In this document: positions 1 to 64,000 of the stretch, in pieces | How the letters are laid out: the number at the start of each line of letters is the position of its first letter | Position numbering within the stretch: the stretch's first letter is position 1 | Source of the DNA: a virus | Length of the DNA stretch: 64,000 bases | Virus record (IMG/VR): IMGVR_UViG_3300043774_000656 | Location: 59,305-123,304 of that record | Direction: 5' to 3' (one strand) | Program-made: the position numbers and the translations under genes | The notes under the pieces: model-generated | Databases searched by the model: none | The model's input: only the letters and a program-made list of their open reading frames with translations | What the model was told of the DNA's origin: nothing

Positions 1-695
1 TTGATACGTCCTCTACCATAGCCACGTTTAAATGGATTATCCCAATCTTTAAGTTCACCACCTCCTACTAGATAAGCTTCCTGGCAAACATCATGACAAA
101 GCTCAAGCAGGTCATCACTTAAAATCTTAACTGCTGGTAAAAATGGATTGACTCCTGATCTATAAAGGATCTCAGCTCTTAGATAGTTGCCGATACCGTT
201 AAAGTATTTTTGATCCATCATTATTTCATAGATGGGCTTTTCGAAAAGCTTTTTATTTGAAGATGACTTGACGTGTTCTACGAAGCCTTCATACTCTGAA
301 AGCGGGCAAGGGCCTCTCTTATTACTCCAACTTTCAGTCCAGTCCCATTTTGCAAATCGACGGACGTCTACCATCATTAGACTATATCCATCTTCTCTAT
401 AAAATTTAAGATGTGCATGTTTAACCATTTCACCGGGACTGGCAAGATACCAGTTGCCGCTCATGCCCATTGCAAACTTAATGCTACGTTCCTCACCTGC
501 CATTGATATTAAGGTAAGCATTAATTCCTTACCTCGGCTTTGGGCCTCAATTGTAAAAGGCATTCCTCCAAATGGATCTTCCATTTGAGTTTTAACTTTA
601 GTCTCAGGTGACTTTCTGATGTTAGTGTATATCTGACCTTCTGAAACTGAGTTAATGTACTCAGACATGATTTTGACTTCTGCTAATTCAGGCAT
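1..695 (-). CDS. Fpg/Nei-family DNA glycosylase/AP lyase (3' end runs off the window)
   Basis: Not in the ORF track. The reverse strand from ATG at 695 reads MPELAEVKIMSEYIN (the Fpg N-terminal PE motif), then MGMSGNW, DVRRFA and the H2TH motif MDQKYFNGIGNYLRAEILY. Confidence 0.9.
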   Translation of the reverse strand, partial: MPELAEVKIMSEYINSVSEGQIYTNIRKSPETKVKTQMEDPFGGMPFTIEAQSRGKELMLTLISMAGEERSIKFAMGMSGNWYLASPGEMVKHAHLKFYREDGYSLMMVDVRRFAKWDWTESWSNKRGPCPLSEYEGFVEHVKSSSNKKLFEKPIYEIMMDQKYFNGIGNYLRAEILYRSGVNPFLPAVKILSDDLLELCHDVCQEAYLVGGGELKDWDNPFKRGYGRGRI

Positions 696-888
696 CTGCT
701 TCTTTGCTAGTGAAAATGTAGGTGTTATCAAAATCACCATAAGGTTCACCTAGCGTCACATTAAAATGTTTTCTTAGTTCGGTCAATTCAGACTGAAGCA
801 AGTTTACACCTAATCTATAAGACGCTTGTGTCTTAAGTCTTTCGTTTACGTGATTGATGATAACTACCAACTTTTCTGGGTTAAACAT
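688..888 (-). CDS. hypothetical protein
   Basis: 66-aa ORF coupled to both the ligase and the Fpg gene. Confidence 0.6.
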   Translation of the reverse strand: MFNPEKLVVIINHVNERLKTQASYRLGVNLLQSELTELRKHFNVTLGEPYGDFDNTYIFTSKEADA

Positions 889-2213
889 TATTTGACATTA
901 TTTATATTGTCGGCTTCTGACTTATCATTCCTGATCTCAATAAACCTAGGTAAGAAAAGGCTATGGTTGCCATGCTTATCCGTAATGCTCAAGTTATATT
1001 GAATGGCTACGATTTTGCCGATCAGCTCATTCTTATTTATCAAACCATTGAACATTTCAAGATCAGCATCAGTAAAGCCAGAACCAACGTCTACTCTCAA
1101 TTTGCCAGTAGAGTCAGATACACAGAGACTGCCAACATAACCTGTACGTCGACCTTCACCTGGGATCCAGCCTGTAACAATTAAGTCACAGTCATTAACT
1201 TCCTTAAGCTTGATCCAGTTTCTGCTACGTTTACATTCATACACTGCATCAGTTTTGCAGATAACACCTTCACCGCCGTTCTTAACAATTTCTTTATACT
1301 GATCCATCATCTCATTGACGCTATTGAAAGTCCAACGCTCTGATAGACAAATATGCTTACAGTTTTCTGTCAGATGTAACCACAGCAAATCAAGAACATT
1401 TCTACGATCAGTATACTTTATTTTACCTTTACCTGCAGTAAGTACCTTTTCTTCCTCAAAGTCAAATATGTTGAACATGAACTCTTTAGAAATTTCTCCA
1501 TCTACTTTACCCTTGAGCATTCTGTTCAGTTTACCTGATACTGACTTGCGATCATGGTCAGTTAGCTCACCATCAAAGAACCAGCCTTCAAAATCAAAGT
1601 TAGGATTTGAGGCTACCATCTTATGAAGCTCGATATTCACATACTTCATATGTTCAGTAGGTACCTGATTGAAGTTTCTGGTAAAATACTGGAAGTCACC
1701 GTCTTTATAGATTGCAATAATACGAACTCCGTCATATTTATGCTCACAGTAGATGGTGTCCCATTTTTCAATAAGCTCTACGTCATCTTCTGAAAGCATC
1801 AAGCTTGGGTTAGGTATCAGCTCACGTCCTACAGCTTTATTGATAGACTTAGCCTGTATACCTATGTTGAGGTTCTTAGTAAGTACATCATAAAGTGTTT
1901 GTTGCAATTCAGATGGGAAACTAGATATAACCCAGTGTGCCTCTTCGCGCAATTCTTTATTTGCAGACTTAGCGTCTTTAAGTTTTTGTACTAGATCTTT
2001 AACCGCCTTAAATGTATCTGAAGTCCCAAATACAATTCCTACTTCCATGTCTAGCTTATTAAGCTTGGTAGTAATAAATGGGTTGTATGCAACCTCAAGT
2101 AGAAACTCCAATTCAGGAGTTAGATTCTGCTTAAGTATACGCTGCATCTGGTCCTGTGAACCTTTACCAGTACAGGCTGCAATTTTTTGCAATGTCTCTA
2201 ATGCTTTAATCAT
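888..2213 (-). CDS. ATP-dependent DNA ligase
   Basis: Motif I EHKYDGVR, FDGEL, EGVICK, WIKLK; OB-fold VGSGF and SLFLPRF. Confidence 0.95.
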   Translation of the reverse strand: MIKALETLQKIAACTGKGSQDQMQRILKQNLTPELEFLLEVAYNPFITTKLNKLDMEVGIVFGTSDTFKAVKDLVQKLKDAKSANKELREEAHWVISSFPSELQQTLYDVLTKNLNIGIQAKSINKAVGRELIPNPSLMLSEDDVELIEKWDTIYCEHKYDGVRIIAIYKDGDFQYFTRNFNQVPTEHMKYVNIELHKMVASNPNFDFEGWFFDGELTDHDRKSVSGKLNRMLKGKVDGEISKEFMFNIFDFEEEKVLTAGKGKIKYTDRRNVLDLLWLHLTENCKHICLSERWTFNSVNEMMDQYKEIVKNGGEGVICKTDAVYECKRSRNWIKLKEVNDCDLIVTGWIPGEGRRTGYVGSLCVSDSTGKLRVDVGSGFTDADLEMFNGLINKNELIGKIVAIQYNLSITDKHGNHSLFLPRFIEIRNDKSEADNINNVK

Positions 2214-2214
2214 A

Positions 2215-2514
2215 TTATGCGTGTGTATGTTCTAATTGAAAAGTTAACTCTAATCCCCATGGGAGTTTATAAGCAGTGAAACCGCCTGTGCCTACGTTTG
2301 TAACGTCTGCTTTATCATAGATAGCCCTTGTCAAAAGATCCCTTGCCGTAAAGCGTAAATCGTCCATATCTGGTACTTCCATTCTTCCGTCACCCTTATA
2401 CCATTTCCAGTCCTTTTCCTGCATGTGGTTTAACACCGCTTCGAAGTTAAAGCTTTTCATAATGTCGTAAGCTTTTTTCTCAAGTTCAGAATCTGTGAAT
2501 TTTTCGTGTGCCAT
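2215..2514 (-). CDS. hypothetical phage protein
   Basis: 99-aa ORF directly behind a copy of the conserved promoter (2529-2547). Confidence 0.75.
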   Translation of the reverse strand: MAHEKFTDSELEKKAYDIMKSFNFEAVLNHMQEKDWKWYKGDGRMEVPDMDDLRFTARDLLTRAIYDKADVTNVGTGGFTAYKLPWGLELTFQLEHTHA

Positions 2515-2584
2515 GTTGATTATGTTTATTGTTATGGTGTAAATATAACTAGACTAGGTTCAATCTGAAAGTTATTTGCAGATT

Positions 2585-3154
2585 TTACTTTTTCCAGTTA
2601 TTGAAAGCCCATGAGACATCTTCTGAAACATGAGCTTTAGGTTGAGATGGTTCGTACTTACTATAAGGATTGTAGACAGGCTTGCTGGTCTGTTCAGGCT
2701 TTAAGCTTGCAGCCATTGATTTCAGTATACTGAATAGTCTGTGCGACTGGCCTATACTGATAATACTGTCTCTAACGTTTTTATAAATGAAAGCACTTGC
2801 TGATTCATAACCTTCGTTTTCCAGCAAGTCAATTACTTTAGCACCGACTTCATTGAATACGTCTTCAGAAGGATTAAGGACTGGAGCAACTTTGCAAATA
2901 CCAATACCGCTAAGCTTCTGTTTATCGGATTTGCCGGACATCATTCCTCGCATTACACCAAAGCCACTACGTCTTGAGGCTTTATTGATAAGCTCTGCTG
3001 TCTGCTTATCTACTGGTTGAACTGTGTTGCCGGTTTTGTGATATACGATATCTACACAACCATAAGACTCTACTGTACTACAAGTTACGCAAACTTTATA
3101 GCCAAGTTCTGCCCTTTTTACAGGCATGTCGTTTTTACATTTCGCACATTTCAT
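2585..3154 (-). CDS. C4 zinc-finger protein (N-terminal CxxC..CxxC)
   Basis: CAKC...CVTC at the N-terminus; promoter copy at 3154-3166. Confidence 0.7.
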   Translation of the reverse strand: MKCAKCKNDMPVKRAELGYKVCVTCSTVESYGCVDIVYHKTGNTVQPVDKQTAELINKASRRSGFGVMRGMMSGKSDKQKLSGIGICKVAPVLNPSEDVFNEVGAKVIDLLENEGYESASAFIYKNVRDSIISIGQSHRLFSILKSMAASLKPEQTSKPVYNPYSKYEPSQPKAHVSEDVSWAFNNWKK

Positions 3155-3196
3155 AGTGTAAATATAACAAGCATCTTTTGCCTGTCAAAGAAATCT

Positions 3197-3826
3197 TCAG
3201 AAAAGTGAGTTGCTGTTATTTTTAGATATAACATAGTTGGAAATAAATGTAGTCCTGTGATGAACAGTAGGCCCATTTTCCAATAGGGCTTCACGATGAT
3301 CTGCAGTGCCATAACCTTTATTGCTTTCCCATTTATAAACAGGAAACTGTTCAGCAAGTCTGGTCATATAGCCATCTCTTTCGACTTTAGCCAAAATAGA
3401 AGCTGCAGCAATTGAATAGTAGTTAGCATCACCTTTAACTACACAGGTATGCGGTATACTTCTGTAACCGTTAAACTTATCACCATCAACTATAATATGC
3501 TCAGGTGTTTGACCAAGACCGTCAAGAGCTTTATGCATAGTTTTAAAGGTGGCCTGAAGTATGTTGAAAGTATCTATTTCATGAACAGAACCATAGGCTA
3601 CAGAATATGCTATGGCGTTCTTCTTAATTATTTCCACTGCCTCTAACCTTTGCTTCTCTGAAAGCTTTTTAGAGTCTTTAACCAGAGGATGGCTAAAATC
3701 TTTAGGTAGGATAACAGCTGCGGCAACTACAGGTCCAGCAAAGCAACCTCTACCTACTTCATCAACGCCTGCTTCTATACAGTCCTGTAAAAATGGCTTA
3801 AGTTTAGTCAATGTTTTTTGTGTCAT
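3197..3826 (-). CDS. rnhB: ribonuclease HII
   Basis: GVDEVGRGCFAGPV, DSKKLS, VDG, KGDA..SIAAASILAKV, KGYGT. Confidence 0.95.
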   Translation of the reverse strand: MTQKTLTKLKPFLQDCIEAGVDEVGRGCFAGPVVAAAVILPKDFSHPLVKDSKKLSEKQRLEAVEIIKKNAIAYSVAYGSVHEIDTFNILQATFKTMHKALDGLGQTPEHIIVDGDKFNGYRSIPHTCVVKGDANYYSIAAASILAKVERDGYMTRLAEQFPVYKWESNKGYGTADHREALLENGPTVHHRTTFISNYVISKNNSNSLF

Positions 3827-5219
3827 ACATCATAAAATAAAGTTCATGCTTAGGTCGGGTAATAGCAACGTAATGTACATTCATAGACTCTTGGTCCTCA
3901 ACATCACCTGGGTCAAATGAAACACTCTTAAGTTCCTTTTCATCTAGTTCAAGACCATTATGTTGTATGATGTCAGGTGAAATTGAATTGACTACAACAC
4001 AGGTTGGAAACTCTCGACCTTTGCTCTTGTGAATGGTAGTAATGAAAGTTTTGCTCTCACTGTTCTCGTCTATAAACTGTATCAGCTCACTACCTTTACC
4101 AAAATCTGGCAAGATTCTTTTAAGCTTCCTGTTTAACTGAGGTGTCACACCTTCCTTTTTTCTAATAACATCTAGTTCATCTTTTGTAAAAACGTTCTGA
4201 TACTTCATAGGTATCTTTTTAAGCAGGAACTTTTCTTCAAGACTTCTGATAACACTATTTGTTCTGGCCAATATCACAACCTCTTTCTTCTTCATTAACT
4301 TAAGAAGTTCATTTTCATCTATAAGATTCATGTGTACTTTACCTGGCTTATCAGAATGTGCCACTGCTTCAAGCGAACTGTAAGAGTTAGAATGCTCTAC
4401 AATATTATAATCTGATCTGAAGTTTTTAGACAGACTGTACTCAACTGTAGTCTTATCTTGCTTAAGTAGCTTTTCAATCATATCACAATTAGAACCAGAG
4501 AAAGCGTATATGCTTTGGTTACGATCACCGATAAGATGGTAGATTTTTGCTTTAAGCTTTAGTAGGATCTTAAGCTGAAGTGCTGAAGTGTCCTGATACT
4601 CATCGACGAACACATAATCATATCGCTTATGCATCTCATCATCCCAAGTTTTACTATCAGTAAGACGTAGTGTTTCAACCAGCATGTCAGTAAAGTCTCT
4701 ACTGCCTGTCTGCTTCAGAAACCTAGTGTATTCAATAAAGAAATCTGGTAGCCTAGACTTTACGTTCTCCTGTTGAAGCATCTTATACTTAGAAATTTGT
4801 GAGCTGCAGTATTCGGGCTCTCTTTCTAGCTTTTCAACTCTGCGCTTAAACGCAATCTTCTCATCAATCCTAGCCTTATTACCAGGTGAACAATTCTTTT
4901 TATACCAGTTTATGAAATGGTGGAAGTCTGCGGTCTTCTTAAACTTTCTACATTTAGCCAGGGTTGAAAGACAAAATGAATGTATCGTCGTGATATTAAC
5001 CCTAGGGTTTTTTATACGATTCCTCAATTCATTTACTGCGTCATTAGTAAAGCTAAAAAAGATTATCCGTTCTGGTTTAACGCCTTGTTCTAAAAGCCAA
5101 ACCAGTCTACCTGCAGCAGACGCTGTTTTACCTGAACCTGCAGTTGCTGTGAGTATCACAGACTCTGGTCCATTGTGTGTAATAAACTTAAATTGTTCCT
5201 CTGTAAATTTTGAAGCCAT
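3804..5219 (-). CDS. UvrD/Rep-like SF1 helicase (compact)
   Basis: ATAGSGKT, TIHSF, VDEYQD, GDRNQSIY, NFRS, TIHKSKGREF, YVAITR. Confidence 0.92.
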   Translation of the reverse strand: MASKFTEEQFKFITHNGPESVILTATAGSGKTASAAGRLVWLLEQGVKPERIIFFSFTNDAVNELRNRIKNPRVNITTIHSFCLSTLAKCRKFKKTADFHHFINWYKKNCSPGNKARIDEKIAFKRRVEKLEREPEYCSSQISKYKMLQQENVKSRLPDFFIEYTRFLKQTGSRDFTDMLVETLRLTDSKTWDDEMHKRYDYVFVDEYQDTSALQLKILLKLKAKIYHLIGDRNQSIYAFSGSNCDMIEKLLKQDKTTVEYSLSKNFRSDYNIVEHSNSYSSLEAVAHSDKPGKVHMNLIDENELLKLMKKKEVVILARTNSVIRSLEEKFLLKKIPMKYQNVFTKDELDVIRKKEGVTPQLNRKLKRILPDFGKGSELIQFIDENSESKTFITTIHKSKGREFPTCVVVNSISPDIIQHNGLELDEKELKSVSFDPGDVEDQESMNVHYVAITRPKHELYFMMYDTKNID

Positions 5220-5265
5220 TTGATATCATTCAGTTATAATTATACTGAAACAGATATCAAAGTTT

Positions 5266-5964
5266 TTACAGTTTACTGTTTTCAGATTTCCACTTCTCGT
5301 ATCTGTCAGTGATCTCAATAAGTATCTTGTCACGCATGATATCTTCTTTCGTGAAAACAAAATCACCAATACCAGTAATGCCGTCAAGCATCTTTACGAA
5401 ACTAGGTAAAGCAACCTTATTCTTTTCAATATCATATTGGCTTACGTCACCTGATACAACAACTTTACTACCTTTACCCATACGTGATATGAAAAGCATA
5501 AGTTGTCTGAAGTCAGCGTTCTGTGCCTCATCAAGTATCATAATACAATCATGGAATGTACGACCTCTCATATAGGCAAGCGGCTCATACTTTATAAGAT
5601 CTATAGACAATAACCAGTTAGCTGTGTCATTGCCAACGATCTGTGATAAACAATCCATGTAACTTTCCATGAATGGCTTAATCTTTTCGTCTACGGTACC
5701 TGGTAAAAAGCCAAGTTTTTCACCTGACTCCTGAATAGGTTTAGTAAGAATGATCTGGCTTATTTTACCTTCAGCAAGTAATTGCAGTGCAGCATATACT
5801 GTAGTAAAAGTTTTAGATGTACCTGCTGGCCCATGGCAGAATGTTACTTTGTTTCTTAAGATGGCATCTTTGTACTCAGACTGCTTATCTTTAAGTGTAA
5901 CGTGAGCTAAGTGAGCTAATGTAACCTCTGGTTGCTTAGTTCTTCTTGATGTTTTGCTTCCCAA
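5266..5964 (-). CDS. phoH: PhoH-family ATPase
   Basis: GPAGTSKT, GEKLGFLPG, LAYMRGRTF, ILDEAQN, GDVSQYD. Confidence 0.95.
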   Translation of the reverse strand: MGSKTSRRTKQPEVTLAHLAHVTLKDKQSEYKDAILRNKVTFCHGPAGTSKTFTTVYAALQLLAEGKISQIILTKPIQESGEKLGFLPGTVDEKIKPFMESYMDCLSQIVGNDTANWLLSIDLIKYEPLAYMRGRTFHDCIMILDEAQNADFRQLMLFISRMGKGSKVVVSGDVSQYDIEKNKVALPSFVKMLDGITGIGDFVFTKEDIMRDKILIEITDRYEKWKSENSKL

Positions 5965-6208
5965 ATTCTTGAGCTTTTTGTTTGATTAAAACCAGTTCAT
6001 GACACATTTCATATTCTTCATACTTCTCAAAGTATTCTATCACTTTATCAATAGCACGTAATCTGATTTTCATATTGTATGGAATTTCAATAACCTCATC
6101 CATGTCTTCATAGATAATGAAGATATCGTTGATATCGGATTTCAACATACAGTTATAACATTTCTTGATAAGCTTATCCAACTCATCATCTTTAACTGGC
6201 TTTTCCAT
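5936..6208 (-). CDS. small protein with UvrB/C-like (EEYExC) coiled-coil motif
   Basis: YFEKYEEYEMCHEL; resembles 6772-7020. Confidence 0.6.
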   Translation of the reverse strand: MEKPVKDDELDKLIKKCYNCMLKSDINDIFIIYEDMDEVIEIPYNMKIRLRAIDKVIEYFEKYEEYEMCHELVLIKQKAQEFGKQNIKKN

Positions 6209-6226
6209 ACCATTGGTTATTAGTAA

Positions 6227-6463
6227 TTAGACCTTTTCGTTTTTATCCCATTTAGAAAGTATGTCTTTCCAAAGGTCCTTAAGATCTTCAGCCTGTTCTT
6301 TAATCGGCGGCATTTCCGTTTTATGCTCTGTCTTGTTATTAGTTATTCTAATCAGAGCAAATGATTTAACAACATTAGCAACATTTACTCCTGCTACAAA
6401 TATAAGCAAGATAGTTCCTAAGAAATTATACCAAGTACTTAAAATAAATTGAAGTGTTTCCAT
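6227..6463 (-). CDS. small membrane protein
   Basis: N-terminal hydrophobic helix. Confidence 0.6.
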   Translation of the reverse strand: METLQFILSTWYNFLGTILLIFVAGVNVANVVKSFALIRITNNKTEHKTEMPPIKEQAEDLKDLWKDILSKWDKNEKV

Positions 6464-6464
6464 A

Positions 6465-6791
6465 TTATTTCTTTTTAGCCTTTTCAGCCTTTTCAGCTTC
6501 CTGCTTCTTCTTCAAAGCTTCGGCTTTCATAAAAATTTTATAATCAAGTTGAGCCAGATTTGAAACTATCAAAGACTTTCTATACTTTAGCGTTTCAATC
6601 GCGGCTTTATCTGCGTCACCTTTCTGTAAAAGCTCTTGTGCTTTTGCAGCTGCGGCATTTGCTTTATCCATATTCGCCCTCATCTTTTCCTTTAAAGCAT
6701 CAATCTTTTGATTGCGAATAGCATCGTCAGTTAAGCCGTCTCCTGCTCCTTCATTTATAAATATATCGTATTTACTTATTAACTGTTTCAA
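6465..6791 (-). CDS. Lys/Ala-rich protein with capsid-targeting-like leader
   Basis: MKQLISKYDIFINE-G leader, helical body. Confidence 0.65.
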   Translation of the reverse strand: MKQLISKYDIFINEGAGDGLTDDAIRNQKIDALKEKMRANMDKANAAAAKAQELLQKGDADKAAIETLKYRKSLIVSNLAQLDYKIFMKAEALKKKQEAEKAEKAKKK

Positions 6792-7020
6792 TTTTTAATA
6801 TATCTTTTTTAACCTCGATCAGATAAGCGCATTTTTCATATTCTTCTTTACCTTCAAAGAAGTTTAACATATTATCGATCGTCTTAATCTTTATTCTATA
6901 ATCAGTCGGCGCATCTATAGCCTCCTGTCTAAAATTAAGTAAAAGATCATAGCCTGTGTTGAAGAAACGTTCTTTACTAACCTCCTTCAAAGCAGTAATA
7001 AATTCATTTACGTCATCCAT
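6772..7020 (-). CDS. small protein with UvrB/C-like (EEYEKCA) motif
   Basis: FFEGKEEYEKCAYL; GATATATA motif just upstream (7025-7032). Confidence 0.6.
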   Translation of the reverse strand: MDDVNEFITALKEVSKERFFNTGYDLLLNFRQEAIDAPTDYRIKIKTIDNMLNFFEGKEEYEKCAYLIEVKKDILKIETVNK

Positions 7021-7036
7021 ATAGTATATATCAACT

Positions 7037-7720
7037 TTAAAGCTTTATCAAAAAATGAAGTATCTTCTTAATAACGTATTCATAACCTGGGCTTTTCTCA
7101 AAATGCGGACTGACGGCTACAACATGGCCTTCACCATATATGGTATGTACTGCGGCAGGTGTATCAATTACTTGACCTGCTGTGCCCTTTTCAGAGTAAA
7201 TATCTTCAGTAAACGTCATCAGCACATTCTCTTCTACAGATAAGCTTTCAATAAATCGTTGCCACACCGGGCCATTATGGTAATAGATACCTGGTAGTAC
7301 GTCTTCTTTTATCTTTAGAAGTTTCTTACCCTTATCTGTCATCTTAAACGACATGTTTGTCTCACCTCTATGTGCGTTCTCTTTATCAACTAATTCGTAG
7401 TTAATTAAACCAAGTGACCACGTATAACCTGAAGATAGAGCATAAGCCCCAGCGCATACACCAAGTACTTTACCCCCATTTTTTACATAATTTATTAAGG
7501 CAGCTCGACCTACCCATTCCAGTGTATTACATATTTTACTACCACTTCCGCCTGGCAATATAATGCAATCGTATTGCTTAAGTATATCATGTGTGAAGTC
7601 GCTTTCTTTCAGCACAGATAAGTCTCCGATTAAACCAGACTTATAGTGTTTAAGCCATACGTTAATTGTATTAGATGTTACGCCATCGCTGATATAAAGT
7701 CCTATCCTTTTATTTCTCAT
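7037..7720 (-). CDS. class I glutamine amidotransferase-like (BPL-N type) protein
   Basis: ILPGGSG, GVCAGAY nucleophile elbow, YHNGP, SPHFE. Confidence 0.8.
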   Translation of the reverse strand: MRNKRIGLYISDGVTSNTINVWLKHYKSGLIGDLSVLKESDFTHDILKQYDCIILPGGSGSKICNTLEWVGRAALINYVKNGGKVLGVCAGAYALSSGYTWSLGLINYELVDKENAHRGETNMSFKMTDKGKKLLKIKEDVLPGIYYHNGPVWQRFIESLSVEENVLMTFTEDIYSEKGTAGQVIDTPAAVHTIYGEGHVVAVSPHFEKSPGYEYVIKKILHFLIKL

Positions 7721-8525
7721 AAGTCTTTAATTGTTCTATAAGATTTTTCTCTTCGCTAGAAATTTGTCTAGGAAAAACAGGTCTTATCTTAACCATTAGA
7801 TTACCTTTCTTGTCACTGTCATAGAAAGGCATACCGCAACCAGGTATTGCTATAGTGCCTTCAGTCATTGGTGATATAGTATGCATCAGTGAACCCTCAG
7901 GTGCAGGTATTTCAACATGACCACCTGCCATGATCGTATAAATATGAACATTGAGATCTATGAACAGGTCAGCACCTCTTCTAATAAAGCGCTCATCCAT
8001 CAGCACAGTAGGTATGATAATCAGATCTCCTTTATTCAGTGCAGAATTATAGGGATGCGGATAACCTAAACCTCTTATTCTTAACTTCTGACCTGTTTCT
8101 ACACCTTTCTTAATGTTTATCTTATATGACTTGCCATTTAACTGGACATCTTTGCTAACTCCTGTATAAGCCTCTTGCATAGTCAGAGTCATCTGTATGA
8201 TAATATCAGGACCCTTTTTAACACCTTGACTTCCATATATTTCGTCAAATGCCTGTGACCAGCCCTGTGAAAACATAGTGTCTTTTATGAAATCATAGTT
8301 ATCGGCGTATTGCATGCGCTGACCAGAATGGTCATACTTAGCCCTCTTACCCTCATCACCTAAAATATCATATGCTTCTGATATCTGTTTGAATTTTTCT
8401 TCAGCAGCTGTATCACCAGGGTTCTTATCAGGATGGTATTTTATAGCCAAAGATCTATAGGCTTTCTTAATATCATCTTGACTGGAACCCTTCTCGACAC
8501 CCAGTATTTCATAAAAATTTTTCAT
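7710..8525 (-). CDS. DnaJ/CbpA-type co-chaperone (no zinc finger)
   Basis: J-domain with HPDKN, plus a DnaJ C-terminal domain. Confidence 0.93.
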   Translation of the reverse strand: MKNFYEILGVEKGSSQDDIKKAYRSLAIKYHPDKNPGDTAAEEKFKQISEAYDILGDEGKRAKYDHSGQRMQYADNYDFIKDTMFSQGWSQAFDEIYGSQGVKKGPDIIIQMTLTMQEAYTGVSKDVQLNGKSYKINIKKGVETGQKLRIRGLGYPHPYNSALNKGDLIIIPTVLMDERFIRRGADLFIDLNVHIYTIMAGGHVEIPAPEGSLMHTISPMTEGTIAIPGCGMPFYDSDKKGNLMVKIRPVFPRQISSEEKNLIEQLKTYEK

Positions 8526-8533
8526 GTAATGGT

Positions 8534-8725
8534 TTAGAGATCCAGCTTGCTTTCGTTAAGCTGCTTCGTTTTCAATGCTCTCTCCTTTCTGTTTTCTAAG
8601 AGCATCCTTTCGGTTAATAGATTCTGGGCTTCAATAGCTTCTGAGAGCTTATTTAAAGATTTAATAAGTGAGGGTAAATCATTGTCATAATACTTTTTAC
8701 CCATTATAGTTTTGTGAAATTCCAT
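8534..8725 (-). CDS. hypothetical protein
   Basis: 63-aa ORF in the co-directional run. Confidence 0.6.
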   Translation of the reverse strand: MEFHKTIMGKKYYDNDLPSLIKSLNKLSEAIEAQNLLTERMLLENRKERALKTKQLNESKLDL

Positions 8726-8745
8726 ATCCTTTATTGTTTATATGG

Positions 8746-8973
8746 TTACTGGAGCAAACGGTTTACGTATGAGCCTGGATTAGCTAAAGGTGGTTGAGTA
8801 TCGGATGACGATAGGATATCGGCATTAGAACCCTTTATTCTTCTTTTCAATCTGCGTTTCGGTGTCATCGGAAAGATGTTATCATTCTTGCTAACATTTC
8901 CTACACCTTCAGTACCTGTATTAAGTATACCTAAACCCTCATTTACAAATTGTGAAAACGATAAAAGTTTCAT
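8746..8973 (-). CDS. small protein with capsid-targeting-like leader
   Basis: MKLLSFSQFVNE-G. Confidence 0.65.
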   Translation of the reverse strand: MKLLSFSQFVNEGLGILNTGTEGVGNVSKNDNIFPMTPKRRLKRRIKGSNADILSSSDTQPPLANPGSYVNRLLQ

Positions 8974-9197
8974 GGGATGATTACTGCTTTTTCATAAGGT
9001 ATTGTGCCGCCTTTTACCCTAAAGCTTTTCTTTACACCACCGATATTTCCGCCGCAATTGCAACTGCCAGTGGTAAAAACACCATATTGATCATATATTT
9101 CACCAACCCTGAACATAACTCCCCTAGGCGTTTTATGATTCTTAATAATCTTTATTCTACCTGAAGGTTTTCTAGTTACCGTATTGATACCGTTCAT
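8970..9197 (-). CDS. hypothetical basic protein
   Basis: ATGA/TAATG coupling to neighbours; CNCGG. Confidence 0.55.
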   Translation of the reverse strand: MNGINTVTRKPSGRIKIIKNHKTPRGVMFRVGEIYDQYGVFTTGSCNCGGNIGGVKKSFRVKGGTIPYEKAVIIP

Positions 9198-9478
9198 TAG
9201 TCCTTTTTGCTTTCTGCCTTCTTTTCAAGGTTCTTTAATTGGATATCTGCAGCAATAGAATCTGTACCTGCTTCGGCCTTTTTATGAATAAGCTTTGCTT
9301 TGGTTACCTCGTCCTGTTTAACACCATCCTTATTCTCTACTTTGTCCAAGGCTTCTTTAGCTTTAGCTTCAGACTGCTTAGCAGTCTTTAATTTATCAGC
9401 CATGTCTTTTTGCTTCTTGCGCTCTTCAGCTGCATCAGAAGCTTCAAATAAAAATTGACCAAAGTTTTTATAGTTCAT
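9197..9478 (-). CDS. charged helical protein with capsid-targeting-like leader
   Basis: Start re-assigned to ATG 9478: MNYKNFGQFLFE-A. Confidence 0.65.
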   Translation of the reverse strand: MNYKNFGQFLFEASDAAEERKKQKDMADKLKTAKQSEAKAKEALDKVENKDGVKQDEVTKAKLIHKKAEAGTDSIAADIQLKNLEKKAESKKD

Positions 9479-9704
9479 CTTTCTTAAGTTTTTTACGAGA
9501 GTAGAAATAAAGCCCAAAGAATAATCCCGACAGGCAGTAAAAAATAGCGTCCGTAATCCAGTATGAGCCTGTCAGGTCCATAACCATTTTGAATGCTGCA
9601 TCGAATCCAAAAGGGTTGAAAAATGTTGCAAAGATTAAGTAGAGCGTTGGTCTGTCTATCTTCTTTAGTGCAACTGTCGCCTTCGTCCTGTTCTTTAAGT
9701 TCAC
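9468..9704 (-). CDS. small two-helix membrane protein
   Basis: Two hydrophobic segments (FFNPFGFDA); start uncertain. Confidence 0.55.
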   Translation of the reverse strand: MNLKNRTKATVALKKIDRPTLYLIFATFFNPFGFDAAFKMVMDLTGSYWITDAIFYCLSGLFFGLYFYSRKKLKKDEL

Positions 9705-9735
9705 AATTTACTGTGCTGCTTTCCATGTTTTTATT

Positions 9736-10023
9736 TTATTTGTCGCCACTTAACTTACGTCTGGTTTCCATGTTTCTTTTTACCAAAGCGGTTTCACCAT
9801 TTGCAAAGTCCTGATAAGGGAGCGACTTGTCCTCTACTGAATGTGGGGTTGGATATAAATAATCAACCTTCTTTGTGGCAGACTGTCCAATCTTTTTATC
9901 CCAATACTCTTTAAACTGGAGAACACTACCTCTAAAATATCTGATATCTTCTAGGTTAGGGTCCTGTTCAGCACTGGGTTGTACAGCCTTCTCAAATACA
10001 GCATATGACTCTATGAATTTCAT
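9736..10023 (-). CDS. hypothetical protein with leader variant MKFIESYAVFE
   Basis: ORF behind AATATATA (10028-10035). Confidence 0.6.
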   Translation of the reverse strand: MKFIESYAVFEKAVQPSAEQDPNLEDIRYFRGSVLQFKEYWDKKIGQSATKKVDYLYPTPHSVEDKSLPYQDFANGETALVKRNMETRRKLSGDK

Positions 10024-10032
10024 ATGGTATAT

Positions 10033-10059
10033 ATTAGGGCCACCACAGATGGCCCTAAT
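10033..10059 (-). terminator. hairpin/terminator
   Basis: ATTAGGGCCA-N7-TGGCCCTAAT just after the stop of 10062-10934. Confidence 0.6.
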
Positions 10060-10061
10060 TG

Positions 10062-10934
10062 TTAGATCTTTTTACCGCAAGTTGCACAGAACTTCCAAGT
10101 GGCCTTAAATTTAGTACCACAGTCTGTACAGTAATGTGCTACAGCAGCTTGCTTTTTGATATCCTGTGAATAGATCTTCTTCTGACTGATAGGTAAAATC
10201 TTGATCTTAGTTCTAGAACAGGGTATAGATTCAAATTCCATATTAACCTCTACAAAACTTTGATCGCTTTTTGAACCTTCGGCAATGCGGCCAGTTTCAG
10301 TAAGCCTTTCTTTGTATGACTGATCTGTAACTATGTTATTAGACACGCTGTTATCAAATGAAAGATACGCATCAGATGCTGTAGAGTAAAAATTAAGATT
10401 GTCTGATGTGGTGATAGTACCATCAAACATACCGCCGGTGTTCATGCTACCGCCTGTGTTTACAATACCACCTATGTTGTATAAACCATTCTGCCAGGTA
10501 CCTGCTCTCCAGCCAGCACCACTATCATGATAATAATTACCTGTAGAAGGATTGATATAGGTATAAATCTTTTTACTAAAGAACTCTACTTCTACAGATC
10601 CATTATTTTCAATAGCTTCCTGTACTTCTTTTGAGCTACCGACCTGATAAGTCTCAAATTTGAAACGATTGTTTTTGTCAAGATATCTTTCAAGCCAGAT
10701 TCTTTCACCCGGTCTAACTATAATACCAGACTGGCTAATGTTTTGACCATTAAGTTTAATAACAGCCAAGGCTTCTACTTTACTTGGATTGAATAATTCG
10801 ATCTCGAACTCTTGACCATCTTCGAGATAAACATTACCGTCATATTGTTTAAGACGGTTCTTTTTTGTGCTGATGTTAGCATATGGTTGTTTACCAAACC
10901 CCCATGTGCCGTTTGTGTTTGTAATGTACGACAT
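10062..10934 (-). CDS. hypothetical protein with C-terminal zinc ribbon
   Basis: EFEIELFNP N-terminal domain; CTDCG...FCATCG. Confidence 0.8.
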   Translation of the reverse strand: MSYITNTNGTWGFGKQPYANISTKKNRLKQYDGNVYLEDGQEFEIELFNPSKVEALAVIKLNGQNISQSGIIVRPGERIWLERYLDKNNRFKFETYQVGSSKEVQEAIENNGSVEVEFFSKKIYTYINPSTGNYYHDSGAGWRAGTWQNGLYNIGGIVNTGGSMNTGGMFDGTITTSDNLNFYSTASDAYLSFDNSVSNNIVTDQSYKERLTETGRIAEGSKSDQSFVEVNMEFESIPCSRTKIKILPISQKKIYSQDIKKQAAVAHYCTDCGTKFKATWKFCATCGKKI

Positions 10935-11046
10935 ACTTCTTTACTTTATTTTAGTTTAGCGGTTACTAATCTCTTTGTCCTTTCGAACTCTCGGCTATCT
11001 GTGGTAGCCCGAGACCAATAACACGAAGTTACAAATTATATATCAA

Positions 11047-12165
11047 TTATACCGCGATCGGTACATTCTTAAAGTTAGCATGGCAACCATAACCTACAAT
11101 CTCAAAATCATCATAGCTATAGTGTGTTACATTAGCTCTCTTATTCTTGATTACAAGCTTAGGTAAGTTCTCGTACGGCTCTCTTTTAATCTGTTCTTTC
11201 GCGAAGTCTAAGTGATTGTTGTATAAGTGAACATCGCCAAGTGAACAGATAAGCTTATCTGGCTCCATGTTTACAACATCTGCTAGTAAATGTAAAAGCA
11301 GGGCATAAGATGATATGTTAAATGGAAGACCGAGAAATGTATCAACACTTCTCTGGTTCCACATGAGAGATATGCCTCTTTCTGGTACACCAAGTTCGGT
11401 TAATACTCTATGACATTCCTTTTTACTTAAATTACCAATAGGAAAATCTAACACATCAAATGTTGGTAGTTTTTCCCATGCCTTTATGCGTTCAGTTATG
11501 TTTAGTTTTCTGGTATAAACCTGGAAGCCATAGTGACAAGGAGGCAAAGCCATCTGATCAACTTGTGCTACATTCCAGGCATTAACCATAAGTCTTCTGC
11601 TATCAGGATTGTTTTTAAGATCATCCACAAGTTTATTGATCTGATTGATGCCCTCAAAGTAAACAGGGCCTCCTGTCATTGTTTGATGTCTTCTCCCTGC
11701 TTCTCCGCCCCAGTCAACCCATTGTTTTCCATACACAGGTCCTAAGTCACCAAACTGTTTAGCAAAATGTTCATCTAGAACTATAGCCTCATTAAATTCT
11801 TGAATAGTCATCATTCTGGTGATATTCAAATTAGGATCATCGATGTGATACCTATAATCAGGCTCTTCTAGTTGAGAAGCATAATCATAATAGTTCTGAT
11901 AGGGCCATTCTGACCAGATAGTTACACCTTCTTTTACCAGGCTTCTAATGTTTGTCTCACCTCTTAAAAACCAAAGTAGTTCATGTGCAACCGACTTAAA
12001 GTGAACCTTCTTTGTAGTAAGAAGCGGAAAACCTTCAGACATGTCAAATTCAAGTTGTCGACCAAATACTGATACTGTGCCAGTACCTGTTCTGTCTTCC
12101 TTTGAAACGCCATTGTTCATTATATCTGCGATCAGATCGAGATACTTTTTATCTAGACTATTCAT
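11047..12165 (-). CDS. thyA: thymidylate synthase
   Basis: DRTGTGT, FPLLTTKK, ELLWFL, GPVYGKQW, MALPPCH, QRSVD, GDVHLY. Confidence 0.97.
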   Translation of the reverse strand: MNSLDKKYLDLIADIMNNGVSKEDRTGTGTVSVFGRQLEFDMSEGFPLLTTKKVHFKSVAHELLWFLRGETNIRSLVKEGVTIWSEWPYQNYYDYASQLEEPDYRYHIDDPNLNITRMMTIQEFNEAIVLDEHFAKQFGDLGPVYGKQWVDWGGEAGRRHQTMTGGPVYFEGINQINKLVDDLKNNPDSRRLMVNAWNVAQVDQMALPPCHYGFQVYTRKLNITERIKAWEKLPTFDVLDFPIGNLSKKECHRVLTELGVPERGISLMWNQRSVDTFLGLPFNISSYALLLHLLADVVNMEPDKLICSLGDVHLYNNHLDFAKEQIKREPYENLPKLVIKNKRANVTHYSYDDFEIVGYGCHANFKNVPIAV

Positions 12166-12352
12166 TTGAAAAAAGTTTTGTAAGTTCTATAGAGTTACCC
12201 TCACCTACAAGTTTAACCACTTCAGATGAAAATTCATCTTCACAAAAGACAGCATCAGGTTTTGTTACATAGACAGTGATACCTTCTATGCCTCTTGCTT
12301 TGAAAACTTGTAAAAGAGATTTTTGATTAAGAATACGTTTATTGAAGCCCAT
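12158..12352 (-). CDS. hypothetical protein
   Basis: 64-aa ORF overlapping the thyA start. Confidence 0.6.
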   Translation of the reverse strand: MGFNKRILNQKSLLQVFKARGIEGITVYVTKPDAVFCEDEFSSEVVKLVGEGNSIELTKLFSNE

Positions 12353-12382
12353 ATTAAATAGTACGGCTTAAATCGAAATAGT

Positions 12383-12835
12383 TTAACGAACGTTGGTAAA
12401 ATAAATGTATGGAAAAAAGTTCTCCATTTGCTGTCTGAAATCATCAGTCTTGATTGCAACTTCAGGCTCTTTGATCGAACCGGTTGGATCATCATCTATA
12501 AGTTCTTGCCAGTACTTAACCTTAAATGAATCTGGCTCAGTTTCATTTTTACATAAGAAGTACTCATACCTGTCTCTCTTATTAGAGCTGTCAAGCATGA
12601 TGTGATGTATTTCATTATTGTATTGACGCATCCTCTCATCGTCAAGATCATAAAAGATACCAACCTTTTTTAAGACCCAGCCTATACCGTTTCTGTTAAT
12701 GATAGAAATATAGGCCAGCTTACCCTTATCCCAGTCGGTTGCATAGTAGTCTATCTGATGGCCATTTGCATCAATAGATCCATAGTTACCTGAAGCCTCA
12801 AGTAGAAATTCGCCAAAGTTTTTAATGCTTCTCAT
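12383..12835 (-). CDS. protein with capsid-targeting-like leader
   Basis: MRSIKNFGEFLLE-A. Confidence 0.7.
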   Translation of the reverse strand: MRSIKNFGEFLLEASGNYGSIDANGHQIDYYATDWDKGKLAYISIINRNGIGWVLKKVGIFYDLDDERMRQYNNEIHHIMLDSSNKRDRYEYFLCKNETEPDSFKVKYWQELIDDDPTGSIKEPEVAIKTDDFRQQMENFFPYIYFTNVR

Positions 12836-13553
12836 GTTCTAGATATTTATCAAGGAAGCCATTGTCGACTAATTCCCTTGTAAGCATTTTAGATATTATA
12901 GAATCGCTTGGATAGTGCACTCCGCCTTTTATTCGACTCATTGTAATCTTTTCTGCCATATCAACCAGCTGCATTGCCTTTTCAGGATATCTTTTGGCTA
13001 AAAGAAAAGCTACATTATACGAGTCAAAAGCGTGACCACTAGGATATGCTGGACTGTTAGCATCGGTTGCAAGATATGGGTACAGGTTAATAGCATACTG
13101 ATATGCTAACTGTAAAGGTCTAGGTCTCTGGTAATGATACTTAAGTAAAAATACAATACTGTCTGTTTCAATAAAGAACCTGTGAATCTCATCTCTGCTA
13201 ATACCGGGTATATTCAATTCCTTTAAGTATTCATGCCAGACTTTAGCATGATCTTTTTCACAGGCAGTAATAAACCCTTTGTCTTCATCGGTCAGAGCAT
13301 CCTGTAAAGAGATCATATAGTCTATTTCAGCTTTAGCAACTCTTTCACCTCCTTCAATGAAGCTTTGCCATGGCATACTATAATACTTATTAAGTACACC
13401 GCTCTTTATTATGGCGTCACATAGCTCATTAGGTTTAAGCATGGTCCCCATTTGATAAAGGGTTGGATTACCATAGACAAAGCCTGTACGTGTTGCCATA
13501 GGTTTAGGAACACTCATGGATTTCATTGCTTGTCTAAAGGCATTTGCTATCAT
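12822..13553 (-). CDS. PAP2/haloperoxidase-superfamily phosphatase
   Basis: KxxxxRPRP, YPSGH, SRIKGGVHYPSD. Confidence 0.9.
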   Translation of the reverse strand: MIANAFRQAMKSMSVPKPMATRTGFVYGNPTLYQMGTMLKPNELCDAIIKSGVLNKYYSMPWQSFIEGGERVAKAEIDYMISLQDALTDEDKGFITACEKDHAKVWHEYLKELNIPGISRDEIHRFFIETDSIVFLLKYHYQRPRPLQLAYQYAINLYPYLATDANSPAYPSGHAFDSYNVAFLLAKRYPEKAMQLVDMAEKITMSRIKGGVHYPSDSIISKMLTRELVDNGFLDKYLEHEKH

Positions 13554-13556
13554 GGG

Positions 13557-13787
13557 TTATGTATCTTGAATTTTGAATTTATATTTTTCATGTTCAGGTA
13601 TATCTACCTGTTCAAGTTCAAGAATCCAAAGAAATTCACCAGAACTTATGTTTTCTATCTCATAGTTAGTGATATAATATTGGCCGGATAAGTCATCCTG
13701 CATCGGGTTAAAAATACCCCAGTCTGAATACATCTTTCCATGATATTCAGTATACTGTTCATTTGTAATGTAAGCTATCTTTATCAT
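13557..13787 (-). CDS. small acidic protein in the structural block
   Basis: Coupled to 13784-15304. Confidence 0.6.
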   Translation of the reverse strand: MIKIAYITNEQYTEYHGKMYSDWGIFNPMQDDLSGQYYITNYEIENISSGEFLWILELEQVDIPEHEKYKFKIQDT

Positions 13788-15304
13788 GCTCTACCTAAAA
13801 GTATTTGATATTGTTGAACTATATTGTTAAAGTCGGTAGGTTCAGTACCTGTTAAAGCTGTCGATCCCCATGCAGCTAAAGCCTGTCTTCTTAAACCGCC
13901 ATTTGCGGCATTTGTAGAGAATAGATAAGGAGCTGTGGTCGAGTTATTAGAACCTGAAGTGGGCGTGAGAACGATTGATCCATTCCTGTAAAGAGGTGAG
14001 GGCTGGCTTAAACCGGGTATATTTACCAGCCAGAAACCCGTGGTAGTTGTATTTGCGGCGTTAATATTTGTAGCTCCTCCGAAAGGACGAATAAGCAAGC
14101 TAGATCCATTAGTTGCCTGAAAATCCATCCTGTTTGTTGTACCAAACCAGTCATAACCGTTAGTAGTGTTTTGCTCATTGATATAAACACACATAAAGGC
14201 CTGAGTCCAGCCTAATGTAGTCCATGTGGTCGTGACCGGCGTGAGAGCGAATGAACTTGTTGTCTGCGGATCCATGCCAGACAAAGTATGTGTAAAAGAA
14301 CCGGAAAGACCTAGAGAAGCTAGCTGTACAACATCTCTGATTTGAGTTGCAGCATTAGTTCCTACCATAGGAAAAAGATATTGTAACTTACTAAAGATCG
14401 TAGTGTTTCTAAGATTTGTAATTAAATAATCCAGGCTGTTCTGTTGATTAGAATCAACGTTAGCGAAACCTACAGTATTCAAAAATCTATTAGTGTATAT
14501 GTCAAAATTCGGATTGATGGTATAGAGCTGTCTACCTAAAAGCTCTTGATATTGTTCTATTATTTCTTCAAGGATGATCGCCTCTGCTGTTGTATAGGCC
14601 TGTGATACAAAGGCTAACCTCATATTATTAATTTCAACTGAGGCTGATCTTGAAAGTTGTATAATCCATGAGCCTGATGATACCGTACTTCTTGTGAAGT
14701 TTGCATAAACGAATTGATTCCTAAACGAATAAGCGCTAGTGCCAGTAGATGTACTTGCAAATTGTAAACCAGGTATACCCGTGGCAAAAAAAGTGCCACC
14801 ACCACCGCCGCCTGCTATTCTAACACTATTTCCACCGAGTAAAAATGATGGACCTGAGGAGAGAATAGTATTACCGAAAGTAATAATACCACTGGGATTC
14901 CAGGTTCCATAATACGCAAATGATAGATTAGTAACGTCTACATTAGAATCAAGAAATCCGGTAGTTGCGTTAGCATTAGCAGATGGGGTACCTGATATAC
15001 CGTTAGAATCATGCACAAATGAACCTGTAAAAGTTATAGCGTATAGCGAAGGATCAATGAGATTAAAACGATGTGACGTTGAGTTACCTCCGATAAACGG
15101 ATATAAAACATGAAACCTGTTCCAGAACCCATTTTCTTTAAGTGCGGTTACTAAATAATTTAAGGCAATTATCTGTGCAGGATCTGTAATGTTAGCATAT
15201 GCCGATGAAACAAAGGTCTGCACAGCAGGATCAACACCTCCTGACCAGCCTCTCTGCCTATCTGTAATACTGGGTAATCTTCTATCTGATGTAGTGTGTA
15301 ACAT
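13784..15304 (-). CDS. putative virion fibre/decoration protein with two tandem homologous domains
   Basis: Repeat pairs ALNYLVTALKENGFWNRFHVLYPFIGG / SLDYLITNLRNTTIFSKLQYLFPMVG and YQELLGRQ / YQILLGRA; rich in Thr, Ser, Gly, Asn. Confidence 0.7.
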   Translation of the reverse strand: MLHTTSDRRLPSITDRQRGWSGGVDPAVQTFVSSAYANITDPAQIIALNYLVTALKENGFWNRFHVLYPFIGGNSTSHRFNLIDPSLYAITFTGSFVHDSNGISGTPSANANATTGFLDSNVDVTNLSFAYYGTWNPSGIITFGNTILSSGPSFLLGGNSVRIAGGGGGGTFFATGIPGLQFASTSTGTSAYSFRNQFVYANFTRSTVSSGSWIIQLSRSASVEINNMRLAFVSQAYTTAEAIILEEIIEQYQELLGRQLYTINPNFDIYTNRFLNTVGFANVDSNQQNSLDYLITNLRNTTIFSKLQYLFPMVGTNAATQIRDVVQLASLGLSGSFTHTLSGMDPQTTSSFALTPVTTTWTTLGWTQAFMCVYINEQNTTNGYDWFGTTNRMDFQATNGSSLLIRPFGGATNINAANTTTTGFWLVNIPGLSQPSPLYRNGSIVLTPTSGSNNSTTAPYLFSTNAANGGLRRQALAAWGSTALTGTEPTDFNNIVQQYQILLGRA

Positions 15305-15744
15305 TAGAAATCTCTTTTCATTATCATAAACGTCATAGTACCTGATGTCAGAGCGCTATTCATTTTAGCTCTAAGCTTCCATCCATTCGGGAGAAGAACA
15401 TAATAATTTTGATCTCTGTCTAGATAACGAACAAAAATGTTATTGTTATCCACTGCTTGTATTAAGCGATATGGATTTGGTGCACTTGCTGAAGTACCCT
15501 GATTAGCTGCAACACCTGCAGTACTTAAAAGTGATTTAATTGGCACGTCATTAGAACCATCAGAAAGGTATATCGTAATTGGTACCTGAGAGCCCTCTGT
15601 GCTGGTTATAAAAACCTCATATACCCAAGAGTCATCGGCTGATGCTGATACTAAATCTTTGGTTGATGTACTGTCAGCACTGGTAAAAGTGACCAGTGTG
15701 TAATTTTGATTTGCTAAAAAGTAAGCTGTTGTATTCTTTGCCAT
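15304..15744 (-). CDS. putative structural protein
   Basis: Beta-rich 146-aa ORF within the fibre block. Confidence 0.65.
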   Translation of the reverse strand: MAKNTTAYFLANQNYTLVTFTSADSTSTKDLVSASADDSWVYEVFITSTEGSQVPITIYLSDGSNDVPIKSLLSTAGVAANQGTSASAPNPYRLIQAVDNNNIFVRYLDRDQNYYVLLPNGWKLRAKMNSALTSGTMTFMIMKRDF

Positions 15745-15757
15745 ATTCTATATTTTA

Positions 15758-16774
15758 TTATCCTGGAAATGAACCCATAAATGAAAGAGGGGTATTGTTT
15801 CCGCTTGAACCACTTGAACCACTTGAACCTGAAGAACCATCTGTGCCAGATGTACCGCTTGAACCAGAAACTCCAGTCCCACCTGATGTACCACTTGAGC
15901 CAGAAACTCCTATTGCACCAGACGTACCTGAAGAACCATCTGTGCCAGATGTACCACTTGAGCCAGAAACTCCAGTCCCACCTGATGTACCTGAAGAACC
16001 ATCTGTGCCAGATGTACCACTTGAGCCGGATGCACCTGTTGCTCCTGACGTACCTGAAGAACCGTCTGTGCCGGATGTACCAGAGCTACCTGATGAACCA
16101 CTACTACCACTTGAACCAGACGAGCTCGATGAACCACTGCTACCACTTGTGCCGTTTGCTCCTGATGTACTTACCTGTACACCTATAAGTATTATAAGAT
16201 CAGTGTTATTTGGAAAATTTGTACTACCGACACCATTAGATGATATCAATGTGACAGGATAAGTCCAGTAATTATTAGGAACTGTAGTCGGTGTGCCATT
16301 TACTTTCCAGATCTGATAATCCACAGAGTTATTTCTATCTTGAATTATTATCTGCTGGTTGATTTGAATAAGACCTAAAATTACATCTATATCCTGGTTG
16401 TTTTGGTCAAGATGATCTATACTAATGCTAGTAGAGTTTATCTGCGTCGCATTATTCCAGATGATATTTCCAGCACCTGGGTCGCCTGACTGTATAGTAG
16501 TTTCAGCAGCATAATCAAATAAACTTGAAGATGCACCGTTTATACCACTGGTACCGTTTATACCACTTGTGCCTGAAGTACCGGCAACACCGCTGGTTCC
16601 TGAACTACCTGCAGTACCTGAGCTACCTGCAGTGCCTGAAGGTCCAACTGGACCTGGTGCACCAGGTGAGCCTAGAGTTTGCCAGGCAGATCCATTCCAT
16701 TCCCAGGACTCTCCTGTAGGAAGTGTGTATATCTGTCCGATACTTAACGGCGGTGGTGGAAAACTTATTGGCAT
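15758..16774 (-). CDS. Gly-X-Y (GTS/GSS) repeat fibre protein
   Basis: Long GTSGSSGTDGSS triplet tracts flanking a globular domain. Confidence 0.8.
   Translation of the reverse strand: MPISFPPPPLSIGQIYTLPTGESWEWNGSAWQTLGSPGAPGPVGPSGTAGSSGTAGSSGTSGVAGTSGTSGINGTSGINGASSSLFDYAAETTIQSGDPGAGNIIWNNATQINSTSISIDHLDQNNQDIDVILGLIQINQQIIIQDRNNSVDYQIWKVNGTPTTVPNNYWTYPVTLISSNGVGSTNFPNNTDLIILIGVQVSTSGANGTSGSSGSSSSSGSSGSSGSSGSSGTSGTDGSSGTSGATGASGSSGTSGTDGSSGTSGGTGVSGSSGTSGTDGSSGTSGAIGVSGSSGTSGGTGVSGSSGTSGTDGSSGSSGSSGSSGNNTPLSFMGSFPG
15800..16170. repeat. in-frame 9/27-bp tandem repeats encoding Gly-X-Y triplets
   Basis: Recurring units cctgaagaaccatctgtgccagatgta and ccacttgagccagaaactcc. Confidence 0.85.
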
Positions 16775-16778
16775 ATTT

Positions 16779-18002
16779 TTATCTTGTTATTTCCTCCCAG
16801 TCCATAGATCCATAGACCGTTTCGCCGTTGGTGGAAGCAGCTACGGCTAAACATATTTCATGCGGATCCGGGATAAAAGGATCACGTTCAAGCTGAAATC
16901 TAAAAAGGGCCTCTTTAAGAACGTCGGTGTTTACTGATGCTTGTATAGTGGATGAAAGATATCCTGTAGCAAGCGTTCTACCACCAGAAACGCCTGTTCC
17001 GGTGATGTTATATTCTACTGCAGAATCGGCACCTGCTGATACCCACGATCCGCCGGCAGTTGTACAACTTTCAAGCATTTTCCAATTGTATTTTCCAGTA
17101 CCAGCTCCCATAATTGAAAGAGCTGAAATAATTGCAATTGCGTCTAACGCTGTAGTTTTTAATCTTATGCTAATAATAGGATAGTATGTTCCTCCAGTTG
17201 CAAGAGAAACTGGGGTAGTAATAGGCGTAACGACAGCCTGTTGAACTCCATGCATTTCATATCCGCCTTCAGATATTACCGAAGAACATATTTGTTTAAA
17301 TGTACTACCTGTTACAGTACCTGCAGTATTAAAGATCTCATATCGTAGAGGTAATGATGCAGTAGTAATATATGTTGATGTGATAATGTTTGCGTGATGA
17401 AATATGTGACACGTATGAAACTCACCATTAATGACAAATCCACAACGAACACTGCCTACGCCTAGCCATTCAAAGTCCATAAAGAGGATTTGCGCCTTAG
17501 TAATATCTAAGGTAATACCAGAAGGACCGGTGCCATCCATTGGATCTACATTCCAGGAAGCTTGTGCAACTGGCGTATCAACAAGTACGCCAGTTACGGA
17601 ACTCCTCTCTACAAGTGAAAGCGTAGAATTTGCTAATTGCAAAAACATACCGTTTGCTGCTCCGTAATAACCAACTCTTTGTGTTAGGCCTGACTGCGCA
17701 GGTGCCATAACAAATGTATTAAGAGCTAGGAGACTCTTGCCAGGCTGATATGCAAACACCTTATAGGTTTCACGTCTTATCGTTGATCCCGATGCGGCTG
17801 TCACATTTAGGTTTACTAAACCTTCGTTTGCATCAAAAACAGCGGTACCGCCAGTGGCAGTTTGAGTAGCCCAAAGACCGTTATCTTTGTAACGATGTGA
17901 CGAATCGAAAAGCGTAAACGGCTCTGATATACGCAATCTTCCGAATGAATCGAAATTATTAGTATATGCAAACTTTATTTTATCCGTGTAGGTGTACGAC
18001 AT
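16779..18002 (-). CDS. putative virion structural protein
   Basis: DSFGRLRISEPFTLFDS, YQPGKS, EWLGVGSVRCGF; beta-rich; lies between two fibre genes. Confidence 0.7.
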   Translation of the reverse strand: MSYTYTDKIKFAYTNNFDSFGRLRISEPFTLFDSSHRYKDNGLWATQTATGGTAVFDANEGLVNLNVTAASGSTIRRETYKVFAYQPGKSLLALNTFVMAPAQSGLTQRVGYYGAANGMFLQLANSTLSLVERSSVTGVLVDTPVAQASWNVDPMDGTGPSGITLDITKAQILFMDFEWLGVGSVRCGFVINGEFHTCHIFHHANIITSTYITTASLPLRYEIFNTAGTVTGSTFKQICSSVISEGGYEMHGVQQAVVTPITTPVSLATGGTYYPIISIRLKTTALDAIAIISALSIMGAGTGKYNWKMLESCTTAGGSWVSAGADSAVEYNITGTGVSGGRTLATGYLSSTIQASVNTDVLKEALFRFQLERDPFIPDPHEICLAVAASTNGETVYGSMDWEEITR

Positions 18003-18008
18003 ATTTCT

Positions 18009-18890
18009 TTATATTGTTTTCCAGGAATTGTTTCTGAATAAAAAGTTTAATGACATTCTATCTATTTTCATCAATACTGATGATTCTCCATTGATTAGTT
18101 GTCCACCTTGCCCTTGTACCAGTATGCCTCTGTTGCCATAGCTTATACCTCCTACCTCATCTGCAATATTGATAAACTTTCCTTCATCAGAAGGCACAGT
18201 TCCTAATGGGAGTGTAATAGTACAAACTCCTGTATTATATGTAACTCCATAATATTCGTATGCAAAAGTCGGAGAATAGGTTGAAGTGTTAATATAACTT
18301 GCCTGATACGTAACATTACCTAATTGTGTAGGCTGCATCCAAAGATACTGTGTTCCATCCCATACCCAAACATATTCTATACCGTTGTCATTGTCAATCC
18401 ATCTTGCTCCTACATTAGTAGGATCTGGTGACGGACGTGTCGGTTGGTAGTAAAATTCAGTAACACCTGAAGTACCAGATGAGCCAGATGAGCCAGATGA
18501 GCCAGATGAGCCAGATGAGCCAGAAGTTCCTGTTACACCACTTGTACCAGATGTACCTCTAGTTCCCGATGTACCATCTATACCTGATGCTCCTGTTGCA
18601 CCGCTTGTACCAGATGTACCTCTAGTTCCAGATGTACCATTTACACCACTTGTACCACTTGAACCTCTAGTACCTGAAGTACCGCTTTGACCATTTGTAC
18701 CTGAAGTACCATTTGTACCTCCTCCGCCACCACCACCTCCATTTGTACCAGATGTACCACTTGTACCTCCACCTCCAATGTTTAATGGAAAACCTAAACC
18801 GTCGTAGTAGTTACCTGCGCCATCGGTTTGAACTACTCGTTCAAACGTAGAAGATATAAGTTTATTGGTTAAATCAAATGGTCCTGGCAT
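18009..18890 (-). CDS. Gly-X-Y (GTS) repeat fibre protein
   Basis: GTSGTN/GTSGTR/GSS triplets; fibre-like C-terminus (ITLP...IADE). Confidence 0.8.
   Translation of the reverse strand: MPGPFDLTNKLISSTFERVVQTDGAGNYYDGLGFPLNIGGGGTSGTSGTNGGGGGGGGTNGTSGTNGQSGTSGTRGSSGTSGVNGTSGTRGTSGTSGATGASGIDGTSGTRGTSGTSGVTGTSGSSGSSGSSGSSGSSGTSGVTEFYYQPTRPSPDPTNVGARWIDNDNGIEYVWVWDGTQYLWMQPTQLGNVTYQASYINTSTYSPTFAYEYYGVTYNTGVCTITLPLGTVPSDEGKFINIADEVGGISYGNRGILVQGQGGQLINGESSVLMKIDRMSLNFLFRNNSWKTI
18475..18524. repeat. 9-bp tandem repeat (ccagatgag)n
   Basis: About five copies encoding GSS. Confidence 0.85.
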
Positions 18891-18912
18891 GAAATTTATA
18901 TTCGATTAGACG

Positions 18913-19458
18913 TTATTGTTTAAAGCTGACCTTTACACCTTTCTGTGATCCGAATTTAACATTAACCTTTTTAGAAAGTGTAACTACAAATTCATCCTCC
19001 CATCCAACAAACAGCTGATCATCAACAATTATCTCTAATCTAATATCACCCTTTGTGCCTTCAGCTAGGGGAATACCTTTCTTAATAGGCACTGAGCATT
19101 GACCATCTTTATCTAATTCGCCATACAGCACTATGTTCCAGACCTTAGAATCAAGAACCAATCTTATCTGAGCTGTATCTGGGTTAGCGCCTTCTATAGA
19201 AATGTTACATTCGAAATTTTCATCCTTGTCTTTGAAAATTCTATAGGAATCTTTTTCTGGTTCACCAGACGATGTAACTATCTTAATAGTATCATCTTCA
19301 TTAAGAAGACTGTTTACATCATTTTCAAATTCTTCAAATAGATCATCGAAGTTAACATCGTTCACAGCCTGTTCTTTAAGATCCTGAATACGATCAATTA
19401 TAGAATTACGATAGTCTTTATCGTTATCCATATAATCATTGTAACTTTTGACTGACAT
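18913..19458 (-). CDS. acidic hypothetical protein
   Basis: 181-aa ORF coupled to 19458-19841. Confidence 0.7.
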   Translation of the reverse strand: MSVKSYNDYMDNDKDYRNSIIDRIQDLKEQAVNDVNFDDLFEEFENDVNSLLNEDDTIKIVTSSGEPEKDSYRIFKDKDENFECNISIEGANPDTAQIRLVLDSKVWNIVLYGELDKDGQCSVPIKKGIPLAEGTKGDIRLEIIVDDQLFVGWEDEFVVTLSKKVNVKFGSQKGVKVSFKQ

Positions 19459-19841
19459 TAACTTTTATTTCTTTTTTTCACGTCTACTGAAATGACTTTA
19501 ACTGTAGGCATTACAATTGATAGGGTATTCTTGATATGGTCTACGGTAATTTCCTTTTTCATATCATCAACTTCTCTTATCTCTTTTTTCTTTAGACCAT
19601 TAACCTCTACAACGACTTCTAAAAATCTTGTAGCTTCCTCATCACTGTAACCCTTTTTCTTAAGAGTCTTTTCAATGCTTCTCCATACCGGTCCTTTTTT
19701 AGGGGCTTTGAATGCACCACCTCCTGCAACTGCACCGGCAAACTGTTCTATGAGTATAAACACCTGGCTCCAAATATATGGATTGTCACTCCATGAAATA
19801 CCTGGCCAATTCCAAGGTAGATATTTTTTATAGGATGACAT
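19458..19841 (-). CDS. hypothetical protein, first gene of the structural block
   Basis: Preceded by AATATATA (19866-19873). Confidence 0.7.
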   Translation of the reverse strand: MSSYKKYLPWNWPGISWSDNPYIWSQVFILIEQFAGAVAGGGAFKAPKKGPVWRSIEKTLKKKGYSDEEATRFLEVVVEVNGLKKKEIREVDDMKKEITVDHIKNTLSIVMPTVKVISVDVKKRNKS

Positions 19842-19880
19842 AGTGTATAAGCATAACAGTTAAGCTATATATTCAAATCA

Positions 19881-20927
19881 CTATTTATTATATCTTCTGA
19901 CAGACTGTTCAGATACAATAACTACCTCAGTATTACCAATAAACTGATAAAGGTCTTTGCTGTTAGTGTAGCTCATTGCTGAAGCCAAATAATGTTCAAA
20001 ATTTGAAACCCAGCTTGACAGGGTGTATTGAACCTTTCTGTTGGCAATTATACCTTCTGAAGTCTTAAGTCTTTTTGAACCGAAAGATTTCTGAACCTCT
20101 TTAGTACTCATACCTCTAAACTTCTTGTATAAAGGTAGCTTATACTTCATAGCCAGTTTAGCCAGCTTACCGTGTTGATCTATCTTAACGCCAAATAGTG
20201 TAGTATCGCCAGCTGACTCTAATGATTTATTGAAAATGCTACCAACCATTACATACTGCGCACCAAGTGCAAGAGCTTTAATGACGTCAGCATAATCTTT
20301 CATACCGCCGTCAGCAATGATACAAACACCCGACTTGCTTTCTCTCTGTATCACTGAACACTCTGAAATAAGAGAAGCCATTGGATAGCCAACACCCGTC
20401 TGCTGAGTAGTTAAACAGCCATTGCCATTACCAATACCTACTCTAACACCAAACAGCCACGGATATCTTCTAACAATATACGAATACGTATCAGGATTTG
20501 CAATGTTACCAATCATCAGGGCAACACGATCTTTATGTTCAGTTTCTGCAAACTCATCCAATGTATCATATAGCTTTTTCATATGACCATTGGCCATATC
20601 AATCAGTATACAGTTAGGAAGAACTTTTGCCGACATCATCTCTCTGAACTCGCTCAATGAGTAAGATTCAAATATAGGAAACTGAGACAGTGATGCATGA
20701 ATAGAATGCTCCTGACTTGATCTAGGTATGCAGTAACCTATTTTGTTCTTAATAAACTCTTGTTGATTACCACCCACCACAGTGTCCATAGGTGCTGCAA
20801 TAATAGGTAGATGCCTGTCATTGCCCTCGCCGTAATAAATGTTGATGTCATTGAACCTTGACTCAATACTTGTAATTGTGTCAGGCTTAATAAGAATGTC
20901 GTTTAAGTCGTACTTAGTTATGCTCAT
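19881..20927 (-). CDS. GMP reductase / IMP dehydrogenase-family protein
   Basis: Start re-assigned to ATG 20927 (MSITKYDLNDILIKP); APMDTV, IDMANGH, GIGNGNGCLT, IIADGG, KALALGA, FRGMST. Confidence 0.88.
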   Translation of the reverse strand: MSITKYDLNDILIKPDTITSIESRFNDINIYYGEGNDRHLPIIAAPMDTVVGGNQQEFIKNKIGYCIPRSSQEHSIHASLSQFPIFESYSLSEFREMMSAKVLPNCILIDMANGHMKKLYDTLDEFAETEHKDRVALMIGNIANPDTYSYIVRRYPWLFGVRVGIGNGNGCLTTQQTGVGYPMASLISECSVIQRESKSGVCIIADGGMKDYADVIKALALGAQYVMVGSIFNKSLESAGDTTLFGVKIDQHGKLAKLAMKYKLPLYKKFRGMSTKEVQKSFGSKRLKTSEGIIANRKVQYTLSSWVSNFEHYLASAMSYTNSKDLYQFIGNTEVVIVSEQSVRRYNK

Positions 20928-21105
20928 AATTCCCCATCTGGTTGGTTGCGCTGTTAAACAAGTCTGCGTAATTTTTTTTCTGTGCTGATTTTGCTTTATG
21001 TTCCCATGCATCACGTTCAGCCTCAACCCCTTTAAGTTTAGACCTGTAATACATCTTGGCTACAAAAGCACCTAATAAAAAAGCTAGTATTATCATTTCA
21101 TCCAT
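20914..21105 (-). CDS. small membrane-anchored protein
   Basis: N-terminal TM helix; overlaps its neighbours by a few bases. Confidence 0.6.
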   Translation of the reverse strand: MDEMIILAFLLGAFVAKMYYRSKLKGVEAERDAWEHKAKSAQKKNYADLFNSATNQMGNYEHN

Positions 21106-21527
21106 TCATGGAAGCCAAGTGACATGGCTTCGTTTATTTTTAAAGAGTTATCCTCTTTCATGTATTTAAGGGCAAATGCTACCACTTCGGCTTGAAGACC
21201 CTGACCTGCAGCATTCTCAAGATAAAACTGTATAGCCTTTACTGAAGATGCTAAGTCATCTGGCTCAGGATCTTTGTGCCTAACTTTAGAAATTTCCTTT
21301 ACTTTATAATTAAAGCCTTTTGCATTCGCATTCAAGATATCACACATATCTTTAGCATCACATAGGTTATCGTACTCAAGTACTTCAGCCTGTGAGTCAA
21401 GCATTAAAGTATTTCTTTTAGTCCCTATCTCTTGTTTTACTATCTGGTACATATTAAAATCTTTTAGTTGATATGAAACTAGAACCTGACCAGCAGAATG
21501 AACAAAACCAAGCGGTTGCCAATTCAT
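21093..21527 (-). CDS. hypothetical protein
   Basis: 144-aa ORF. Confidence 0.65.
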   Translation of the reverse strand: MNWQPLGFVHSAGQVLVSYQLKDFNMYQIVKQEIGTKRNTLMLDSQAEVLEYDNLCDAKDMCDILNANAKGFNYKVKEISKVRHKDPEPDDLASSVKAIQFYLENAAGQGLQAEVVAFALKYMKEDNSLKINEAMSLGFHEWMK

Positions 21528-21664
21528 ACTGTGAAGATGTTAATGCAATAATACAACTGATCAAACTACAGACACAACCTACGCCTGCGGTCCATAAAAG
21601 AATTTTTTCACTCATGTTATTATTTTAAGTTTATAGCTAGTAATGATGCACTGTTTATGCCTGT

Positions 21665-21696
21665 AAAATAAAAAAGGTCGCTATTGCTAGCGACCT
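21665..21696 (-). terminator. intrinsic terminator
   Basis: AGGTCGCTA-N4-TAGCGACCT followed by a T-run on the minus strand. Confidence 0.8.
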
Positions 21697-21720
21697 GTAA
21701 ATTGTAAGTGTTCTAAAATC

Positions 21721-21966
21721 TTAGTCAATAATGCTATGATTTTGTACGCGACCACGAGACATATCATATGCGGCATTAATGATACGCTCGTTCATGTAGT
21801 GGCCATTAAGAACATCACTTACGTAGCTAGTTGAAAAACCAGTGCGATCAGCTACTTTAGTAACATCACCGCTACGACGGCGTGAGTTAATAGAAGCAAG
21901 CTTTGCGGTCAAGCTAATTTTCTTATAGCTTGCAGGGCGGTTTGAAAAATAATAATGAAAGTACAT
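21721..21966 (-). CDS. small basic HTH DNA-binding protein
   Basis: VTKVADRTGFSTSYVSDVLNG helix-turn-helix pattern; has its own terminator. Confidence 0.75.
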   Translation of the reverse strand: MYFHYYFSNRPASYKKISLTAKLASINSRRRSGDVTKVADRTGFSTSYVSDVLNGHYMNERIINAAYDMSRGRVQNHSIID

Positions 21967-22149
21967 TGTAAATAAATTTTGGTTATTATGTATGTTATAG
22001 GTGTCTAGGCATAAAATGTTTTACTCAGCTGCTGACATTTCAATACATATACTAAATAATATCCTATCATGAAAAAAGCTATTTGTAAATTAGTGCAGAA
22101 GGTTACATTTGGTAAAATATGCCTAGGATGGTGTAAATTATAAAAGACA

Positions 22150-22425
22150 ATGAAATACTTCCAGTTATTCGAACAATTTATAAACGAGTCGATCTACGAT
22201 ATCGTTGGACGCAAGCAATTAAGAGTAGTTATTGAAGGTGACCCTGTTGCCAAAAATCATGAAAACATCCTGGCTGCTATGCTTAAAGCTGATAATGAGA
22301 ATAGTCTTAAATTCTTTGAAGCAACAGGTAAGATAGTAGGTAATATCACTAAGGTTAGACTTGATGCTATTAAGAGAGACTTGCGTTCTATTTCAAAAGA
22401 TATCGTTATCAGAGAAAAGAAATAA
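22150..22425 (+). CDS. protein with capsid-targeting-like leader
   Basis: MKYFQLFEQFINE-S; isolated plus-strand gene in a minus-strand arm. Confidence 0.75.
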   Translation: MKYFQLFEQFINESIYDIVGRKQLRVVIEGDPVAKNHENILAAMLKADNENSLKFFEATGKIVGNITKVRLDAIKRDLRSISKDIVIREKK

Positions 22426-22509
22426 TAGACTTAAGGGTAAGCGAAAGCCCAACTTAGGACCGGAAGCTTAGTTAATTCGCTATCGCTAGGTTTCAATGTT
22501 ACAATCAAC

Positions 22510-22532
22510 AGGCCGTCGAAAGACGGTCTTTT
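22510..22532 (+). terminator. intrinsic terminator
   Basis: AGGCCGTC-GAAA-GACGGTCT followed by TTT. Confidence 0.8.
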
Positions 22533-22539
22533 GATGTCT

Positions 22540-22878
22540 TTACTTTTTACGTTGAAAAATCATATATTGTACTGGACGATCTATGCACTTTTTAAGTACA
22601 CCTAATTCCATAAACGTAACACGCATATTATCACCCCATTGATTGACGTATTCATAGTTGTGACCAAAGGCCTTGTCGACTTTATATTCAAATAGGGTGC
22701 CATCACTAAAATGGGTAAGCAAGCTGTCGCTTTCAGAGTATGCCCAATACCCTGTCCAATTTGCTGTTCTTCTTTTTTGACCGTCATAGTCAATTATGCC
22801 GCTATAAAACACTGTGTCTTTTTGGGCCATTGCTGAAATTGATATTGCTGAAAGCAATAAAACTAAAAGTTTCTTCAT
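22540..22878 (-). CDS. secreted protein (signal peptide)
   Basis: MKKLLVLLLSAISISAMA-Q. Confidence 0.75.
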   Translation of the reverse strand: MKKLLVLLLSAISISAMAQKDTVFYSGIIDYDGQKRRTANWTGYWAYSESDSLLTHFSDGTLFEYKVDKAFGHNYEYVNQWGDNMRVTFMELGVLKKCIDRPVQYMIFQRKK

Positions 22879-23261
22879 GTGTTTGCTGTTTGTTGATTGT
22901 TATGGTATGTATCGTTGAAGTTGAAGTTGAAGATGGAAATTCAGACTATTACTGTACCGTAACCCACTGGTTATCAGCAGATTTGGGTGCTGATTTTTCA
23001 GTCTAGATCAGTAAGATGAGTGATAGTATGTACTGAACCATAAGCTGTCTAAAACAGACTATTTCTGATGGCTAACTCACTGAAAATAAGTAACTTAAAT
23101 ACCATTGATTATCAGTAAGTTACGGTATAAATAAAGTCAGCAAGCTTGCTGTTTTTCAGGAACTTTGGCATGGTTATTGTAGCCTTCTGAAGTCTATTTT
23201 TACCCACACCACAAAGGGCCACATATGTGGCCCAGTGCGGTCATCAATCAACAATTTATAT

Positions 23262-24359
23262 TTAGAATGGAGAACGAACGATGTTCTCCATGTCTAGCTT
23301 TTTAGTCAACATTTGACCAGCAACTACTTGAAGACGACGGCGGTCATAATCACTAATTTCAATACCGTTATCGTGTGTTGCAAAGTGCGTGATACCGTTG
23401 ATGAGCTCCCATACTGAAGTACCGGTTTTTGCATTTTTCATTTTAGCTGCATCAAGTGTTTCAGCATCAACTCCAATTCGGTTGTAAGCTTGTTCAGTAG
23501 ACTTGAGAGGTACCCAAGCTTCCATATCCTCTTTGCTCACATCAGCTACTGACCAGATGGCATTTGCTGCAGTATGCATTTCATGAAGTGAAGCATTAGT
23601 ACCGTTGGTTAAACGAACTGCATCAACAAAACCAAATGGCTGAAAGCTATTTTTACGCAATTCTTTCAAGTGCATCAAGAACTGGTTCATTTCAGCATCA
23701 TCAAGTTTAGTCAACTTGTACTGTTCTTCAAAACCACGTGTTACAAGACCGTTTGCACATACCAGACGATTGATGTATGGAGATACTTGAAAACCATTTG
23801 ACGGATTGTTAGTAAAGCTGATACCACCAATGAAGTGTTCATCTTTCATACCAGGTACATCGAAGCGCATGTTAGTGCTAAAAGCATTTACTGCAATACC
23901 ACCGTTATCAGAATTTACACTGAAGTCTGCAACGTCAAGTCCAGCATCGTTGATGATGTTATGGATAAAACCGATTGCAGTAGAGTTGCTGATAAGGTTA
24001 CGGTTAGTTTTATGTACAGCTACGATAACCATTGTCTTTGGGTTCAACACAAGTGTTACGTTACGGTTGCCGTTTGAGGCCATTACGTTTTTGATAGTGT
24101 TGATGAACTTCTTTTGAGCATCAGGACCTACGATACCTTTAAAGCGTTCAACGAATGCTGTAGGTACTTTAAGGATCGACATCAGATCTTTGAAAGCTGG
24201 ATTGGTGATCTTGACACGATGACCATTGTACTCAATGTTCTCATTGTCAATAATTGTAATTTGCTGCAAGGCAACTTCACGGCGGATAGGTTGCGTTTCA
24301 ATTGCTTGCTGCATTCGCTCTTGTACTAGAGCATCGGCTAAACTTACTAATTGTGGCAT
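23262..24359 (-). CDS. DUF932/DUF945-like protein
   Basis: RLVCANGL and SVWELINGITHFATH resemble this family; assigned by eye. Confidence 0.6.
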   Translation of the reverse strand: MPQLVSLADALVQERMQQAIETQPIRREVALQQITIIDNENIEYNGHRVKITNPAFKDLMSILKVPTAFVERFKGIVGPDAQKKFINTIKNVMASNGNRNVTLVLNPKTMVIVAVHKTNRNLISNSTAIGFIHNIINDAGLDVADFSVNSDNGGIAVNAFSTNMRFDVPGMKDEHFIGGISFTNNPSNGFQVSPYINRLVCANGLVTRGFEEQYKLTKLDDAEMNQFLMHLKELRKNSFQPFGFVDAVRLTNGTNASLHEMHTAANAIWSVADVSKEDMEAWVPLKSTEQAYNRIGVDAETLDAAKMKNAKTGTSVWELINGITHFATHDNGIEISDYDRRRLQVVAGQMLTKKLDMENIVRSPF

Positions 24360-24469
24360 AAGATTTTGTTTTTGTTATGTTGTAAACTTAATACGTTTTG
24401 TTCAGATAAGAAAGTGTGTTGCTGTGTTTGCGAAACTTTGTTTTTCTGTTATAGTATATATCAGAAATT

Positions 24470-25411
24470 TCAGATTTGTTCTTCATCAACTTCTGCATTC
24501 TCAGCAACAGCTTCTTCTTCTGTATTTGCAAATATCTTATCCCATGCATCGGCATCTTTCTTCAACTCTTCCATTTCCTGATCAAGACGCTTTCTGTTCT
24601 CTTCTTCTTGAATAAAGCGTTCAGCATGATACAGTACATCACCTTCTGCAGCAAGGCTGAAATACATTTTCTTGTATACATCACCTCTTCGGTTCTTAGT
24701 AAACATCAGATAACGTTCTTGACCACCTTCTTCTGTAAAGCGTATTTCAAGCATACCTGTAGTATTGTGCTTCAGCTTGTTTGAACCAACGAAATTACCA
24801 CCTTTAGTTACTTGCTGAATCATCAAAAAGCTGGTGTAGCTGTTACCTTTGTTTTCACCATTGTTATGCTTAAGCATCAGGTCAATCAACCATTTCTCTG
24901 CAGAACCTGTTGTCATACCAGCAGTTTCTTTCACGGCGTCTTGTATCTCTACAAATGAGTCGCCAAGTACGATATCATAGCCACGGTCAAGTACTTGTTC
25001 AACTACCAGCTTGCAGTTCTCATCGGTGTACTCACCTAAGAACAAGATATCAATGTTGCCGAATTTTGGATAGCGCTGCATGTACTGGTACATATCTACA
25101 CGTGACATTTCACCGCTAATGAACAGAACCTTTTCCTTCTGTTTCTTAATATCTGATATGATATCAAGACAGACTGTAGACTTACCAACACCTGGATCAC
25201 CGATGACGATGTAGTTGGTAGCACGAGGTATACCACCTTGGTTGCTGAATAGTTTATCGATGGCCTTGCCGCCTGACATTGACTCAAATACACGTTTGTC
25301 AAACTTGACCTTGCTGAGTTGAACCAACTCTACATTCTTTGTTAAAGTCTTACTGACAGTAACTTCTGCTTTTGTTTTTGTTGCGCGTTTGCGATTTCTT
25401 ACTCTTGCCAT
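24470..25411 (-). CDS. RadA/Sms-like RecA-fold ATPase (no zinc finger, no Lon domain)
   Basis: GDPGVGKST, LFISGEMS, DSF, VTKGGNFVGSNKLKH, KNRRG (cf. RadA KNRFG). Confidence 0.8.
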   Translation of the reverse strand: MARVRNRKRATKTKAEVTVSKTLTKNVELVQLSKVKFDKRVFESMSGGKAIDKLFSNQGGIPRATNYIVIGDPGVGKSTVCLDIISDIKKQKEKVLFISGEMSRVDMYQYMQRYPKFGNIDILFLGEYTDENCKLVVEQVLDRGYDIVLGDSFVEIQDAVKETAGMTTGSAEKWLIDLMLKHNNGENKGNSYTSFLMIQQVTKGGNFVGSNKLKHNTTGMLEIRFTEEGGQERYLMFTKNRRGDVYKKMYFSLAAEGDVLYHAERFIQEEENRKRLDQEMEELKKDADAWDKIFANTEEEAVAENAEVDEEQI

Positions 25412-25483
25412 TGTTGTATGATTGATGATTATGGTGTAAATATACTATGAAAAGTTGGAAAGTGAAAGTCTTTTGCAGTTTTC

Positions 25484-25891
25484 TTAGAAAGACATTTTAA
25501 AGATATCACTCATAGTATCAGCAACAGCAATTGCACCTTGGAAGTCATTCTGTCTTCCCCATACTTCTGCTTTTCCAGAATGACCAGATTTAGGTGTCAC
25601 TGACCAGATCACGTCACCTGTTTCACGATCACAGATGCGAAAATCGTCATACAATGGCCCATTCATAGGACAGTTATTCTTAAAGAAGACATAGCACTTG
25701 TCAGTATCAGTGTTTCTGAACTTGACCCAACGTTTAACCTGTTTCATCAACTTAATTGACTTACGTTCAAGTGAAGAGTCTTTGCAGAACCAGTCATAGA
25801 AGTTATAGCAATCGTTGCTGCGACCTTCATTGTCAATGATGTTGCCGTTTTCGAATGCTTCAAGTTGTTTTGTAAGTGATACGCTTTTCAT
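25484..25891 (-). CDS. hypothetical phage protein
   Basis: Start re-assigned to ATG after the promoter; FYDWFC, FFKNNCPMNGPLYDDFRIC. Confidence 0.8.
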   Translation of the reverse strand: MKSVSLTKQLEAFENGNIIDNEGRSNDCYNFYDWFCKDSSLERKSIKLMKQVKRWVKFRNTDTDKCYVFFKNNCPMNGPLYDDFRICDRETGDVIWSVTPKSGHSGKAEVWGRQNDFQGAIAVADTMSDIFKMSF

Positions 25892-25962
25892 GTTGATTGT
25901 TTTAATGTTATGGTGTAAATATAACAAGGATCGGTTGAAGTTGAAAGTTATTTGCTGCTTTC

Positions 25963-26130
25963 TTAGTAGTCAGAAACTCTAAACTTAGTTCTGCCATCTT
26001 TGATTTGCTGCTTTCGCTTTTTATTCTCAATAGTACGTTGACGAAAACGACCATCAAAAAAGCCTTGCTGCTTTGCAGATTCTCTGTTTTGGCCCTTGGC
26101 CATCTTGAATAGTTTATCAGATACCGTCAT
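25963..26130 (-). CDS. small basic protein (55 aa)
   Basis: MTVSDKLFKMAKGQNRESAKQQGFFDGRFRQR..; below the ORF-track cutoff. Confidence 0.55.
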   Translation of the reverse strand: MTVSDKLFKMAKGQNRESAKQQGFFDGRFRQRTIENKKRKQQIKDGRTKFRVSDY

Positions 26131-26479
26131 AGTGGTAGTATTTATTTAGTATTACAATTGTCGGCAAATCGTTTCCAGCATCATCTGTTTCAAAATACCA
26201 GTCGTCACCTCCTTCCAGTTCACAGAAGATAGAACCATACGTATGATTGTCAAAGTTCTCAGTTATCATATAGGCTTCATTTTCGAATTGACTGAAGGTC
26301 AAGCTTCTGCCATCGCTATTGTCGTTGACGCATTCTGCATTGTTGCCAAGCTCGTAGTTGGTGCCTGCTTCGTCGTTTAAGACTCCAATCAAGTCTTCAG
26401 TACTTAGGTTAGACAGATAGTCATCAACTCTAGTTTTTGCCATAGATAGGCTGTGATGTTCTTGTTTCCAGGTACTCAT
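26117..26479 (-). CDS. acidic hypothetical protein
   Basis: Start re-assigned to ATG 26479 (MSTWKQ). Confidence 0.65.
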   Translation of the reverse strand: MSTWKQEHHSLSMAKTRVDDYLSNLSTEDLIGVLNDEAGTNYELGNNAECVNDNSDGRSLTFSQFENEAYMITENFDNHTYGSIFCELEGGDDWYFETDDAGNDLPTIVILNKYYHYDGI

Positions 26480-26480
26480 A

Positions 26481-26777
26481 TTATTTACTGTTTTTGGTTG
26501 GTTGATATTCGTCTCTAAATATGAACATGAACAGGTAACCACGATCTTCGTCCCAGTCACAGTCTGTTGTAACATATTTCCAGATCTCACTATCTTCTGG
26601 AACGTTGATTTTTCGCCAGTAATCGTAGCGCAGATATCGAGTTTCGAAGCGTTGCTGATATTCATTCCAGTCTCCGCCTCTGAACTGTATTTCGTTTTGA
26701 TCGTGGCCAGTAGCAATCAGCAAGTCTTCAATCTTCTGTTCTACTGGATTCTGTGGTTGTTCGTTTTCTAATCGCAT
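26481..26777 (-). CDS. hypothetical protein
   Basis: Start ATG 26777, behind promoter copy 26786. Confidence 0.7.
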   Translation of the reverse strand: MRLENEQPQNPVEQKIEDLLIATGHDQNEIQFRGGDWNEYQQRFETRYLRYDYWRKINVPEDSEIWKYVTTDCDWDEDRGYLFMFIFRDEYQPTKNSK

Positions 26778-26907
26778 ATTGTTAATTGTTATGGTGTAAA
26801 TATACAATGAAAGTTTGATACCCCAAAGAAAAAAACGAAAAAAACAGCAAAAGGGCTAACTTACTGAAAATCAGCAGGTTAGCCCTAAGCTATTCACAAT
26901 CAACAAT

Positions 26908-27816
26908 TTAGCAATTTATGTTCAACTTCAACTCCTCAGAAGTCATCCATTCTGTATATGCCTCGTAATTTTCACCATACTCTTCTGACATAAAATCTTC
27001 AATATCTTTACTCAATACCTTGTGTACGTTTACTGTACTTTCAAAAAAGTTTAGAACTGTCAGATACACTTTATGGCAATCACAATCTTCATCGTCTTCT
27101 TCAAGACCATCAGCAAGTGTATGCCACCAGGGGTTGCCATACATTTCTGACCATACTGTACCTAGAAAATTATCAAGTTCTGGGTACTCTTCAAGTTCAA
27201 AGCCATTGTCATGCATCCAGATCGCTAGGTCTTCAGCACAGTCTTTATGTATAATATGAATTTCAATTTCTTCAGCATTGACTGGAACTGCAAGTACACC
27301 GATTTTGCGAAGATCAATACATGCCTTAATAATATCAATACATTGAAAGGTTGCCAATGCCTCACCTGGTTGTGGAGCATTTTTATTGCTGTTAACCTTT
27401 TCTGCTTCTTCTATCAACTCAAACTTCAGCTTGCTGATATTGATACAACTGTTAATCATGTCTTGCCATTGTTGCCGTGTCTTACCCTTATATTGAGATT
27501 TGCGGCTACGTGTTTCATAATTCCACTCACCGTAACCAAGAGCAAAGTTGACAACTCCAAGATCCAACCATTCAGGTGCATGACCAAGAACCTTCCATTC
27601 TCCTCGTTTTACATTCTGTAAAAAACCAAGACGACTAAGGTACGTTTGATATGTACGAGTACGATAGGCCTCGTTTTTGTTGATTCGTTTCCACCAGGTA
27701 ACTTCTTCTACACCACGTGTGGCATTTACAAGTTCTGATGATTTGTAGGTACTGCCGACTGGTATTGCATTAATGAAGTCGACTACAGTTGAAAATAAAG
27801 ATCCGTCTTTACGCAT
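26908..27816 (-). CDS. hypothetical protein (possible winged-helix N-terminus, acidic C-terminus)
   Basis: 302-aa ORF behind promoter copy 27832. Confidence 0.7.
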   Translation of the reverse strand: MRKDGSLFSTVVDFINAIPVGSTYKSSELVNATRGVEEVTWWKRINKNEAYRTRTYQTYLSRLGFLQNVKRGEWKVLGHAPEWLDLGVVNFALGYGEWNYETRSRKSQYKGKTRQQWQDMINSCINISKLKFELIEEAEKVNSNKNAPQPGEALATFQCIDIIKACIDLRKIGVLAVPVNAEEIEIHIIHKDCAEDLAIWMHDNGFELEEYPELDNFLGTVWSEMYGNPWWHTLADGLEEDDEDCDCHKVYLTVLNFFESTVNVHKVLSKDIEDFMSEEYGENYEAYTEWMTSEELKLNINC

Positions 27817-27896
27817 GTTGATTATGTTTTATTGTTATAGGGTAAATATAACCTAAAGATTGTAGTTATGAAAGTAAGTTGCTGCTTTCTTGAAAA

Positions 27897-28322
27897 TTAG
27901 ATTGCTGCAATTTCTGAACAGTCTTTGATGTACTTCAAACGATCTGTTGCTGAATATTCACCATTCACGTAGATCCAGTTGCCGTCTACTGTATAAAGAT
28001 AGCCCCATTCTTCAACGTCGCTGGTCAAATACTCATCAATACTGGCATGCTGAATTTGCATAAAGTCTTCGCCACGATCTCGGTGATAGGCTACAGTTAC
28101 ACCTTCTTCAGGGTTGCTGAAGTCGTGTGCACCTTCTGGAAATACAAATTCATGTAGAGAACTAATAGAACCCAGGTCAATCAGCTGTTGTACCTTTTCA
28201 CGGTGTTGATAGTTTTCAGCAAGTGTCTTGCCGTTGCCTTGAGGATAACCGTCCCAGTGACAGTAGATAGAGGTTACAGTACCATCTGCATTTTCAATTC
28301 CAATTCTAGAGCGAGTTGCCAT
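27897..28322 (-). CDS. phage protein with YCHWDGYP motif
   Basis: MATRSRIG...SIYCHWDGYP, AYHRDRGE; own promoter. Confidence 0.8.
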   Translation of the reverse strand: MATRSRIGIENADGTVTSIYCHWDGYPQGNGKTLAENYQHREKVQQLIDLGSISSLHEFVFPEGAHDFSNPEEGVTVAYHRDRGEDFMQIQHASIDEYLTSDVEEWGYLYTVDGNWIYVNGEYSATDRLKYIKDCSEIAAI

Positions 28323-28406
28323 GTTGATTATGTTTTAATGTTATGGTGTAAATATACCTTGAATGGTTCAGAATAAAAAGCGTTTTGCTGTTTATCTTAT
28401 TTAGTA

Positions 28407-28646
28407 TCAGTCAAACCAGAGGACGTCAAAGATCTCCCTCTCTTCCACATCCGATTCCTTCACCTCGCACCAGTACTCCTCATTGACCTCATCGAACTCA
28501 TATGATACAAAATCTTCATCTGTGAAAAACTCGTCTTGGATCTCGTTGTATCTCTTTTTAAGCTCACTGATCAGCGCAATGGTTTTCTCGTCTTTTTGGA
28601 ATTTCTCCTTGAACCCAAGGAGCTTCTCGATTAGATCTTCTTTCAT
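28407..28646 (-). CDS. small, very acidic protein
   Basis: Own promoter (28661); D/E-rich C-terminal half. Confidence 0.7.
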   Translation of the reverse strand: MKEDLIEKLLGFKEKFQKDEKTIALISELKKRYNEIQDEFFTDEDFVSYEFDEVNEEYWCEVKESDVEEREIFDVLWFD

Positions 28647-28715
28647 AGTGTATGTTTTAATGTTATGGTGTAAATATACAATGACTTATTGAAAGATAAA
28701 AGAGAGTTGCTGCTT

Positions 28716-28931
28716 TTACATGCACATATAACTTTCTGTAGTTTGCCAGTAGGCCATGAACTCGTTTGCAGCTTCAGCAACTTCAGACTTGCTGACCGCT
28801 TTATGTAGAGTTCTACGACTTCCCCAAACTCCTCGTAAGTTGACAGTTTCTCGAGTTGACCTGCTTACACGATAGTAGCCGCCTTTGTAATTGACAATAG
28901 AACCGACTGATAGATTATTTTGATCTTTCAT
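28716..28931 (-). CDS. hypothetical protein
   Basis: Start re-assigned to ATG 28931; ends ESYMCM. Confidence 0.7.
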   Translation of the reverse strand: MKDQNNLSVGSIVNYKGGYYRVSRSTRETVNLRGVWGSRRTLHKAVSKSEVAEAANEFMAYWQTTESYMCM

Positions 28932-29086
28932 AGTGTGATTGTTATGGTGTAAATATAACCCAACCCTATCAGAAGCCAAAGAGACCTACTGCTTTTGCAT
29001 TTCTGCCGGATCTTCAACTTCAACCACTAGGTCTATATAGATCGCGCCGCTCCCGCACGCGCAAGAACAACCTTATAAAATAACTC

Positions 29087-29332
29087 TCAACCCCTTGGGG
29101 AACCCGGGGGCACCCCAGGCAATTCAACAGCCCCACAAACTTCAGCAAGCCACCCATCAAATCTTTCCTTATCCAGTCGCTCGTCTAGGTTTACCCAGAT
29201 AAAAAAGAAGCCCACAAGGTTTCGATACTCCAAAATCGTCGCAGAATAACCAAGACTATAATACGTATCAGCCTCAAAATTCTTCCAGTCGTCTGGACGC
29301 CATGTACCGATTATCTGATAGCAACAGGTCAT
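29087..29332 (-). CDS. hypothetical protein
   Basis: ATGA overlap with 29329-29694. Confidence 0.5.
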   Translation of the reverse strand: MTCCYQIIGTWRPDDWKNFEADTYYSLGYSATILEYRNLVGFFFIWVNLDERLDKERFDGWLAEVCGAVELPGVPPGSPRG

Positions 29333-29694
29333 CGTTTCTTCTTACCAGTCTTTGGACTATTATCAAAACTAAAGTCACCATAAGGTGTGTAACCATTGTT
29401 ACGAGGAGCCGAGGGCTCTTGACGATTACTGAGTCGTTCTAGACGTTCAGTCGTCTTTTGAGAAGCTTTAGGCTCGTTAACAGTCTTTTTAGCCTCAGTC
29501 ACCGTAACGGTTACCGGCACCTGATCAACATCAATCAGATAGAAGTCACGATTAGGATCATCAAGACCCTTAAACAGGTCAAGTATAGCCCGAGACCAAT
29601 CAGGGTCAACAATGGCTATCAGGCGATCAGTCACGACTAGACCACTGTCAGGGTCGATATCTCGATAGCGCAGTTCACGATTTTTTGCTTTCAT
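29329..29694 (-). CDS. hypothetical protein
   Basis: 121-aa ORF. Confidence 0.6.
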   Translation of the reverse strand: MKAKNRELRYRDIDPDSGLVVTDRLIAIVDPDWSRAILDLFKGLDDPNRDFYLIDVDQVPVTVTVTEAKKTVNEPKASQKTTERLERLSNRQEPSAPRNNGYTPYGDFSFDNSPKTGKKKR

Positions 29695-30082
29695 AAGGGT
29701 TATAGTCTAAGACTTACAGATTGTCTCAACGGCTTACAGGGTCGACAGAAGGGCGCGCAGACCCGGGCCAGCCCAAAAAATTTTGTAAACCGGTGACAGT
29801 TGCCCTAATACCAAGAGCCCTATAAAAGACATCGCGGGGGCGGGCAGTTCCGGGGCCGGTATAACATTTGCGACAGGGTTCCAACGTTAACCCCTAATAC
29901 TGGGTATATTATAAGTAAACTTGTCATGACACCTACTGATCACCATGAATTTCCAGGACTATAGGGCGTTCACCCGAAAGGCTAGGTTTTTCGAAAACTT
30001 CGAGGATTTCGGAGGTCACCCTCCCCCTCCGTCCGGCAGCACAATCAACAAAGCTACCGGACGGTCATGACCACGTGAGGTC

Positions 30083-30463
30083 TTAGTCTATTCCCTCAGC
30101 CTTTACGGCGTTTCGCCTCTCTTTACGGAGTTTACGCTTTTCGGTTCGGGTAAGTTTCTTTTCGGTATCGGATAGGAGGCTCATCTTAGTACCGCGCATT
30201 TTGCCTCGACCATTAAGTTGGGCTAAACGTACCGCATCCGCAAATAGATTTCTGATCTGACCTTCACCATCACGGCATTTACAAGCGGGGGTGCCATCAG
30301 CCTCATAGTACCATTCCATAAACTCAAAGGTTTGATCCTCATAGTTCGCATCTACTATACGTTGGCCTGATCGGATGTCTTGCCATTCTGGAGGTAGATT
30401 GACAAAGCGATTGCGGGGAGCGGGGATACCTTGACCGAAAAATATTGTTTCTATCTGGAACAT
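30083..30463 (-). CDS. hypothetical protein with basic tail
   Basis: Start re-assigned to ATG 30463. Confidence 0.6.
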   Translation of the reverse strand: MFQIETIFFGQGIPAPRNRFVNLPPEWQDIRSGQRIVDANYEDQTFEFMEWYYEADGTPACKCRDGEGQIRNLFADAVRLAQLNGRGKMRGTKMSLLSDTEKKLTRTEKRKLRKERRNAVKAEGID

Positions 30464-30464
30464 A

Positions 30465-30704
30465 TTAGTTAAGATTATGGGTGAGTTGAATATTGTAAAG
30501 AAGCTCGAGATGGCGGCACATACGGGTGAGCTCGATCTCAGTAAGTTCTGCAATAGGTATAGGTCTGCCAGTGATCCAGTTTAGAAATGACATTTGATTT
30601 TCGTCTATCTCTATATGGACTTGGCGGCCATCATACTCTGGAAAAAGATAATGATCTTCTATAAGCAGAAAGCTGAGGCCTACTATAGGTATAAGCTTAT
30701 GCAT
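30465..30704 (-). CDS. hypothetical protein
   Basis: TAATG coupling to the upstream ORF. Confidence 0.55.
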   Translation of the reverse strand: MHKLIPIVGLSFLLIEDHYLFPEYDGRQVHIEIDENQMSFLNWITGRPIPIAELTEIELTRMCRHLELLYNIQLTHNLN

Positions 30705-30883
30705 TAGCGTATAGTCTTTTTACGGTTAGTGTCAAGTGTAGAGGCGATCTCTTGTGGAGTGCGACCTCTTTCTGTGGCACGTTCTATAAAGTCACGACTA
30801 GTGTTTACCATTGAGGCTGATAGGGCGCTGCCATATCCGAGTTGTCTTAGTGACTGTTCTACTTGTTCGAAAATTGCTTTCAT
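30704..30883 (-). CDS. small protein (59 aa)
   Basis: MKAIFEQVEQSLRQLGYG.. directly behind promoter copy 30891. Confidence 0.6.
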   Translation of the reverse strand: MKAIFEQVEQSLRQLGYGSALSASMVNTSRDFIERATERGRTPQEIASTLDTNRKKTIR

Positions 30884-30944
30884 ATTGTGATTGTTATGGG
30901 TCTAATATACTATGAAAAGAGCTAGGGCCAAAGCCTTTTGCTGT

Positions 30945-31184
30945 TTATTTTTGTGCTGTTACAAAACGTTCAGCCTGGTCATATACGTTTTTGTCAACAT
31001 ATCCAAGCTCTACTAGCTTTGCTCTATAGCAGTCAAGTTCGTCATCTGTCATCAGCTTAAAAAGCTCATAGATACATGACTCATATCTGGCTGCTTTATG
31101 CAAGTCCTCTTCGTACTTCTCTGAGGTGCATTGTTCAAAGCAGTAGATGGCTTCTTTTACCTGGTCGGTGTAGTGTTCGCTCAT
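30945..31184 (-). CDS. hypothetical protein
   Basis: ATGA overlap with the upstream ORF. Confidence 0.6.
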   Translation of the reverse strand: MSEHYTDQVKEAIYCFEQCTSEKYEEDLHKAARYESCIYELFKLMTDDELDCYRAKLVELGYVDKNVYDQAERFVTAQK

Positions 31185-31399
31185 ATACCTTGCTCCATTT
31201 TAAGTTGTTGTGCATGATGCTCGACTTCGCTGTAGACAGCTAAGTTGAGGTAGGTGTTATTCCAAGAGTTGAGGAATAAGTATTCAGCAGCCCATTGGGG
31301 TTCTATTGAGCGGAGCATTCCTGCTTCGTATGCTGAAAGTATTTCTTTGGCTTTAAGCTCTGTGGTGAGCTGATTGATACCGAATATATCTTCTGTCAT
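31181..31399 (-). CDS. hypothetical protein
   Basis: Start re-assigned to ATG 31399, behind promoter 31407. Confidence 0.65.
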   Translation of the reverse strand: MTEDIFGINQLTTELKAKEILSAYEAGMLRSIEPQWAAEYLFLNSWNNTYLNLAVYSEVEHHAQQLKMEQGI

Positions 31400-31948
31400 T
31401 TGTTGATTGTTATGGTGTAAATATACAATGACTGCAGCAGAATCCAAAGAAAAAAACGAAAAAAACAGCAAACAAAACTGTTTTTATCTAACTTATTGAC
31501 AGTAAACATACTACTGATATGTCTGTTTTTAGCTGTCTAGAGGCAGAAAATAGCAGAAGATAGATGATAGTATGTCTGATAAAATGACTGTCTAGAACAG
31601 CTTAAAACTGACCTATTAAGATACTGAAAGTCAGTGAGTTATAACCTATTGATAATCAGTCAGTTACGTATATAAAAAATATAAGCAGGTCGGAGTATAC
31701 TCGGTCCTCATTGAAGAATGATTACATGGCTAATATACAATGAAGGGCTCAGAAGCCAAAGAAAAAAACAGAAAAAACAGCACACCCTAAACTACTGACT
31801 AGCAGTAGGTTAGGTAGAGCACTGAATATAAGTGGGTTAGCTATTTACACTGCACCGCAGCATTTTAAGGTAACAATCAACAATACACATACGATGATGT
31901 AGCCAACAATAAGGGTCCACGTGCTTTTAGATTCTGTGCTCATTTTTC

Positions 31949-32635
31949 TTATACGATTTTTTCAAGGTTCATTTGAGTGATGATGGATTGCGCTTGTGTC
32001 AAGGCTTGCTCATACTCTTCTATTTCGTTTTTCAATTCTTGTATACGGGTTTGGTTGAACCAATCATAGTTGTTCATGGTTCTGATACAGTACTTCTGTA
32101 CAGTATACTCACTTGTCTTGTAGTTATAGCGGATCTGGAACATTCTGGTACCATCTTCACCATTTCTGATATCCATTTCAACCGTGTCATTATCATAGCG
32201 CTCTGCTTTACAACGAGGATTGAACTTGCCTTTAAGCCATGTGTCAATCTGTTGTACATATTCTTGTGCCTCTCGTAGCTTTTGCTTTCGTTCACGTTCT
32301 GCTGTATCTTGTTCACGGCACTTTTCAACTATCTCAGTCAAGCGATTCTTAAGTCGCTTTGGGTTGCCAATCAGCTCACCATACTTGATGTTGGTGGTGA
32401 TACTGCCGTCATGCTTAGACCTATATCGTGTAGTTGCTATAGTGATCTTATCACCACATGGATCAATTGGTACGGGCACGTTATTGATAAGAGCTTTCAT
32501 TGGCCAGTTGCCACGTTCATCTGATTCGATCTGGCACCTAAAGCCTAATGCTGTTATCAGATTGATGAAGTCTTGTTGTTGTGCCTGCCTTTCTTCAGTA
32601 GAGGCACTATAGCTGTAGATCTTTCTTACTATCAT
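31949..32635 (-). CDS. hypothetical coiled-coil protein
   Basis: Start re-assigned to ATG 32635, behind promoter 32643. Confidence 0.7.
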   Translation of the reverse strand: MIVRKIYSYSASTEERQAQQQDFINLITALGFRCQIESDERGNWPMKALINNVPVPIDPCGDKITIATTRYRSKHDGSITTNIKYGELIGNPKRLKNRLTEIVEKCREQDTAERERKQKLREAQEYVQQIDTWLKGKFNPRCKAERYDNDTVEMDIRNGEDGTRMFQIRYNYKTSEYTVQKYCIRTMNNYDWFNQTRIQELKNEIEEYEQALTQAQSIITQMNLEKIV

Positions 32636-32696
32636 TTGTTGATTGTTATGGTGTAAATATACAATGATTGATTCAGAATAAAAAGTGGGTTGCTGA

Positions 32697-33113
32697 TTAT
32701 TTGATTTTGAATGCGTAATCGTCCCATGTCTGTGCTCCAGCAATTCTGTAGTTGTTCTGGCTATACAAGTTGGTTCTAGACCAATCTTGATTGATATCAC
32801 CTACTTTCATTGTCATGAACATCTCTTCATCCATGCTGTGGACATTTTTACCTTTGCGGGCAAATACAGTGAACCAATGTTCTGTACCCTCAGGGTTGAA
32901 TTGAATAGTCTGAAGACCTTTTTGATTGTAGCTTCTGAAAGCATCTATAGCACTAACTGCATATCTGCAATCTGATACTGTCATAAAGCCTGCTTGGCAT
33001 TTAACTATTGCTCTGAACTTTCCTTTTTGACCTTGTATGAAGTTAGTTACTCCGATTCTTTCTGAGTTAGCGAATGCTGTGGTGTTTACTCGTTTTAAGA
33101 TAGTCTGTTTCAT
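32697..33113 (-). CDS. hypothetical protein
   Basis: Start re-assigned to ATG 33113, behind promoter 33122. Confidence 0.7.
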   Translation of the reverse strand: MKQTILKRVNTTAFANSERIGVTNFIQGQKGKFRAIVKCQAGFMTVSDCRYAVSAIDAFRSYNQKGLQTIQFNPEGTEHWFTVFARKGKNVHSMDEEMFMTMKVGDINQDWSRTNLYSQNNYRIAGAQTWDDYAFKIK

Positions 33114-33265
33114 ATTGTTGATTGTTATGGTACTAATATACAATGATTGTTTCAGCGGCCAAAGTTTTTTTTGACAAAAACAGCAAGCATTCCCCACTAC
33201 TTCCCCACCCCCACCTAACCAGCGGCTATGCCAACTCTGGATAGGATGGGGTTTGTTAAGGTTGT

Positions 33266-33775
33266 TTAGGCTAAGGCTTCAGCTGCTGCGTTCTTAGCTT
33301 TTGGGGTAGCTTTAGTCTTGGCAGCTTCTTTAGCTTTAGATGCTTTTTCAGCTTCTTTAGCTTTAGCTTTCTCGGCCTTTGCAGCTTCACGTTGAGCTTT
33401 AGCTTCTGCTTTAGCTTTTGCCTTATCGGCAGCTTTAGCATCACGTGCTGCTTGACGTTCAGCTTTAACTTTTGCTTTCTCCTCTTTAGTAGGAGTGATA
33501 CGTACTCGTGTAGGCTTAAGGTTGCTTACTGTACCGTCTTCAGCAATGACTTCGATCTTGCGGATTTTAGCTCCAGCCTCTACCATCTTGTTGATGTGTG
33601 CGTTAGCTGCATCTGTAGTTTTGAAAGTCACACTGTCACGCTTCTTCTTGAATTTCACGTCACCTTTTGCACGTGACTTAGAATAGATGCGTACTGTCAT
33701 TTTCTCGTCTACTGGTACGTTTACGAGGTTCTTGCTGTTTTCAGCGTTTTGAGCTTTTGCTTCTTTAGCGTTCAT
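33266..33775 (-). CDS. Lys/Ala-rich histone-H1-like tailed protein
   Basis: C-terminal half of AKAEAKA/KAKEAAK repeats; biased GCT/AAA codon use. Confidence 0.75.
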   Translation of the reverse strand: MNAKEAKAQNAENSKNLVNVPVDEKMTVRIYSKSRAKGDVKFKKKRDSVTFKTTDAANAHINKMVEAGAKIRKIEVIAEDGTVSNLKPTRVRITPTKEEKAKVKAERQAARDAKAADKAKAKAEAKAQREAAKAEKAKAKEAEKASKAKEAAKTKATPKAKNAAAEALA

Positions 33776-33867
33776 ACTTTTTATTTTACTGGTTATCGTT
33801 ATTGTTATAGGGTAAATCTAACTAAAAGTTTTGATTCTCCAAAGTTTTTTTGCTGTTTTTTCGGCAA

Positions 33868-34008
33868 TTATTGTAGGCCAATAGCTGAACCTAACCATAA
33901 TACTCCGTAAAATGCTGCAAATAAGCATACTAAACCTAATGCATTCAAAATGAACTCTTTAGGATTTTCAGTGTAGGCTTCTTTAAGGGTGGTTATCATC
34001 TGTTTCAT
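33868..34008 (-). CDS. small membrane protein (46 aa), first leftward gene
   Basis: MKQMITTLKEAYTENPKEFILNALGLVCLFAAFYGVLWLG..; promoter copy 34023. Confidence 0.6.
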   Translation of the reverse strand: MKQMITTLKEAYTENPKEFILNALGLVCLFAAFYGVLWLGSAIGLQ

Positions 34009-34250
34009 ATTGTTGATTGATCTGGTGTAAATATACAATGACTGTTTCAGATTCCAAAGAAAAAAACAGTGTCTTTGCTGTTTTTTCTTAGTATATTGAT
34101 AATCAGTCAGTTACGGTTAGTCCACTTATTTTCAGTCACTTAGCCCGGTCATTATTAAATGCGTGCACATACATGCCCGCCCGTATCAACAACCATGCCA
34201 AAGTCCCCTCTTTGTTAACAAGTATTTGTCAAGTTTTTTCCGTTTTTTTC

Positions 34251-34299
34251 TTTGGCCAGAACAAATGTCATTGTATATTTACACCATAACAATCAGCAA
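34251..34299 (+). promoter_or_regulatory. conserved promoter, first rightward copy
   Basis: TTTG (34251), 19-bp spacer, TATATTTA (34274), CACCATAACAATCAGCAA-ATG. Further rightward copies at 34602, 35958, 36536, 44886, 50137, 58179. Confidence 0.85.
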
Positions 34300-34566
34300 A
34301 TGACACACAAAGAATTTACCCTTACCGTCAAAAAAACTATCTATGAAACTAGTGGATCCGTGAAGGCCACACTATACCGCAAAGGTGAGCAAATCACAGT
34401 AGACGAAACCACCTTTTTGGATCTACAAGCAGGTCACCGCTATGCTAAGTACACCAACAGCGGAGTAGTCTATCTAAGTAAAGACCTTTTCGAAAACGAG
34501 GTCACCTGCACCACAGTTGAGGTCAGCTATACCACCAGGAAACTTGGTCAACGTAAATCAAAATAA
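34300..34566 (+). CDS. hypothetical protein, first rightward gene
   Basis: Start re-assigned to ATG 34300. Confidence 0.7.
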   Translation: MTHKEFTLTVKKTIYETSGSVKATLYRKGEQITVDETTFLDLQAGHRYAKYTNSGVVYLSKDLFENEVTCTTVEVSYTTRKLGQRKSK

Positions 34567-34627
34567 TCAGCAAACCTCTTTGGCCCCTCAACCTTTCATA
34601 GTATATTAGTACCATAACAATCAACAA

Positions 34628-34870
34628 ATGACAAAGACCCTTTTTAAACTTAAAAGCCTTACAGATTACCTGAACGGCCAATGCAGACCATCTGCCGCTC
34701 ACACAATCTCTAAGTACGGCAAGATGTATACCATCATCGGAGACCGTGAGCAATACGTCTACGTAGATGCAGCAGACGTGAAAAACATCCTCGTCCCACA
34801 ACTTTACCGCGAATGCTCAGCATCCGTGACCCAGTTCAACCTTTCTGTAAACGACATCAAAAAGTTCTAA
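34628..34870 (+). CDS. hypothetical protein
   Basis: Behind promoter copy 34602. Confidence 0.7.
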   Translation: MTKTLFKLKSLTDYLNGQCRPSAAHTISKYGKMYTIIGDREQYVYVDAADVKNILVPQLYRECSASVTQFNLSVNDIKKF

Positions 34871-34871
34871 G

Positions 34872-35042
34872 ATGACCACAACTTTCACAGGAGCAGAAAA
34901 AGTCCTCTATCGCGCAGAATACCAATTTGCCATTGACGTGCTAAAGCTTACAGAAGCTGAAGCAACCGAAAAGGCAATGAGTAAGATCCTCTCCACGAGA
35001 GCCCTAAGCAAAAAAGTAAAACGATCAGAATACGGTCACTAA
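34872..35042 (+). CDS. small protein (56 aa)
   Basis: Fills the gap between neighbours; MTTTFTGAEKVLYRAEY.. Confidence 0.55.
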   Translation: MTTTFTGAEKVLYRAEYQFAIDVLKLTEAEATEKAMSKILSTRALSKKVKRSEYGH

Positions 35043-35052
35043 TCCCAACAGC

Positions 35053-35589
35053 ATGAAAACAGTCAATGTATACCAGTTCCATGAGCTCCCAGCGGCTATA
35101 CAAGAAAAGGTCCTTAATGACTTCAACACCGATCCTCTATACGATCACGATCCTATACTAGAAGGCATGAAAGAGGATCTAGAAGCTATAGGACTAGGAG
35201 ACGTCGAGATCGAGTACTCAGGCTTCTGGAGTCAAGGAGATGGACTCAGCTTTACGGCCAGTATCGACGACATGTTTAAATTCTGTAACCATATAGGAGT
35301 GCCAGCCATGACAGATACAGACGGCTCATTCTATAGAACCACAAGTCGGTATCAACACGAGAACACTTGTACAACCGAGCTCAACTTCATTCAAGCCCCG
35401 GAGTCTAAGGAGCATGAAGAGCAACTGGCCACTACCGCTGCGGCCATAGAGCTTTGGAGAAAGGACGAATGCAAACGCCTTTACAGAGTCTTAGAGAAGT
35501 ACTATGACGAATGTACTAGCCGTGAAGCCATTATCGAGCATATGGAGGCCAATGGCTACCACTTCTTAGAAGACGGCCGCCCGGTATAA
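35053..35589 (+). CDS. acidic protein with SGFWSQGDG motif (family often labelled 'antitoxin of TA stability system')
   Basis: VYQFHEL, IEYSGFWSQGDG, RYQHEN, ANGYHFLEDG. Confidence 0.65.
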   Translation: MKTVNVYQFHELPAAIQEKVLNDFNTDPLYDHDPILEGMKEDLEAIGLGDVEIEYSGFWSQGDGLSFTASIDDMFKFCNHIGVPAMTDTDGSFYRTTSRYQHENTCTTELNFIQAPESKEHEEQLATTAAAIELWRKDECKRLYRVLEKYYDECTSREAIIEHMEANGYHFLEDGRPV

Positions 35590-35600
35590 GGCCCGGTCTT

Positions 35601-35633
35601 ACCTCTGGCGGTCTGTAATGGACTGCCAGAGGT
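35601..35633 (+). terminator. strong hairpin
   Basis: ACCTCTGGCGGTC..GACTGCCAGAGGT just after the stop at 35589; no T-run. Confidence 0.5.
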
Positions 35634-36123
35634 GTAGGTCACCCGCTAAGGCAGTACGCGCACGACGCACGCACACGCGGAGAGGCCGTTTCAGTTGTCA
35701 GAGGCATTTAATCTAGGACGGGCAACTTTACCTAAACATTACCTAGAGGCTACTATGAGGCATCTCCCGAGGGGTGTAGCCGCTGCCCGAGATAGTATGA
35801 TAGTAAGATAGTATTATACTATGATACTATATTGCCGGTCTACACGCGCATGGACGACGCGCGCACGATTAGGCCATGGGCTGCGGCTCTGCTGGTCATG
35901 TTGCTGAGATCCGGCTGGAAAAGAGGCAAAAGACTTTGAAACAGAGAGCCATATGAGTATATTAGACTATATGATAACCCTTATAGGTATGCTTATGAAA
36001 AAACGACGTAATCCAGAGGACCTGATGTATGCCTTAGCTATAGGCTTTGGTCTATTCGTAATTGTGATGGGCGTGATTGCTCTTATTGGACAATTGATAA
36101 TCGGCCTAATTGACTAGAAAGTT

Positions 36124-36357
36124 ATGAGTAAACAAACAGCAGTAGAATGGTTATTGGAGGAATTAGATAACACCATGCCTCAAAGAAATGTTAAAACATC
36201 TCAAGTCTTTACCGAGATATTTGAAGTAGCCAAAGCAATGGAGCGTGAGCAGATGCTGGAACTAATCAGCTTTGTCCGAGTACACAACAAGATGGGCAAG
36301 ACTGCTGAGGACTTGCTGCAACAATTTGAAGCATATAAAGGAGGTGAAAAATGTTAA
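36124..36357 (+). CDS. small phage protein (KQTAVEWL N-terminus)
   Basis: MSKQTAVEWL..AKAMEREQM. Confidence 0.7.
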   Translation: MSKQTAVEWLLEELDNTMPQRNVKTSQVFTEIFEVAKAMEREQMLELISFVRVHNKMGKTAEDLLQQFEAYKGGEKC

Positions 36358-36506
36358 TTACTAAGGAACAGCAAGAGGCCATGATAGACGGCTATATCCG
36401 ATCTGGTAGAAGTCAAGACGAGGTCATTGGCTTTATTGATGGCATGGACAAAATGCTTGATCTAGTGGTGAGACTGGACCGGGCTAGACGAGAGATAAAG
36501 CAGTAG
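36351..36506 (+). CDS. small protein (51 aa)
   Basis: MLITKEQQEAMID..GFIDGM. Confidence 0.55.
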   Translation: MLITKEQQEAMIDGYIRSGRSQDEVIGFIDGMDKMLDLVVRLDRARREIKQ

Positions 36507-36562
36507 AAGTCTTTATGGGTTGAGAGACTATTGGTTATATTTACCCTACAACAATAAAAGAT

Positions 36563-36709
36563 ATGGATATAGAATGTACATTAAATCGTTTGGAAGGTGG
36601 ATGGTGGTTCGAACTCGGTTTCAGCTATCAGAGAACAGAGTATCACCACAAACATAAACGAGTGATTACCATTGCACTTTTATTGGGTAGTGTGTACATT
36701 CGATGGTAG
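36563..36709 (+). CDS. small protein (48 aa)
   Basis: Behind promoter copy 36536; ends just before the first tRNA-like RNA. Confidence 0.5.
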   Translation: MDIECTLNRLEGGWWFELGFSYQRTEYHHKHKRVITIALLLGSVYIRW

Positions 36710-36716
36710 CAAAAAT

Positions 36717-36822
36717 AGTCAGGTGGCGGAATTGGAAAGTCAATTGGAGAGTCATAAACAGGAAAGATACCATATGACATCGGTGGTAAATGCCAATACA
36801 GGTTCGATTCCTGTCCTGACTA
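36717..36822 (+). ncRNA. tRNA-scaffold RNA 1 (no canonical anticodon arm)
   Basis: Acceptor AGTCAGG/CCTGACT-A, TGGCGGAATTGG start, T-arm ACAGG-TTCGATT-CCTGT; centre replaced by ATTGG/CCAAT and GTCATA/TATGAC stems. Confidence 0.8.
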
Positions 36823-37045
36823 CAATGAGTAAGAGATACTCAGAGTCTTCGAATCAAGACTTTAAGAATGATTCCGCAGAATGTCTACGGCGCGAGTGGG
36901 ACATCGTGGGAATAAAGGGAGCAGACACAGCCCCTCCCAGTAGTGTTGATTTATGGTTTCATGTGGTAAGACACTAATGTGTTTGTTTTTAAGAAAACTA
37001 AACCGTTAAAATCTACTCATCAGTAATCTCAAGGTGGGGAAACAT
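36823..37045 (+). ncRNA. putative multi-hairpin structured RNA
   Basis: About six consecutive stems in a gap bounded exactly by two tRNA-like elements. Confidence 0.6.
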
Positions 37046-37134
37046 GGTCAGGTGGCGGAATTGGTAGACGCACCGAGTGAGCGGCGGAGGTAATAGTCAA
37101 TAACTCCTAACAGGTTCGATTCCTGTCCTGACTA
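37046..37134 (+). tRNA. tRNA-Leu-like (class II) scaffold with degenerate anticodon arm (pseudo-tRNA)
   Basis: GGTCAGG/CCTGACT-A; D-arm GCG-GAATTGGTAGA-CGC; CCG-AGTGAG-CGG mini arm; GGAG/CTCC variable arm; canonical T-arm. Confidence 0.75.
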
Positions 37135-37151
37135 CAAAAACAAGATAGATT

Positions 37152-37364
37152 ATGAAATACATTTTTAGAGGACATACGATATTTGAGTATATGCCAGATA
37201 AAGGTGTAGTAAAACAACATGACATCAGTGGTCTCCCGATTGCAGGATTCAACTATTGTGGATTCATTAACGAGGACTACAAACTATTAGCTGAGTTTTT
37301 TAATACTGTTTATAGGCATACCCAAGATCAGGATGTTAAATTAAAAGATATTATAGTAAATTAA
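37152..37364 (+). CDS. hypothetical protein
   Basis: 70-aa ORF. Confidence 0.6.
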   Translation: MKYIFRGHTIFEYMPDKGVVKQHDISGLPIAGFNYCGFINEDYKLLAEFFNTVYRHTQDQDVKLKDIIVN

Positions 37365-37369
37365 AGTAT

Positions 37370-37576
37370 ATGGCAAAATGGCGCATTAGAGTCGAGAGAC
37401 TAGACGAAGAGTATAATATCCTGTATCAGGGTCAACATGAGATTACCGATGAGATGATCGCCGAAAGTCGATTGGGTGAAAAGGAGATGATGTCCATGGC
37501 CTTTCTACAATGTATGCATAGACTGGAAATACTGAGACACGAAACAGAAAATAGAAATGATACAGGAACAATTTGA
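37370..37576 (+). CDS. hypothetical protein
   Basis: 68-aa ORF. Confidence 0.6.
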   Translation: MAKWRIRVERLDEEYNILYQGQHEITDEMIAESRLGEKEMMSMAFLQCMHRLEILRHETENRNDTGTI

Positions 37577-37955
37577 CGTTGGCCGAATTATTGGCGTGAA
37601 AATAGTTGGCCGTAGTTTGACGAGTTATACATGGATGCCTGCAAAGCAGAAGACCACTTTCTTTGGCTTAATCAAAAGAAATAAATGGTGGAGCGAAGGC
37701 TTTTACCAATGTGGCTGCTATCAAGAATGCTATGAAAGTGGATGCTGGGATGCCTGTTCGTATACTGCAGAAGAATTGAGGCGAGATGGCTATATTGTAG
37801 AATCGGGCAAAGTGTATAGTAAACCCTATGTTACAGTGTATCTGGAGTCCGAGTATCAAAGTACAAAGCGCTTCAACACAGAGGAAGAGGCGAAACAATG
37901 GGTTGATGAGCTAAAGGCAACTAGTGGTAAAACATTTGAAATTATAGAACGATGA
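37557..37955 (+). CDS. hypothetical protein with Cys cluster
   Basis: CGCYQECYESGCWDAC. Confidence 0.65.
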   Translation: MIQEQFDVGRIIGVKIVGRSLTSYTWMPAKQKTTFFGLIKRNKWWSEGFYQCGCYQECYESGCWDACSYTAEELRRDGYIVESGKVYSKPYVTVYLESEYQSTKRFNTEEEAKQWVDELKATSGKTFEIIER

Positions 37956-38096
37956 AAGGATTCATGAGTATCGTGATATTGCTAATGGCCCTGTTTATGG
38001 TCATACCAATGTTTTTGCTAATTTTTGAACATATGATGGAGGGTAAAGACTCGATTTTGCAGAAATTGCTGAATAACATCACAGAAGTATAAAACT

Positions 38097-38224
38097 GGTC
38101 AGGTGGCGGAAGAGGGTATTTCCGGATAAAACCCCAGGTAGACGTATAGTTGGTGAAATCCCGAGGCGGGTAATTATTACATAAGCCCCTAACTATGTTG
38201 CAGGTTCGAATCCTGCTCTGACCA
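38097..38224 (+). ncRNA. tRNA-scaffold RNA 3 (expanded D-loop and central arm)
   Basis: GGTCAGG/TCTGACC-A; GGCGGAA-[GGGT..ACCC insert]-GGTAGACG; ATAGTT/AACTAT long stem; T-arm GCAGG-TTCGAAT-CCTGC. Confidence 0.78.
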
Positions 38225-38243
38225 CTAAAATAGATATTAGTAA

Positions 38244-38915
38244 ATGAGAAAGTTTTTTTCTTTAGCCCTAATTTTTGCCTGGCTGTCGTCAGTTGCTCAA
38301 GAGCCCATTGAGGGTAAGGATGCCGGGTCTGTCCATTGGCGAGTTCAAGTTGGAGCATTTCAAAAACCAGATGACCTGAGATTCGATAACTTTAAAGATG
38401 TTGGGAGAGAATGTGAGAATGGTATTTACAAATGGACAGTAGGCTTTTTTACAGATCGAGAATCGGCTGTTCTCTATAGGGACAGTATTAGGGTTACAGG
38501 TTACCCTGATGCCTTTGTTGTAGGATATCTTGACGGAAAGAGATCTTCTCTGAAAGAGATCGAGACCAATAGGGTAGATTTAGATGCCTTCAAGCCAGAT
38601 ACAGTACAGATTACAGTAACTGATACAATATGGGTTCCGGGCAAAGAAGTAGGGGCCATTGAGAAGGTTGCGGTTGCGGATTCGGTTAATAACGATGGTA
38701 TTGATATAGAATTGATGCGACAGAAATTAAACAGGATAACCTGGATGAAGGTTGCTCTAGGTCAAACTGCTCTAGTTGGAGGTGTAGCACTTAGCATAGT
38801 AACAGGGGCTTGGGTTCCTGTCATGATGGGTGTTGCAGTAGTCGAGCTTTATCTGTTAACGGAGAGTAAGTATCGTTTCAATCGTAGAGATCTCAGAAAA
38901 ATTACCGGGTACTGA
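38244..38915 (+). CDS. exported SPOR-like domain protein with C-terminal membrane segments
   Basis: Signal peptide; WRVQVGAF...YKWTVG...GYPDAFVV; two hydrophobic C-terminal stretches. Confidence 0.75.
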   Translation: MRKFFSLALIFAWLSSVAQEPIEGKDAGSVHWRVQVGAFQKPDDLRFDNFKDVGRECENGIYKWTVGFFTDRESAVLYRDSIRVTGYPDAFVVGYLDGKRSSLKEIETNRVDLDAFKPDTVQITVTDTIWVPGKEVGAIEKVAVADSVNNDGIDIELMRQKLNRITWMKVALGQTALVGGVALSIVTGAWVPVMMGVAVVELYLLTESKYRFNRRDLRKITGY

Positions 38916-38950
38916 CCTGACGCAGATAAATACAATAAACAGGACATATT

Positions 38951-39856
38951 ATGAATCGTCAGAAATCAATGGAGGATGTAAGAAGGCAGAGCCTTCAGGT
39001 TTGGGCACAGGCTCAACGTCAAGCCCTTCATGAGGCAGTTAAAAATACTCCAGTTGCTCCTCCTGCTGTTGCTGCAGGTTTAGGTACAGGAAGCGGAGGC
39101 TCTAATACGTTACCGGGTCTATATGGTGTAGCTGTCGATGGCTTAATATACTCACTTGATAATTTCACCAATTTTCCATTTAATTATTTACCGTTTCCGG
39201 CGGAACCTGCTGTCTGTAATAGTGGCGACGGTTACCTATATGCAGTTGTAGATTATGGTGATATTGCTTTCCTGAGTATAAATATTGCAACAGGCGAGTT
39301 ATCATTTTACGATAACGATATTTCAGACTTTGCGCAAAAGGGTTCAAGTTCTTTATATCGCGAAGAAAGTGGTAGTTTTATCTATGTCGATAATGGATCT
39401 AAGAAGTCAGCAATTACTAACATTATCAGAATTACAATAGATGGACCAGACACAGCATCTGCAACACTAGTTAACTCCATAGACTCAAATGTTACTGGTG
39501 AATTTTTCCTAAAACAATTATATCTAGTCAACGGTTCTGTTTGGGCAACTAGTTTAGCTATCGGTGATGAAGAGCTCACTGGACCATTTGACATTGACGA
39601 AGGTGATTTCACAGAACAGCCATATCAGATAGGAACTGCCGATAAAAATGGAGAACCGGTTAGTATTGATTGGATAACAAGTTGTGTTCAGAATAACGGC
39701 ATCATTTACATTTATGCCGTATATGGTGGCGGTTTAAACATTGGCTTATTTAGATTCGATATCGAAGGCGGTTACCCGACATGGGTTAAAGACGGAATTA
39801 TTTCAGGTGTTATAGGTGAAGATGTCAATTATATTTTCACACTATTTAATATCTAA
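38951..39856 (+). CDS. acidic beta-rich protein with conserved 50-aa N-terminal leader
   Basis: N-terminus homologous to 42054-44156; GATAAATA at 38925. Confidence 0.75.
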   Translation: MNRQKSMEDVRRQSLQVWAQAQRQALHEAVKNTPVAPPAVAAGLGTGSGGSNTLPGLYGVAVDGLIYSLDNFTNFPFNYLPFPAEPAVCNSGDGYLYAVVDYGDIAFLSINIATGELSFYDNDISDFAQKGSSSLYREESGSFIYVDNGSKKSAITNIIRITIDGPDTASATLVNSIDSNVTGEFFLKQLYLVNGSVWATSLAIGDEELTGPFDIDEGDFTEQPYQIGTADKNGEPVSIDWITSCVQNNGIIYIYAVYGGGLNIGLFRFDIEGGYPTWVKDGIISGVIGEDVNYIFTLFNI

Positions 39857-39870
39857 AAAAACATTAGAAT

Positions 39871-40197
39871 ATGAACTTATGTATATTATGCGATGACGCA
39901 AACGTAATTGAAGCAAGAGAACGCTGCATTTCTGCAATGCCTGTTGTCGACGCAGAAAGGTTAAACAAAGTACTTGCTTTTAAAAGATCTAAAAATCCAA
40001 ACTTTGAGACTGGGCACTTAAAAATACCAGTTTCAGCAACAGGTGAATATCCGGCAACACATTGGTTTTGTTTTATCACAGTAAATGACGAAACACATCA
40101 AAAAATGCTAGACAATCAGAAGCATACTATTATCGAAGAGGGTGTACCCAGTGAATTTCTAGCAAAACATGGTTTATTGAAAATCAAAACTTATTAA
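39871..40197 (+). CDS. hypothetical protein
   Basis: PVSATGEYPATHWFC. Confidence 0.65.
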   Translation: MNLCILCDDANVIEARERCISAMPVVDAERLNKVLAFKRSKNPNFETGHLKIPVSATGEYPATHWFCFITVNDETHQKMLDNQKHTIIEEGVPSEFLAKHGLLKIKTY

Positions 40198-40199
40198 AC

Positions 40200-40817
40200 A
40201 TGAGTTACCTGATCTTCAATGACTTTATAGATGAGACAGAAACTACGCAAATAGTTGACTGGATATCTGGACTAAGTTCTGGGACAGGCATGCCAAATCA
40301 CCATCTCGGTGAATTATCAAAATCACTTAACGGCAGTAGTACAATATTTGATATTTCAAAGACTGAAAAAACCGGTTATATTACCAGTTTCCAGTCTATA
40401 TCAGGTGTAAGACAAGAAGATGTGCCGAAATTTATCAAAGATATTATTACACGTATTAGTAACAAGTTAAGCATACCAACAGATAATGTATTTTTACAGG
40501 CTGTTGACATGCATAAAGGCGGAACTATACAGAAACATTATGATGCCTCAATTGATGGCTATATAAACTATAAGTGTAATATCAGTGTCTTGGCCGAAGA
40601 TTATAAATTCTGTGTAGATGGTTCTACTCTTTTAATTAAACAGGGCGACATGTATTGCTTTGAAGCATCTCTATATAAACACTGGACACCAGAGCCATTT
40701 AATTCAAGACGTGTGATGTTAAGCTTTGGCTTTGTATTGCCCTATGAAGCGTTAAATAGAAGTGAAGATGACCCCAGGGTCAGATTAAGCAAGAGAATCG
40801 AAAAGTATTTTCAATAA
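40200..40817 (+). CDS. 2OG-Fe(II) oxygenase-family protein
   Basis: HYD facial-triad start, distal H (YKHWT), RRVMLSF. Confidence 0.8.
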   Translation: MSYLIFNDFIDETETTQIVDWISGLSSGTGMPNHHLGELSKSLNGSSTIFDISKTEKTGYITSFQSISGVRQEDVPKFIKDIITRISNKLSIPTDNVFLQAVDMHKGGTIQKHYDASIDGYINYKCNISVLAEDYKFCVDGSTLLIKQGDMYCFEASLYKHWTPEPFNSRRVMLSFGFVLPYEALNRSEDDPRVRLSKRIEKYFQ

Positions 40818-40895
40818 ATTCTAACTATTACAGCAAAGGTCTTTGATTATTCAGAGACCTTTTTTATTTTGGTCATATAACAAAAATAATCTGAC

Positions 40896-41219
40896 ATGAA
40901 AAAAGGAGAAGAGTATCTAAACAGACGTGTAGTTGAAGTTGTAACTGTTGAGGCTAATGGCACATTCGGAGCAATTCGTGAAGCAGAAGAGATCTTAAAG
41001 GGACAGGGCTATCGTATTGGTAGTATGTGTCTTAATGAACCAATTGGATTTGCGCCGGCTGACAAGTATAAGCATATAGCGAAATGGTATAACATAGAAA
41101 CAAAGGACTACTCTAAGCTCCATGGAGTCCTGTTGCCAATTGGCGGTTTTCGTGAAGGAGCAGTAGAAATTGTATATCTTAGCACAATCCAAGAGTATGA
41201 TCAGAATAACGGCGAATAA
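40896..41219 (+). CDS. hypothetical protein
   Basis: GSMCLNEPIG..IAKWYN..FREG. Confidence 0.7.
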   Translation: MKKGEEYLNRRVVEVVTVEANGTFGAIREAEEILKGQGYRIGSMCLNEPIGFAPADKYKHIAKWYNIETKDYSKLHGVLLPIGGFREGAVEIVYLSTIQEYDQNNGE

Positions 41220-41526
41220 GGGTTTTCAAATGACTTTTGAGAACGGATTGACGATTAGTGTCCAAATCGGCAACATGAACTACTGTTCAAGAAAAAGCAT
41301 GCATTCCGCATATAACAGCGAAATGCAGGTAGACTTTGTGGAAAGTCCAGATGCAGAAATTGCGATTTGGGACGATAAAAACAACTGGCTTGACTTTGGC
41401 GCTGATGAAGTGAAAGGATATGTGACAGTAGATGAGATTAGCCACTGGATCACCTGGACTAAAGTCGCAAGAGATCTTGAAGATCTTGCAGGTTTGGCAA
41501 ACTTACCTAAAACTGAAAAGGCGTGA
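41197..41526 (+). CDS. phage protein (FENGLTISVQ)
   Basis: Start re-assigned to ATG 41197. Confidence 0.7.
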   Translation: MIRITANKGFQMTFENGLTISVQIGNMNYCSRKSMHSAYNSEMQVDFVESPDAEIAIWDDKNNWLDFGADEVKGYVTVDEISHWITWTKVARDLEDLAGLANLPKTEKA

Positions 41527-41637
41527 TGTACTATGTTTTCATAGGTCTGGTTTCGGTTTTTATGATCTGGGCCCTAGTTGACCTTTTTCGCCAAACCGGT
41601 AGAACAGAAGATGAGTAAACAATTAAAATCTAAATAA

Positions 41638-41967
41638 ATGAGTGGTAACGAAGAAAGGATCCGTCAAGTATTTCAAGAGGAATATTGGGATCTAGGTGTT
41701 TTCCGATGGATGAACAGAAATAAGCGACAACTGAAGGCTAGCTTTCTTGCTGCTTTTATCCTGTGCATCTGGTGGGCTTTTATCTGGTCAAGTTGGCCGA
41801 TTGCGATTTGGGCTTTTGCCTTTATCGGTATAATCTGGGCTGGAGGTATTGACCATTTTATCATTGGCTTGCGTTTCAAGAAAATGATAAACGTGCTGAA
41901 GGCCGAAGGTATTGATGTTAATCTCATAGGTATACAAGATGCCTGTGAGGATATTATGCCAAACTAA
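41638..41967 (+). CDS. membrane protein
   Basis: Two hydrophobic helices. Confidence 0.7.
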   Translation: MSGNEERIRQVFQEEYWDLGVFRWMNRNKRQLKASFLAAFILCIWWAFIWSSWPIAIWAFAFIGIIWAGGIDHFIIGLRFKKMINVLKAEGIDVNLIGIQDACEDIMPN

Positions 41968-41983
41968 CAGTTTTACAACTATT

Positions 41984-42015
41984 GAAAGGGGTCTGTTACA
42001 GACCCCTTTCTTTTT
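41984..42015 (+). terminator. intrinsic terminator
   Basis: GAAAGGGGTCTGT-T-ACAGACCCCTTTC followed by TTTTT. Confidence 0.85.
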
Positions 42016-42023
42016 GATAAATA
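42016..42023 (+). promoter_or_regulatory. putative late-promoter motif (G/A)ATA(A/T)ATA
   Basis: GATAAATA directly after a terminator. Same motif at 38925, 47780, 60504, 63536 (+) and 7025, 10028, 11037, 19866, 24455 (-); TATAAATA at 52573. Confidence 0.55.
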
Positions 42024-42053
42024 GACTAAATCATACAACATAGATAAACCAAT

Positions 42054-44156
42054 ATGGACAGTAACAGAAAATTAACACTTGAGGACATAAGAAGACAGAG
42101 TCTTGAAAAATGGACTGAAGCACAGAGAAGAGCCTTAAATGAGGCTACTAAAAATACACCTGTCAATGACAGAACTGCTGCAGGCACAGGTACAGGAAGT
42201 GGTGGTAGCTTTTCAAATAATAATGTACCAGGCATAGCAGCCCAGATTTTCTTTAACGTTTCGGACGTTGTTAATCCATTTGAATATATTCATTACAATA
42301 CTACAACGGGTGCATGGTCTGATGTACTTCTATTTCCAGAAGACATAACAACTTCAGATAACCTTGAGGATTATTTTCTTACAAATGGATATGGTACTAG
42401 CTTCTGGTATATTAAAGATACAACAAGCGAAAACAGAGTAGTTCACGTCAGTACAGATGCAAAAATCCTATGGGACAGTGGTTGGCTTACAGGTGTTACT
42501 GGCTTTGATGTAGATAGTTCAGACGCATTTGGTCTTGTAACACATTTTATAGAATACGGCACTACTAAATTTGAATTGGTTACGATATACAGAGATATAG
42601 TAAATACATTTACATTTGATAATCCGTCAGCTGGTACTTCAAACAATTTCACAAATCGTTTGTATGAAAATAAGGGTTTATATAAACTAACAACTTCAGA
42701 TAACAGTGAAGTTTTATATTCTATAGACGTATTAACGGGTGCTAAAATAGAGTTAGCATCATGTCCAGATGGGTTTACATTGCTATGGGGTAATTATGAC
42801 GGAGCAACGGCTGCTGCAGGCGCTATAGGTTACGGCACAGACGCTGCATTAAACTGTATTTGGTATTACATAACAAATGAGTCTAACGACCAACTTGTCG
42901 AAGCAAAACTTGTTGACTATGATGGAAATGTCCTGGTTGACATAATTGCACAAGCTGCAGATCAGGGAGTTGATTTAACAACTAAGATAATTGACAGTTA
43001 TAGCCAGTTTGGATCCGGTAGAATTACCGGTAATGCCAATAATTGTAGACTTTTACTAGACTTTGATGACAATTACATATTATTAGCCAGCCCAGGCGAA
43101 GGCGTTTATTTCGTTGATGAAAATCCAAAGCCGCCTGGAGGCTTTACTTATTTCCCAGGTGACACAATTACTGGTGATGTGCTTGTCATGACAATTGAGC
43201 CACAGACATATAGCTCTAATGGCCCTCTATACTACAACAGCGGTGCAACAGCCGACGATCCTGGTTTTTGCCTGATAGGCCCAAGTGGCACACCGCAAAT
43301 AGAAACATTTAGTGAGGCAATAACCCTATTTGATGCATATACTGATAGTGACAATGCAGTCACTTTCTGGAAATATGAAGGTAACACAATGTCAGTGGAG
43401 AAATTTTATGCTGCCGATGGTTCAACTGCTAGTTATATTCTTTCGACTGCAGAATATAATATAAATACTGATAGCTTTGCAGTATGGCGTAGTTATACTC
43501 CTACCGGTAGAGGCGAACAGGTTTTTCAAGCAACAAAGTCGGAAAATAACTGGGTTACAACATGGTACATCAATGACACCGATGAACCCGGTACTATACA
43601 TGATGATCCAGGTGCATCCTATAGTACATACACAAACGCATTAGGAGGAAAAGCGAGCATAATATACGCGGACACGACAGAAAGCCCAAATCAGTTATAT
43701 GTAATAGACAGAGATACATCTACTGCTACAGCTTATCCGGTTCAACCGGGCATAGCATATAGCCTCAATGCAAACACCCCCTGGTATCAAAGTTACAGAG
43801 AAACTTGGGCTGCGGTTGTTGATGAAAATTTTTGTGTAATATATGAAGATGGCACTGTTGTACAAGGATCTATTCCTCCAGATCCTACAGGTGCTACCAT
43901 TGGCTTTTTAAATTATTCAGAAAATTATTTGATAATAGCGAATAACGAAAACAAACTTTATTATTATTCACATGACGGTGAAACCATAATTTCTGAAACG
44001 CAAGATAGCGGCAATATATATGGTCCTGTTAATGAATTGACTATCATATCAAATAATGATGGTACAACTTACACTGCGGTAGTAGGATCTTCAGTTGTTC
44101 AGTCACCTGCTCTTTCTGGTAGAAATAGTTATGGATATAATGATCGTGCATGGTAA
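42054..44156 (+). CDS. large acidic beta-rich (propeller-like) protein with conserved N-terminal leader
   Basis: 700 aa, rich in T/S/N/D/Y; leader shared with 38951. Confidence 0.8.
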   Translation: MDSNRKLTLEDIRRQSLEKWTEAQRRALNEATKNTPVNDRTAAGTGTGSGGSFSNNNVPGIAAQIFFNVSDVVNPFEYIHYNTTTGAWSDVLLFPEDITTSDNLEDYFLTNGYGTSFWYIKDTTSENRVVHVSTDAKILWDSGWLTGVTGFDVDSSDAFGLVTHFIEYGTTKFELVTIYRDIVNTFTFDNPSAGTSNNFTNRLYENKGLYKLTTSDNSEVLYSIDVLTGAKIELASCPDGFTLLWGNYDGATAAAGAIGYGTDAALNCIWYYITNESNDQLVEAKLVDYDGNVLVDIIAQAADQGVDLTTKIIDSYSQFGSGRITGNANNCRLLLDFDDNYILLASPGEGVYFVDENPKPPGGFTYFPGDTITGDVLVMTIEPQTYSSNGPLYYNSGATADDPGFCLIGPSGTPQIETFSEAITLFDAYTDSDNAVTFWKYEGNTMSVEKFYAADGSTASYILSTAEYNINTDSFAVWRSYTPTGRGEQVFQATKSENNWVTTWYINDTDEPGTIHDDPGASYSTYTNALGGKASIIYADTTESPNQLYVIDRDTSTATAYPVQPGIAYSLNANTPWYQSYRETWAAVVDENFCVIYEDGTVVQGSIPPDPTGATIGFLNYSENYLIIANNENKLYYYSHDGETIISETQDSGNIYGPVNELTIISNNDGTTYTAVVGSSVVQSPALSGRNSYGYNDRAW

Positions 44157-44171
44157 TAAACTAAATACTAT

Positions 44172-44194
44172 AAAAGGGGCAAAGCCCCTTTTTT
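44172..44194 (+). terminator. intrinsic (bidirectional) terminator
   Basis: AAAAGGGGC-AAA-GCCCCTTTTTT. Confidence 0.85.
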
Positions 44195-44243
44195 AGGCTT
44201 AAACATTTTCTAAACTCTAATTATAAGAATAAAAATATCCACG

Positions 44244-44573
44244 ATGACTGAACACCCAAAAATAGGTAACTGCAAAGTCTTAATTGAAGCAGAAATTGGT
44301 AATAAGTATTTTACACTTGTACAGAGTTACATGACACCCAGATATGATCGTATGCATGGCACTCAACTAATAGGTTTCAAGCATTCTCATTCTAGAACAG
44401 GTACAAAGCTGAAGAGTCAGTACTATGTACTTTGGGGTAACACACCAGATTTTGCCACAATGGGTATCACACAACTACTGACAGATAAGCTAAATGCTGT
44501 AACTGGTAAAACAGTAGTTAAGCGCTTCTTTGAAATTATAAATGCTTCAGAAACTATATCATTTAAGAAATAG
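44244..44573 (+). CDS. hypothetical protein
   Basis: 109-aa ORF. Confidence 0.65.
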   Translation: MTEHPKIGNCKVLIEAEIGNKYFTLVQSYMTPRYDRMHGTQLIGFKHSHSRTGTKLKSQYYVLWGNTPDFATMGITQLLTDKLNAVTGKTVVKRFFEIINASETISFKK

Positions 44574-44639
44574 CGGCAAAAAACTTTAGTGGCTGAAATG
44601 TTTTTTATAATTTTACAAAACTAACTAACTTTATAAATA

Positions 44640-44843
44640 ATGGCAGCAACTAGCAACCACTGGGGTGATATAGCTAAATGGATTGAGCTATCAATTGAAA
44701 CAAGCACCTCTAACAAACACAGAGATGCTAACTACAATCTAATAAATCTACTTTGGGATAGAATGATTGAAAGAGGAGTAAATTTTGAAACAGCACAACT
44801 TCTCAGAAGAAATCTTTTAGCCAAGTTAAACAGTCACATGTAA
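44640..44843 (+). CDS. hypothetical protein
   Basis: MAATSNHWGDIAKWI. Confidence 0.6.
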   Translation: MAATSNHWGDIAKWIELSIETSTSNKHRDANYNLINLLWDRMIERGVNFETAQLLRRNLLAKLNSHM

Positions 44844-44911
44844 TGGAAAAACAGAAGATCTCTTTTATTTTAGCTTAATCTACCGTATATTTACACCATA
44901 ATCAATAACAA

Positions 44912-45112
44912 ATGGGAAACAGTTTTAAGTTTAATTTTTTAGTAAAAGCCGCAACATTTACACTCTTCTGTGCGATTTTTTATCTAGCTTCGGCTTTTGT
45001 CAATCTATCATGGAATCCTCTAGAATTTGGCTTCTGGACTAGAGTAACAGACGCAGCTTGTCTTTTAGGAGCATTATTCTTGATAATCAGAGCAGATGTT
45101 CCACATGTATGA
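44912..45112 (+). CDS. small two-TM membrane protein
   Basis: Behind promoter copy 44886. Confidence 0.65.
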   Translation: MGNSFKFNFLVKAATFTLFCAIFYLASAFVNLSWNPLEFGFWTRVTDAACLLGALFLIIRADVPHV

Positions 45113-45285
45113 AAAAGTTCTATAGATCTAAAAGCGACCAATACATTGGAGGTGTATGCGGTGGTCTAGGTGAGTACACTGGCATCGATCCAATTATTTG
45201 GCGTGCAGTTTTTCTCTTTGCACCAGGCACGTTCTGGGCATATATGTTCATTTTATTTTTTACAAAACAGGGTGAAAATGTCTAA
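45109..45285 (+). CDS. pspC: PspC-domain protein
   Basis: MKKFYRSKSDQYIGGVCGGLGEYTGIDPIIWR matches the PspC signature; start at ATG 45109. Confidence 0.85.
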   Translation: MKKFYRSKSDQYIGGVCGGLGEYTGIDPIIWRAVFLFAPGTFWAYMFILFFTKQGENV

Positions 45286-45589
45286 AATCAAAATTCCATA
45301 TAATCAACTTGGTATAAATGGCAGTTACGGCATTTTTACCTCAATCTACGGTGAAACCTATGTAGTTCCAGCCTGGATCGAAGTTCCTGCAGGTACAAAA
45401 TACGAAGATATCGAGGTTATTGATAGGCCAGTTAAACCAAAGGCAAATCGCCGAGAGTTAAGTATACAAAGTAAAAGCGGCAACACTTACAGGGTTATAA
45501 TTGACAGCCAACTGGGTAATAGCTGTGAATGTGTCGGCTTTATGTATCATAGAAACTGCCGACACTTAAAACAAGTACTTGAAAATTAA
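45278..45589 (+). CDS. SWIM-type zinc-finger protein
   Basis: SKSGNTYRV..SCECVGFMYHRNCRHL. Confidence 0.8.
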   Translation: MSKIKIPYNQLGINGSYGIFTSIYGETYVVPAWIEVPAGTKYEDIEVIDRPVKPKANRRELSIQSKSGNTYRVIIDSQLGNSCECVGFMYHRNCRHLKQVLEN

Positions 45590-45615
45590 GTAAATACTCC
45601 AAATACTTACTAAAC

Positions 45616-46584
45616 ATGAAAAAACTAGGCTTATTTTTTATAGCTCTTTTGAGCTTTTTATTTACTACTGCACAGGACTGTAGCAATGACGTTACAAACC
45701 CCTGGTTCACTAACTTTCAAGAAGATGTAACCATTCTTTGTAGTGATGATCTATCTTCTGTGTTTCCTACTGCTCACGATGATTGTGATACCCTTGTAGA
45801 AATAGCATACTATGATGAAGTTTCACCTGGCTATTGCCCATCAGCTTCTGAAATTGTTAGAATTTACCGAGCCTTTGATGATTCTGGTAATTCTAAAGTT
45901 GAAATGCAATTCATACATATTGTTGATGAACTTGCACCTGTTTTTGCGTATGTACCACCCAGTCTTGTATTGAGCTGTTCTGACACTACTGGCTTTGGTG
46001 TTCCAATTGTTTTTGACAATTGCAGTACAATTTCTTTGTCATTTGAAGACTTTTCAGAAATTGAGAGTAACTGCATGCGCCGTTTAACTAGAATGTGGAC
46101 TGCAGTTGATGAATGCGGCAATTCTTCAATGGCAACACAGATATTACAATTTATTGATCTTATGCCACCTGTCATTACTGGCGATCCTTTTATTGAGTTA
46201 CCAGCAGGATCAAGCATTGATACAGTATTTGTACAGGTATCTGAAAATTGTAATGGTTATAACATTTACTATACAGATATGCCTGCTTCTGGCAATAATA
46301 TCATAAGAACATATACTGCAGTTGATGAATGCGGCAATTCTTCTTCATTTGAACAGATTATAGGCTTTGCTGTTAGCCAAAATGTACAACTTTGCCATAG
46401 ACTTGGTAACGGAAACTATATCACCATAACTGTAAACCAAAATGCAGTACAGGCACACTTAAATCACGGTGATTATCTAGGACCTTGTAATATACAAAAC
46501 TGGCAAAACCAAAATGTGCCATTCCAGATGGGTCTAGAAATGAAAGAGGATGGGACTATCGTTAAACGCGTAAAACAAAAGTAA
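45616..46584 (+). CDS. secreted HYR/Ig-like repeat protein
   Basis: Signal peptide; three repeats ending R(x)(Y/W)(R/T)AxDxxGN; C-terminal LCH...AHLNHGDYLGPC module. Confidence 0.8.
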   Translation: MKKLGLFFIALLSFLFTTAQDCSNDVTNPWFTNFQEDVTILCSDDLSSVFPTAHDDCDTLVEIAYYDEVSPGYCPSASEIVRIYRAFDDSGNSKVEMQFIHIVDELAPVFAYVPPSLVLSCSDTTGFGVPIVFDNCSTISLSFEDFSEIESNCMRRLTRMWTAVDECGNSSMATQILQFIDLMPPVITGDPFIELPAGSSIDTVFVQVSENCNGYNIYYTDMPASGNNIIRTYTAVDECGNSSSFEQIIGFAVSQNVQLCHRLGNGNYITITVNQNAVQAHLNHGDYLGPCNIQNWQNQNVPFQMGLEMKEDGTIVKRVKQK

Positions 46585-47255
46585 TGGAAGTAAAGTACAA
46601 GATCCATGAGGTAAAAGAGAATATTTTTGCAGTCGAAGTAACCGATGATTATAAGCTTGCAATGCTCTTCCTGAGAGTGCAAGAGTTTTATGAATCACCG
46701 AACCCAAGATTCAGAGGAGTCCATTTTAGTATCTGGGATTTCCATGAATGGTATTCAAAAGAAAGAGGCGGATCTTTTACTTATACATCTGACTGGGCTG
46801 GCTTTAATATCCCATATGATGTTCTCAGTGAATGTTATCTCAATATAATTGCAATTGAAACACCATACGACATTGTGATGCAAGAAATTCTTGCTACAAT
46901 TGCTTATAGAAAATCTGAAGGTCCAGCATACATAATTGGAGTACCTGATATCACTGGCCATACATTTATGCATGAAGTTTGCCATGGCATGTATTACGTC
47001 AATGAAGACTATAAACAGGCCGCAGATTCAGTTACTAATGAATTACTTTCGGTTTCGCCACAGTCTTACTACGCTTTCAAGAAAAACCTATTAGGTATGG
47101 GTTATACAGATAGTGTAGTTGATGATGAGATACAAGCATATCTTTCTACAAATTGGGAAAATGGCAACTTTGGATCAGGAGTTGAAAAATCAGTTAAAAG
47201 AAAATTCCATAAACAGTATATAAAACAGTTATCTAAATTTATTGAAATCATATGA
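46584..47255 (+). CDS. HExxH putative metalloprotein
   Basis: QEFYESP, HEVCH, DDEIQAY. Confidence 0.7.
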   Translation: MEVKYKIHEVKENIFAVEVTDDYKLAMLFLRVQEFYESPNPRFRGVHFSIWDFHEWYSKERGGSFTYTSDWAGFNIPYDVLSECYLNIIAIETPYDIVMQEILATIAYRKSEGPAYIIGVPDITGHTFMHEVCHGMYYVNEDYKQAADSVTNELLSVSPQSYYAFKKNLLGMGYTDSVVDDEIQAYLSTNWENGNFGSGVEKSVKRKFHKQYIKQLSKFIEII

Positions 47256-47542
47256 AACAAACATTTTTTATTTTAGGCGCTGCCCTATTGTTTTCTTGCA
47301 ATAATGGCACACAAAGCACAGAATCCGCAAACGCATCAGATTCAACACATGTATGTTGTTCTGATACCCTTACATGTTGTATGGACACAACGGAAAAACA
47401 TTTTCCATGTGTCGTTGAAAAATGCGAAAAGGAAGGTCCTGGCGACTGGGCAATTTACACAGAATGCGGTCTTTGCGTTCATTGTAGTACTGAATGTAAA
47501 GTGGGTGACACTTTAAACATCGAGTCACCAAAGCATGACTAA
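47252..47542 (+). CDS. Cys-rich lipoprotein
   Basis: Lipobox LLFS-C, many Cys. Confidence 0.7.
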   Translation: MKQTFFILGAALLFSCNNGTQSTESANASDSTHVCCSDTLTCCMDTTEKHFPCVVEKCEKEGPGDWAIYTECGLCVHCSTECKVGDTLNIESPKHD

Positions 47543-47756
47543 GACCATTGAGTTTGGAAGCTACATCTATGAGGTAACAGATGACCTGTCTCAAATAAAG
47601 CCAGGTGATCTTTGCCTCTTAGATGGTTGTGCCTTTAGTGCAGGCGACATGAAAATTCTAAATGAATCAATTAGACCTACAGGCCTCTTAAAGGTTTTAA
47701 AGTTTTATGATAAACCTCACCGTAGATTATATTACAGTAGTGAGGTGATTGTGTGA
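47535..47756 (+). CDS. hypothetical protein
   Basis: 73-aa ORF. Confidence 0.55.
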   Translation: MTKTIEFGSYIYEVTDDLSQIKPGDLCLLDGCAFSAGDMKILNESIRPTGLLKVLKFYDKPHRRLYYSSEVIV

Positions 47757-47814
47757 TGTTTTCACGGTCTGTAAAGTTAGATATATAGACCTAACAAAAA
47801 ACAATCAACAATCA

Positions 47815-48372
47815 ATGAAAAAACTAATCCTTCTTTTGCTAGCAATCATCCCAATGGTTGCTCTTTCGCAGTCTACCTTAAACCCAGACACTGTTTGCTA
47901 TCAATCTACAGGTTCTGTTTATCAAGTCGTCAATGAAGCAGGTAATACTTATACCTGGACAGTAGTTGCACCAGGTGTCATCACATCAGGTCAAGGAACC
48001 AATACAATTACCGTTGACTGGTCAGGTGCTGCACCAGGTCTAATAGGTAATGGTGTTTCTGTTTTTCCAACTAACCAATTTGGCTGTGTAGGACCAACTG
48101 TTACCCTTAACGTCTTTATTTACAATGAAACACCTGTTGTCACCCCGATGACTTTCTGTTTCGATGAACCTTGTGCAGATCTTATAGGAACACCATTTGG
48201 TGGTACTTGGTCTGGACCTGGTGTAGTTGGCTCACAGTTTTGTCCAAGTGTTGCCGGCGTTGGTGACCATGTTGTAACTTACACTTATACAGTAGGTGAT
48301 TGTGTATTCACTGCTACTGGCATAATGACTGTTAATCCTATTCCAACTATCTCTCCAATTAGTCACGACTAA
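47815..48372 (+). CDS. secreted PKD/Ig-like protein
   Basis: Start re-assigned to ATG 47815 (MKKLILLLLAII..); YTWTV..GQGTNTITVDW, GGTWSGPGV; ends PTISPISHD. Confidence 0.82.
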   Translation: MKKLILLLLAIIPMVALSQSTLNPDTVCYQSTGSVYQVVNEAGNTYTWTVVAPGVITSGQGTNTITVDWSGAAPGLIGNGVSVFPTNQFGCVGPTVTLNVFIYNETPVVTPMTFCFDEPCADLIGTPFGGTWSGPGVVGSQFCPSVAGVGDHVVTYTYTVGDCVFTATGIMTVNPIPTISPISHD

Positions 48373-48938
48373 TGAAGAGACTGCTTTCTGCAGTTCTGCT
48401 TTTGTTTAGTACATCCCTATTTGCACAACAACAGACAGTGGAACTGTGTGAAGATTACAGGAACACTTTTACATATTATTCGTCTTCAAATGTGGTTGGT
48501 ACCTGGTTCTGGACAGTCGGACCAGATACCTTATCACATTCTAGAACTGTTACTATAACCTGGGACACACCTGGCACATATGAAATAGTAGCAAATTTTG
48601 AAAGCGGTTGTCCTGTTAATCCTAGAACCTATTGGGTACATGTAATTGAATGTGCCGAATCTGCGATTTATTTTCCAAATGCCTTTACGCCAAATGAAGA
48701 TGGCATAAATGATAGATGGGGACCTAGCGGAGTAGGTATAGCCGAGATCAGATGGAAGATATTTGATAGATGGGGACTTGAAATATATGATTCTGGGTCA
48801 ATGACTGACTGGTGGAACGGCTCTTTTAGAAGAGGTGAGTATTACGTCCAAAACGATGTATACATATACAAAGCGGACTGGGTAGGAATAGACGGATCAT
48901 CTGGTACCAAAGTCGGCCATGTAGTACTAATAAGATAA
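48372..48938 (+). CDS. secreted Ig-like protein with T9SS type-B (gliding-motility-associated) C-terminal domain
   Basis: Signal peptide; IYFPNAFTPNEDGINDRW..IFDRWG..WNG..GHVVLIR. Confidence 0.9.
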   Translation: MKRLLSAVLLLFSTSLFAQQQTVELCEDYRNTFTYYSSSNVVGTWFWTVGPDTLSHSRTVTITWDTPGTYEIVANFESGCPVNPRTYWVHVIECAESAIYFPNAFTPNEDGINDRWGPSGVGIAEIRWKIFDRWGLEIYDSGSMTDWWNGSFRRGEYYVQNDVYIYKADWVGIDGSSGTKVGHVVLIR

Positions 48939-48948
48939 CAATAAAACC

Positions 48949-50097
48949 ATGAAACACTTAACCCTAATAGTGTTTTTCATATTAACCAGTCTTTTTTCAT
49001 TCTCACAATGTGATAATGCTGACTTTGAACTTGGTAATTTTACAGGATGGGTTGGTAGAACAGGGACTTGTTGCCCTATAAATTTTACAAACACTGGAAT
49101 AGTCGCAAGTCAGCATACAATAACATCAGGCACCGGAACAGACCCTAGAACCTGTAATCAGGTTCCGGTTGTTTCACCACAAGGTGGAAACTTTTCTGCA
49201 AGACTTGGAAATCCACAAAGAGGTGCAAGAGCAGCAGGTGTTACTTATACATATACTGTAACCGCAAACTCATCTCTTTTTACTTATCAATACGCTGTTG
49301 TATTTGAGGACCCTGGGCATTTTGATGACGAACAACCTAGATTTGAAACTCAGGTAATAGCAGGTGGTCAACCGATACCATGTACTCAATATATGGTTAC
49401 TGCTTCTTCAAATTTACCAGGCTTTCAAAGTTGCCCAGGTATTGATGCACAAGGTAATCCTATCAGCATTTTATACAGAAACTGGTCTACAGTAGGTGTA
49501 GATCTTAGTGCCTACATAGGACAGTCTGTTACTCTTGAATTTAGAGCAGGTGACTGTGATCTAGGAGGGCACTATGGTTATGCATACATTGATGCAATAG
49601 GTTGTCAGCCAATGGAACTTGAGGTCTTGTACTGCGTAGGTGACACTGCTGCAGTGTTGACAGCACCTCCAGGTTTTTCATCATATCAATGGAGTACCGG
49701 CGAGACAACACAGTCAATAACAGTAGATCCATTGGACTATAATCAAATCACATGTACTCTAACCTCCTTTTCAGGTTGTGTTGCAGTACTATCAACTGCA
49801 ATTAACCCTGCAGACCCTCAGGTCAACTTTAGTGCTCAAAATTCATGTTTCTGCGTTGATCCAATTATAGAATTTGCAAATACATCAACATCTGTACATA
49901 GCCCTATTATAAGTTGGCTTTGGGATTTTGGCGATGGAACTACATCAACACTTCAGAATCCATCTCATGTCTATAGTTCACCTGGAACCTATAATGTAAA
50001 ATTGACAGCTGTCACGGAACTTGGATGCTGGGATGAAATTACTTATCCAGTAACCCTGTACCCGTGTCCTACCATTTCTCTTATTAGTCATAACTAA
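48949..50097 (+). CDS. secreted PKD-domain protein
   Basis: Signal peptide; NADFELG; WLWDFGDGTTSTLQNPSHVYSSPGTYNV; ends PTISLISHN. Confidence 0.88.
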   Translation: MKHLTLIVFFILTSLFSFSQCDNADFELGNFTGWVGRTGTCCPINFTNTGIVASQHTITSGTGTDPRTCNQVPVVSPQGGNFSARLGNPQRGARAAGVTYTYTVTANSSLFTYQYAVVFEDPGHFDDEQPRFETQVIAGGQPIPCTQYMVTASSNLPGFQSCPGIDAQGNPISILYRNWSTVGVDLSAYIGQSVTLEFRAGDCDLGGHYGYAYIDAIGCQPMELEVLYCVGDTAAVLTAPPGFSSYQWSTGETTQSITVDPLDYNQITCTLTSFSGCVAVLSTAINPADPQVNFSAQNSCFCVDPIIEFANTSTSVHSPIISWLWDFGDGTTSTLQNPSHVYSSPGTYNVKLTAVTELGCWDEITYPVTLYPCPTISLISHN

Positions 50098-50162
50098 GAA
50101 TACTGAAGAACACTATTATTTTAGAAAAGTTATGTGTATATTCACACTATAACAATAACACT

Positions 50163-50633
50163 ATGGCTAAAAAGAAAATCGAAAAAACAAATCTCACAGA
50201 ATGGGAATGGACACTTGTCTGGTCTAGTATGCGATATTTTATGGGACGTCAAACAATTGCCTCAGCAACTTGGCCAAGCGATTTCATTAAAAATTATGAC
50301 AAGTATCTAACACAGACCCAACGTGATACGATACACAAAGAACTTACTCGCTATTTTGAAGAGTACAAGCAGTTTGGCAACCCCATGATAGACTCAGACC
50401 ATTGGGAGCGCCTGATGTGCTACATGGATAAAAATAACAGGTATCTTGTTGAAAGTAAGCGCACTGCAGATGGTGAAAAGATAGTAGAAATGAATATCTG
50501 CTTTAAGTATAAAGATGCATATTGCCCTATTGAAAAATACGCAGAACAACCCTATCATAGTTGGTATATCAACCCTGAGTATATTAGTTACGTAAGAGAA
50601 ATTATTTCAGATGAACAACTTTACAAAAATTAA
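50163..50633 (+). CDS. hypothetical protein
   Basis: Promoter copy 50137; RYFMGRQT. Confidence 0.7.
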   Translation: MAKKKIEKTNLTEWEWTLVWSSMRYFMGRQTIASATWPSDFIKNYDKYLTQTQRDTIHKELTRYFEEYKQFGNPMIDSDHWERLMCYMDKNNRYLVESKRTADGEKIVEMNICFKYKDAYCPIEKYAEQPYHSWYINPEYISYVREIISDEQLYKN

Positions 50634-51222
50634 AGAGCTGTTAAAATTTGACGATCCGGATAAATTCTATTTTATCCAGATTCTCAAGCGCAGAAAGGAC
50701 AACCCAACAATGGGCAAAGACATGTGCAACATAGATAACTTCTGTGTTTATAGCTTGCAGGATTTTGAAAGATACGAGAGCCGCATTATAGAAATTTGTG
50801 AACGTAACAATGCCAGGGCTTATATTAGGCTGAATAGGCGAAGTGATAAGAAGATAGCACTCCAAATGCTTGCCCGTATGGCCCAGATGATTGCATCTGA
50901 ACAATACAACATACGTAAACTGTATTATAGCATTACAGGTGAGTTCCATTCAGAAGAGGATAAAACTTGGATCATCGACATTGACATGAAGCCATTTGAT
51001 GATTTTGATAGAATAGAAAAACTGATCAATGGGTTGCAGCCAACTGGAGACAAGTTAATAGCCATTATTCCTACTGTAAATGGCTTTCACATGATTACCA
51101 GACCATTTAACCTGTCTGAATTTAGAAAGTACATGGAGTTACAGGGAGACACCACTGATATCCATAAAGATAATCCTACACTTCTGTATTTCCAAGAAAC
51201 AAAAGAGAATGCTTTAATATAA
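50611..51222 (+). CDS. hypothetical phage protein
   Basis: FYFIQILKRRKDN, WIIDID, PTVNGFH, HKDNPT. Confidence 0.75.
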   Translation: MNNFTKIKELLKFDDPDKFYFIQILKRRKDNPTMGKDMCNIDNFCVYSLQDFERYESRIIEICERNNARAYIRLNRRSDKKIALQMLARMAQMIASEQYNIRKLYYSITGEFHSEEDKTWIIDIDMKPFDDFDRIEKLINGLQPTGDKLIAIIPTVNGFHMITRPFNLSEFRKYMELQGDTTDIHKDNPTLLYFQETKENALI

Positions 51223-51230
51223 ACTAAACT

Positions 51231-51566
51231 ATGGCTAAGAAAAAGAATAAAATAGAAAGACCGGAAATTCCAGTTAAGCTAACTGAAACCTTTAAATTGA
51301 CAAGACACGACGGTCTTGTTAGAACCGGCTACACCATACAATGGATTGAATGGAAAAAAGACGGTAGCTTCAAGAAGAGCTTTGATAAACCAGCAGTAGG
51401 TTTAAGTTGCATTCTTGATGGTCACATAATGACGTATACATGGTTGACCACGGCAGTAAAGGAGTTTGGTGAAAATGAGGATGGTAGCATCTGGTTCAAT
51501 ACTGAGAATAGCAAGTACGTTTTAACAAAGGAAACAACATTAACTATAGACAGTCTTTTACCATGA
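51231..51566 (+). CDS. hypothetical protein
   Basis: WLTT..FNTENSKY. Confidence 0.7.
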   Translation: MAKKKNKIERPEIPVKLTETFKLTRHDGLVRTGYTIQWIEWKKDGSFKKSFDKPAVGLSCILDGHIMTYTWLTTAVKEFGENEDGSIWFNTENSKYVLTKETTLTIDSLLP

Positions 51567-51808
51567 AAAAACTAATCTATATCTTAATCGCCATTTTGGC
51601 CTTTTCTTGTACCTCTGGTAAATACAAAGATGAGACAGTCAAATGTGCAGTAACTGAAGTTGAGTATATTCAGCCAGGTAAAATCAGCACATTGCAAATT
51701 GACCCAATGTGGAAGATCAAAACAGAATGTAACATTGAGCTGAAGACAAGAAGAGAAATGAAAGTAGGTGACACAATTGTTATTGTAAAATTAAAACCAT
51801 TCCAATGA
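51563..51808 (+). CDS. small lipoprotein
   Basis: Lipobox LAFS-C. Confidence 0.7.
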   Translation: MKKLIYILIAILAFSCTSGKYKDETVKCAVTEVEYIQPGKISTLQIDPMWKIKTECNIELKTRREMKVGDTIVIVKLKPFQ

Positions 51809-51950
51809 TAGGATATATTTTATTCATAATACTGTTCTGGTCAGCCTTGATCTTATCTGAGCTTTTTGCAAACAGATTTCCGGAAACCAGATACTCAAAA
51901 TTCTGGAGAAAACACATTTTAAGCAAAGATCATAACGAAGACGATGATAC

Positions 51951-52577
51951 ATGGGGGTCTACAATATGAAAAGATTTTTTAGAAAATTCAAAAACATCCA
52001 CTTTCTTATATTAACTGGGCTTATTTGCTTTTACAGTTTTTATGTACCTGTGGCCATATTTACAACGTATACAGATATAGTTCCTATCTGGACTATTCCG
52101 TTTTTTATCATAGGCTCTATGTTTCCTCTATGGTTTAATGAATTTATGTGGAGAACTTCAAAGTTTGGCTCAGATACTTATATTATGTTTCATGAAATTC
52201 ACTTTGAAGATCGTAAATGGAAGAAAAGAACTATGAACCCATTTGTGTTGTTCAAAACATTTGGTAAATGGTGTTTAAAGAGCAGCGAATTTATAATAAT
52301 GAGCATAGTTAACCTGGCTGCATTATTCTATGGTTTTGCGGATATTTTACATGAAGTTGTTTTCCCTTTTACCCCGTTTTATCTCATAAACGCATTATGG
52401 TGGATAAGCCTAATAAAAGTGTTTGCAGGTTTTAGAAATGCAGTTGAAGAAGGAGAGATAAGCTATGGTAGACGTGAACAGGGTGTTAAAACACATTTTT
52501 CTGATGAATGGCATTTGGAAATGAAAAGGATCAGAGAACGTGAAGAGGAATTAAGAAAAATGAAAAGAGACTTATAA
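51951..52577 (+). CDS. multi-pass membrane protein
   Basis: About four hydrophobic segments. Confidence 0.7.
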   Translation: MGVYNMKRFFRKFKNIHFLILTGLICFYSFYVPVAIFTTYTDIVPIWTIPFFIIGSMFPLWFNEFMWRTSKFGSDTYIMFHEIHFEDRKWKKRTMNPFVLFKTFGKWCLKSSEFIIMSIVNLAALFYGFADILHEVVFPFTPFYLINALWWISLIKVFAGFRNAVEEGEISYGRREQGVKTHFSDEWHLEMKRIREREEELRKMKRDL

Positions 52578-52619
52578 ATAAGTTTATAATAAATAAACAA
52601 AAACCAAACATAATTAAAA

Positions 52620-53417
52620 ATGAGAAAATTATTTTTATTTCTATGCCTGTTAGCTTTTAGTGTAGCTAGCATCGCACAAGCAGAAACCGCACAAGTAGAC
52701 ACTATCAAAATGCATGGCCTATTTTATAAGCCTGCCAAAAAAGAGACACCATTCAGTGTTGAATTTGGCTTGGCAACAACTAACCTTTGGAGAGGTGTTG
52801 ATGTAGGAAGACAGGTATGTGTAAAAATCGAAACAGAATATGAGCCAGTCGAATGGTTTACCCTTTCAAACGTGAGTACAGTTGTTTCAAATCAGTATAA
52901 AGTAGGTTATGGTAACATGTACAACACTAAAGCCAGTTTCAACTACTATAATGTAAAAGCAGGTTTACAAGATGTTTATTTCCATAATAATCTTGCCACA
53001 CCAAATGACACTAGTTTTTTCGATTTTAATAAAAATACAACTAATCACTTTGCTGAAGCCTTTTTTGAATATAAAGGAGACGAAACATCTAAAGTCGACT
53101 TTTTGACAACATATTGTTTTTATCAAAACGCTTCATATACTAAAGGATCTTGGTATGTAGAAGCCACTTATCGTGTAGCAGAAAACGCAAAATTATTCGC
53201 TGGCTATGTAGTAGGTCCATCTGGTGTTAGCTTCCAAAACAAAACTGGCTTCACTAATATAGGTATCAATGTCAAGCGTAGTCTACAATTTTCTAAAGAC
53301 TTCAATACCACAGCAAATCTTACAATTGCAGTTAACCCAAGCTACAGTACTATAAAAAATGATAACCCAACGGTTGCAACTAGACCAGTTAACGTAGTAT
53401 TAGCAGTAATATTCTAA
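52620..53417 (+). CDS. outer-membrane beta-barrel protein
   Basis: Signal peptide, alternating amphipathic strands, NLWRG, C-terminal Phe (VVLAVIF). Confidence 0.8.
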   Translation: MRKLFLFLCLLAFSVASIAQAETAQVDTIKMHGLFYKPAKKETPFSVEFGLATTNLWRGVDVGRQVCVKIETEYEPVEWFTLSNVSTVVSNQYKVGYGNMYNTKASFNYYNVKAGLQDVYFHNNLATPNDTSFFDFNKNTTNHFAEAFFEYKGDETSKVDFLTTYCFYQNASYTKGSWYVEATYRVAENAKLFAGYVVGPSGVSFQNKTGFTNIGINVKRSLQFSKDFNTTANLTIAVNPSYSTIKNDNPTVATRPVNVVLAVIF

Positions 53418-53418
53418 T

Positions 53419-55227
53419 ATGAAGAGAGTAATAGCCACATTATACTTAACGCTTATAAGTCTGATCGGTATATCGCAGTGTACTGGCGATATTTCTTATA
53501 CATTAAGCGTTCCACCTGGTCCGAATAACACATATCCGCCTGGATCGACTGTTGAACTTTGTATAACAATGGATGGTTGGAATGGAAATTCACAGGGATC
53601 GAATTGGTTCGAAGGTTTTTTCATAGCCCTAGGTGAAGGCTGGGAAACAGTTACTCCGACTCTATATCCTATCGACGCAGAAGGTGATGGTAGTGGTACA
53701 TGGATATGGGCTACAAGTACAGTTTCAGATAACGGCGCAACTGCTGGTAATGGATTTTATTTTGAAGGACCTACTGGACCTCTCGATGGAAACGGCGGCA
53801 ATGATTGGGGTGATTCATGCCCTAGTACTACATGTGTTTGGTCATGCTGCGTTGAACTAACTGCAGCAGCCGGACCTGCAGGTACAGATCTTCATATCGG
53901 TGTTATTCCCTATTCAGATGGAACAATGGGTAGTTGGGGTACTCAAATGTGTAACGAAACACAAACAGATTTCTTCACTGGATCTATTGGTTGTTTTATA
54001 CCGGGTTGTACAGACCCTCTAGCCTGTAATTTTAGCCAGACTGCAGATTGTGATGACGGTTCATGCACAATTCCCGGATGTACAGATCAAACCGCATGTA
54101 ATTATGATGCTACTGCAGGATGTAATGATTTAAGTTGTACATATCCGGGTTGTATAGACCCGATGGCATGTAACTTTGATTTACTAGCAGGTTGTGATAA
54201 TGGTAGTTGTGATTACTTCAGTATGGGTCCGATTACACCTAGTCTTGTATCATCCGACACCGTATGTACTGGCTTAGAGTTAGTTTATACAGTGACCGGC
54301 AACATAAACTCAATCTATAATTGGAATGTAACAGGAGGAGAGATTATCTTACCAGACCAATCAAAGAATTGCACAGTGCTCTGGGGAAATACACCTGGTA
54401 CATATACAATTACAGCCCAGGAAACAACAGCATCTGGATGCATTGGGCCTATTGAAATCTTTGATGTTGTAGTAGAAGATCCTGTAATAGTTTTTGATAC
54501 AATATACACTGTATGCCCAGGTGAATTAGTTCAATTATCTGCAAGCCCATCAGGAGGTACCTGGTCTGGTGAAAATGTACAGGCTGACATATTTAATTCA
54601 AATATCCCAGGGCTATATAGCCCAGAATATACAGTCACAGTATATGGATGTGAATTAACAGACTTTGCGACAGTTATATTAAGACAACCTTATCCTGCAC
54701 CTGGTCTGTTATATGATTTATTTGAACATGATCTATGCTATTCAGGTTTACAGCACATGTATTCGGTTGACGATAATTCAAATCTAAATTATCTCTGGAG
54801 TGTAGATGATGTATTACAACAAGAAAACAGCAATCAAATACAGGTTATTTGGTCTGATACTACTTTAACACATGAACTTTCAGTATGTGGGATAGATGAA
54901 TTTGGTTGTATCACAGACACGTCCTATATGACAGTGAAGACGACGGCCTGTAACAGGCTTTATATTCCAAACTCATTTACGCCTAATAATGATAAAGTCA
55001 ATGATGTATTTGGCGTATTTGGTTCAGGTGTCTATGAACAAAGGTTAAGAGTGTACAATAAATGGGGTTTTTGTGTGTTTGAATCAAATGGTAACAATGT
55101 GCATTGGACAGGAAGTGATGGTTCAGGCTATTACTGCCCAGATGGTGTTTATTACTGGACTTTAAATTATAGAAATGAACAAGGCTTTAATAAAAATGAA
55201 CAAGGCCATGTAACACTTATAAGATAA
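53419..55227 (+). CDS. secreted Cys-rich/Ig-like protein with T9SS type-B C-terminal domain
   Basis: Signal peptide; three PGC(T/I)DxxACN repeats; PKD-like segments; LYIPNSFTPNNDKVNDVF..VYNKWG..DGVYYW..GHVTLIR. Confidence 0.9.
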   Translation: MKRVIATLYLTLISLIGISQCTGDISYTLSVPPGPNNTYPPGSTVELCITMDGWNGNSQGSNWFEGFFIALGEGWETVTPTLYPIDAEGDGSGTWIWATSTVSDNGATAGNGFYFEGPTGPLDGNGGNDWGDSCPSTTCVWSCCVELTAAAGPAGTDLHIGVIPYSDGTMGSWGTQMCNETQTDFFTGSIGCFIPGCTDPLACNFSQTADCDDGSCTIPGCTDQTACNYDATAGCNDLSCTYPGCIDPMACNFDLLAGCDNGSCDYFSMGPITPSLVSSDTVCTGLELVYTVTGNINSIYNWNVTGGEIILPDQSKNCTVLWGNTPGTYTITAQETTASGCIGPIEIFDVVVEDPVIVFDTIYTVCPGELVQLSASPSGGTWSGENVQADIFNSNIPGLYSPEYTVTVYGCELTDFATVILRQPYPAPGLLYDLFEHDLCYSGLQHMYSVDDNSNLNYLWSVDDVLQQENSNQIQVIWSDTTLTHELSVCGIDEFGCITDTSYMTVKTTACNRLYIPNSFTPNNDKVNDVFGVFGSGVYEQRLRVYNKWGFCVFESNGNNVHWTGSDGSGYYCPDGVYYWTLNYRNEQGFNKNEQGHVTLIR

Positions 55228-55835
55228 TGAGCAACACTGAAAAATTTATACAATTCGTCAAAGGTGAATGTAAAAAGCACAAGGTTAAATTTAAACCTTA
55301 TAAAAGGCGTTACATTAAACTGTCTGATTCTATAAAATGCGGAGGATTCTTTGATGATGGAACCAGTGAACAATTTCCTAAACCTGTTCTGGCTTTTGCC
55401 GCAGGTCATAAAGACTATCTTGAACTTCTAGTCCATGAATATTGCCATATGACCCAATGGCTGGAAAATATCCCACTTTGGAGAAAAGCAAATGACTCAC
55501 TATTAGAAATAGATTTATGGCTAGACGGTGAAGATATTGAAAACATAGAAGAATGTATCAACGCTTCCCGTGATCTGGAACTTGATAATGAGAAAAGATC
55601 TGTTGAAATGATTAAGAGATGGGATTTGCCGATTGATACAACAGAGTATACAAAAAAGGCAAATGCATATGTTCTTTTCTATAATTACATGAAAACGTCT
55701 AGAAAATGGTCTTTACCCAGTAATTCACCATATACTAATAAAGAGGTCCTCTCTAATATGTCAGACAAATTTGACATGGATTATGAAAAACTGGATCTGG
55801 CAATTGAACAGGTTTACAAAGAACAGAATATCTAA
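55227..55835 (+). CDS. HExxH metallopeptidase-like protein
   Basis: LVHEYCH..ELDNE..ANAY. Confidence 0.75.
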   Translation: MSNTEKFIQFVKGECKKHKVKFKPYKRRYIKLSDSIKCGGFFDDGTSEQFPKPVLAFAAGHKDYLELLVHEYCHMTQWLENIPLWRKANDSLLEIDLWLDGEDIENIEECINASRDLELDNEKRSVEMIKRWDLPIDTTEYTKKANAYVLFYNYMKTSRKWSLPSNSPYTNKEVLSNMSDKFDMDYEKLDLAIEQVYKEQNI

Positions 55836-56031
55836 TGAGCTTCATGTTATTGATGATGATAGGAACCGTTTTAACAAGGGTCATACATCATATAAAACAT
55901 AAAACAAGACGTGTAACACTACAGGAGGAGCTTGTTGATTTTGCTGCTACCTATATAATTTATACAATTTTATTTTTGATAACATACTCAGCTTTGTGCT
56001 GGATTTTATAAACAGCTTAAATAAATATAAC

Positions 56032-56322
56032 ATGAAAACATCAACCAGACTTAATTCTTTAGTCAACATGATGACGACTATAGATGGCCTTGTTTTAAAC
56101 TCTAAAAACGATCAAGAACTTGGTCAAAAGGTTAGAGAAGTCTTTAACGGTAAAACAATAGCCCCGAAATGGTCAGTTGATGAGCATGCTGAAGATGGCC
56201 CAATTGCCATTGCTCTCTTTGAAAGCTTACCGCACGCTAAAATGTATCTAGATATGATTAGTGAAGTTGAAAAAGGTGAAAAAAAATTCGGCATAACAGA
56301 CCTTGGAAAAGCACCCTTCTGA
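56032..56322 (+). CDS. hypothetical protein
   Basis: Start ATG 56032; NDQELGQKVR. Confidence 0.65.
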   Translation: MKTSTRLNSLVNMMTTIDGLVLNSKNDQELGQKVREVFNGKTIAPKWSVDEHAEDGPIAIALFESLPHAKMYLDMISEVEKGEKKFGITDLGKAPF

Positions 56323-56554
56323 ATACCAGATTCTAGTCGATAAAAAGACTGGCATGTACATTACCTTTGTTTTTGAGAATAGCAAAGTCGAAATGTGCAA
56401 AACCGCATACCCTGAGCTATGGGGTAAATACGTATTTCCTGAAGACATCAAAAATTATATCAACAGAAAAGACCCAGTTAATGAAATAGACTGGGACAGC
56501 TTTTTTGAAAGCACTGAGTTGACCAAAGTTGATCTGTCTGTCTCTAAAAACTAA
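56303..56554 (+). CDS. hypothetical protein
   Basis: 83-aa ORF, start uncertain. Confidence 0.55.
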   Translation: MEKHPSEYQILVDKKTGMYITFVFENSKVEMCKTAYPELWGKYVFPEDIKNYINRKDPVNEIDWDSFFESTELTKVDLSVSKN

Positions 56555-56618
56555 GTTTTCTGCAAATTTCTTTTGTAACTCACTATCTTTTATTAGTTTT
56601 ACCCATATAAACTAAACT

Positions 56619-56852
56619 ATGATAGTAAAAGACAAACCAAAAACAGGCAAGATTGAAATTGATCTTTCCGGTCCACAGGGTAATGCATTTCACCTGCTGG
56701 CTACCGCAAAAAGCCTAGGCCGCCAACTTAAATTTTCAAAAGAGCAAATCAAGGAGATCGAGTCTGATATGATGTCAGGCGACTACAGTAATCTGATTGA
56801 CGTTTTTGACAACCATTTCGGCGACTACGTAATCCTGTACAAAACATTTTAA
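56619..56852 (+). CDS. small phage protein (GPQGNAF)
   Basis: IDLSGPQGNAF..MMSGDY..FDNHFG. Confidence 0.75.
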   Translation: MIVKDKPKTGKIEIDLSGPQGNAFHLLATAKSLGRQLKFSKEQIKEIESDMMSGDYSNLIDVFDNHFGDYVILYKTF

Positions 56853-56853
56853 T

Positions 56854-57114
56854 ATGGCAAAAGCAATACTTGAATTTGACCTCAACGATCCAGATGACCA
56901 AATGGCATTTAAAAGAGCCAGCAAGTCATTAGATATGGCAATTGTACTATTCGAAATTCAAAATAATTTCAGAAAGAGCTGTATGCGTGGATTAGAGGCC
57001 AAAGAAGAGTTTGGCCTTAAACTGGATGCATTTGATGGAGTGAATTTTGTACTTGAGGAATTATTTAAACTGTTGGATGAGCATAACATCGACACTGACG
57101 AAATCATAAACTAA
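56854..57114 (+). CDS. small phage protein (AILEFDL)
   Basis: 86-aa ORF coupled to mgsA. Confidence 0.7.
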   Translation: MAKAILEFDLNDPDDQMAFKRASKSLDMAIVLFEIQNNFRKSCMRGLEAKEEFGLKLDAFDGVNFVLEELFKLLDEHNIDTDEIIN

Positions 57115-57494
57115 TGGGTAAAATAACATATCTAGCCTGCATAGCACATGACGCTAAAAAACCAGAAATGGTACACTTGGCCATGCAGTACAAAGAAGTA
57201 TTTGAAAACTATAACATAGTTGCTACAGGTACTACAGGAAGACATATAAAACAGACGGGCGTTGAAGTACTGGAAATGAAAAGCGGACCACTTGGCGGTG
57301 ATGCTCAGATTGCCGCAATGGTTACCAATAATGAGATATTGGGTATCATATTTCTGGTAGACCCATTAGACGTACATCCCCATCAGGTTGACGTCAGTAT
57401 GTTGCTTAGAATTTGTAACGTACACAATGTACCCTTGGCCACAAATAAAGCCACTGCTGAAATTTTATTAAGAGAATTAAAAAACGTACTATAA
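57114..57494 (+). CDS. mgsA: methylglyoxal synthase
   Basis: IAHDAKK, ATGTTG, SGPLGGDAQI, DPLDVHPHQVDV, NVPLATN. Confidence 0.95.
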   Translation: MGKITYLACIAHDAKKPEMVHLAMQYKEVFENYNIVATGTTGRHIKQTGVEVLEMKSGPLGGDAQIAAMVTNNEILGIIFLVDPLDVHPHQVDVSMLLRICNVHNVPLATNKATAEILLRELKNVL

Positions 57495-57730
57495 TGTATA
57501 ACTTTTATCTAATAGCATATAAACCGGAGCTCAGTGAACCTGTATTTGAAAGGTTTATGCTGACAGAAGATGATGCTAAAATTGCTGGCTTTGAAAATTT
57601 TGCAGAATATTGTAATGCTGTGTTAAATCAGATTACAGAAGAATGTGAAAACGCACAGGCAAGATATATCCTCTTGAACCAAGAGGAATATATGAAACTA
57701 ATTATAAGAATGGGAGAAAAGGTATTATGA
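57494..57730 (+). CDS. hypothetical protein
   Basis: Coupled on both sides. Confidence 0.6.
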   Translation: MYNFYLIAYKPELSEPVFERFMLTEDDAKIAGFENFAEYCNAVLNQITEECENAQARYILLNQEEYMKLIIRMGEKVL

Positions 57731-58143
57731 GAATATACTTAGACGACTTAAGAACGCCAAAAGAAAATGACTGGACTGTTGTACGAAACTACGAAGAGTT
57801 CGTCAACAAAATTACAGAAATTGGCTTGGATAAAATAGAATTGATCTCTTTAGACCATGATCTTGGCGATTCAGCAATGGCTGAATGGTGTAATAATGTT
57901 TATCAAAACTATACCTTAAACTACGATAACATTACTGAGAAGACAGGTATGGACTGTACTAAATGGCTCGTTGAACAATGGTTAAATGGAGCACCGGTCT
58001 GTAAGGTGATGGTACATTCTGCGAATGCCGTAGGATCAGCAAACATGATGGGCTATATCAATAACTATAGACATATCCATCGTTTACCTCAAGATTGCGA
58101 AAGATGGGTTGTACCCCATACTATCGAAACTATAATTGAGTAA
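57727..58143 (+). CDS. cyclic-phosphate-processing receiver-domain protein
   Basis: IYLDDLR, ISLDHDLG, TGMD, VHSANAVG. Confidence 0.85.
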   Translation: MRIYLDDLRTPKENDWTVVRNYEEFVNKITEIGLDKIELISLDHDLGDSAMAEWCNNVYQNYTLNYDNITEKTGMDCTKWLVEQWLNGAPVCKVMVHSANAVGSANMMGYINNYRHIHRLPQDCERWVVPHTIETIIE

Positions 58144-58190
58144 ACTGCAAAGCCCTTTGAAACATGGGCTTTGCTTTTTATATTTACACT

Positions 58191-58853
58191 ATGAAAATCG
58201 AACTACAAAAGGGACAAAGGCTTTGGTTTACAAGTGACACCCACTATAATCACTCTAATATATGTAGGGCAACTACAAGATGGAAAGATTCTGATAATGT
58301 GACACGTGATTTTAGTTCATTAGAAAAAATGAATGACGAATTAGTGTTCTGGATAAATGAAAGAGTAGCCCAAGATGATATCTTAATACACCTAGGTGAT
58401 TGGTCGTTTGGCGGTTTTGATAGCATCAAACAGTTCAGAGATCGTATTATTTGTAAAAATGTACACTTGGTACTCGGTAATCACGATCATCATATCCAGA
58501 GAAACAAAGATAATGTACAATCACTTTTCAGCTCAGTACATGACTATTTACATCTAGATGTCTGCTGGTGGGTTAAAGAATGGAAGGTAGCTAAAAAAGA
58601 GCGCCAGCATTTTATTTGTATGCACTATCCTATTGCCAGTTGGAATGGAATGAATGACGGAGTGATTCACTTACATGGTCACGTTCACTTACCCAACCAT
58701 TTAAGAGTATCAGACGGTAAAGCAATGGATGTCGGTGTTGATGGAAACGAAATGGAACCTATCAGCTTAGAAAATATATTAACGATCATGAGGAATCAGC
58801 CAGTTGCTAAACTGGCTTTGCCAAAAGATCATCACGAAAAACGATTAGTATGA
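58191..58853 (+). CDS. calcineurin-like metallophosphoesterase
   Basis: SDTHYNH, HLGDW, GNHD, HYP, HGHVH, DVGVD; start ATG 58191. Confidence 0.92.
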   Translation: MKIELQKGQRLWFTSDTHYNHSNICRATTRWKDSDNVTRDFSSLEKMNDELVFWINERVAQDDILIHLGDWSFGGFDSIKQFRDRIICKNVHLVLGNHDHHIQRNKDNVQSLFSSVHDYLHLDVCWWVKEWKVAKKERQHFICMHYPIASWNGMNDGVIHLHGHVHLPNHLRVSDGKAMDVGVDGNEMEPISLENILTIMRNQPVAKLALPKDHHEKRLV

Positions 58854-59239
58854 ACACACTAGTATTACTTAGAGGTTTACCCGGAAGTGGCAAATCAACC
58901 ACGGCAAAGTTATTTGATAAAGCTCCTCATTTTGAGGCTGACATGTATTTCATGGATGCCGATGGAAACTATCAGTTTGATGTATCTAAAATCAAAGATG
59001 CCCATAACTGGTGCCGACATTCTACAATGGATGCCATGAAAAGGGGATATCCTATTGTTGTCGTTTCAAATACGTTCACTCAAGAATGGGAAATGGAGGC
59101 ATATTATCTGTTAGCTGAAGAACTCGGATATCGTGTAGTTTCAATGATTGTTGAAAATCGGCATAATGGTAAAAACATACATGGTGTACCAGCTGATAAG
59201 TTAGAGATAATGAAAAACAGATTTGAAATAAAACTATGA
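58850..59239 (+). CDS. P-loop polynucleotide-kinase-like (AAA_33) protein
   Basis: LRGLPGSGKST, EADMYF, VVSNTF, NIHGVP. Confidence 0.88.
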   Translation: MNTLVLLRGLPGSGKSTTAKLFDKAPHFEADMYFMDADGNYQFDVSKIKDAHNWCRHSTMDAMKRGYPIVVVSNTFTQEWEMEAYYLLAEELGYRVVSMIVENRHNGKNIHGVPADKLEIMKNRFEIKL

Positions 59240-59397
59240 CACTTTTCGAAGCATTAATGAGCAAAGGCTACTCATCAGATGAAGCCAGACAAGTTGTATT
59301 TGAAATGAAAGAGAGAGTTCTCCAGGGTGAAGATCCGGAAGAACTTTTATACGAAGAAGGGCTAGAACCCGATTATATAATGGACTTACTTATGTGA
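59236..59397 (+). CDS. small acidic protein (53 aa)
   Basis: GEDPEELLYEEGLEPDY; ATGA-coupled. Confidence 0.6.
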   Translation: MTLFEALMSKGYSSDEARQVVFEMKERVLQGEDPEELLYEEGLEPDYIMDLLM

Positions 59398-59399
59398 TT

Positions 59400-60512
59400 A
59401 TGAAATACGCACACTACGATAAACTTGAAAAATACATGGCAGATGGTCTGATTGAGGTGAATAAGCACCCTGATCTGCCTCTGTATATCTACAACTATTC
59501 TCGTAAAGTGCAGTATGAGAGACTATGGGACGAAGTAACTATAGGATGTAGAGGTCTTATCCTTGATGAGACAGGTGAAATAATTGCTAAAGGCTTCGAC
59601 AAGTTCTTTAACTTTGAAGAGGTTGGAGAATTAGACTGGGCTTCTACAGAATATGTTTGGGTTCAGGAGAAGATGGACGGTTCACTGGGTATTCTTTTCT
59701 ATTATGCAGACAAGTGGCATCTGGCAACCAGAGGTTCTTTTACTTCAGAGCAGGCAAAACGAGGAATGGAAATCCTGAAGAAAAGATATGACCTAAATAA
59801 GTTTGTCAAAGAGGCAGTCTTTGTTTGTGAAATCATTTATCCTGAGAATAGAATAGTTGTTGACTATGGCGGTGAAGAAAAGATCGTCTTCTTGTCAGCA
59901 TTCTCTAATGACACGGAACTTTCTGTAACTACAGCGCAGATGCTGTTCTTTGTTTCTGGAGTAAATGTTGAAGATATTGTACTTACAAACCAGGTATATG
60001 ACGGTTCAAATCAGTCAATGCTTCAATTTCTAAAAGATCAGAATGCTGAAAACAGAGAGGGTTATGTAGTCAGACTGTGGCCATCTAATACCAGGGTTAA
60101 AATCAAGTTCGAGGAATATGTACGTCTACATAGACTGTTTACTAATTTCTCAAATCTAGATATCTGGGAATATCTAAAAGAGGGCAAAGACATAAACGTT
60201 CTCTTAGAAAATGTTCCTGATGAATTTGATAAATGGGTTAAAGGCACAATATCAGATTTGAGATATCATAAGTATAAAATTGAAGAATACGCCGGAAAGG
60301 TCCATGAGTATTTTAGATATGGCAAATACGGTGATGTGGATCCAGAGCCTACAAAAAAGGAGTTCGCCCTACATCTTGAGAAATGTGACATGAATCCTCG
60401 TGTAAAAGCCCTATGCTTCATGATCTGGGACGGTAAGAATATTGAAAAAAAGGTCTGGGACATGGTCAGACCTAAGTACCAGAAACCATTCTGGAGTAAG
60501 GAAGATAAATAA
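59400..60512 (+). CDS. RNA ligase, T4 Rnl1 family
   Basis: CRGLI, KFFN, EKMDGSLG, ATRGSF, EIIYPENRIVV, EGYVV, RVKIK. Confidence 0.92.
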   Translation: MKYAHYDKLEKYMADGLIEVNKHPDLPLYIYNYSRKVQYERLWDEVTIGCRGLILDETGEIIAKGFDKFFNFEEVGELDWASTEYVWVQEKMDGSLGILFYYADKWHLATRGSFTSEQAKRGMEILKKRYDLNKFVKEAVFVCEIIYPENRIVVDYGGEEKIVFLSAFSNDTELSVTTAQMLFFVSGVNVEDIVLTNQVYDGSNQSMLQFLKDQNAENREGYVVRLWPSNTRVKIKFEEYVRLHRLFTNFSNLDIWEYLKEGKDINVLLENVPDEFDKWVKGTISDLRYHKYKIEEYAGKVHEYFRYGKYGDVDPEPTKKEFALHLEKCDMNPRVKALCFMIWDGKNIEKKVWDMVRPKYQKPFWSKEDK

Positions 60513-60529
60513 ACAAAATAGACGTTTTA

Positions 60530-61879
60530 ATGGAGAATATATTTAATCTTAAGAACTTTACAGAGTTTGTAAACGAGGCAGTAAGAACAAAAGATGCACC
60601 TAAAGCATTTGACCTGATTGCTTCATACATTTCTAGAAAAATGGGAGAGCAACTTTACCCATATCCAGAATTTGAAAGATATTCAAAAAGTGATGGCTCA
60701 TCCGGTTTCGGTAAGAGATATTACACTGACAGCGCAAAATCTGTAAGATTAAATGTTGAAGAAAGTGAAGGTTCTACTGACATCACTTCTATTGACTATT
60801 GGGATGGTAGTAGTTCTGAACCCGCATGGACTATTGATGGCCATGGTCAGAGTCTTGCTAAAGTTTTACCACAGGTTGCTGACAGACTTGTAAACCCAGA
60901 AGCTGAACTGGTTGCACCAGATGAGGTAAATGAGGCAAAGAAAGTTGATGGTAATATGATAAAAGATATCATCAAACTTAGCAGCCAAATGAATGCAAAA
61001 CAAATTGCTAGTCAAGTTGGTTTAAGCCCTAAATCAGTTCGTGAAATCCTGAAAGAGAATAATGTAGTTAGTGCACGCCCTGCTGCTAAAGAAAAGAGAG
61101 AAGAGTCGACAAGTGAAATCGACATGATCTTCAATAGTGAATCAGCTTTAAAAGATAAAGTTAAATTGCTTGATGAGATCATGGAAGATATTGCAGACGT
61201 TGTAAACGCCGTTGCTCTTGGAAATGTTAATGGTCTTATGATCTCAGGTAAAGCAGGTACTGGTAAAACACATACAGTTACTTCGGCTCTTGACAAAGCA
61301 AGTTGCCAATATGTAACAATAGCAGGTTCTACAAGTACTCCGGGTATTGTTGAAACTCTTTATGATAACAACAACGGCGTAATTGTATTCGATGACTGTG
61401 ACAGTGTATTCGATGAGCAAGAAAGTAGAAACATTCTTAAAGCAGCCCTTGACACTAAAAAGGTACGTACTATCTCCTATATGAAGAAGAACCCTAAGTT
61501 CTACGATCCTGAGAAGATTATGTCACCTGAGCAACTTGAAGAGGTTGAAACCGCAGGTCGTATTCCTAATCGTTTTGAATTTACAGGTCGTATCATCTTT
61601 ATTTCTAACCTTAAGAAAGAGAAACTCGATCCAGATGGTGCAATTCGTTCAAGAAGTTTGATTATTGACGTTTCACCAGATGACATGACTATCATGGAGA
61701 GAATGAAGCGCATGCTTAAATTCATGGAACCAATGGACATGTCAATGGAAGAAAAGGAAGAAGTCTTTGAATTTATTAAAGACAGTAAAAACGTTTCAAT
61801 GAGAACATTTGTGAAAGCTGCCTTATTCAAGCAAACCGGTTGTTCAAACTGGAAGAGAATTTTGACCCGTTACGTTTAA
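60530..61879 (+). CDS. AAA+ ATPase with N-terminal domain, HTH and capsid-targeting-like leader
   Basis: LKNFTEFVNE-A; AKQIASQVGLSPKSVREIL; GKAGTGKT; VFDDCD; IFISN; AIRSR. Confidence 0.85.
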   Translation: MENIFNLKNFTEFVNEAVRTKDAPKAFDLIASYISRKMGEQLYPYPEFERYSKSDGSSGFGKRYYTDSAKSVRLNVEESEGSTDITSIDYWDGSSSEPAWTIDGHGQSLAKVLPQVADRLVNPEAELVAPDEVNEAKKVDGNMIKDIIKLSSQMNAKQIASQVGLSPKSVREILKENNVVSARPAAKEKREESTSEIDMIFNSESALKDKVKLLDEIMEDIADVVNAVALGNVNGLMISGKAGTGKTHTVTSALDKASCQYVTIAGSTSTPGIVETLYDNNNGVIVFDDCDSVFDEQESRNILKAALDTKKVRTISYMKKNPKFYDPEKIMSPEQLEEVETAGRIPNRFEFTGRIIFISNLKKEKLDPDGAIRSRSLIIDVSPDDMTIMERMKRMLKFMEPMDMSMEEKEEVFEFIKDSKNVSMRTFVKAALFKQTGCSNWKRILTRYV

Positions 61880-62631
61880 GATAACTCAAATCTAATTTTA
61901 GATCCATCTGGCTTGCTGTAGACCAGATGGGTTGGGGTTACGGTGTATGCTTTATCTGCTAGACGCTCTACATACTTTGGACCTTCGCCCTTCTTTAAGT
62001 ATGCCACGGTCATATGTGGCTTATAATCAGGATATGATGTTGTATGTGGAAGTTGTCTTAAATTGAAATTACAACCATGTAGAGTTGGATTTTCAGCCTC
62101 CATCTTTAAGACGTCAAAATCATTTTGAAATAATCCGGCGCTGTGTAGTTTAATAGTACCTGCTAAGCCTCTGGCAGCTTCTTTAACCTGCTCATCTGTT
62201 ACCTGGCTACTGTGTATACCATAAAGTAGAGTAACGTGCGGTTCATCTTCAAGACCCTTTTCATTTGAGTCAAGATCTTTTGGGTCAACCAGGTCATGGA
62301 GATCTCCCATTTCTGGAAAATCAAAATATACCATTACACAACCATAATCATAGGTCACCTTGGCCTCATCCACACCCAGTTGCTTTTTAACTTCTGCTCT
62401 AACTTTTTCCATTTTCTGTGCGTATTCTGGGTCACTCTTTTTATTAAATGCTATCTGTTGATTAAGGCTTCCAGTAATTTTCTGCATATCACCGTCTCTG
62501 GTTTTAATTAACCATTTTGCCAAATCTTTAATTCCAAGATCTCTGAATCTGCCTTCGGCATCTGGTGCATCACTGTGGTGAAAATCTCCTATTTCGGAAA
62601 TAAATTGCTCAAAAAGTTTAAAGTACTTCAT
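61876..62631 (-). CDS. 2H phosphoesterase, Acb1/T4 gp57B-like, with N-terminal extension
   Basis: GCVM..PHVTLLYG and YKPHMTVAY (two HxT motifs); leader MKYFKLFEQFISE. Confidence 0.85.
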   Translation of the reverse strand: MKYFKLFEQFISEIGDFHHSDAPDAEGRFRDLGIKDLAKWLIKTRDGDMQKITGSLNQQIAFNKKSDPEYAQKMEKVRAEVKKQLGVDEAKVTYDYGCVMVYFDFPEMGDLHDLVDPKDLDSNEKGLEDEPHVTLLYGIHSSQVTDEQVKEAARGLAGTIKLHSAGLFQNDFDVLKMEAENPTLHGCNFNLRQLPHTTSYPDYKPHMTVAYLKKGEGPKYVERLADKAYTVTPTHLVYSKPDGSKIRFELS

Positions 62632-62714
62632 AATGTTTGCTTATATTATATGTATCTTTGTTCAAAATTACAGCTAAATTATGAAATTTAAGAATAGTTT
62701 ACAGTATAAACAAC

Positions 62715-62951
62715 ATGAAAGAAATCAATGTAAAAGACGAGTATCGTAAAAATGAGCTATCCACAATACCTGGAGGTTCAACAATCTCTGTACATTACCA
62801 TGATGGTACAATAAAGCATTATGACAAGGTTAAAGACCCTGTAAAATATGCGTCGAGGATTAAAAAGCAAAATGTTACAAAAATAACCTGCCAGCACCCA
62901 ATAGCAGAAGGCAGTACTACATATAAAATTATAAACCTGTACAATGTTTAA
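62715..62951 (+). CDS. hypothetical protein
   Basis: PGGSTI..YDKVKDPVKY. Confidence 0.65.
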   Translation: MKEINVKDEYRKNELSTIPGGSTISVHYHDGTIKHYDKVKDPVKYASRIKKQNVTKITCQHPIAEGSTTYKIINLYNV

Positions 62952-63144
62952 TCAGAAAAGTGAGATGAGCTTTGAAAAGAAAGTTCAAACAGCCGTGGAC
63001 GGATATGGTCAATTCATAGTGGATGAAGTTATGCATGCCGTTGAACTGACAGATGATGTAAAAGAGGCTTTCAATATGTTTAATGAATTTGATCAGCACA
63101 ACCATTGTGAAGTTCTAAAAATAATATACAATGAACGTTTTTAA
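62944..63144 (+). CDS. hypothetical protein
   Basis: 66-aa ORF. Confidence 0.55.
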   Translation: MFNQKSEMSFEKKVQTAVDGYGQFIVDEVMHAVELTDDVKEAFNMFNEFDQHNHCEVLKIIYNERF

Positions 63145-63553
63145 CAAATACACCAGGGCTAAGTTTTATTACAGGTTTATGAAGCTCTTTGAAAAAAAGG
63201 CTCCAAATAAAACCGATAAGACGCAAGATTATGTAATGAAAATTGCGTCTAGTATCGTTTCTGATCCTGAAACAGAGTTTATCGAGTCACACGTTGAGTG
63301 TATTATCTATATGCACTGGCAACATATCACTATTAAAATCTTTTATGAAGATTGTAGAGTAGTAATGATGAACGGTAAGTATTTTTACTATTTTACATTG
63401 AGCGGTAAAGATATAACTAAACTAAGAAACCGAATCTATCGTGTAATGGACGCTCGTGCTGAAAAATGGGAAGATAAATTTACCAGTGATACTATAAACA
63501 ACCTGCAAATAATTCTTGACGAAGTTCAGCATAAAGATAAATATACTAAATAG
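63131..63553 (+). CDS. hypothetical protein
   Basis: 140-aa ORF. Confidence 0.65.
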   Translation: MNVFNKYTRAKFYYRFMKLFEKKAPNKTDKTQDYVMKIASSIVSDPETEFIESHVECIIYMHWQHITIKIFYEDCRVVMMNGKYFYYFTLSGKDITKLRNRIYRVMDARAEKWEDKFTSDTINNLQIILDEVQHKDKYTK

Positions 63554-63563
63554 GACATGTTGA

Positions 63564-63983
63564 ATGCGCTTAGATGAACTCAAGGATGTTATCAATGACA
63601 TGATAAAAGAGCATGACATCAAAGTTGTCAGAAAGCGCTTCAAGTCACCAGCAGGCAGAGCCTGGGTTCAAAACAGAACAATCAAAATTCCAAGCATAGT
63701 CGATTTTCAATCAGCAGGTACTGCAATTCATGAAATTGCCCATATCATTCTAGGCCATGATGACGAAGTACCTGATTATATCTGTGAATATGATACAGAA
63801 AGATGGACGATCGAGTTCTTGAAGCTCTGTAATATGAATATAGACTATAAAGCAGAGTATGAAATCTATATAGAAGGCGCTAAGGCCAATGTCAGAATGC
63901 ATATAGAGCGCCAAATCAATCGTGATATCAAAAAGGGTCGTAAACCTAGAATAAGGAAGAAAATCATAAAATGGGCGGAGTAG
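63564..63983 (+). CDS. IrrE/ImmA-like HExxH metallopeptidase
   Basis: AIHEIAHIILGH..E. Confidence 0.75.
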   Translation: MRLDELKDVINDMIKEHDIKVVRKRFKSPAGRAWVQNRTIKIPSIVDFQSAGTAIHEIAHIILGHDDEVPDYICEYDTERWTIEFLKLCNMNIDYKAEYEIYIEGAKANVRMHIERQINRDIKKGRKPRIRKKIIKWAE

Positions 63984-64000
63984 GGAATATATAATCCAAA

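Follow-up and report, generated by a model that had tools for sequence, protein, structure and literature searches.

The bacterial type-B substrates of the T9SS include SprB, Fjoh_3952, and the orphan substrates of Flavobacterium johnsoniae; PG1035 of P. gingivalis; and GhpA of Aureispira. Type-A C-terminal domains (CTDs) follow another route, in which PorV is the general shuttle and PorU the sortase. How type-B proteins are received is described in two studies: type-B CTD proteins bind PorP-like proteins (PMC9143113), and the substrates require cognate PorP/SprF shuttles, which are specific and limiting, conserved motifs alone being insufficient for recognition (PMC12618676). According to the latter, a bacterial shuttle gene lies downstream of its substrate, and three orphan substrates have one orphan shuttle, Fjoh_1677, in common.

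T9SS cargo of phages has been published before for type-A tags. The genes that vary between near-identical variants of 'Cryophage' encode type-A T9SS cargo (Bellas et al. 2020, PMC7468147), and crAss-like contigs carry ORFs with T9SS sorting domains (de Jonge et al. 2019, PMC6949934). New here are predicted type-B T9SS cargo conserved across a clade of jumbo phages, and strain-level hypervariability of the larger cargo gene.

The window analysed, a stretch of 64,000 nt, is part of a 123,304-bp virus record (IMGVR_UViG_3300043774_000656) that IMG/VR rates as virus, with an estimated completeness of 45%. PHROG families are matched by 25 of the 66 window ORFs scanned, including DNA ligase, helicase, PhoH, thymidylate synthase, virion structural protein, tail fibres, and RNA ligase. 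Every feature that a first-pass annotation had placed in the block considered here is present (Table 1).

Table 1. Features of the block (window coordinates)
Feature	Position	Strand	Basis or remarks
Secreted Cys-rich HYR-domain protein, 322 aa, no CTD	45616..46584	+	Signal peptide; Pfam HYR_4C E 5e-10
Small Cys-rich lipoprotein-like ORF, 96 aa, lipobox ...LFSC	47252..47542	+	Sequence; signal-peptide rule flag
Secreted PKD_6 protein, 185 aa, ends ...P-I-S-H-D	47815..48372	+	Pfam PKD_6 E 8e-10
Putative small type-B T9SS cargo, 188 aa	48372..48938	+	Signal peptide, one Ig/PKD-like domain, type-B CTD
Secreted PKD_4 protein, 382 aa, ends ...I-S-H-N	48949..50097	+	PKD_4 E 7e-17; N-terminal beta-rich domain without family
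Small lipoprotein-like ORF, 81 aa, ...AFSC	51563..51808	+	Sequence; signal-peptide rule script
Multi-pass membrane protein, 208 aa, no known family	51951..52577	+	Conserved upstream neighbour of large CTD gene
Predicted outer-membrane 12-strand beta-barrel, 265 aa, signal peptide, C-terminal F	52620..53417	+	AF2 model
Putative large type-B T9SS cargo, 602 aa	53419..55227	+	Signal peptide, N-terminal beta domain, Cys-rich repeats, Ig-like domains, type-B CTD

The block consists of genuine phage genes. Its GC content is 0.36–0.41, against 0.35–0.45 in the rest of the window, and phage-protein PHROG families lie within it (50163, 50611, and 51231) as well as on both flanks, where they are genes for replication, virion, and tail; the annotation was thus right to describe phage genes of similar base composition intermixed with the block. 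CHU_C, PKD, and HYR domains are typical of Bacteroidota chromosomes, so the block might be suspected of being an assembly chimera, or host DNA captured recently, and of playing no part in the phage. That reading is already contradicted, and scarcely credible: base composition equals that of the surroundings; contigs from four other metagenome runs span the gene junctions; and the genes are intact, at 40–50% identity, in complete 321–322 kb phage genomes and many viral contigs. Moreover, one pattern scan of bacterial species representatives confirmed no relative of the large CTD protein, which leaves that family with no characterised bacterial counterpart; for the explanation favoured below, this is a weak point. 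A tyrosine integrase was found neither in the record nor in two complete relatives, which fits, without proving, the virulent lifestyle implied when the annotation called the phage lytic.

Signal-peptide-like ORFs are clustered beyond chance: 7 of the 12 flagged among the record's 157 ORFs fall in the block, a stretch of 14 ORFs (hypergeometric P = 5e-6; the flags come from a simple rule script, which overlooked the ORF at 47815 and, outside the block, picked out one or two ORFs that are non-secretory). All five proteins for which signal peptides had been claimed (45616, 47815, 48372, 48949, and 53419) have signal-peptide-like N-termini, and the two nearby lipoproteins correspond to lipoprotein-like ORFs at 47252 and 51563.

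The annotation had assigned a type-B T9SS sorting signal to two of these proteins and proposed HMM searches as a check. Both CTDs exceed the TIGR04131 cut-off of 35 bits (NCBIfam): the small protein scores 43.9, and the large protein 38.0. Both also pass CHU_C (PF13585; cut-off 27), at 48.5 and 60.1 bits, respectively, and the small protein has an additional weak PKD match. The alignments to TIGR04131 cover model positions 2–84 and 3–85 of 85, and both CTDs finish at the last residue. Judged by these curated models, the two are bona fide type-B sorting domains. Scanned in six frames, the full record of 123,304 bp contains these two type-B CTD genes and no others.

The large protein combines a conserved N-terminal beta domain, three Cys-rich CxDxxACN repeats, and Ig arrays that, in the AF2 model (pLDDT 77.6), resemble those of Aureispira GhpA. 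Mean identity is 63–66% in the N-terminal domain and Cys-rich repeats, versus 35% in the middle Ig domains. The signal peptide is only 34% identical on average among 35 aligned homologs, and in all 35 it is basic-hydrophobic and ends ...SQC or similar. In other metagenomes, divergence of the large CTD gene between near-identical strains is far above that of its neighbours; the gene is a strain-level variability hotspot.

Four of five related virus records contain TIGR04131 genes, two each, for products of about 190 aa and 604–610 aa; these records include 322,372-bp and 321,403-bp (terminal repeats) genomes, rated 100% complete. Orthologs of the small protein (190 aa, 40–42% identity) are encoded in relatives G001, G002, G004, and G005. 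Full-length homologs of the large protein number at least 120, on contigs as long as 310 kb, and relatives turn up in 34 viral loci; the best 120 homologs are 43–76% identical, and 119 of them contain PF13585. The HYR, PKD_6, PKD_4, membrane-protein, and barrel genes are likewise kept in both complete genomes, so the search for the same genes in related phages that the annotation suggested has a positive outcome. Its term 'cassette' suits the phage under study, where the genes are tightly grouped, but not the relatives, where they are scattered. One complete relative, G002, additionally has two type-A (TIGR04183) ORFs above cut-off.

The accompanying proteins have a conservation pattern of their own. 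The stop of the PKD_6 gene and the start of the small CTD gene overlap, and in G001 and G002 too the former gene is directly upstream of the latter. Full-length homologs of the 48949–50097 protein (44–46% identity), whose PKD domain matches the PKD domains of collagenase ColH, adjoin this pair in the same two genomes. Homologs of the HYR protein (48% identity) occur in four of the five related records, at distant genome positions. Searches with profiles (Pfam among them) gave no family match for the lipoprotein-like ORF at 47252; that at 51563 has a homolog, 56% identical, in viral locus L074, close to a relative of the large CTD gene. The PKD proteins share a near-invariant C-terminal tail, P-I-[S/Q]-H-[N/D], which is a new detail: of 120 PKD_6 homologs, 119 have I at −4, 116 have H at −2, and 119 have N or D at −1. 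Three of the five secreted proteins, the HYR and PKD proteins, are without a CTD and fall outside a T9SS account, a point against the explanation favoured below; they are probably periplasmic or accessory.

Could the Ig/PKD proteins instead be virion decorations or tail-associated proteins (compare Hoc and the crAss-like BACON proteins), with CHU_C reused as a binding module and not as a secretion signal? Virions often carry Ig-like domains, other parts of the window contain tail-fibre genes, and the sorting-domain ORFs of crAss-like contigs are near head genes (PMC6949934). Nevertheless, the signal peptides in 35 of 35 aligned large-protein homologs, and the basic residue within the first six in 112 of 120 PKD_6 homologs, make virion decoration very improbable, because Sec export is incompatible with cytoplasmic virion assembly; the genes, moreover, sit among non-structural genes.

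Between the barrel gene, whose last position is 53417, and the large CTD gene, which begins at 53419, there is 1 nt, as annotated, and this spacing recurs in strain variants. Structure prediction, a check the annotation had proposed, bears out its beta-barrel: the AlphaFold2 model has 12 strands (mean pLDDT 71) and resembles KdgM (VIA Z 14.8) and NanC (13.8). Compared by hhalign with ten Gcw_chp Pfam-positive proteins, the barrel gives 99.7% probability (E 3.5e-26), although the phage protein itself reaches neither Pfam nor NCBIfam thresholds. By homology it is a divergent member of a TorF/Gcw_chp-like putative porin family, for which the literature yielded no functionally characterised member; among named proteins, it is closest to one from a Raineya sp. 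MAG.

The annotation pointed to this barrel as a possible partner of the large CTD protein, of the PorP/SprF-like kind that such cargo normally needs, while noting that by eye it is not recognisably PorP. That identity is not supported: PF11751 finds no match, whether at E <= 0.01 or, in six frames, at E <= 1; compared by hhalign with a PorP/SprF alignment, the barrel reaches 9% probability, in the signal peptide region only; and the adjacency is not conserved. The barrel might still be the phage's own functional analogue, receiving and anchoring the large protein. The 1-nt spacing would suit such a role, as would the co-occurrence of barrel and CTD genes in G001, G002, G004, and G005, and a barrel 1.4 kb upstream of the CTD gene in locus L004/L068. 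In the complete relative G001, however, the barrel is 58–70 kb from both CTD genes. Members of the barrel family occur, generally as a single copy, in 130 of 301 Bacteroidota genomes, with a CHU_C neighbour in 0 of 12 bacterial loci and an ammonium transporter in 8 of 12 (a linkage of a more distant subfamily, 14–36 bits with the phage-only profile). Bacterial shuttle genes lie downstream of the substrate, both as reported (PMC12618676) and in Raineya loci L038 and L042, whereas the barrel is upstream. Finally, the position immediately upstream of the large CTD gene is taken by the membrane protein (49–51% identity), and not by the barrel, in 8 of 12 closely related viral loci, both complete genomes among them. 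Together, these observations make a functional analogue very improbable; the barrel is better read as a separate, porin-like outer-membrane protein. The membrane protein, which has no Pfam or Atlas assignment, appears to be of inner-membrane type, and its role is left unaccounted for by the explanation favoured below, which counts against that explanation.

PF11751 (PorP/SprF) at E <= 1 was found neither in the phage's own record nor in any of the five relatives; a Raineya genome, searched as a control, yielded 9 copies. Export should therefore depend on a host shuttle. Because specific shuttles are needed and motifs are insufficient, use of a host shuttle by the phage CTDs is an assumption.

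The explanation favoured here, with somewhat better than even confidence, is that a clade of ~320-kb freshwater jumbo phages carries genes whose products go to the envelope of the infected cell, two of them exported by the T9SS and displayed at the surface. The phage probably uses the host secretion machine to bring adhesin-like proteins of its own onto that cell. The hosts would have to be T9SS-bearing Bacteroidota. The 188-aa and 602-aa products, with their Sec signal peptides, would reach the periplasm by Sec export; the host SprA/Sov translocon would carry them across the outer membrane; and a host PorP/SprF-type shuttle, proposed because the phage encodes none, would hand over or anchor them, much as the orphan type-B substrates of F. 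johnsoniae have their orphan shuttle. The passengers look adhesin-like (N-terminal beta domain, Cys-rich repeats, and Ig/PKD-like arrays), so the infected cell would show phage-made surface proteins. The most likely effects would be altered adhesion or gliding, or an occupied type-B display pathway. Either might change access to T9SS-dependent surface receptors and exclude superinfecting phages, although exclusion or adhesion is one of several possible roles. Receptor masking, which the annotation also suggested, would be a possible effect as well.

The CTD proteins might also be decoys, not meant for display, that engage the host's SprF-like shuttles or translocon until this type-B route is saturated; SprB-like host adhesin display would be shut down, gliding stopped, and phage receptors removed. 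The small protein is near-minimal cargo, with signal peptide, one Ig-like domain, and CTD in 188 aa, and the phage supplies no shuttle for a pathway whose shuttles are reported to be specific and limiting (PMC12618676). Phage resistance in F. psychrophilum involves mostly gliding-motility genes (PMC9804748), which speaks for the favoured explanation as well. The higher conservation of the N-terminal domain and Cys-rich repeats relative to the middle Ig domains, however, argues for a passenger function, and decoys are the less likely purpose by a good measure.

How, then, does the locus compare with known systems? The barrel is like PorP/SprF (PF11751) in being a predicted outer-membrane beta-barrel with a signal peptide that, in one phage, adjoins a type-B CTD gene; it differs in having no sequence or profile similarity, a KdgM/NanC-like 12-strand model, and a position on the wrong side of the substrate gene. 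With the TorF/Gcw_chp putative porins (PF09694, TIGR02001) and their Bacteroidota relatives it shares size (about 240–265 aa), signal peptide, 12-strand model, and the motifs WRG and H..E, differing in its sub-threshold scores.

The two CTD proteins resemble bacterial type-B substrates in their signal peptides, C-terminal TIGR04131/PF13585 domains, and Ig-like arrays, and the CTD part of the large-protein profile matches GhpA residues 5793–5890, its last ~100. Unlike those substrates they are phage-encoded and small, and no family is assigned to the large protein's N-terminal domain; with no PorP/SprF gene adjacent or anywhere in the phage genomes examined, they at best resemble 'orphan' substrates.

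Like Cryophage and the crAss-like contigs, this is a phage, presumably of Bacteroidota hosts, with T9SS sorting-domain genes, and its large CTD gene, like Cryophage cargo, varies between near-identical strains (PMC7468147). Their CTDs are type A, whereas those described here are type B; Cryophage cargo comprises enzymes and a PA14 protein (PMC7468147), whereas the present passengers look adhesin-like; and here the type-B genes are conserved over a whole jumbo-phage clade.

Two proteins encoded in the window end in type-B T9SS sorting domains (CTDs): a small one and a large one (see the table). Both domains score above the curated cut-offs of TIGR04131, the NCBIfam model named "T9SS type B sorting domain", and of PF13585 (CHU_C), which bears out the identity proposed for them in the first-pass annotation. 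The TIGR04131 alignment takes in model positions 2-84 of 85 in the small protein (residues 100-187 of 188) and positions 3-85 of 85 in the large one (residues 516-602 of 602); each domain is essentially complete and sits at the very C-terminus. Searched in six frames, the record as a whole returned just these two CTDs, at 44.8 and 43.2 bits. To our knowledge, the type-B CTD family is restricted to a single phylum, the Bacteroidota.

Features of the secreted-protein region and its surroundings, with differences from contigs of metagenome run X3
Feature	Position	Length	Profile match, bits (cut-off)	Identity in both complete relatives	Remark
HYR protein gene	45616-46584		HYR_4C 39.8 (27)	48%	
ORF 46584	46584-47255				HExxH motif (HEVCH); overlaps stop of HYR gene
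Lipobox ORF	47252				
PKD_6 protein gene	47815-48372		PKD_6 39.3 (25)	53-54%	no CTD
Small CTD gene	48372-48938	188 aa	TIGR04131 43.9 (35); PF13585 48.5 (27)	40-42%	
PKD_4 protein gene	48949-50097		PKD_4 61.6 (27)	44-46%, full length	no CTD
Strain indel	~50150	~1.1 kb			extra DNA in X3 and X4 contigs, between the 48949 and 50163 genes
ORF 50163	50163				PHROG without known function
ORF 50611	50611				PHROG without known function
ORF 51231	51231				PHROG without known function
Lipobox ORF	51563				
Membrane protein gene	51951-52577	208 aa		49-50%	
Barrel gene	52620-53417	265 aa			
Large CTD gene	53419-55227	602 aa	TIGR04131 38.0 (35); PF13585 60.1 (27)		
ORF 55227	55227-55835				HExxH motif (HEYCH); overlaps stop of large CTD gene
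tRNA-Leu (GAG)	37046-37135	90 nt			sole tRNA of the window
Signal-peptide ORF outside the block	38244-38915				
Signal-peptide ORF outside the block	22540-22878				minus strand
X3 comparison	44418-46963				23/2546 positions differ
X3 comparison	46938-50158				36/3221 positions differ
X3 comparison	50136-52196				52/2061 positions differ
X3 comparison, large CTD gene start	53129-54152				52/1024 positions differ
X3 comparison	54152-54872				mostly under 90% threshold
X3 comparison, CTD and start of next gene	54872-55636				104/765 positions differ; several small indels within CTD
X3 comparison	56617-58882				68/2266 positions differ

The surrounding genes are those of a phage. The source record, an IMG/VR virus of which the window represents bases 59305-123304, measures 123,304 bp and is about 45% complete by CheckV. 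PHROG families are matched by 25 of the 66 window ORFs scanned, on both sides of the secreted-protein region: ATP-dependent DNA ligase, DNA helicase, PhoH, thymidylate synthase, several tail-fibre families, polynucleotide kinase, RNA ligase, and a virion structural protein (E 3e-129). Three of the PHROG matches fall inside the region and GC content is uniform across the window, in keeping with the earlier description of secreted-protein genes interspersed with phage genes of similar base composition. No tyrosine integrase was detected in the source record or in two complete relatives, under a search positive in 14 of 14 control genomes; this is compatible with a virulent lifestyle, without proving it. 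Megablast of positions 45000-56000 against GenBank phages gave zero matches.

The five ORFs first singled out as signal-peptide proteins (HYR, PKD_6, small CTD, PKD_4, and large CTD) do all start with a basic-hydrophobic, signal-peptide-like segment when the sequence is read, and the two reported lipobox ORFs are present. Pfam confirms the Ig/PKD/HYR content, with HYR_4C, PKD_6, and PKD_4 above their cut-offs. Signal peptides were called from sequence and by a simple rule script (not SignalP); this crude rule, which missed the PKD_6 protein, picks out 12 ORFs from the record's 157, seven of them within this 14-ORF stretch (P = 5e-6). Two more signal-peptide ORFs lie outside the block, one with a borderline SPOR-domain score (20.9 bits, cut-off 21) and the other with a weak DUF6705 match.

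Several neighbours carry no family name. At E <= 1, Pfam has no match for the membrane protein, either lipoprotein, or ORF 46584, and for ORF 55227 a 12-bit DUF6782 hint only. Atlas look-ups with the N-terminal domain of the PKD_4 protein and with the membrane protein reached unnamed clusters only. ORFs 46584 and 55227 share an HExxH motif and the habit of overlapping the stop of a secreted-protein gene; paralogy between them is undetectable, and neither has a significant family match. Homologs of ORF 55227 sit downstream of large-CTD relatives in two viral loci (L074, L083).

Could the region be a chimera with host DNA? Two lines of evidence contradict this reading, which the first-pass annotation had named as fatal to its proposal: contigs from other runs that bridge the junctions of the secreted-protein genes with their neighbours, and the presence of the genes in complete phages of 321-322 kb. 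Near-identical DNA occurs in 20 public runs from 15 studies (lake, freshwater, and estuary metagenomes), none of them listed as RNA; the window may itself derive from one of these runs. On 42000-60000, contigs from four runs were placed at a 90% threshold. Those of run X3 cover 44418-46963, 46938-50158, 50136-52196, 52408-53146, and 53129-54152, and those of run X6 cover 47328-49886 and 53064-53894; X3 contigs equal those of run X4 in size, and these two runs are perhaps not independent.

Relatives tell the same story. Barrel relatives occur in 17 viral loci, and five of the underlying records were searched for TIGR04131. Four of the five contain TIGR04131 genes, each record having one of about 190 aa and one of 604-610 aa. 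These four include two genomes rated 100% complete, G001 of 322,372 bp and G002 of 321,403 bp, the latter having terminal repeats. The fifth record, a fragment that is 48% complete, gave no match. Five of the proteins are conserved in both complete genomes (see the table). On this comparative sequence evidence, the secreted-protein genes are long-kept phage genes and not a recent host fragment. A different class of domain turned up in G002, which has two type-A CTD ORFs (TIGR04183; L093, L095) above the cut-off; none was found in the window's own record, in G001, or in G004, a further related virus record.

The notion of a cassette holds in part. The gene set is conserved in relatives, but its tight clustering is local to this phage, and neighbourhoods are only partly kept. 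In the complete relatives the PKD_4, PKD_6, and small CTD genes stay together as a trio, at 12-15 kb from the large CTD gene, and the HYR gene is tens of kb away. In G001, 58-70 kb separate the barrel gene from either CTD gene; in G002 it lies close to the small CTD gene (about 1 kb) and farther from the large one (about 15 kb). Among the 12 close viral loci (those with close full-length large-CTD relatives, several being from the same or near-identical genomes), eight have a homolog of the membrane protein as the immediate upstream neighbour of the large CTD gene, one has the barrel 1.4 kb upstream, and three show neither. Upstream homologs include L028:3811-4335 and L029:3924-4442. The genes of this unassigned, multi-pass membrane protein and of the large CTD protein form a conserved pair, and the barrel gene therefore sits between them in this phage.

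The barrel gene does end 1 bp before the large CTD gene (stop at 53417, start at 53419), the spacing that had suggested a PorP/SprF-like partner. That proposal fails on both profile similarity to PF11751 and conserved linkage. The barrel has no match in Pfam (E <= 0.01), NCBIfam, or PHROG. PF11751 in six frames at E <= 1 finds nothing in the window's own record or five related records, either at the barrel or as the adjacent shuttle gene usual for type B; the same search finds nine copies in a Raineya genome, so the method works. PorP/SprF identity was also tried by hhalign against five Raineya PorP/SprF proteins, and rejected at 9% probability, the alignment covering the signal peptide only. 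The barrel gene lies upstream of the large CTD gene, the shuttle being expected downstream of a type-B substrate gene, and in none of the 12 close viral loci does it directly adjoin the large CTD gene (it comes within 1.4 kb in one). Complex prediction with barrel residues 31-265 and large CTD residues 505-602 scored 0.00 in two runs, which, made without controls, give no verdict.

What the barrel resembles instead is a porin. Searching with a profile built from 12 phage barrels gave 163 cluster representatives at E <= 1e-3. Ninety-six of these were scanned: 10 pass PF09694 (Gcw_chp), 13 more match under its cut-off, and one has a local PorP_SprF match (17 bits, cut-off 22.3). The NCBIfam model matching PF09694-type relatives is TIGR02001, "TorF family putative porin"; the phage barrel itself matches neither model at E <= 0.01. 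An hhalign comparison of the phage barrel alignment with ten Pfam-positive proteins gave 99.7% (E 3.5e-26, 222 columns), a test that is partly circular because the ten were picked from the phage-profile matches. The AF2 model (pLDDT 71) has 12 strands and ends in F. Its closest structural analogues are channels of 12 strands, namely KdgM (Z 14.8), a COG4313 channel (14.4), FapF (14.3), NanC (13.8), and Tsx (12.7), with PorV of the T9SS translocon at 11.1; Foldseek returned generic barrels only (TM <= 0.48). We take the barrel to be the phage's copy of an outer-membrane protein of the host, porin-type in build and putatively a porin in function.

When a profile combining phage and intermediate sequences was run on 301 sampled Bacteroidota genomes, 130 gave a match, in most cases a single one. 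The 12 best bacterial loci of the barrel family have no CHU_C neighbours. An ammonium transporter gene adjoins the barrel relatives in eight of the 12 (L048, L050-L052, L054, L056-L058), one of them also having P-II, which points to an outer-membrane channel associated with Amt. When the profile is built from phage sequences only, the closest bacterial protein comes from a Raineya sp. MAG (107 bits) and has no Amt link; the Amt-linked barrels score just 14-36 bits, which places the ammonium link in a more distant subfamily.

The large CTD protein is modelled by AF2 (pLDDT 77.6) as an N-terminal beta domain, poorly modelled Cys-rich repeats, three Ig-like domains, and the CTD. Foldseek matches of the whole model are mostly Ig arrays, the best structural matches being those of GhpA, the "grappling hook" protein of Aureispira. 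The likeness extends to the C-terminal hundred or so residues of GhpA, since the large-protein profile matches residues 5793-5890 of 5898 (E 1e-4). Judged by these models, the passengers of the phage CTD proteins look like adhesins. Across 35 aligned homologs, all of which keep the signal peptide, identity to the window protein is 63-66% in the N-terminal domain and Cys repeats, 50% in the CTD, and 35% in the middle Ig domains.

Relatives of the large protein are numerous: 1036 in the database at E <= 1e-5, and 34 loci in IMG/VR. The best 120 of the 1036 are 43-76% identical and mostly full length, on contigs of up to 310 kb, and 119 of these 120 contain PF13585. A scan of bacterial species genomes with two N-terminal peptide patterns gave 21 pattern matches and no confirmed one, which is weak evidence of absence. 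A tblastn search of GenBank phages with the 602-aa protein produced four hits, all partial. Among them are a pair of records from uncultured phages, 634 and 642 kb long, with stretches that match the N-terminal domain (36.5% identity) and the CTD region (34%); related modules are therefore present in even larger phages.

Comparison with run X3 exposes strain-level variation. The large CTD gene, especially 54152-55227, shows differences of 5% to more than 10% together with indels, versus about 1-3% in flanking genes, and is therefore a hotspot between otherwise near-identical phages. Diversifying pressure on a protein exposed at the surface would fit this pattern, as would frequent recombination.

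The two PKD proteins that lack a CTD have a conserved ending of another kind. Both terminate in P-x-I-S-x-I-S-H-[D/N], and the tail consensus, drawn from these two genes and from loci L028, L030, and L020-L023, is P-x-P-x-[IL]-S-P-I-[S/Q]-H-[N/D]-COOH. Among 120 PKD_6 homologs (52-99% identical), the tail is conserved far above the rest of the protein: I at -4 and N or D at -1 each occur in 119, P at -9 and H at -2 each in 116, P at -5 in 114, and S or Q at -3 in 100. The PKD_6 gene stands directly 5' of the small CTD gene in every genome examined; its stop overlaps the small CTD start in the window, and a 2-nt gap separates them in relatives. We hypothesize that the tail may be an undescribed C-terminal recognition tag, perhaps one that binds the small CTD protein.

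How might the CTD proteins reach the cell surface? T9SS substrates combine a Sec signal peptide with a CTD, and CTDs of type A use PorV. Type-B substrates need cognate PorP/SprF shuttles, whose genes are usually directly downstream (PMC12618676). Adjacency is usual, not universal (9 of 12 F. johnsoniae cases), and one orphan shuttle, Fjoh_1677, is common to three orphan substrates; recognition by a shuttle requires five conserved motifs, which do not suffice for it (PMC12618676). Raineya loci show the canonical arrangement: ORFs that end in a type-B-like ...L[TL][IV][KR] tail immediately precede PorP/SprF genes. The phage CTD proteins have the signal peptide and a complete CTD, and no phage record examined has a shuttle gene. 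The most economical model is export with host help: the proteins would leave the cytoplasm via Sec, the host translocon would then carry them, and a host SprF-like shuttle would presumably serve their CTDs as it does orphan substrates.

Phage susceptibility of flavobacteria has been linked to T9SS-dependent surface and gliding proteins (PMC9804748); phage-made T9SS cargo could therefore mediate superinfection exclusion or altered adhesion on particles. A broader scenario, which we consider improbable as a whole, is a "cell-surface takeover" set in a freshwater clade of jumbo phages. Orphan type-B cargo CTDs would have evolved to plug into host SprF-like shuttles, and fast-evolving phage proteins would replace or displace gliding adhesins, yielding superinfection exclusion or new attachment; the PKD proteins would piggy-back on the small CTD protein via P-I-[S/Q]-H-[N/D]-COOH, and the porin would alter outer-membrane permeability during a long infection.

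On the current view, a T9SS substrate of type B requires a dedicated PorP/SprF shuttle. Phage cargo that comes without one is a natural test of PorP/SprF recognition specificity, and of viral exploitation or jamming of the pathway. The result also corrects the attractive but unsupported idea of a phage-borne shuttle. Conservation across 320-kb phages, and near-identical DNA in 15 studies, make the system ecologically relevant and supply many natural variants. Two side observations deserve a flag: a phage-encoded porin-family protein, and the near-invariant C-terminal tail motif of the PKD proteins.

Phage-encoded T9SS cargo is itself known. "Cryophage" has three type-A CTD genes, called "a unique occurrence" in 2020 (PMC7468147), and crAss-like gut contigs carry T9SS sorting-domain ORFs (PMC6949934). 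The literature searched, supplements lying outside its scope, contained no report of type-B CTDs in phages. What is new here is cargo of type B, which should depend on a specific shuttle. It is kept throughout a clade of jumbo phages, and no phage-encoded shuttle comes with it. One feature is shared: Bellas et al. described strain variability in the type-A cargo genes of "Cryophage" (PMC7468147), and these genes vary between strains just as the large type-B CTD gene does here.

Follow-up and report, generated by a model that had tools for sequence, protein, structure and literature searches.

The gene analysed here lies on the minus strand at positions 61876..62631 of the window, i.e. the whole 64,000-nucleotide stretch of viral DNA under study, and encodes, from an ATG start, a product of 251 amino acids (251 codons plus stop). 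Its extent and parts were delimited from the ORF list, the sequence and 947 homologues recovered at E ≤ 0.001 out of 1336 candidates, and the gene is real, given this number of homologues. The product begins with a leader of 13 residues (MKYFKLFEQFISE; 62593..62631, minus strand), continues with a helical module of 76 residues (residues 14–89; 62365..62592, minus strand) ending in the junction motif V87-D88-E89 directly before A90 (62365..62373, minus strand), and closes with a 2H phosphodiesterase domain (residues 90–251; 61879..62364, minus strand). This three-part structure of leader, helical module and intact 2H domain is confirmed, and it agrees with the first-pass annotation of the locus, which had described a leader, an extra domain of ~75 amino acids, a GVDE-A site and a 2H domain. 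The gene converges with a plus-strand gene for an AAA ATPase of 449 amino acids (60530..61879), which starts with a leader of the same kind (..NFTEFVNE↓A; here and below the arrow marks the cleavage position, predicted for the proteins of this contig and its relatives), the two stop codons overlapping at 61876–61879, and the same pair is present in the closest related locus (L007). The gene had also been called the only clear minus-strand gene of the right arm, which holds for the non-overlapping set of ORFs between positions 34300 and 63983, where all others are on the plus strand, and needs one qualification for the complete set. A second minus-strand ORF, of 138 amino acids (37942–38358), overlaps plus-strand ORFs and has no PHROG match. 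A scan for sigma-70 promoters and terminators returned 7 promoter-like sites against 6.7 expected, i.e. nothing above chance; among upstream k-mers, ATAACAA recurs ~14 nt before many genes of the middle region and AT-rich boxes occur elsewhere, the target gene falling into no clear expression class in this survey. A megablast search with 6 kb against phage records gave no match, close matches being encountered only in uncultured huge phages.

The 2H domain is intact and carries both H-x-T motifs, as had been noted earlier from PHVTL and PHMTV. Residues H132 and T134 of the first catalytic motif, H132-V-T134 (PHVTL; 62230..62238, minus strand), are conserved in ≥90% of the 88 aligned homologues, and H206 and T208 of the second, H206-M-T208 (PHMTV; 62008..62016, minus strand), which lies within the longer motif Y-P-D-Y-K-P-H-M-T, are invariant among them. 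Residues 93–251 adopt the 2H fold, in which two lobes of β-strands enclose the cleft, with pLDDT above 90 in the AF2 model; a Foldseek search of the PDB returned 44 matches at E ≤ 0.001, those listed being 2H enzymes; VIA comparisons with 2H enzymes gave Z scores of 12–13.8 over ~130–157 residues; and the domain matches PHROG 755 at 6.7e-11.

The first-pass annotation went further and called the enzyme Acb1-like, a placement that profile searches support and that the target's own Pfam scores and its fold do not settle. A profile of the 88 homologues, run against 177,635 PDB sequences, matched only Acb1-type chains, three of three (9q2g at 3.5e-4, 9q2y at 8e-3 and 7t26 at 0.022), with no LigT or CPDase chain found in the same search at E ≤ 10, and 84 of the 88 homologues match the Pfam family Acb1 (PF23474) at E ≤ 1e-3 (best 4.1e-10). 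The target itself scores below all the relevant Pfam thresholds, its top match being PF13563 (26 bits against a threshold of 27), slightly above Acb1 (PF23474; 23.4 against 27) and PF02834 (22 against 23.3), and in hhalign it aligns only weakly with T4 57B (22 columns, probability 47.6%). A comparison of the structure with Acb1 and LigT, which had been suggested as a check, was run and did not separate Acb1, LigT, CPDase and Usb1: in it Usb1, archaeal LigT-like proteins, Acb1, PDE-9 and LigT tie within ~1.5 Z units. With Acb1 (T4 57B; Erwinia phage FBB1, PDB 7T26/7T27) and PDE-9 (Burkholderia phage BCSR5, 9Q2G/9Q2Y) the target shares a compact 2H fold of ~160 residues, the HxT/HxT tetrad and the motif Y-P-D-Y-x-P-H-x-T, its second motif being aligned to DYPDYRPHIT in FBB1 Acb1 and to FDDYTPHIT in T4 57B; 129/137 residues are aligned with FBB1 Acb1 (7t26) at 2.5 Å and Z 13.1. 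F168, which is invariant, is paired in the alignment with an F of FBB1 Acb1, and Y200 lies within the shared YPDY motif; the aromatics that stack on bases in Acb1 are given as Y12, W74, F107 and W147, and its C-terminal lid as residues 145–152, in the relevant parts of PMC9117128. The identity to Acb1 and PDE-9 is, however, just 16–19%, the Acb1 score of the target falls short of the cut-off, and the target has a leader and an extra module; it also appears to lack a C-terminal extension, there being no evident lid of the Acb1 type since the model ends two residues past the last strand. The nearest chain, 9q2g, is PDE-9, shown in a 2025 preprint to degrade 3'3'-cGAMP. Acb1 enzymes cleave 3'3'-cGAMP, cA3 and related signals. 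The same fold and motifs also characterize the 2',3'-cyclic phosphodiesterases of the LigT/ThpR and tRNA-ligase types (E. coli LigT, Z 12.3).

The latter resemblance has a counterpart in the gene neighbourhood. At a distance of 1.4 kb from the target there is a gene for an Rnl1-type RNA ligase, belonging to a plus-strand RNA-repair cluster without leaders (57727..60512; assigned with Pfam and PHROG) in which a cREC protein, a metallophosphatase, a P-loop kinase and a 53-aa ORF lie upstream of it; L007 exhibits the same layout, and in both phages the 2H gene stands next to a full set of enzymes for the healing and sealing of RNA ends. Pnkp and Rnl1 of T4 are the phage model of RNA repair, and relatives of the target are annotated as members of the 2'-5' RNA ligase superfamily. 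The target could thus be an ordinary cytoplasmic cyclic phosphodiesterase that repairs RNA together with the kinase, the phosphatase and Rnl1, its leader having nothing to do with the capsid, which would be in keeping with the neighbourhood, with the annotation of its relatives, with PF13563 as its top Pfam match and with the contig containing no head genes. We nevertheless consider this improbable. The target is on the opposite strand, with its stop codon overlapping that of its neighbour, and bears a leader which the repair enzymes lack. The link of RNA repair to the 2H gene is loose and not conserved among the target's relatives: Rnl1 occurs within 10 kb at 8 of 80 loci, and within the flanks retrieved a kinase occurs at 12, a phosphatase at 10 and cREC at 6; Rnl1 is found in two of five related records and is absent from the complete one, which does have the 2H gene. 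According to the relevant sections of PMC5512222, phage 2H domains that stand alone and belong to the type known from polyvalent proteins were never observed together with RNA ligases. Above all, an ordinary repair enzyme would leave unexplained a peptide that recurs across the contig and copies both a T4 signal and the scaffold repeat of related phages.

This peptide is the leader. F7, F10, I11 and E13 occupy positions P7, P4, P3 and P1 before the predicted cleavage site, and the segment has low pLDDT in the AF2 model. Of the 166 ORFs of the contig, 11 show the motif F-x-x-F-[ILV]-x-E starting no later than residue 15, whereas 500 shuffles averaged 0.098 such ORFs and never exceeded 2; a looser aromatic form is borne by 17 of the 166 ORFs here and by 20 of 230 in the related record G2 (0.7–0.9 in shuffles). 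A leader nearly identical to that of the target (MKYFQLFEQFINE↓S) starts a 91-aa ORF (22150..22425), a lone plus-strand gene of the left arm, and further leaders are carried by minus-strand ORFs of 75 (8746..8973; MKLLSFSQFVNE↓G), 93 (9197..9478; MNYKNFGQFLFE↓A) and 150 amino acids (12383..12835; MRSIKNFGEFLLE↓A) and by a plus-strand ORF of 205 amino acids (40200..40817; MSYLIFNDFIDE↓T). The leader-tagged proteins of the contig include an ATP-grasp enzyme, the AAA ATPase and small proteins of no assigned function. Even the free positions are biased over 42 leaders (P2 is N in 21, P5 is E, Q or D in 30 and P1' is S, A or G in 24), and selection acts on the leader as a peptide, since its copies differ in their codons and upstream DNA. 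We also considered a signal peptide and rejected it, the leader being charged, amphipathic and unlike the lipoprotein-type N-termini of other ORFs.

The leader follows the dialect of the genome rather than the enzyme, as judged from the sequences around its homologues. Aromatic leaders occur in 20 of the 337 ORFs that neighbour a 2H homologue bearing such a leader, compared with 2 of 552 at loci with an aliphatic leader and 1 of 271 at leaderless loci, these loci being mutually related and hence not independent events. In the phage Molly the 2H protein has no leader, the motif is found in 1 of 199 ORFs (0.77 expected by chance) and aromatic scaffold repeats are lacking. These patterns bear on another possibility, namely that the protein is an Acb1-like enzyme that stays in the cytoplasm and uses its leader as a docking helix for some other assembly or chaperone, as a stability tag or, in the short forms, as a lid. 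The first 15 residues of PDE-9 form an active-site lid (2025 preprint), so the short N-terminal helices of some homologues could be lids as well; an N-terminal extension of at least 9 residues occurs in 53 of 63 distinct homologues, and a tagged AAA ATPase of 449 amino acids and ATP-grasp enzymes would make large and unusual head cargo. In the target, however, 76 residues separate the 2H domain from the leader, a peptide that is also borne by unrelated proteins, takes the form typical of the genome, terminates in a match to the cleavage rule of the head protease and reproduces the scaffold repeat. A lid of the PDE-9 type was accordingly rejected as the main reading, and we deem a cytoplasmic Acb1-like enzyme unlikely overall.

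The known signal that the leader resembles is the capsid-targeting sequence (CTS) of T4, MKTYQEFIAE, in which residues 4 and 7 serve for targeting and residues 8 and 10 direct processing, gp21 cutting after L/I-x-E (PMC9026906, in the part concerning the CTS). As in T4, a short N-terminal peptide is common to unrelated proteins and presents aromatics at P7 and P4, I, L or V at P3 and Glu at P1, all at the T4 spacings; T4 ipII and ipIII start with MKTYQEFIAE↓A and ipI with MKTFKEF..., and one protein of the contig starts with MKTFNEFITE↓G. The first-pass annotation had listed a leader in a gene that it took to be built for virion delivery, and this is supported by the recurrence of the leader and by its match to the T4 CTS at the four functional positions. 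Likewise as in T4, relatives of the phage possess head genes of the gp21 and gp23 families: a gp21-type head protease (PF03420) scores above the cut-off in nine of ten related records and a gp23-type capsid protein is found in all five of five. A search for head protease, scaffold and capsid genes on the contig itself found none; as the contig makes up an estimated ~45% of the genome, the argument from the protease rests on relatives that share ~28% of its ORFs (47 of 166 have homologues in the related records G1 or G2). The protease of five related records is joined to repeats of Y-x-x-Y-[LIV]-[AG]-E in tandem, i.e. to the very pattern of the leader. In these five ORFs the motif [FYW]..[FYW][ILV].E occurs 3, 3, 6, 8 and 4 times, some of the copies forming tandem repeats of 14 residues, and capsid proteins start with M-x-x-L-I-N-E↓A. 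The idea of a gene built for delivery gains from these head proteases of the T4 type, in whose scaffold part the leader motif recurs. A head protease alone predicts nothing, because S77 proteases are also present in Molly and Colly, whose 2H protein is leaderless. There are differences from T4, too: the T4 cargo consists of small basic proteins, whereas here the leader heads an enzyme fusion with parts of pI 6.95 and 5.41, its length varies, the protease of the relatives has tandem motif copies in its scaffold part, and the head genes of this phage are absent from the contig. Since the leader matches the load-then-cut signal of T4, virions probably contain the enzyme and inject it together with the DNA.

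The module between the leader and the enzyme consists of helices at residues 27–31, 34–44, 49–66 and 68–84 (pLDDT ~80 in the AF2 model). Elsewhere it exists as a stand-alone leader-tagged protein of ~85–100 amino acids, with 190 short homologues, the module homologues among the matches listed being 59–100% identical. No family was found for it in Pfam or PHROG, a fold search of the PDB gave no match (best E 2.4), and in the protein atlas it fell only into viral hypothetical clusters. Of 79 other loci, just 2 have a stand-alone module gene close to the 2H gene; these genes are thus not a conserved pair. The gene gp185 of Molly and Colly, which is upstream of the 2H gene and in frame with it, with a stop codon between, was dropped on account of its weak resemblance to the module. 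The first-pass annotation had proposed a two-part polyprotein, and the part of this proposal that stands concerns the alignment at the junction. G-V-D-E↓A (residues 86–89 and 90) lies in a coil between helix 68–84 and strand 97–104 and aligns with the I-x-E or L-x-E leader end of short-form relatives; these are up to 96% identical, and in them MKYFKLFEQF-I-M-E↓A runs directly into the 2H domain. The junction is kept in all five long forms aligned, which would fit a two-part precursor. The second site itself is a candidate: VDE↓A retains P3 (V) and P1 (E) but lacks the aromatic residues, and it could be there by chance, given that [ILV]xE occurs four times in the 251 residues of the target.

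From this evidence we infer the following scenario, which we favour as a plausible working explanation while rating it somewhat below an even chance. The target would be a capsid-targeted three-part precursor that is cleaved, injected and active as an Acb1-like degrader of signals. Residues 1–13 would function like the T4 CTS and, resembling as they do a single scaffold-repeat unit of this clade of phages, would join the scaffolding core of the prohead. A head protease of the gp21 type would cut after Glu13 (I-S-E↓I) and probably also after Glu89 (V-D-E↓A), freeing inside the head a helical protein of 76 residues and a 2H phosphodiesterase of 162 residues, both of which would be injected along with the DNA. 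The enzyme would open 3'-5' or 2',3'-cyclic phosphodiester bonds by means of its two H-x-T motifs, it would most likely act on nucleotide-based immune signals of the host such as those of CBASS or type III CRISPR, and signalling would be blunted ahead of any phage gene expression.

The same packaging and processing might instead serve an enzyme acting on RNA, which from the first moment of infection would heal RNA ends with 2',3'-cyclic phosphates, as produced by anticodon nucleases of the host or other metal-independent RNases, or would trim RNA in the manner of Usb1. The leader speaks equally for this alternative, the Rnl1 ligase with its kinase, metallophosphatase and cREC partners nearby (and likewise in L007) speaks for it in particular, Acb1 does not outscore Usb1 and LigT-like chains structurally, and 2H enzymes of jumbo phages are treated as specialists for 2',3'-cyclic phosphates in portions of PMC7824862. 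The adjoining repair enzymes, however, being leaderless and encoded on the other strand, would not travel with the target; their cluster already includes cREC, itself proposed to open cyclic ends (PMC7824862, same portions); the proximity of the ligase is not a conserved feature; and the PDB profile matches are exclusively of the Acb1 type. We therefore see a packaged RNA-acting enzyme as a rather doubtful alternative to the signal-degrading one, if a slightly better one than either cytoplasmic reading.

A head-carried 2H enzyme delivered with the DNA against host nucleotide signals has a precedent as an idea: in polyvalent proteins, 2H domains are fused to MuF or portal proteins and have been predicted to be signal degraders carried in the head (Iyer, Burroughs, Anand, de Souza and Aravind 2017, PMC5512222, in the sections on 2H domains). 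In contrast to these, the target is small, Pfam and PHROG revealed no fusion to MuF, portal or multiple effectors in its 251 residues, and its delivery would rely on a cleavable tag of the T4 type. Acb1 and PDE-9 are not described as virion proteins in the relevant parts of PMC9117128 and in the Results of the 2025 preprint, and within the partial coverage of the literature we did not encounter any capsid-tagged 2H or Acb1 enzyme, the 2017 prediction on polyvalent proteins being the only related proposal.

What the locus may mean more broadly is a more speculative matter. It is possible, if less likely than the scenario for the single gene, that large uncultured phages of an entire clade, all with heads of the T4 type, label a changing set of enzymes (2H, RimK-like ATP-grasp, AAA ATPase) for the capsid with one and the same address, a unit of their scaffold repeat (F-x-[EQ]-F-[VIL]-N-E). 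The target would in this case deliver an Acb1-like enzyme that destroys the signals of CBASS or type III CRISPR right from the first second of infection, together with a very widely conserved injected protein of 76 residues. Counter-defence by signal degradation would then need no early gene expression, the enzyme coming in with the DNA; the T4 capsid-targeting rule would turn out to be a general, readable code in uncultured phages; and injected proteins, the first actors of an infection, would become predictable from sequence. The leader, being short and portable, is easy to test, and it might serve for loading foreign proteins into phage heads, a purpose for which the T4 tag has already been used. 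Finally, its fusion to a 2H enzyme would provide the first handle on the 76-residue module, which is common in metagenomes.

The gene of interest (window 61876-62631, minus strand) begins with ATG, encodes 251 aa and has 947 homologues at E ≤ 0.001. Checking the ORF sequence and its motifs confirmed all the parts described in the first-pass annotation: a leader, MKYFKLFEQFISE (residues 1-13), an extra domain, corresponding to a helical stretch recognised from the sequence and the model (residues 14-89), a junction G-V-D-E↓A (residues 86-89 and 90; the arrow marks the proposed cut), and a 2H domain with the motifs H132-V-T134 and H206-M-T208. AlphaFold2 modelling on the basis of 88 homologues gave a mean pLDDT of 85.6, with low confidence at residues 1-24, values of about 80 in four helices between residues 27 and 84, and more than 90 at residues 93-251; the V-D-E↓A junction is modelled as a coil. 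The gene was also said to be the only clear minus-strand gene of the right arm, and it is indeed the sole one there in the non-overlapping ORF set, a second minus-strand ORF (138 aa, 37942-38358) being doubtful. It is convergent with the gene of a 449-aa AAA ATPase, and the stop codons of the two overlap. A 91-aa ORF (window 22150-22425, plus strand), whose leader MKYFQLFEQFINE↓S is nearly identical to that of the 2H protein, mirrors this position, standing alone amid minus-strand genes of the left arm.

The leader is not peculiar to this protein. In 11 of the 166 ORFs of the contig the pattern F..F[ILV].E begins no later than residue 15 (14 occurrences overall), compared with 500 shuffles that averaged 0.098 and never exceeded 2. 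The broader aromatic form, [FYW]..[FYW][ILV].E, is found within the first 28 residues of 17 of the 166 ORFs (shuffles: 0.68); three or more of the 17 resemble chance matches inside known enzymes (ribonucleotide reductase, dUTPase, helicase). Among 42 leaders, positions left free by the pattern are also biased, with N at P2 in 21 and E, Q or D at P5 in 30 (P1 being the Glu before the proposed cut), and the residue after the Glu is S, A or G in 24. Since both the codons and the upstream DNA vary from one leader copy to another, the conserved entity is the peptide itself. On this contig the tag is found on a 365-aa ATP-grasp enzyme, the adjacent AAA ATPase, a protein of 421 aa and a number of small ORFs, among others. 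In two large related viral records, G2 and G1, the broader motif occurs in 20 of 230 and 5 of 263 ORFs, respectively, and in G2 it is carried by a RimK-like ATP-grasp enzyme adjoining the head protease. Tagged ATP-grasp enzymes occur both in this phage (L004 470-1567, minus strand) and in G2 (L105 10752-12257, plus strand), the one from G2 having a Zn-protease-like tail and lying within the head gene region. The motif is also found internally at domain borders in two longer proteins encoded in the 2H gene's own genome (L001) beyond the window, at residue 66, after a DUF3008 domain (5433-6296, minus strand), and at residue 608, after a cytidylyltransferase domain (6752-10096, minus strand); the first 400 residues of the latter protein are a separate gene in G2.

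The leader resembles the capsid targeting sequence of phage T4, MKTYQEFIAE (PMC8442874), with which ipII and ipIII begin in the T4 record (MKTYQEFIAE↓A), ipI beginning MKTFKEF. According to PMC9026906, the first 10 residues suffice, with targeting dependent on positions 4 and 7 and processing on positions 8 and 10; the T4 head protease gp21 cleaves after L/I-x-E, cutting its own scaffold at many such sites. Counted back from the Glu, the functional T4 positions are P7, P4, P3 and P1, positions that F, F, I/V/L and E, in that order, occupy in the leader; one contig ORF even begins MKTFNEFITE↓G. The gp21 family (PF03420) exceeds the Pfam cut-off in all five large records with a homologue of the 2H gene and in four of five further records, the exception being a 53-kb fragment; the gp23 family (PF07068) adjoins the protease in 5/5 records. 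At 4.6e-43 the protease ORF of G2 hits PHROG 207 (head maturation protease); the sequences nearest to it come from uncultured huge phages, from Lak phages and from T4-like phages. In those five large records (protease ORFs L087-L091) the protease forms the front part of a protein of 600-642 aa, whose scaffold-like middle repeatedly carries Y-x-x-Y-[LIV]-[AG]-E; the ORFs hold 3, 3, 6, 8 and 4 aromatic motifs, the eight following each other at a 14-residue spacing, and a conserved F-F-x-F-[LI]-x-E↓[SA] site precedes the C-terminal domain of about 140 aa. The aromatic motif may be the recognition and cutting site of the head protease of this clade, and the leader may represent a single scaffold unit carried by cargo. 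The capsid proteins of the relatives start M-x-x-L-I-N-E↓A or ↓S, which is consistent with such a role of the motif. It is rather improbable that the protein is instead a cytoplasmic Acb1-like enzyme whose leader has another purpose.

The window covers the final 64 kb of one viral contig of 123,304 bp, which is classed as linear, is estimated to be 45% complete and has genes for replication, nucleotide metabolism, baseplate and tail. As neither a gp21-type protease nor a gp23-type capsid protein was found on this incomplete contig, the head module probably lies on the missing part of the genome. No DNA-level match was found among phage records; of the 166 contig ORFs, 47 have protein homologues in G1 or G2, records of 214 and 160 kb, respectively, and only 3 in Maribacter phage Molly. 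Molly has a gp21-type protease only just over the Pfam cut-off and a 2H protein without a leader, the motif is present in one of its 199 ORFs (0.77 expected by chance), and aromatic scaffold repeats were not found in it. A leader census of 63 distinct 2H homologues from 80 viral loci distinguished aromatic (11), aliphatic (21, e.g. MKKLIDVLTE), other (21, many of them near misses of the pattern) and absent (9) extensions, the one remaining homologue being truncated. The aromatic tag occurs on 20 of 337 neighbouring ORFs where the 2H protein has an aromatic leader, on 2 of 552 at aliphatic-leader loci, 1 of 271 at leaderless loci and 16 of 509 in the mixed class, these counts coming from mutually related loci and hence not from independent events. 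The tag follows the genome. Another leader "dialect", ..I-K-x-[IV]-M-G-[IL]-x-N-E↓G or ↓N, is seen in related phages on a 135-aa ORF (L125 1215-1619, plus strand) and a 2H homologue (L063 2767-3333).

Six short homologues of 174-177 aa (P0007, P0008, P0010-P0013), with 2H domains up to 96% identical to that of the 251-aa protein, have the leader directly joined to the 2H domain (N-terminus MKYFKLFEQF-I-M-E↓A-N-Q-Q-Y-D-Y-G), and a seventh, P0009 (164 aa), begins within the leader. Residues 1-92 used as a query matched 190 proteins of 30-137 aa (59-100% identical among the matches listed); a leader of the same kind is present on most of 17 aligned module proteins, which share 31 invariant columns. 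No Pfam family was found for the listed stand-alone module proteins, and no fold match for the helical module. With both a leader-bearing short 2H form and a stand-alone tagged module in existence, the 251-aa protein has arisen recently by fusion of two tagged proteins, one a common small protein and the other a 2H enzyme. All five aligned 250-aa forms keep both the insert and V-D-E↓A, and V-D-E aligns with the I/L-x-E that ends the leader of the short forms, which fits the earlier suggestion of a second possible cleavage site; the junction retains the minimal cutting motif. The [ILV]xE sites, only four (residues 6, 11, 87 and 149), are as many as expected by chance, their positions at two borders being what is noteworthy.

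As for the enzyme itself, all Pfam matches are sub-threshold (2_5_RNA_ligase2 26/27 bits, Acb1 23.4/27, LigT_PEase 22/23.3), and PHROG 755, 'RNA ligase', matches at 6.7e-11. Among the 88 homologues, Acb1 is matched by 84 and 2_5_RNA_ligase2 by 74 at E ≤ 1e-3. Their profile gave three matches to PDB sequences at E ≤ 10, all Acb1-type (9q2g, 3.5e-4; 9q2y, 8.1e-3; 7t26, 0.022) and sharing Y-P-D-Y-x-P-H-x-T with the family; 9q2g is also the best Foldseek match of the model (3.7e-6). It is PDE-9 of Burkholderia phage BCSR5, described as having a 15-residue N-terminal lid, grouping structurally with T4 Acb1 and degrading 3'3'-cGAMP (10.1101/2025.08.21.671373). An hhalign comparison with T4 57B gave 47.6% probability over just 22 columns. 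The structure comparison proposed earlier for telling Acb1 from LigT upheld the 2H fold and did not separate the families (Z of 13.8 for Usb1, 13.2 for an archaeal LigT-like protein, 13.1 for FBB1 Acb1, superposed at 2.5 Å over 129/137 residues, 12.5 for PDE-9 and 12.3 for E. coli LigT). Given Acb1-type-only profile matches, sub-threshold Pfam scores and this undecided structural picture, the label "Acb1-like" suits the enzyme by its nearest characterised relatives, membership in the Acb1 family not being proven. T4 Acb1 (57B) directly adjoins the internal protein gene ipI (L116 11592-12411), and its start, M-M-E-F-K-D-F-S-T, is similar to the first half of the tag of ipI (M-K-T-F-K-E-F-T-S-T), with no L/I-x-E site shortly after it. 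BFVD matches of the model include 2H domains within actinophage proteins of 883-1102 aa, one a putative structural protein of Gordonia phage GMA2, which fits the idea that other phage groups, too, carry 2H enzymes in the head or tail.

Just upstream, an RNA-repair cluster on the plus strand (window 57727-60512) encodes cREC (PF20274, 3.8e-24), a calcineurin-like phosphatase, an AAA_33 P-loop kinase, a 53-aa ORF and an Rnl1-type ligase (PHROG 562, 1e-59). The 2H enzyme could accordingly be the cytoplasmic cyclic phosphodiesterase of this set, but we regard this as quite unlikely: the repair genes are leaderless and on the opposite strand, cREC itself has been proposed to open cyclic ends (PMC7824862), and within the fetched flanks of the 80 loci Rnl1 accompanies the 2H gene in 8 cases (kinase 12, phosphatase 10, cREC 6). 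Rnl1 is present in two of five related records and was not found in the complete 271-kb one. PMC5512222 states that no RNA ligases were ever seen together with the 2H domains of phage polyvalent proteins or with their solo forms, and predicts that head-delivered 2H domains degrade host nucleotide signals. Capsid delivery of an enzyme acting on an RNA substrate is likewise unlikely.

A few other features of the genome deserve mention. A 139-aa ORF (window 63564-63983, plus strand) has an H-E-I-A-H motif and matches PHROG 87, 'metallo-protease' (4.3e-5); a small 'protease' is annotated near the same genome end in Molly and Colly. Many genes around the divergence point of the two arms (e.g. window 28716-35000) have the heptamer ATAACAA, within CCATAACAATC, some 14 nt ahead of their start codon; it is enriched about 9-fold. 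The only tRNA in the window is tRNA-Leu (anticodon GAG, 37046-37135, plus strand).

The literature already describes T4-type tags, Acb1 and, from 2017, a prediction that 2H domains are delivered from the head; our search found no paper on an Acb1-like enzyme behind a T4-type tag. The most likely reading, tentative as it is, is that the protein is a putative capsid-targeted precursor: the leader would direct it to the capsid, the head protease would process it, and the 2H part would be injected as a phosphodiesterase that may degrade signals.
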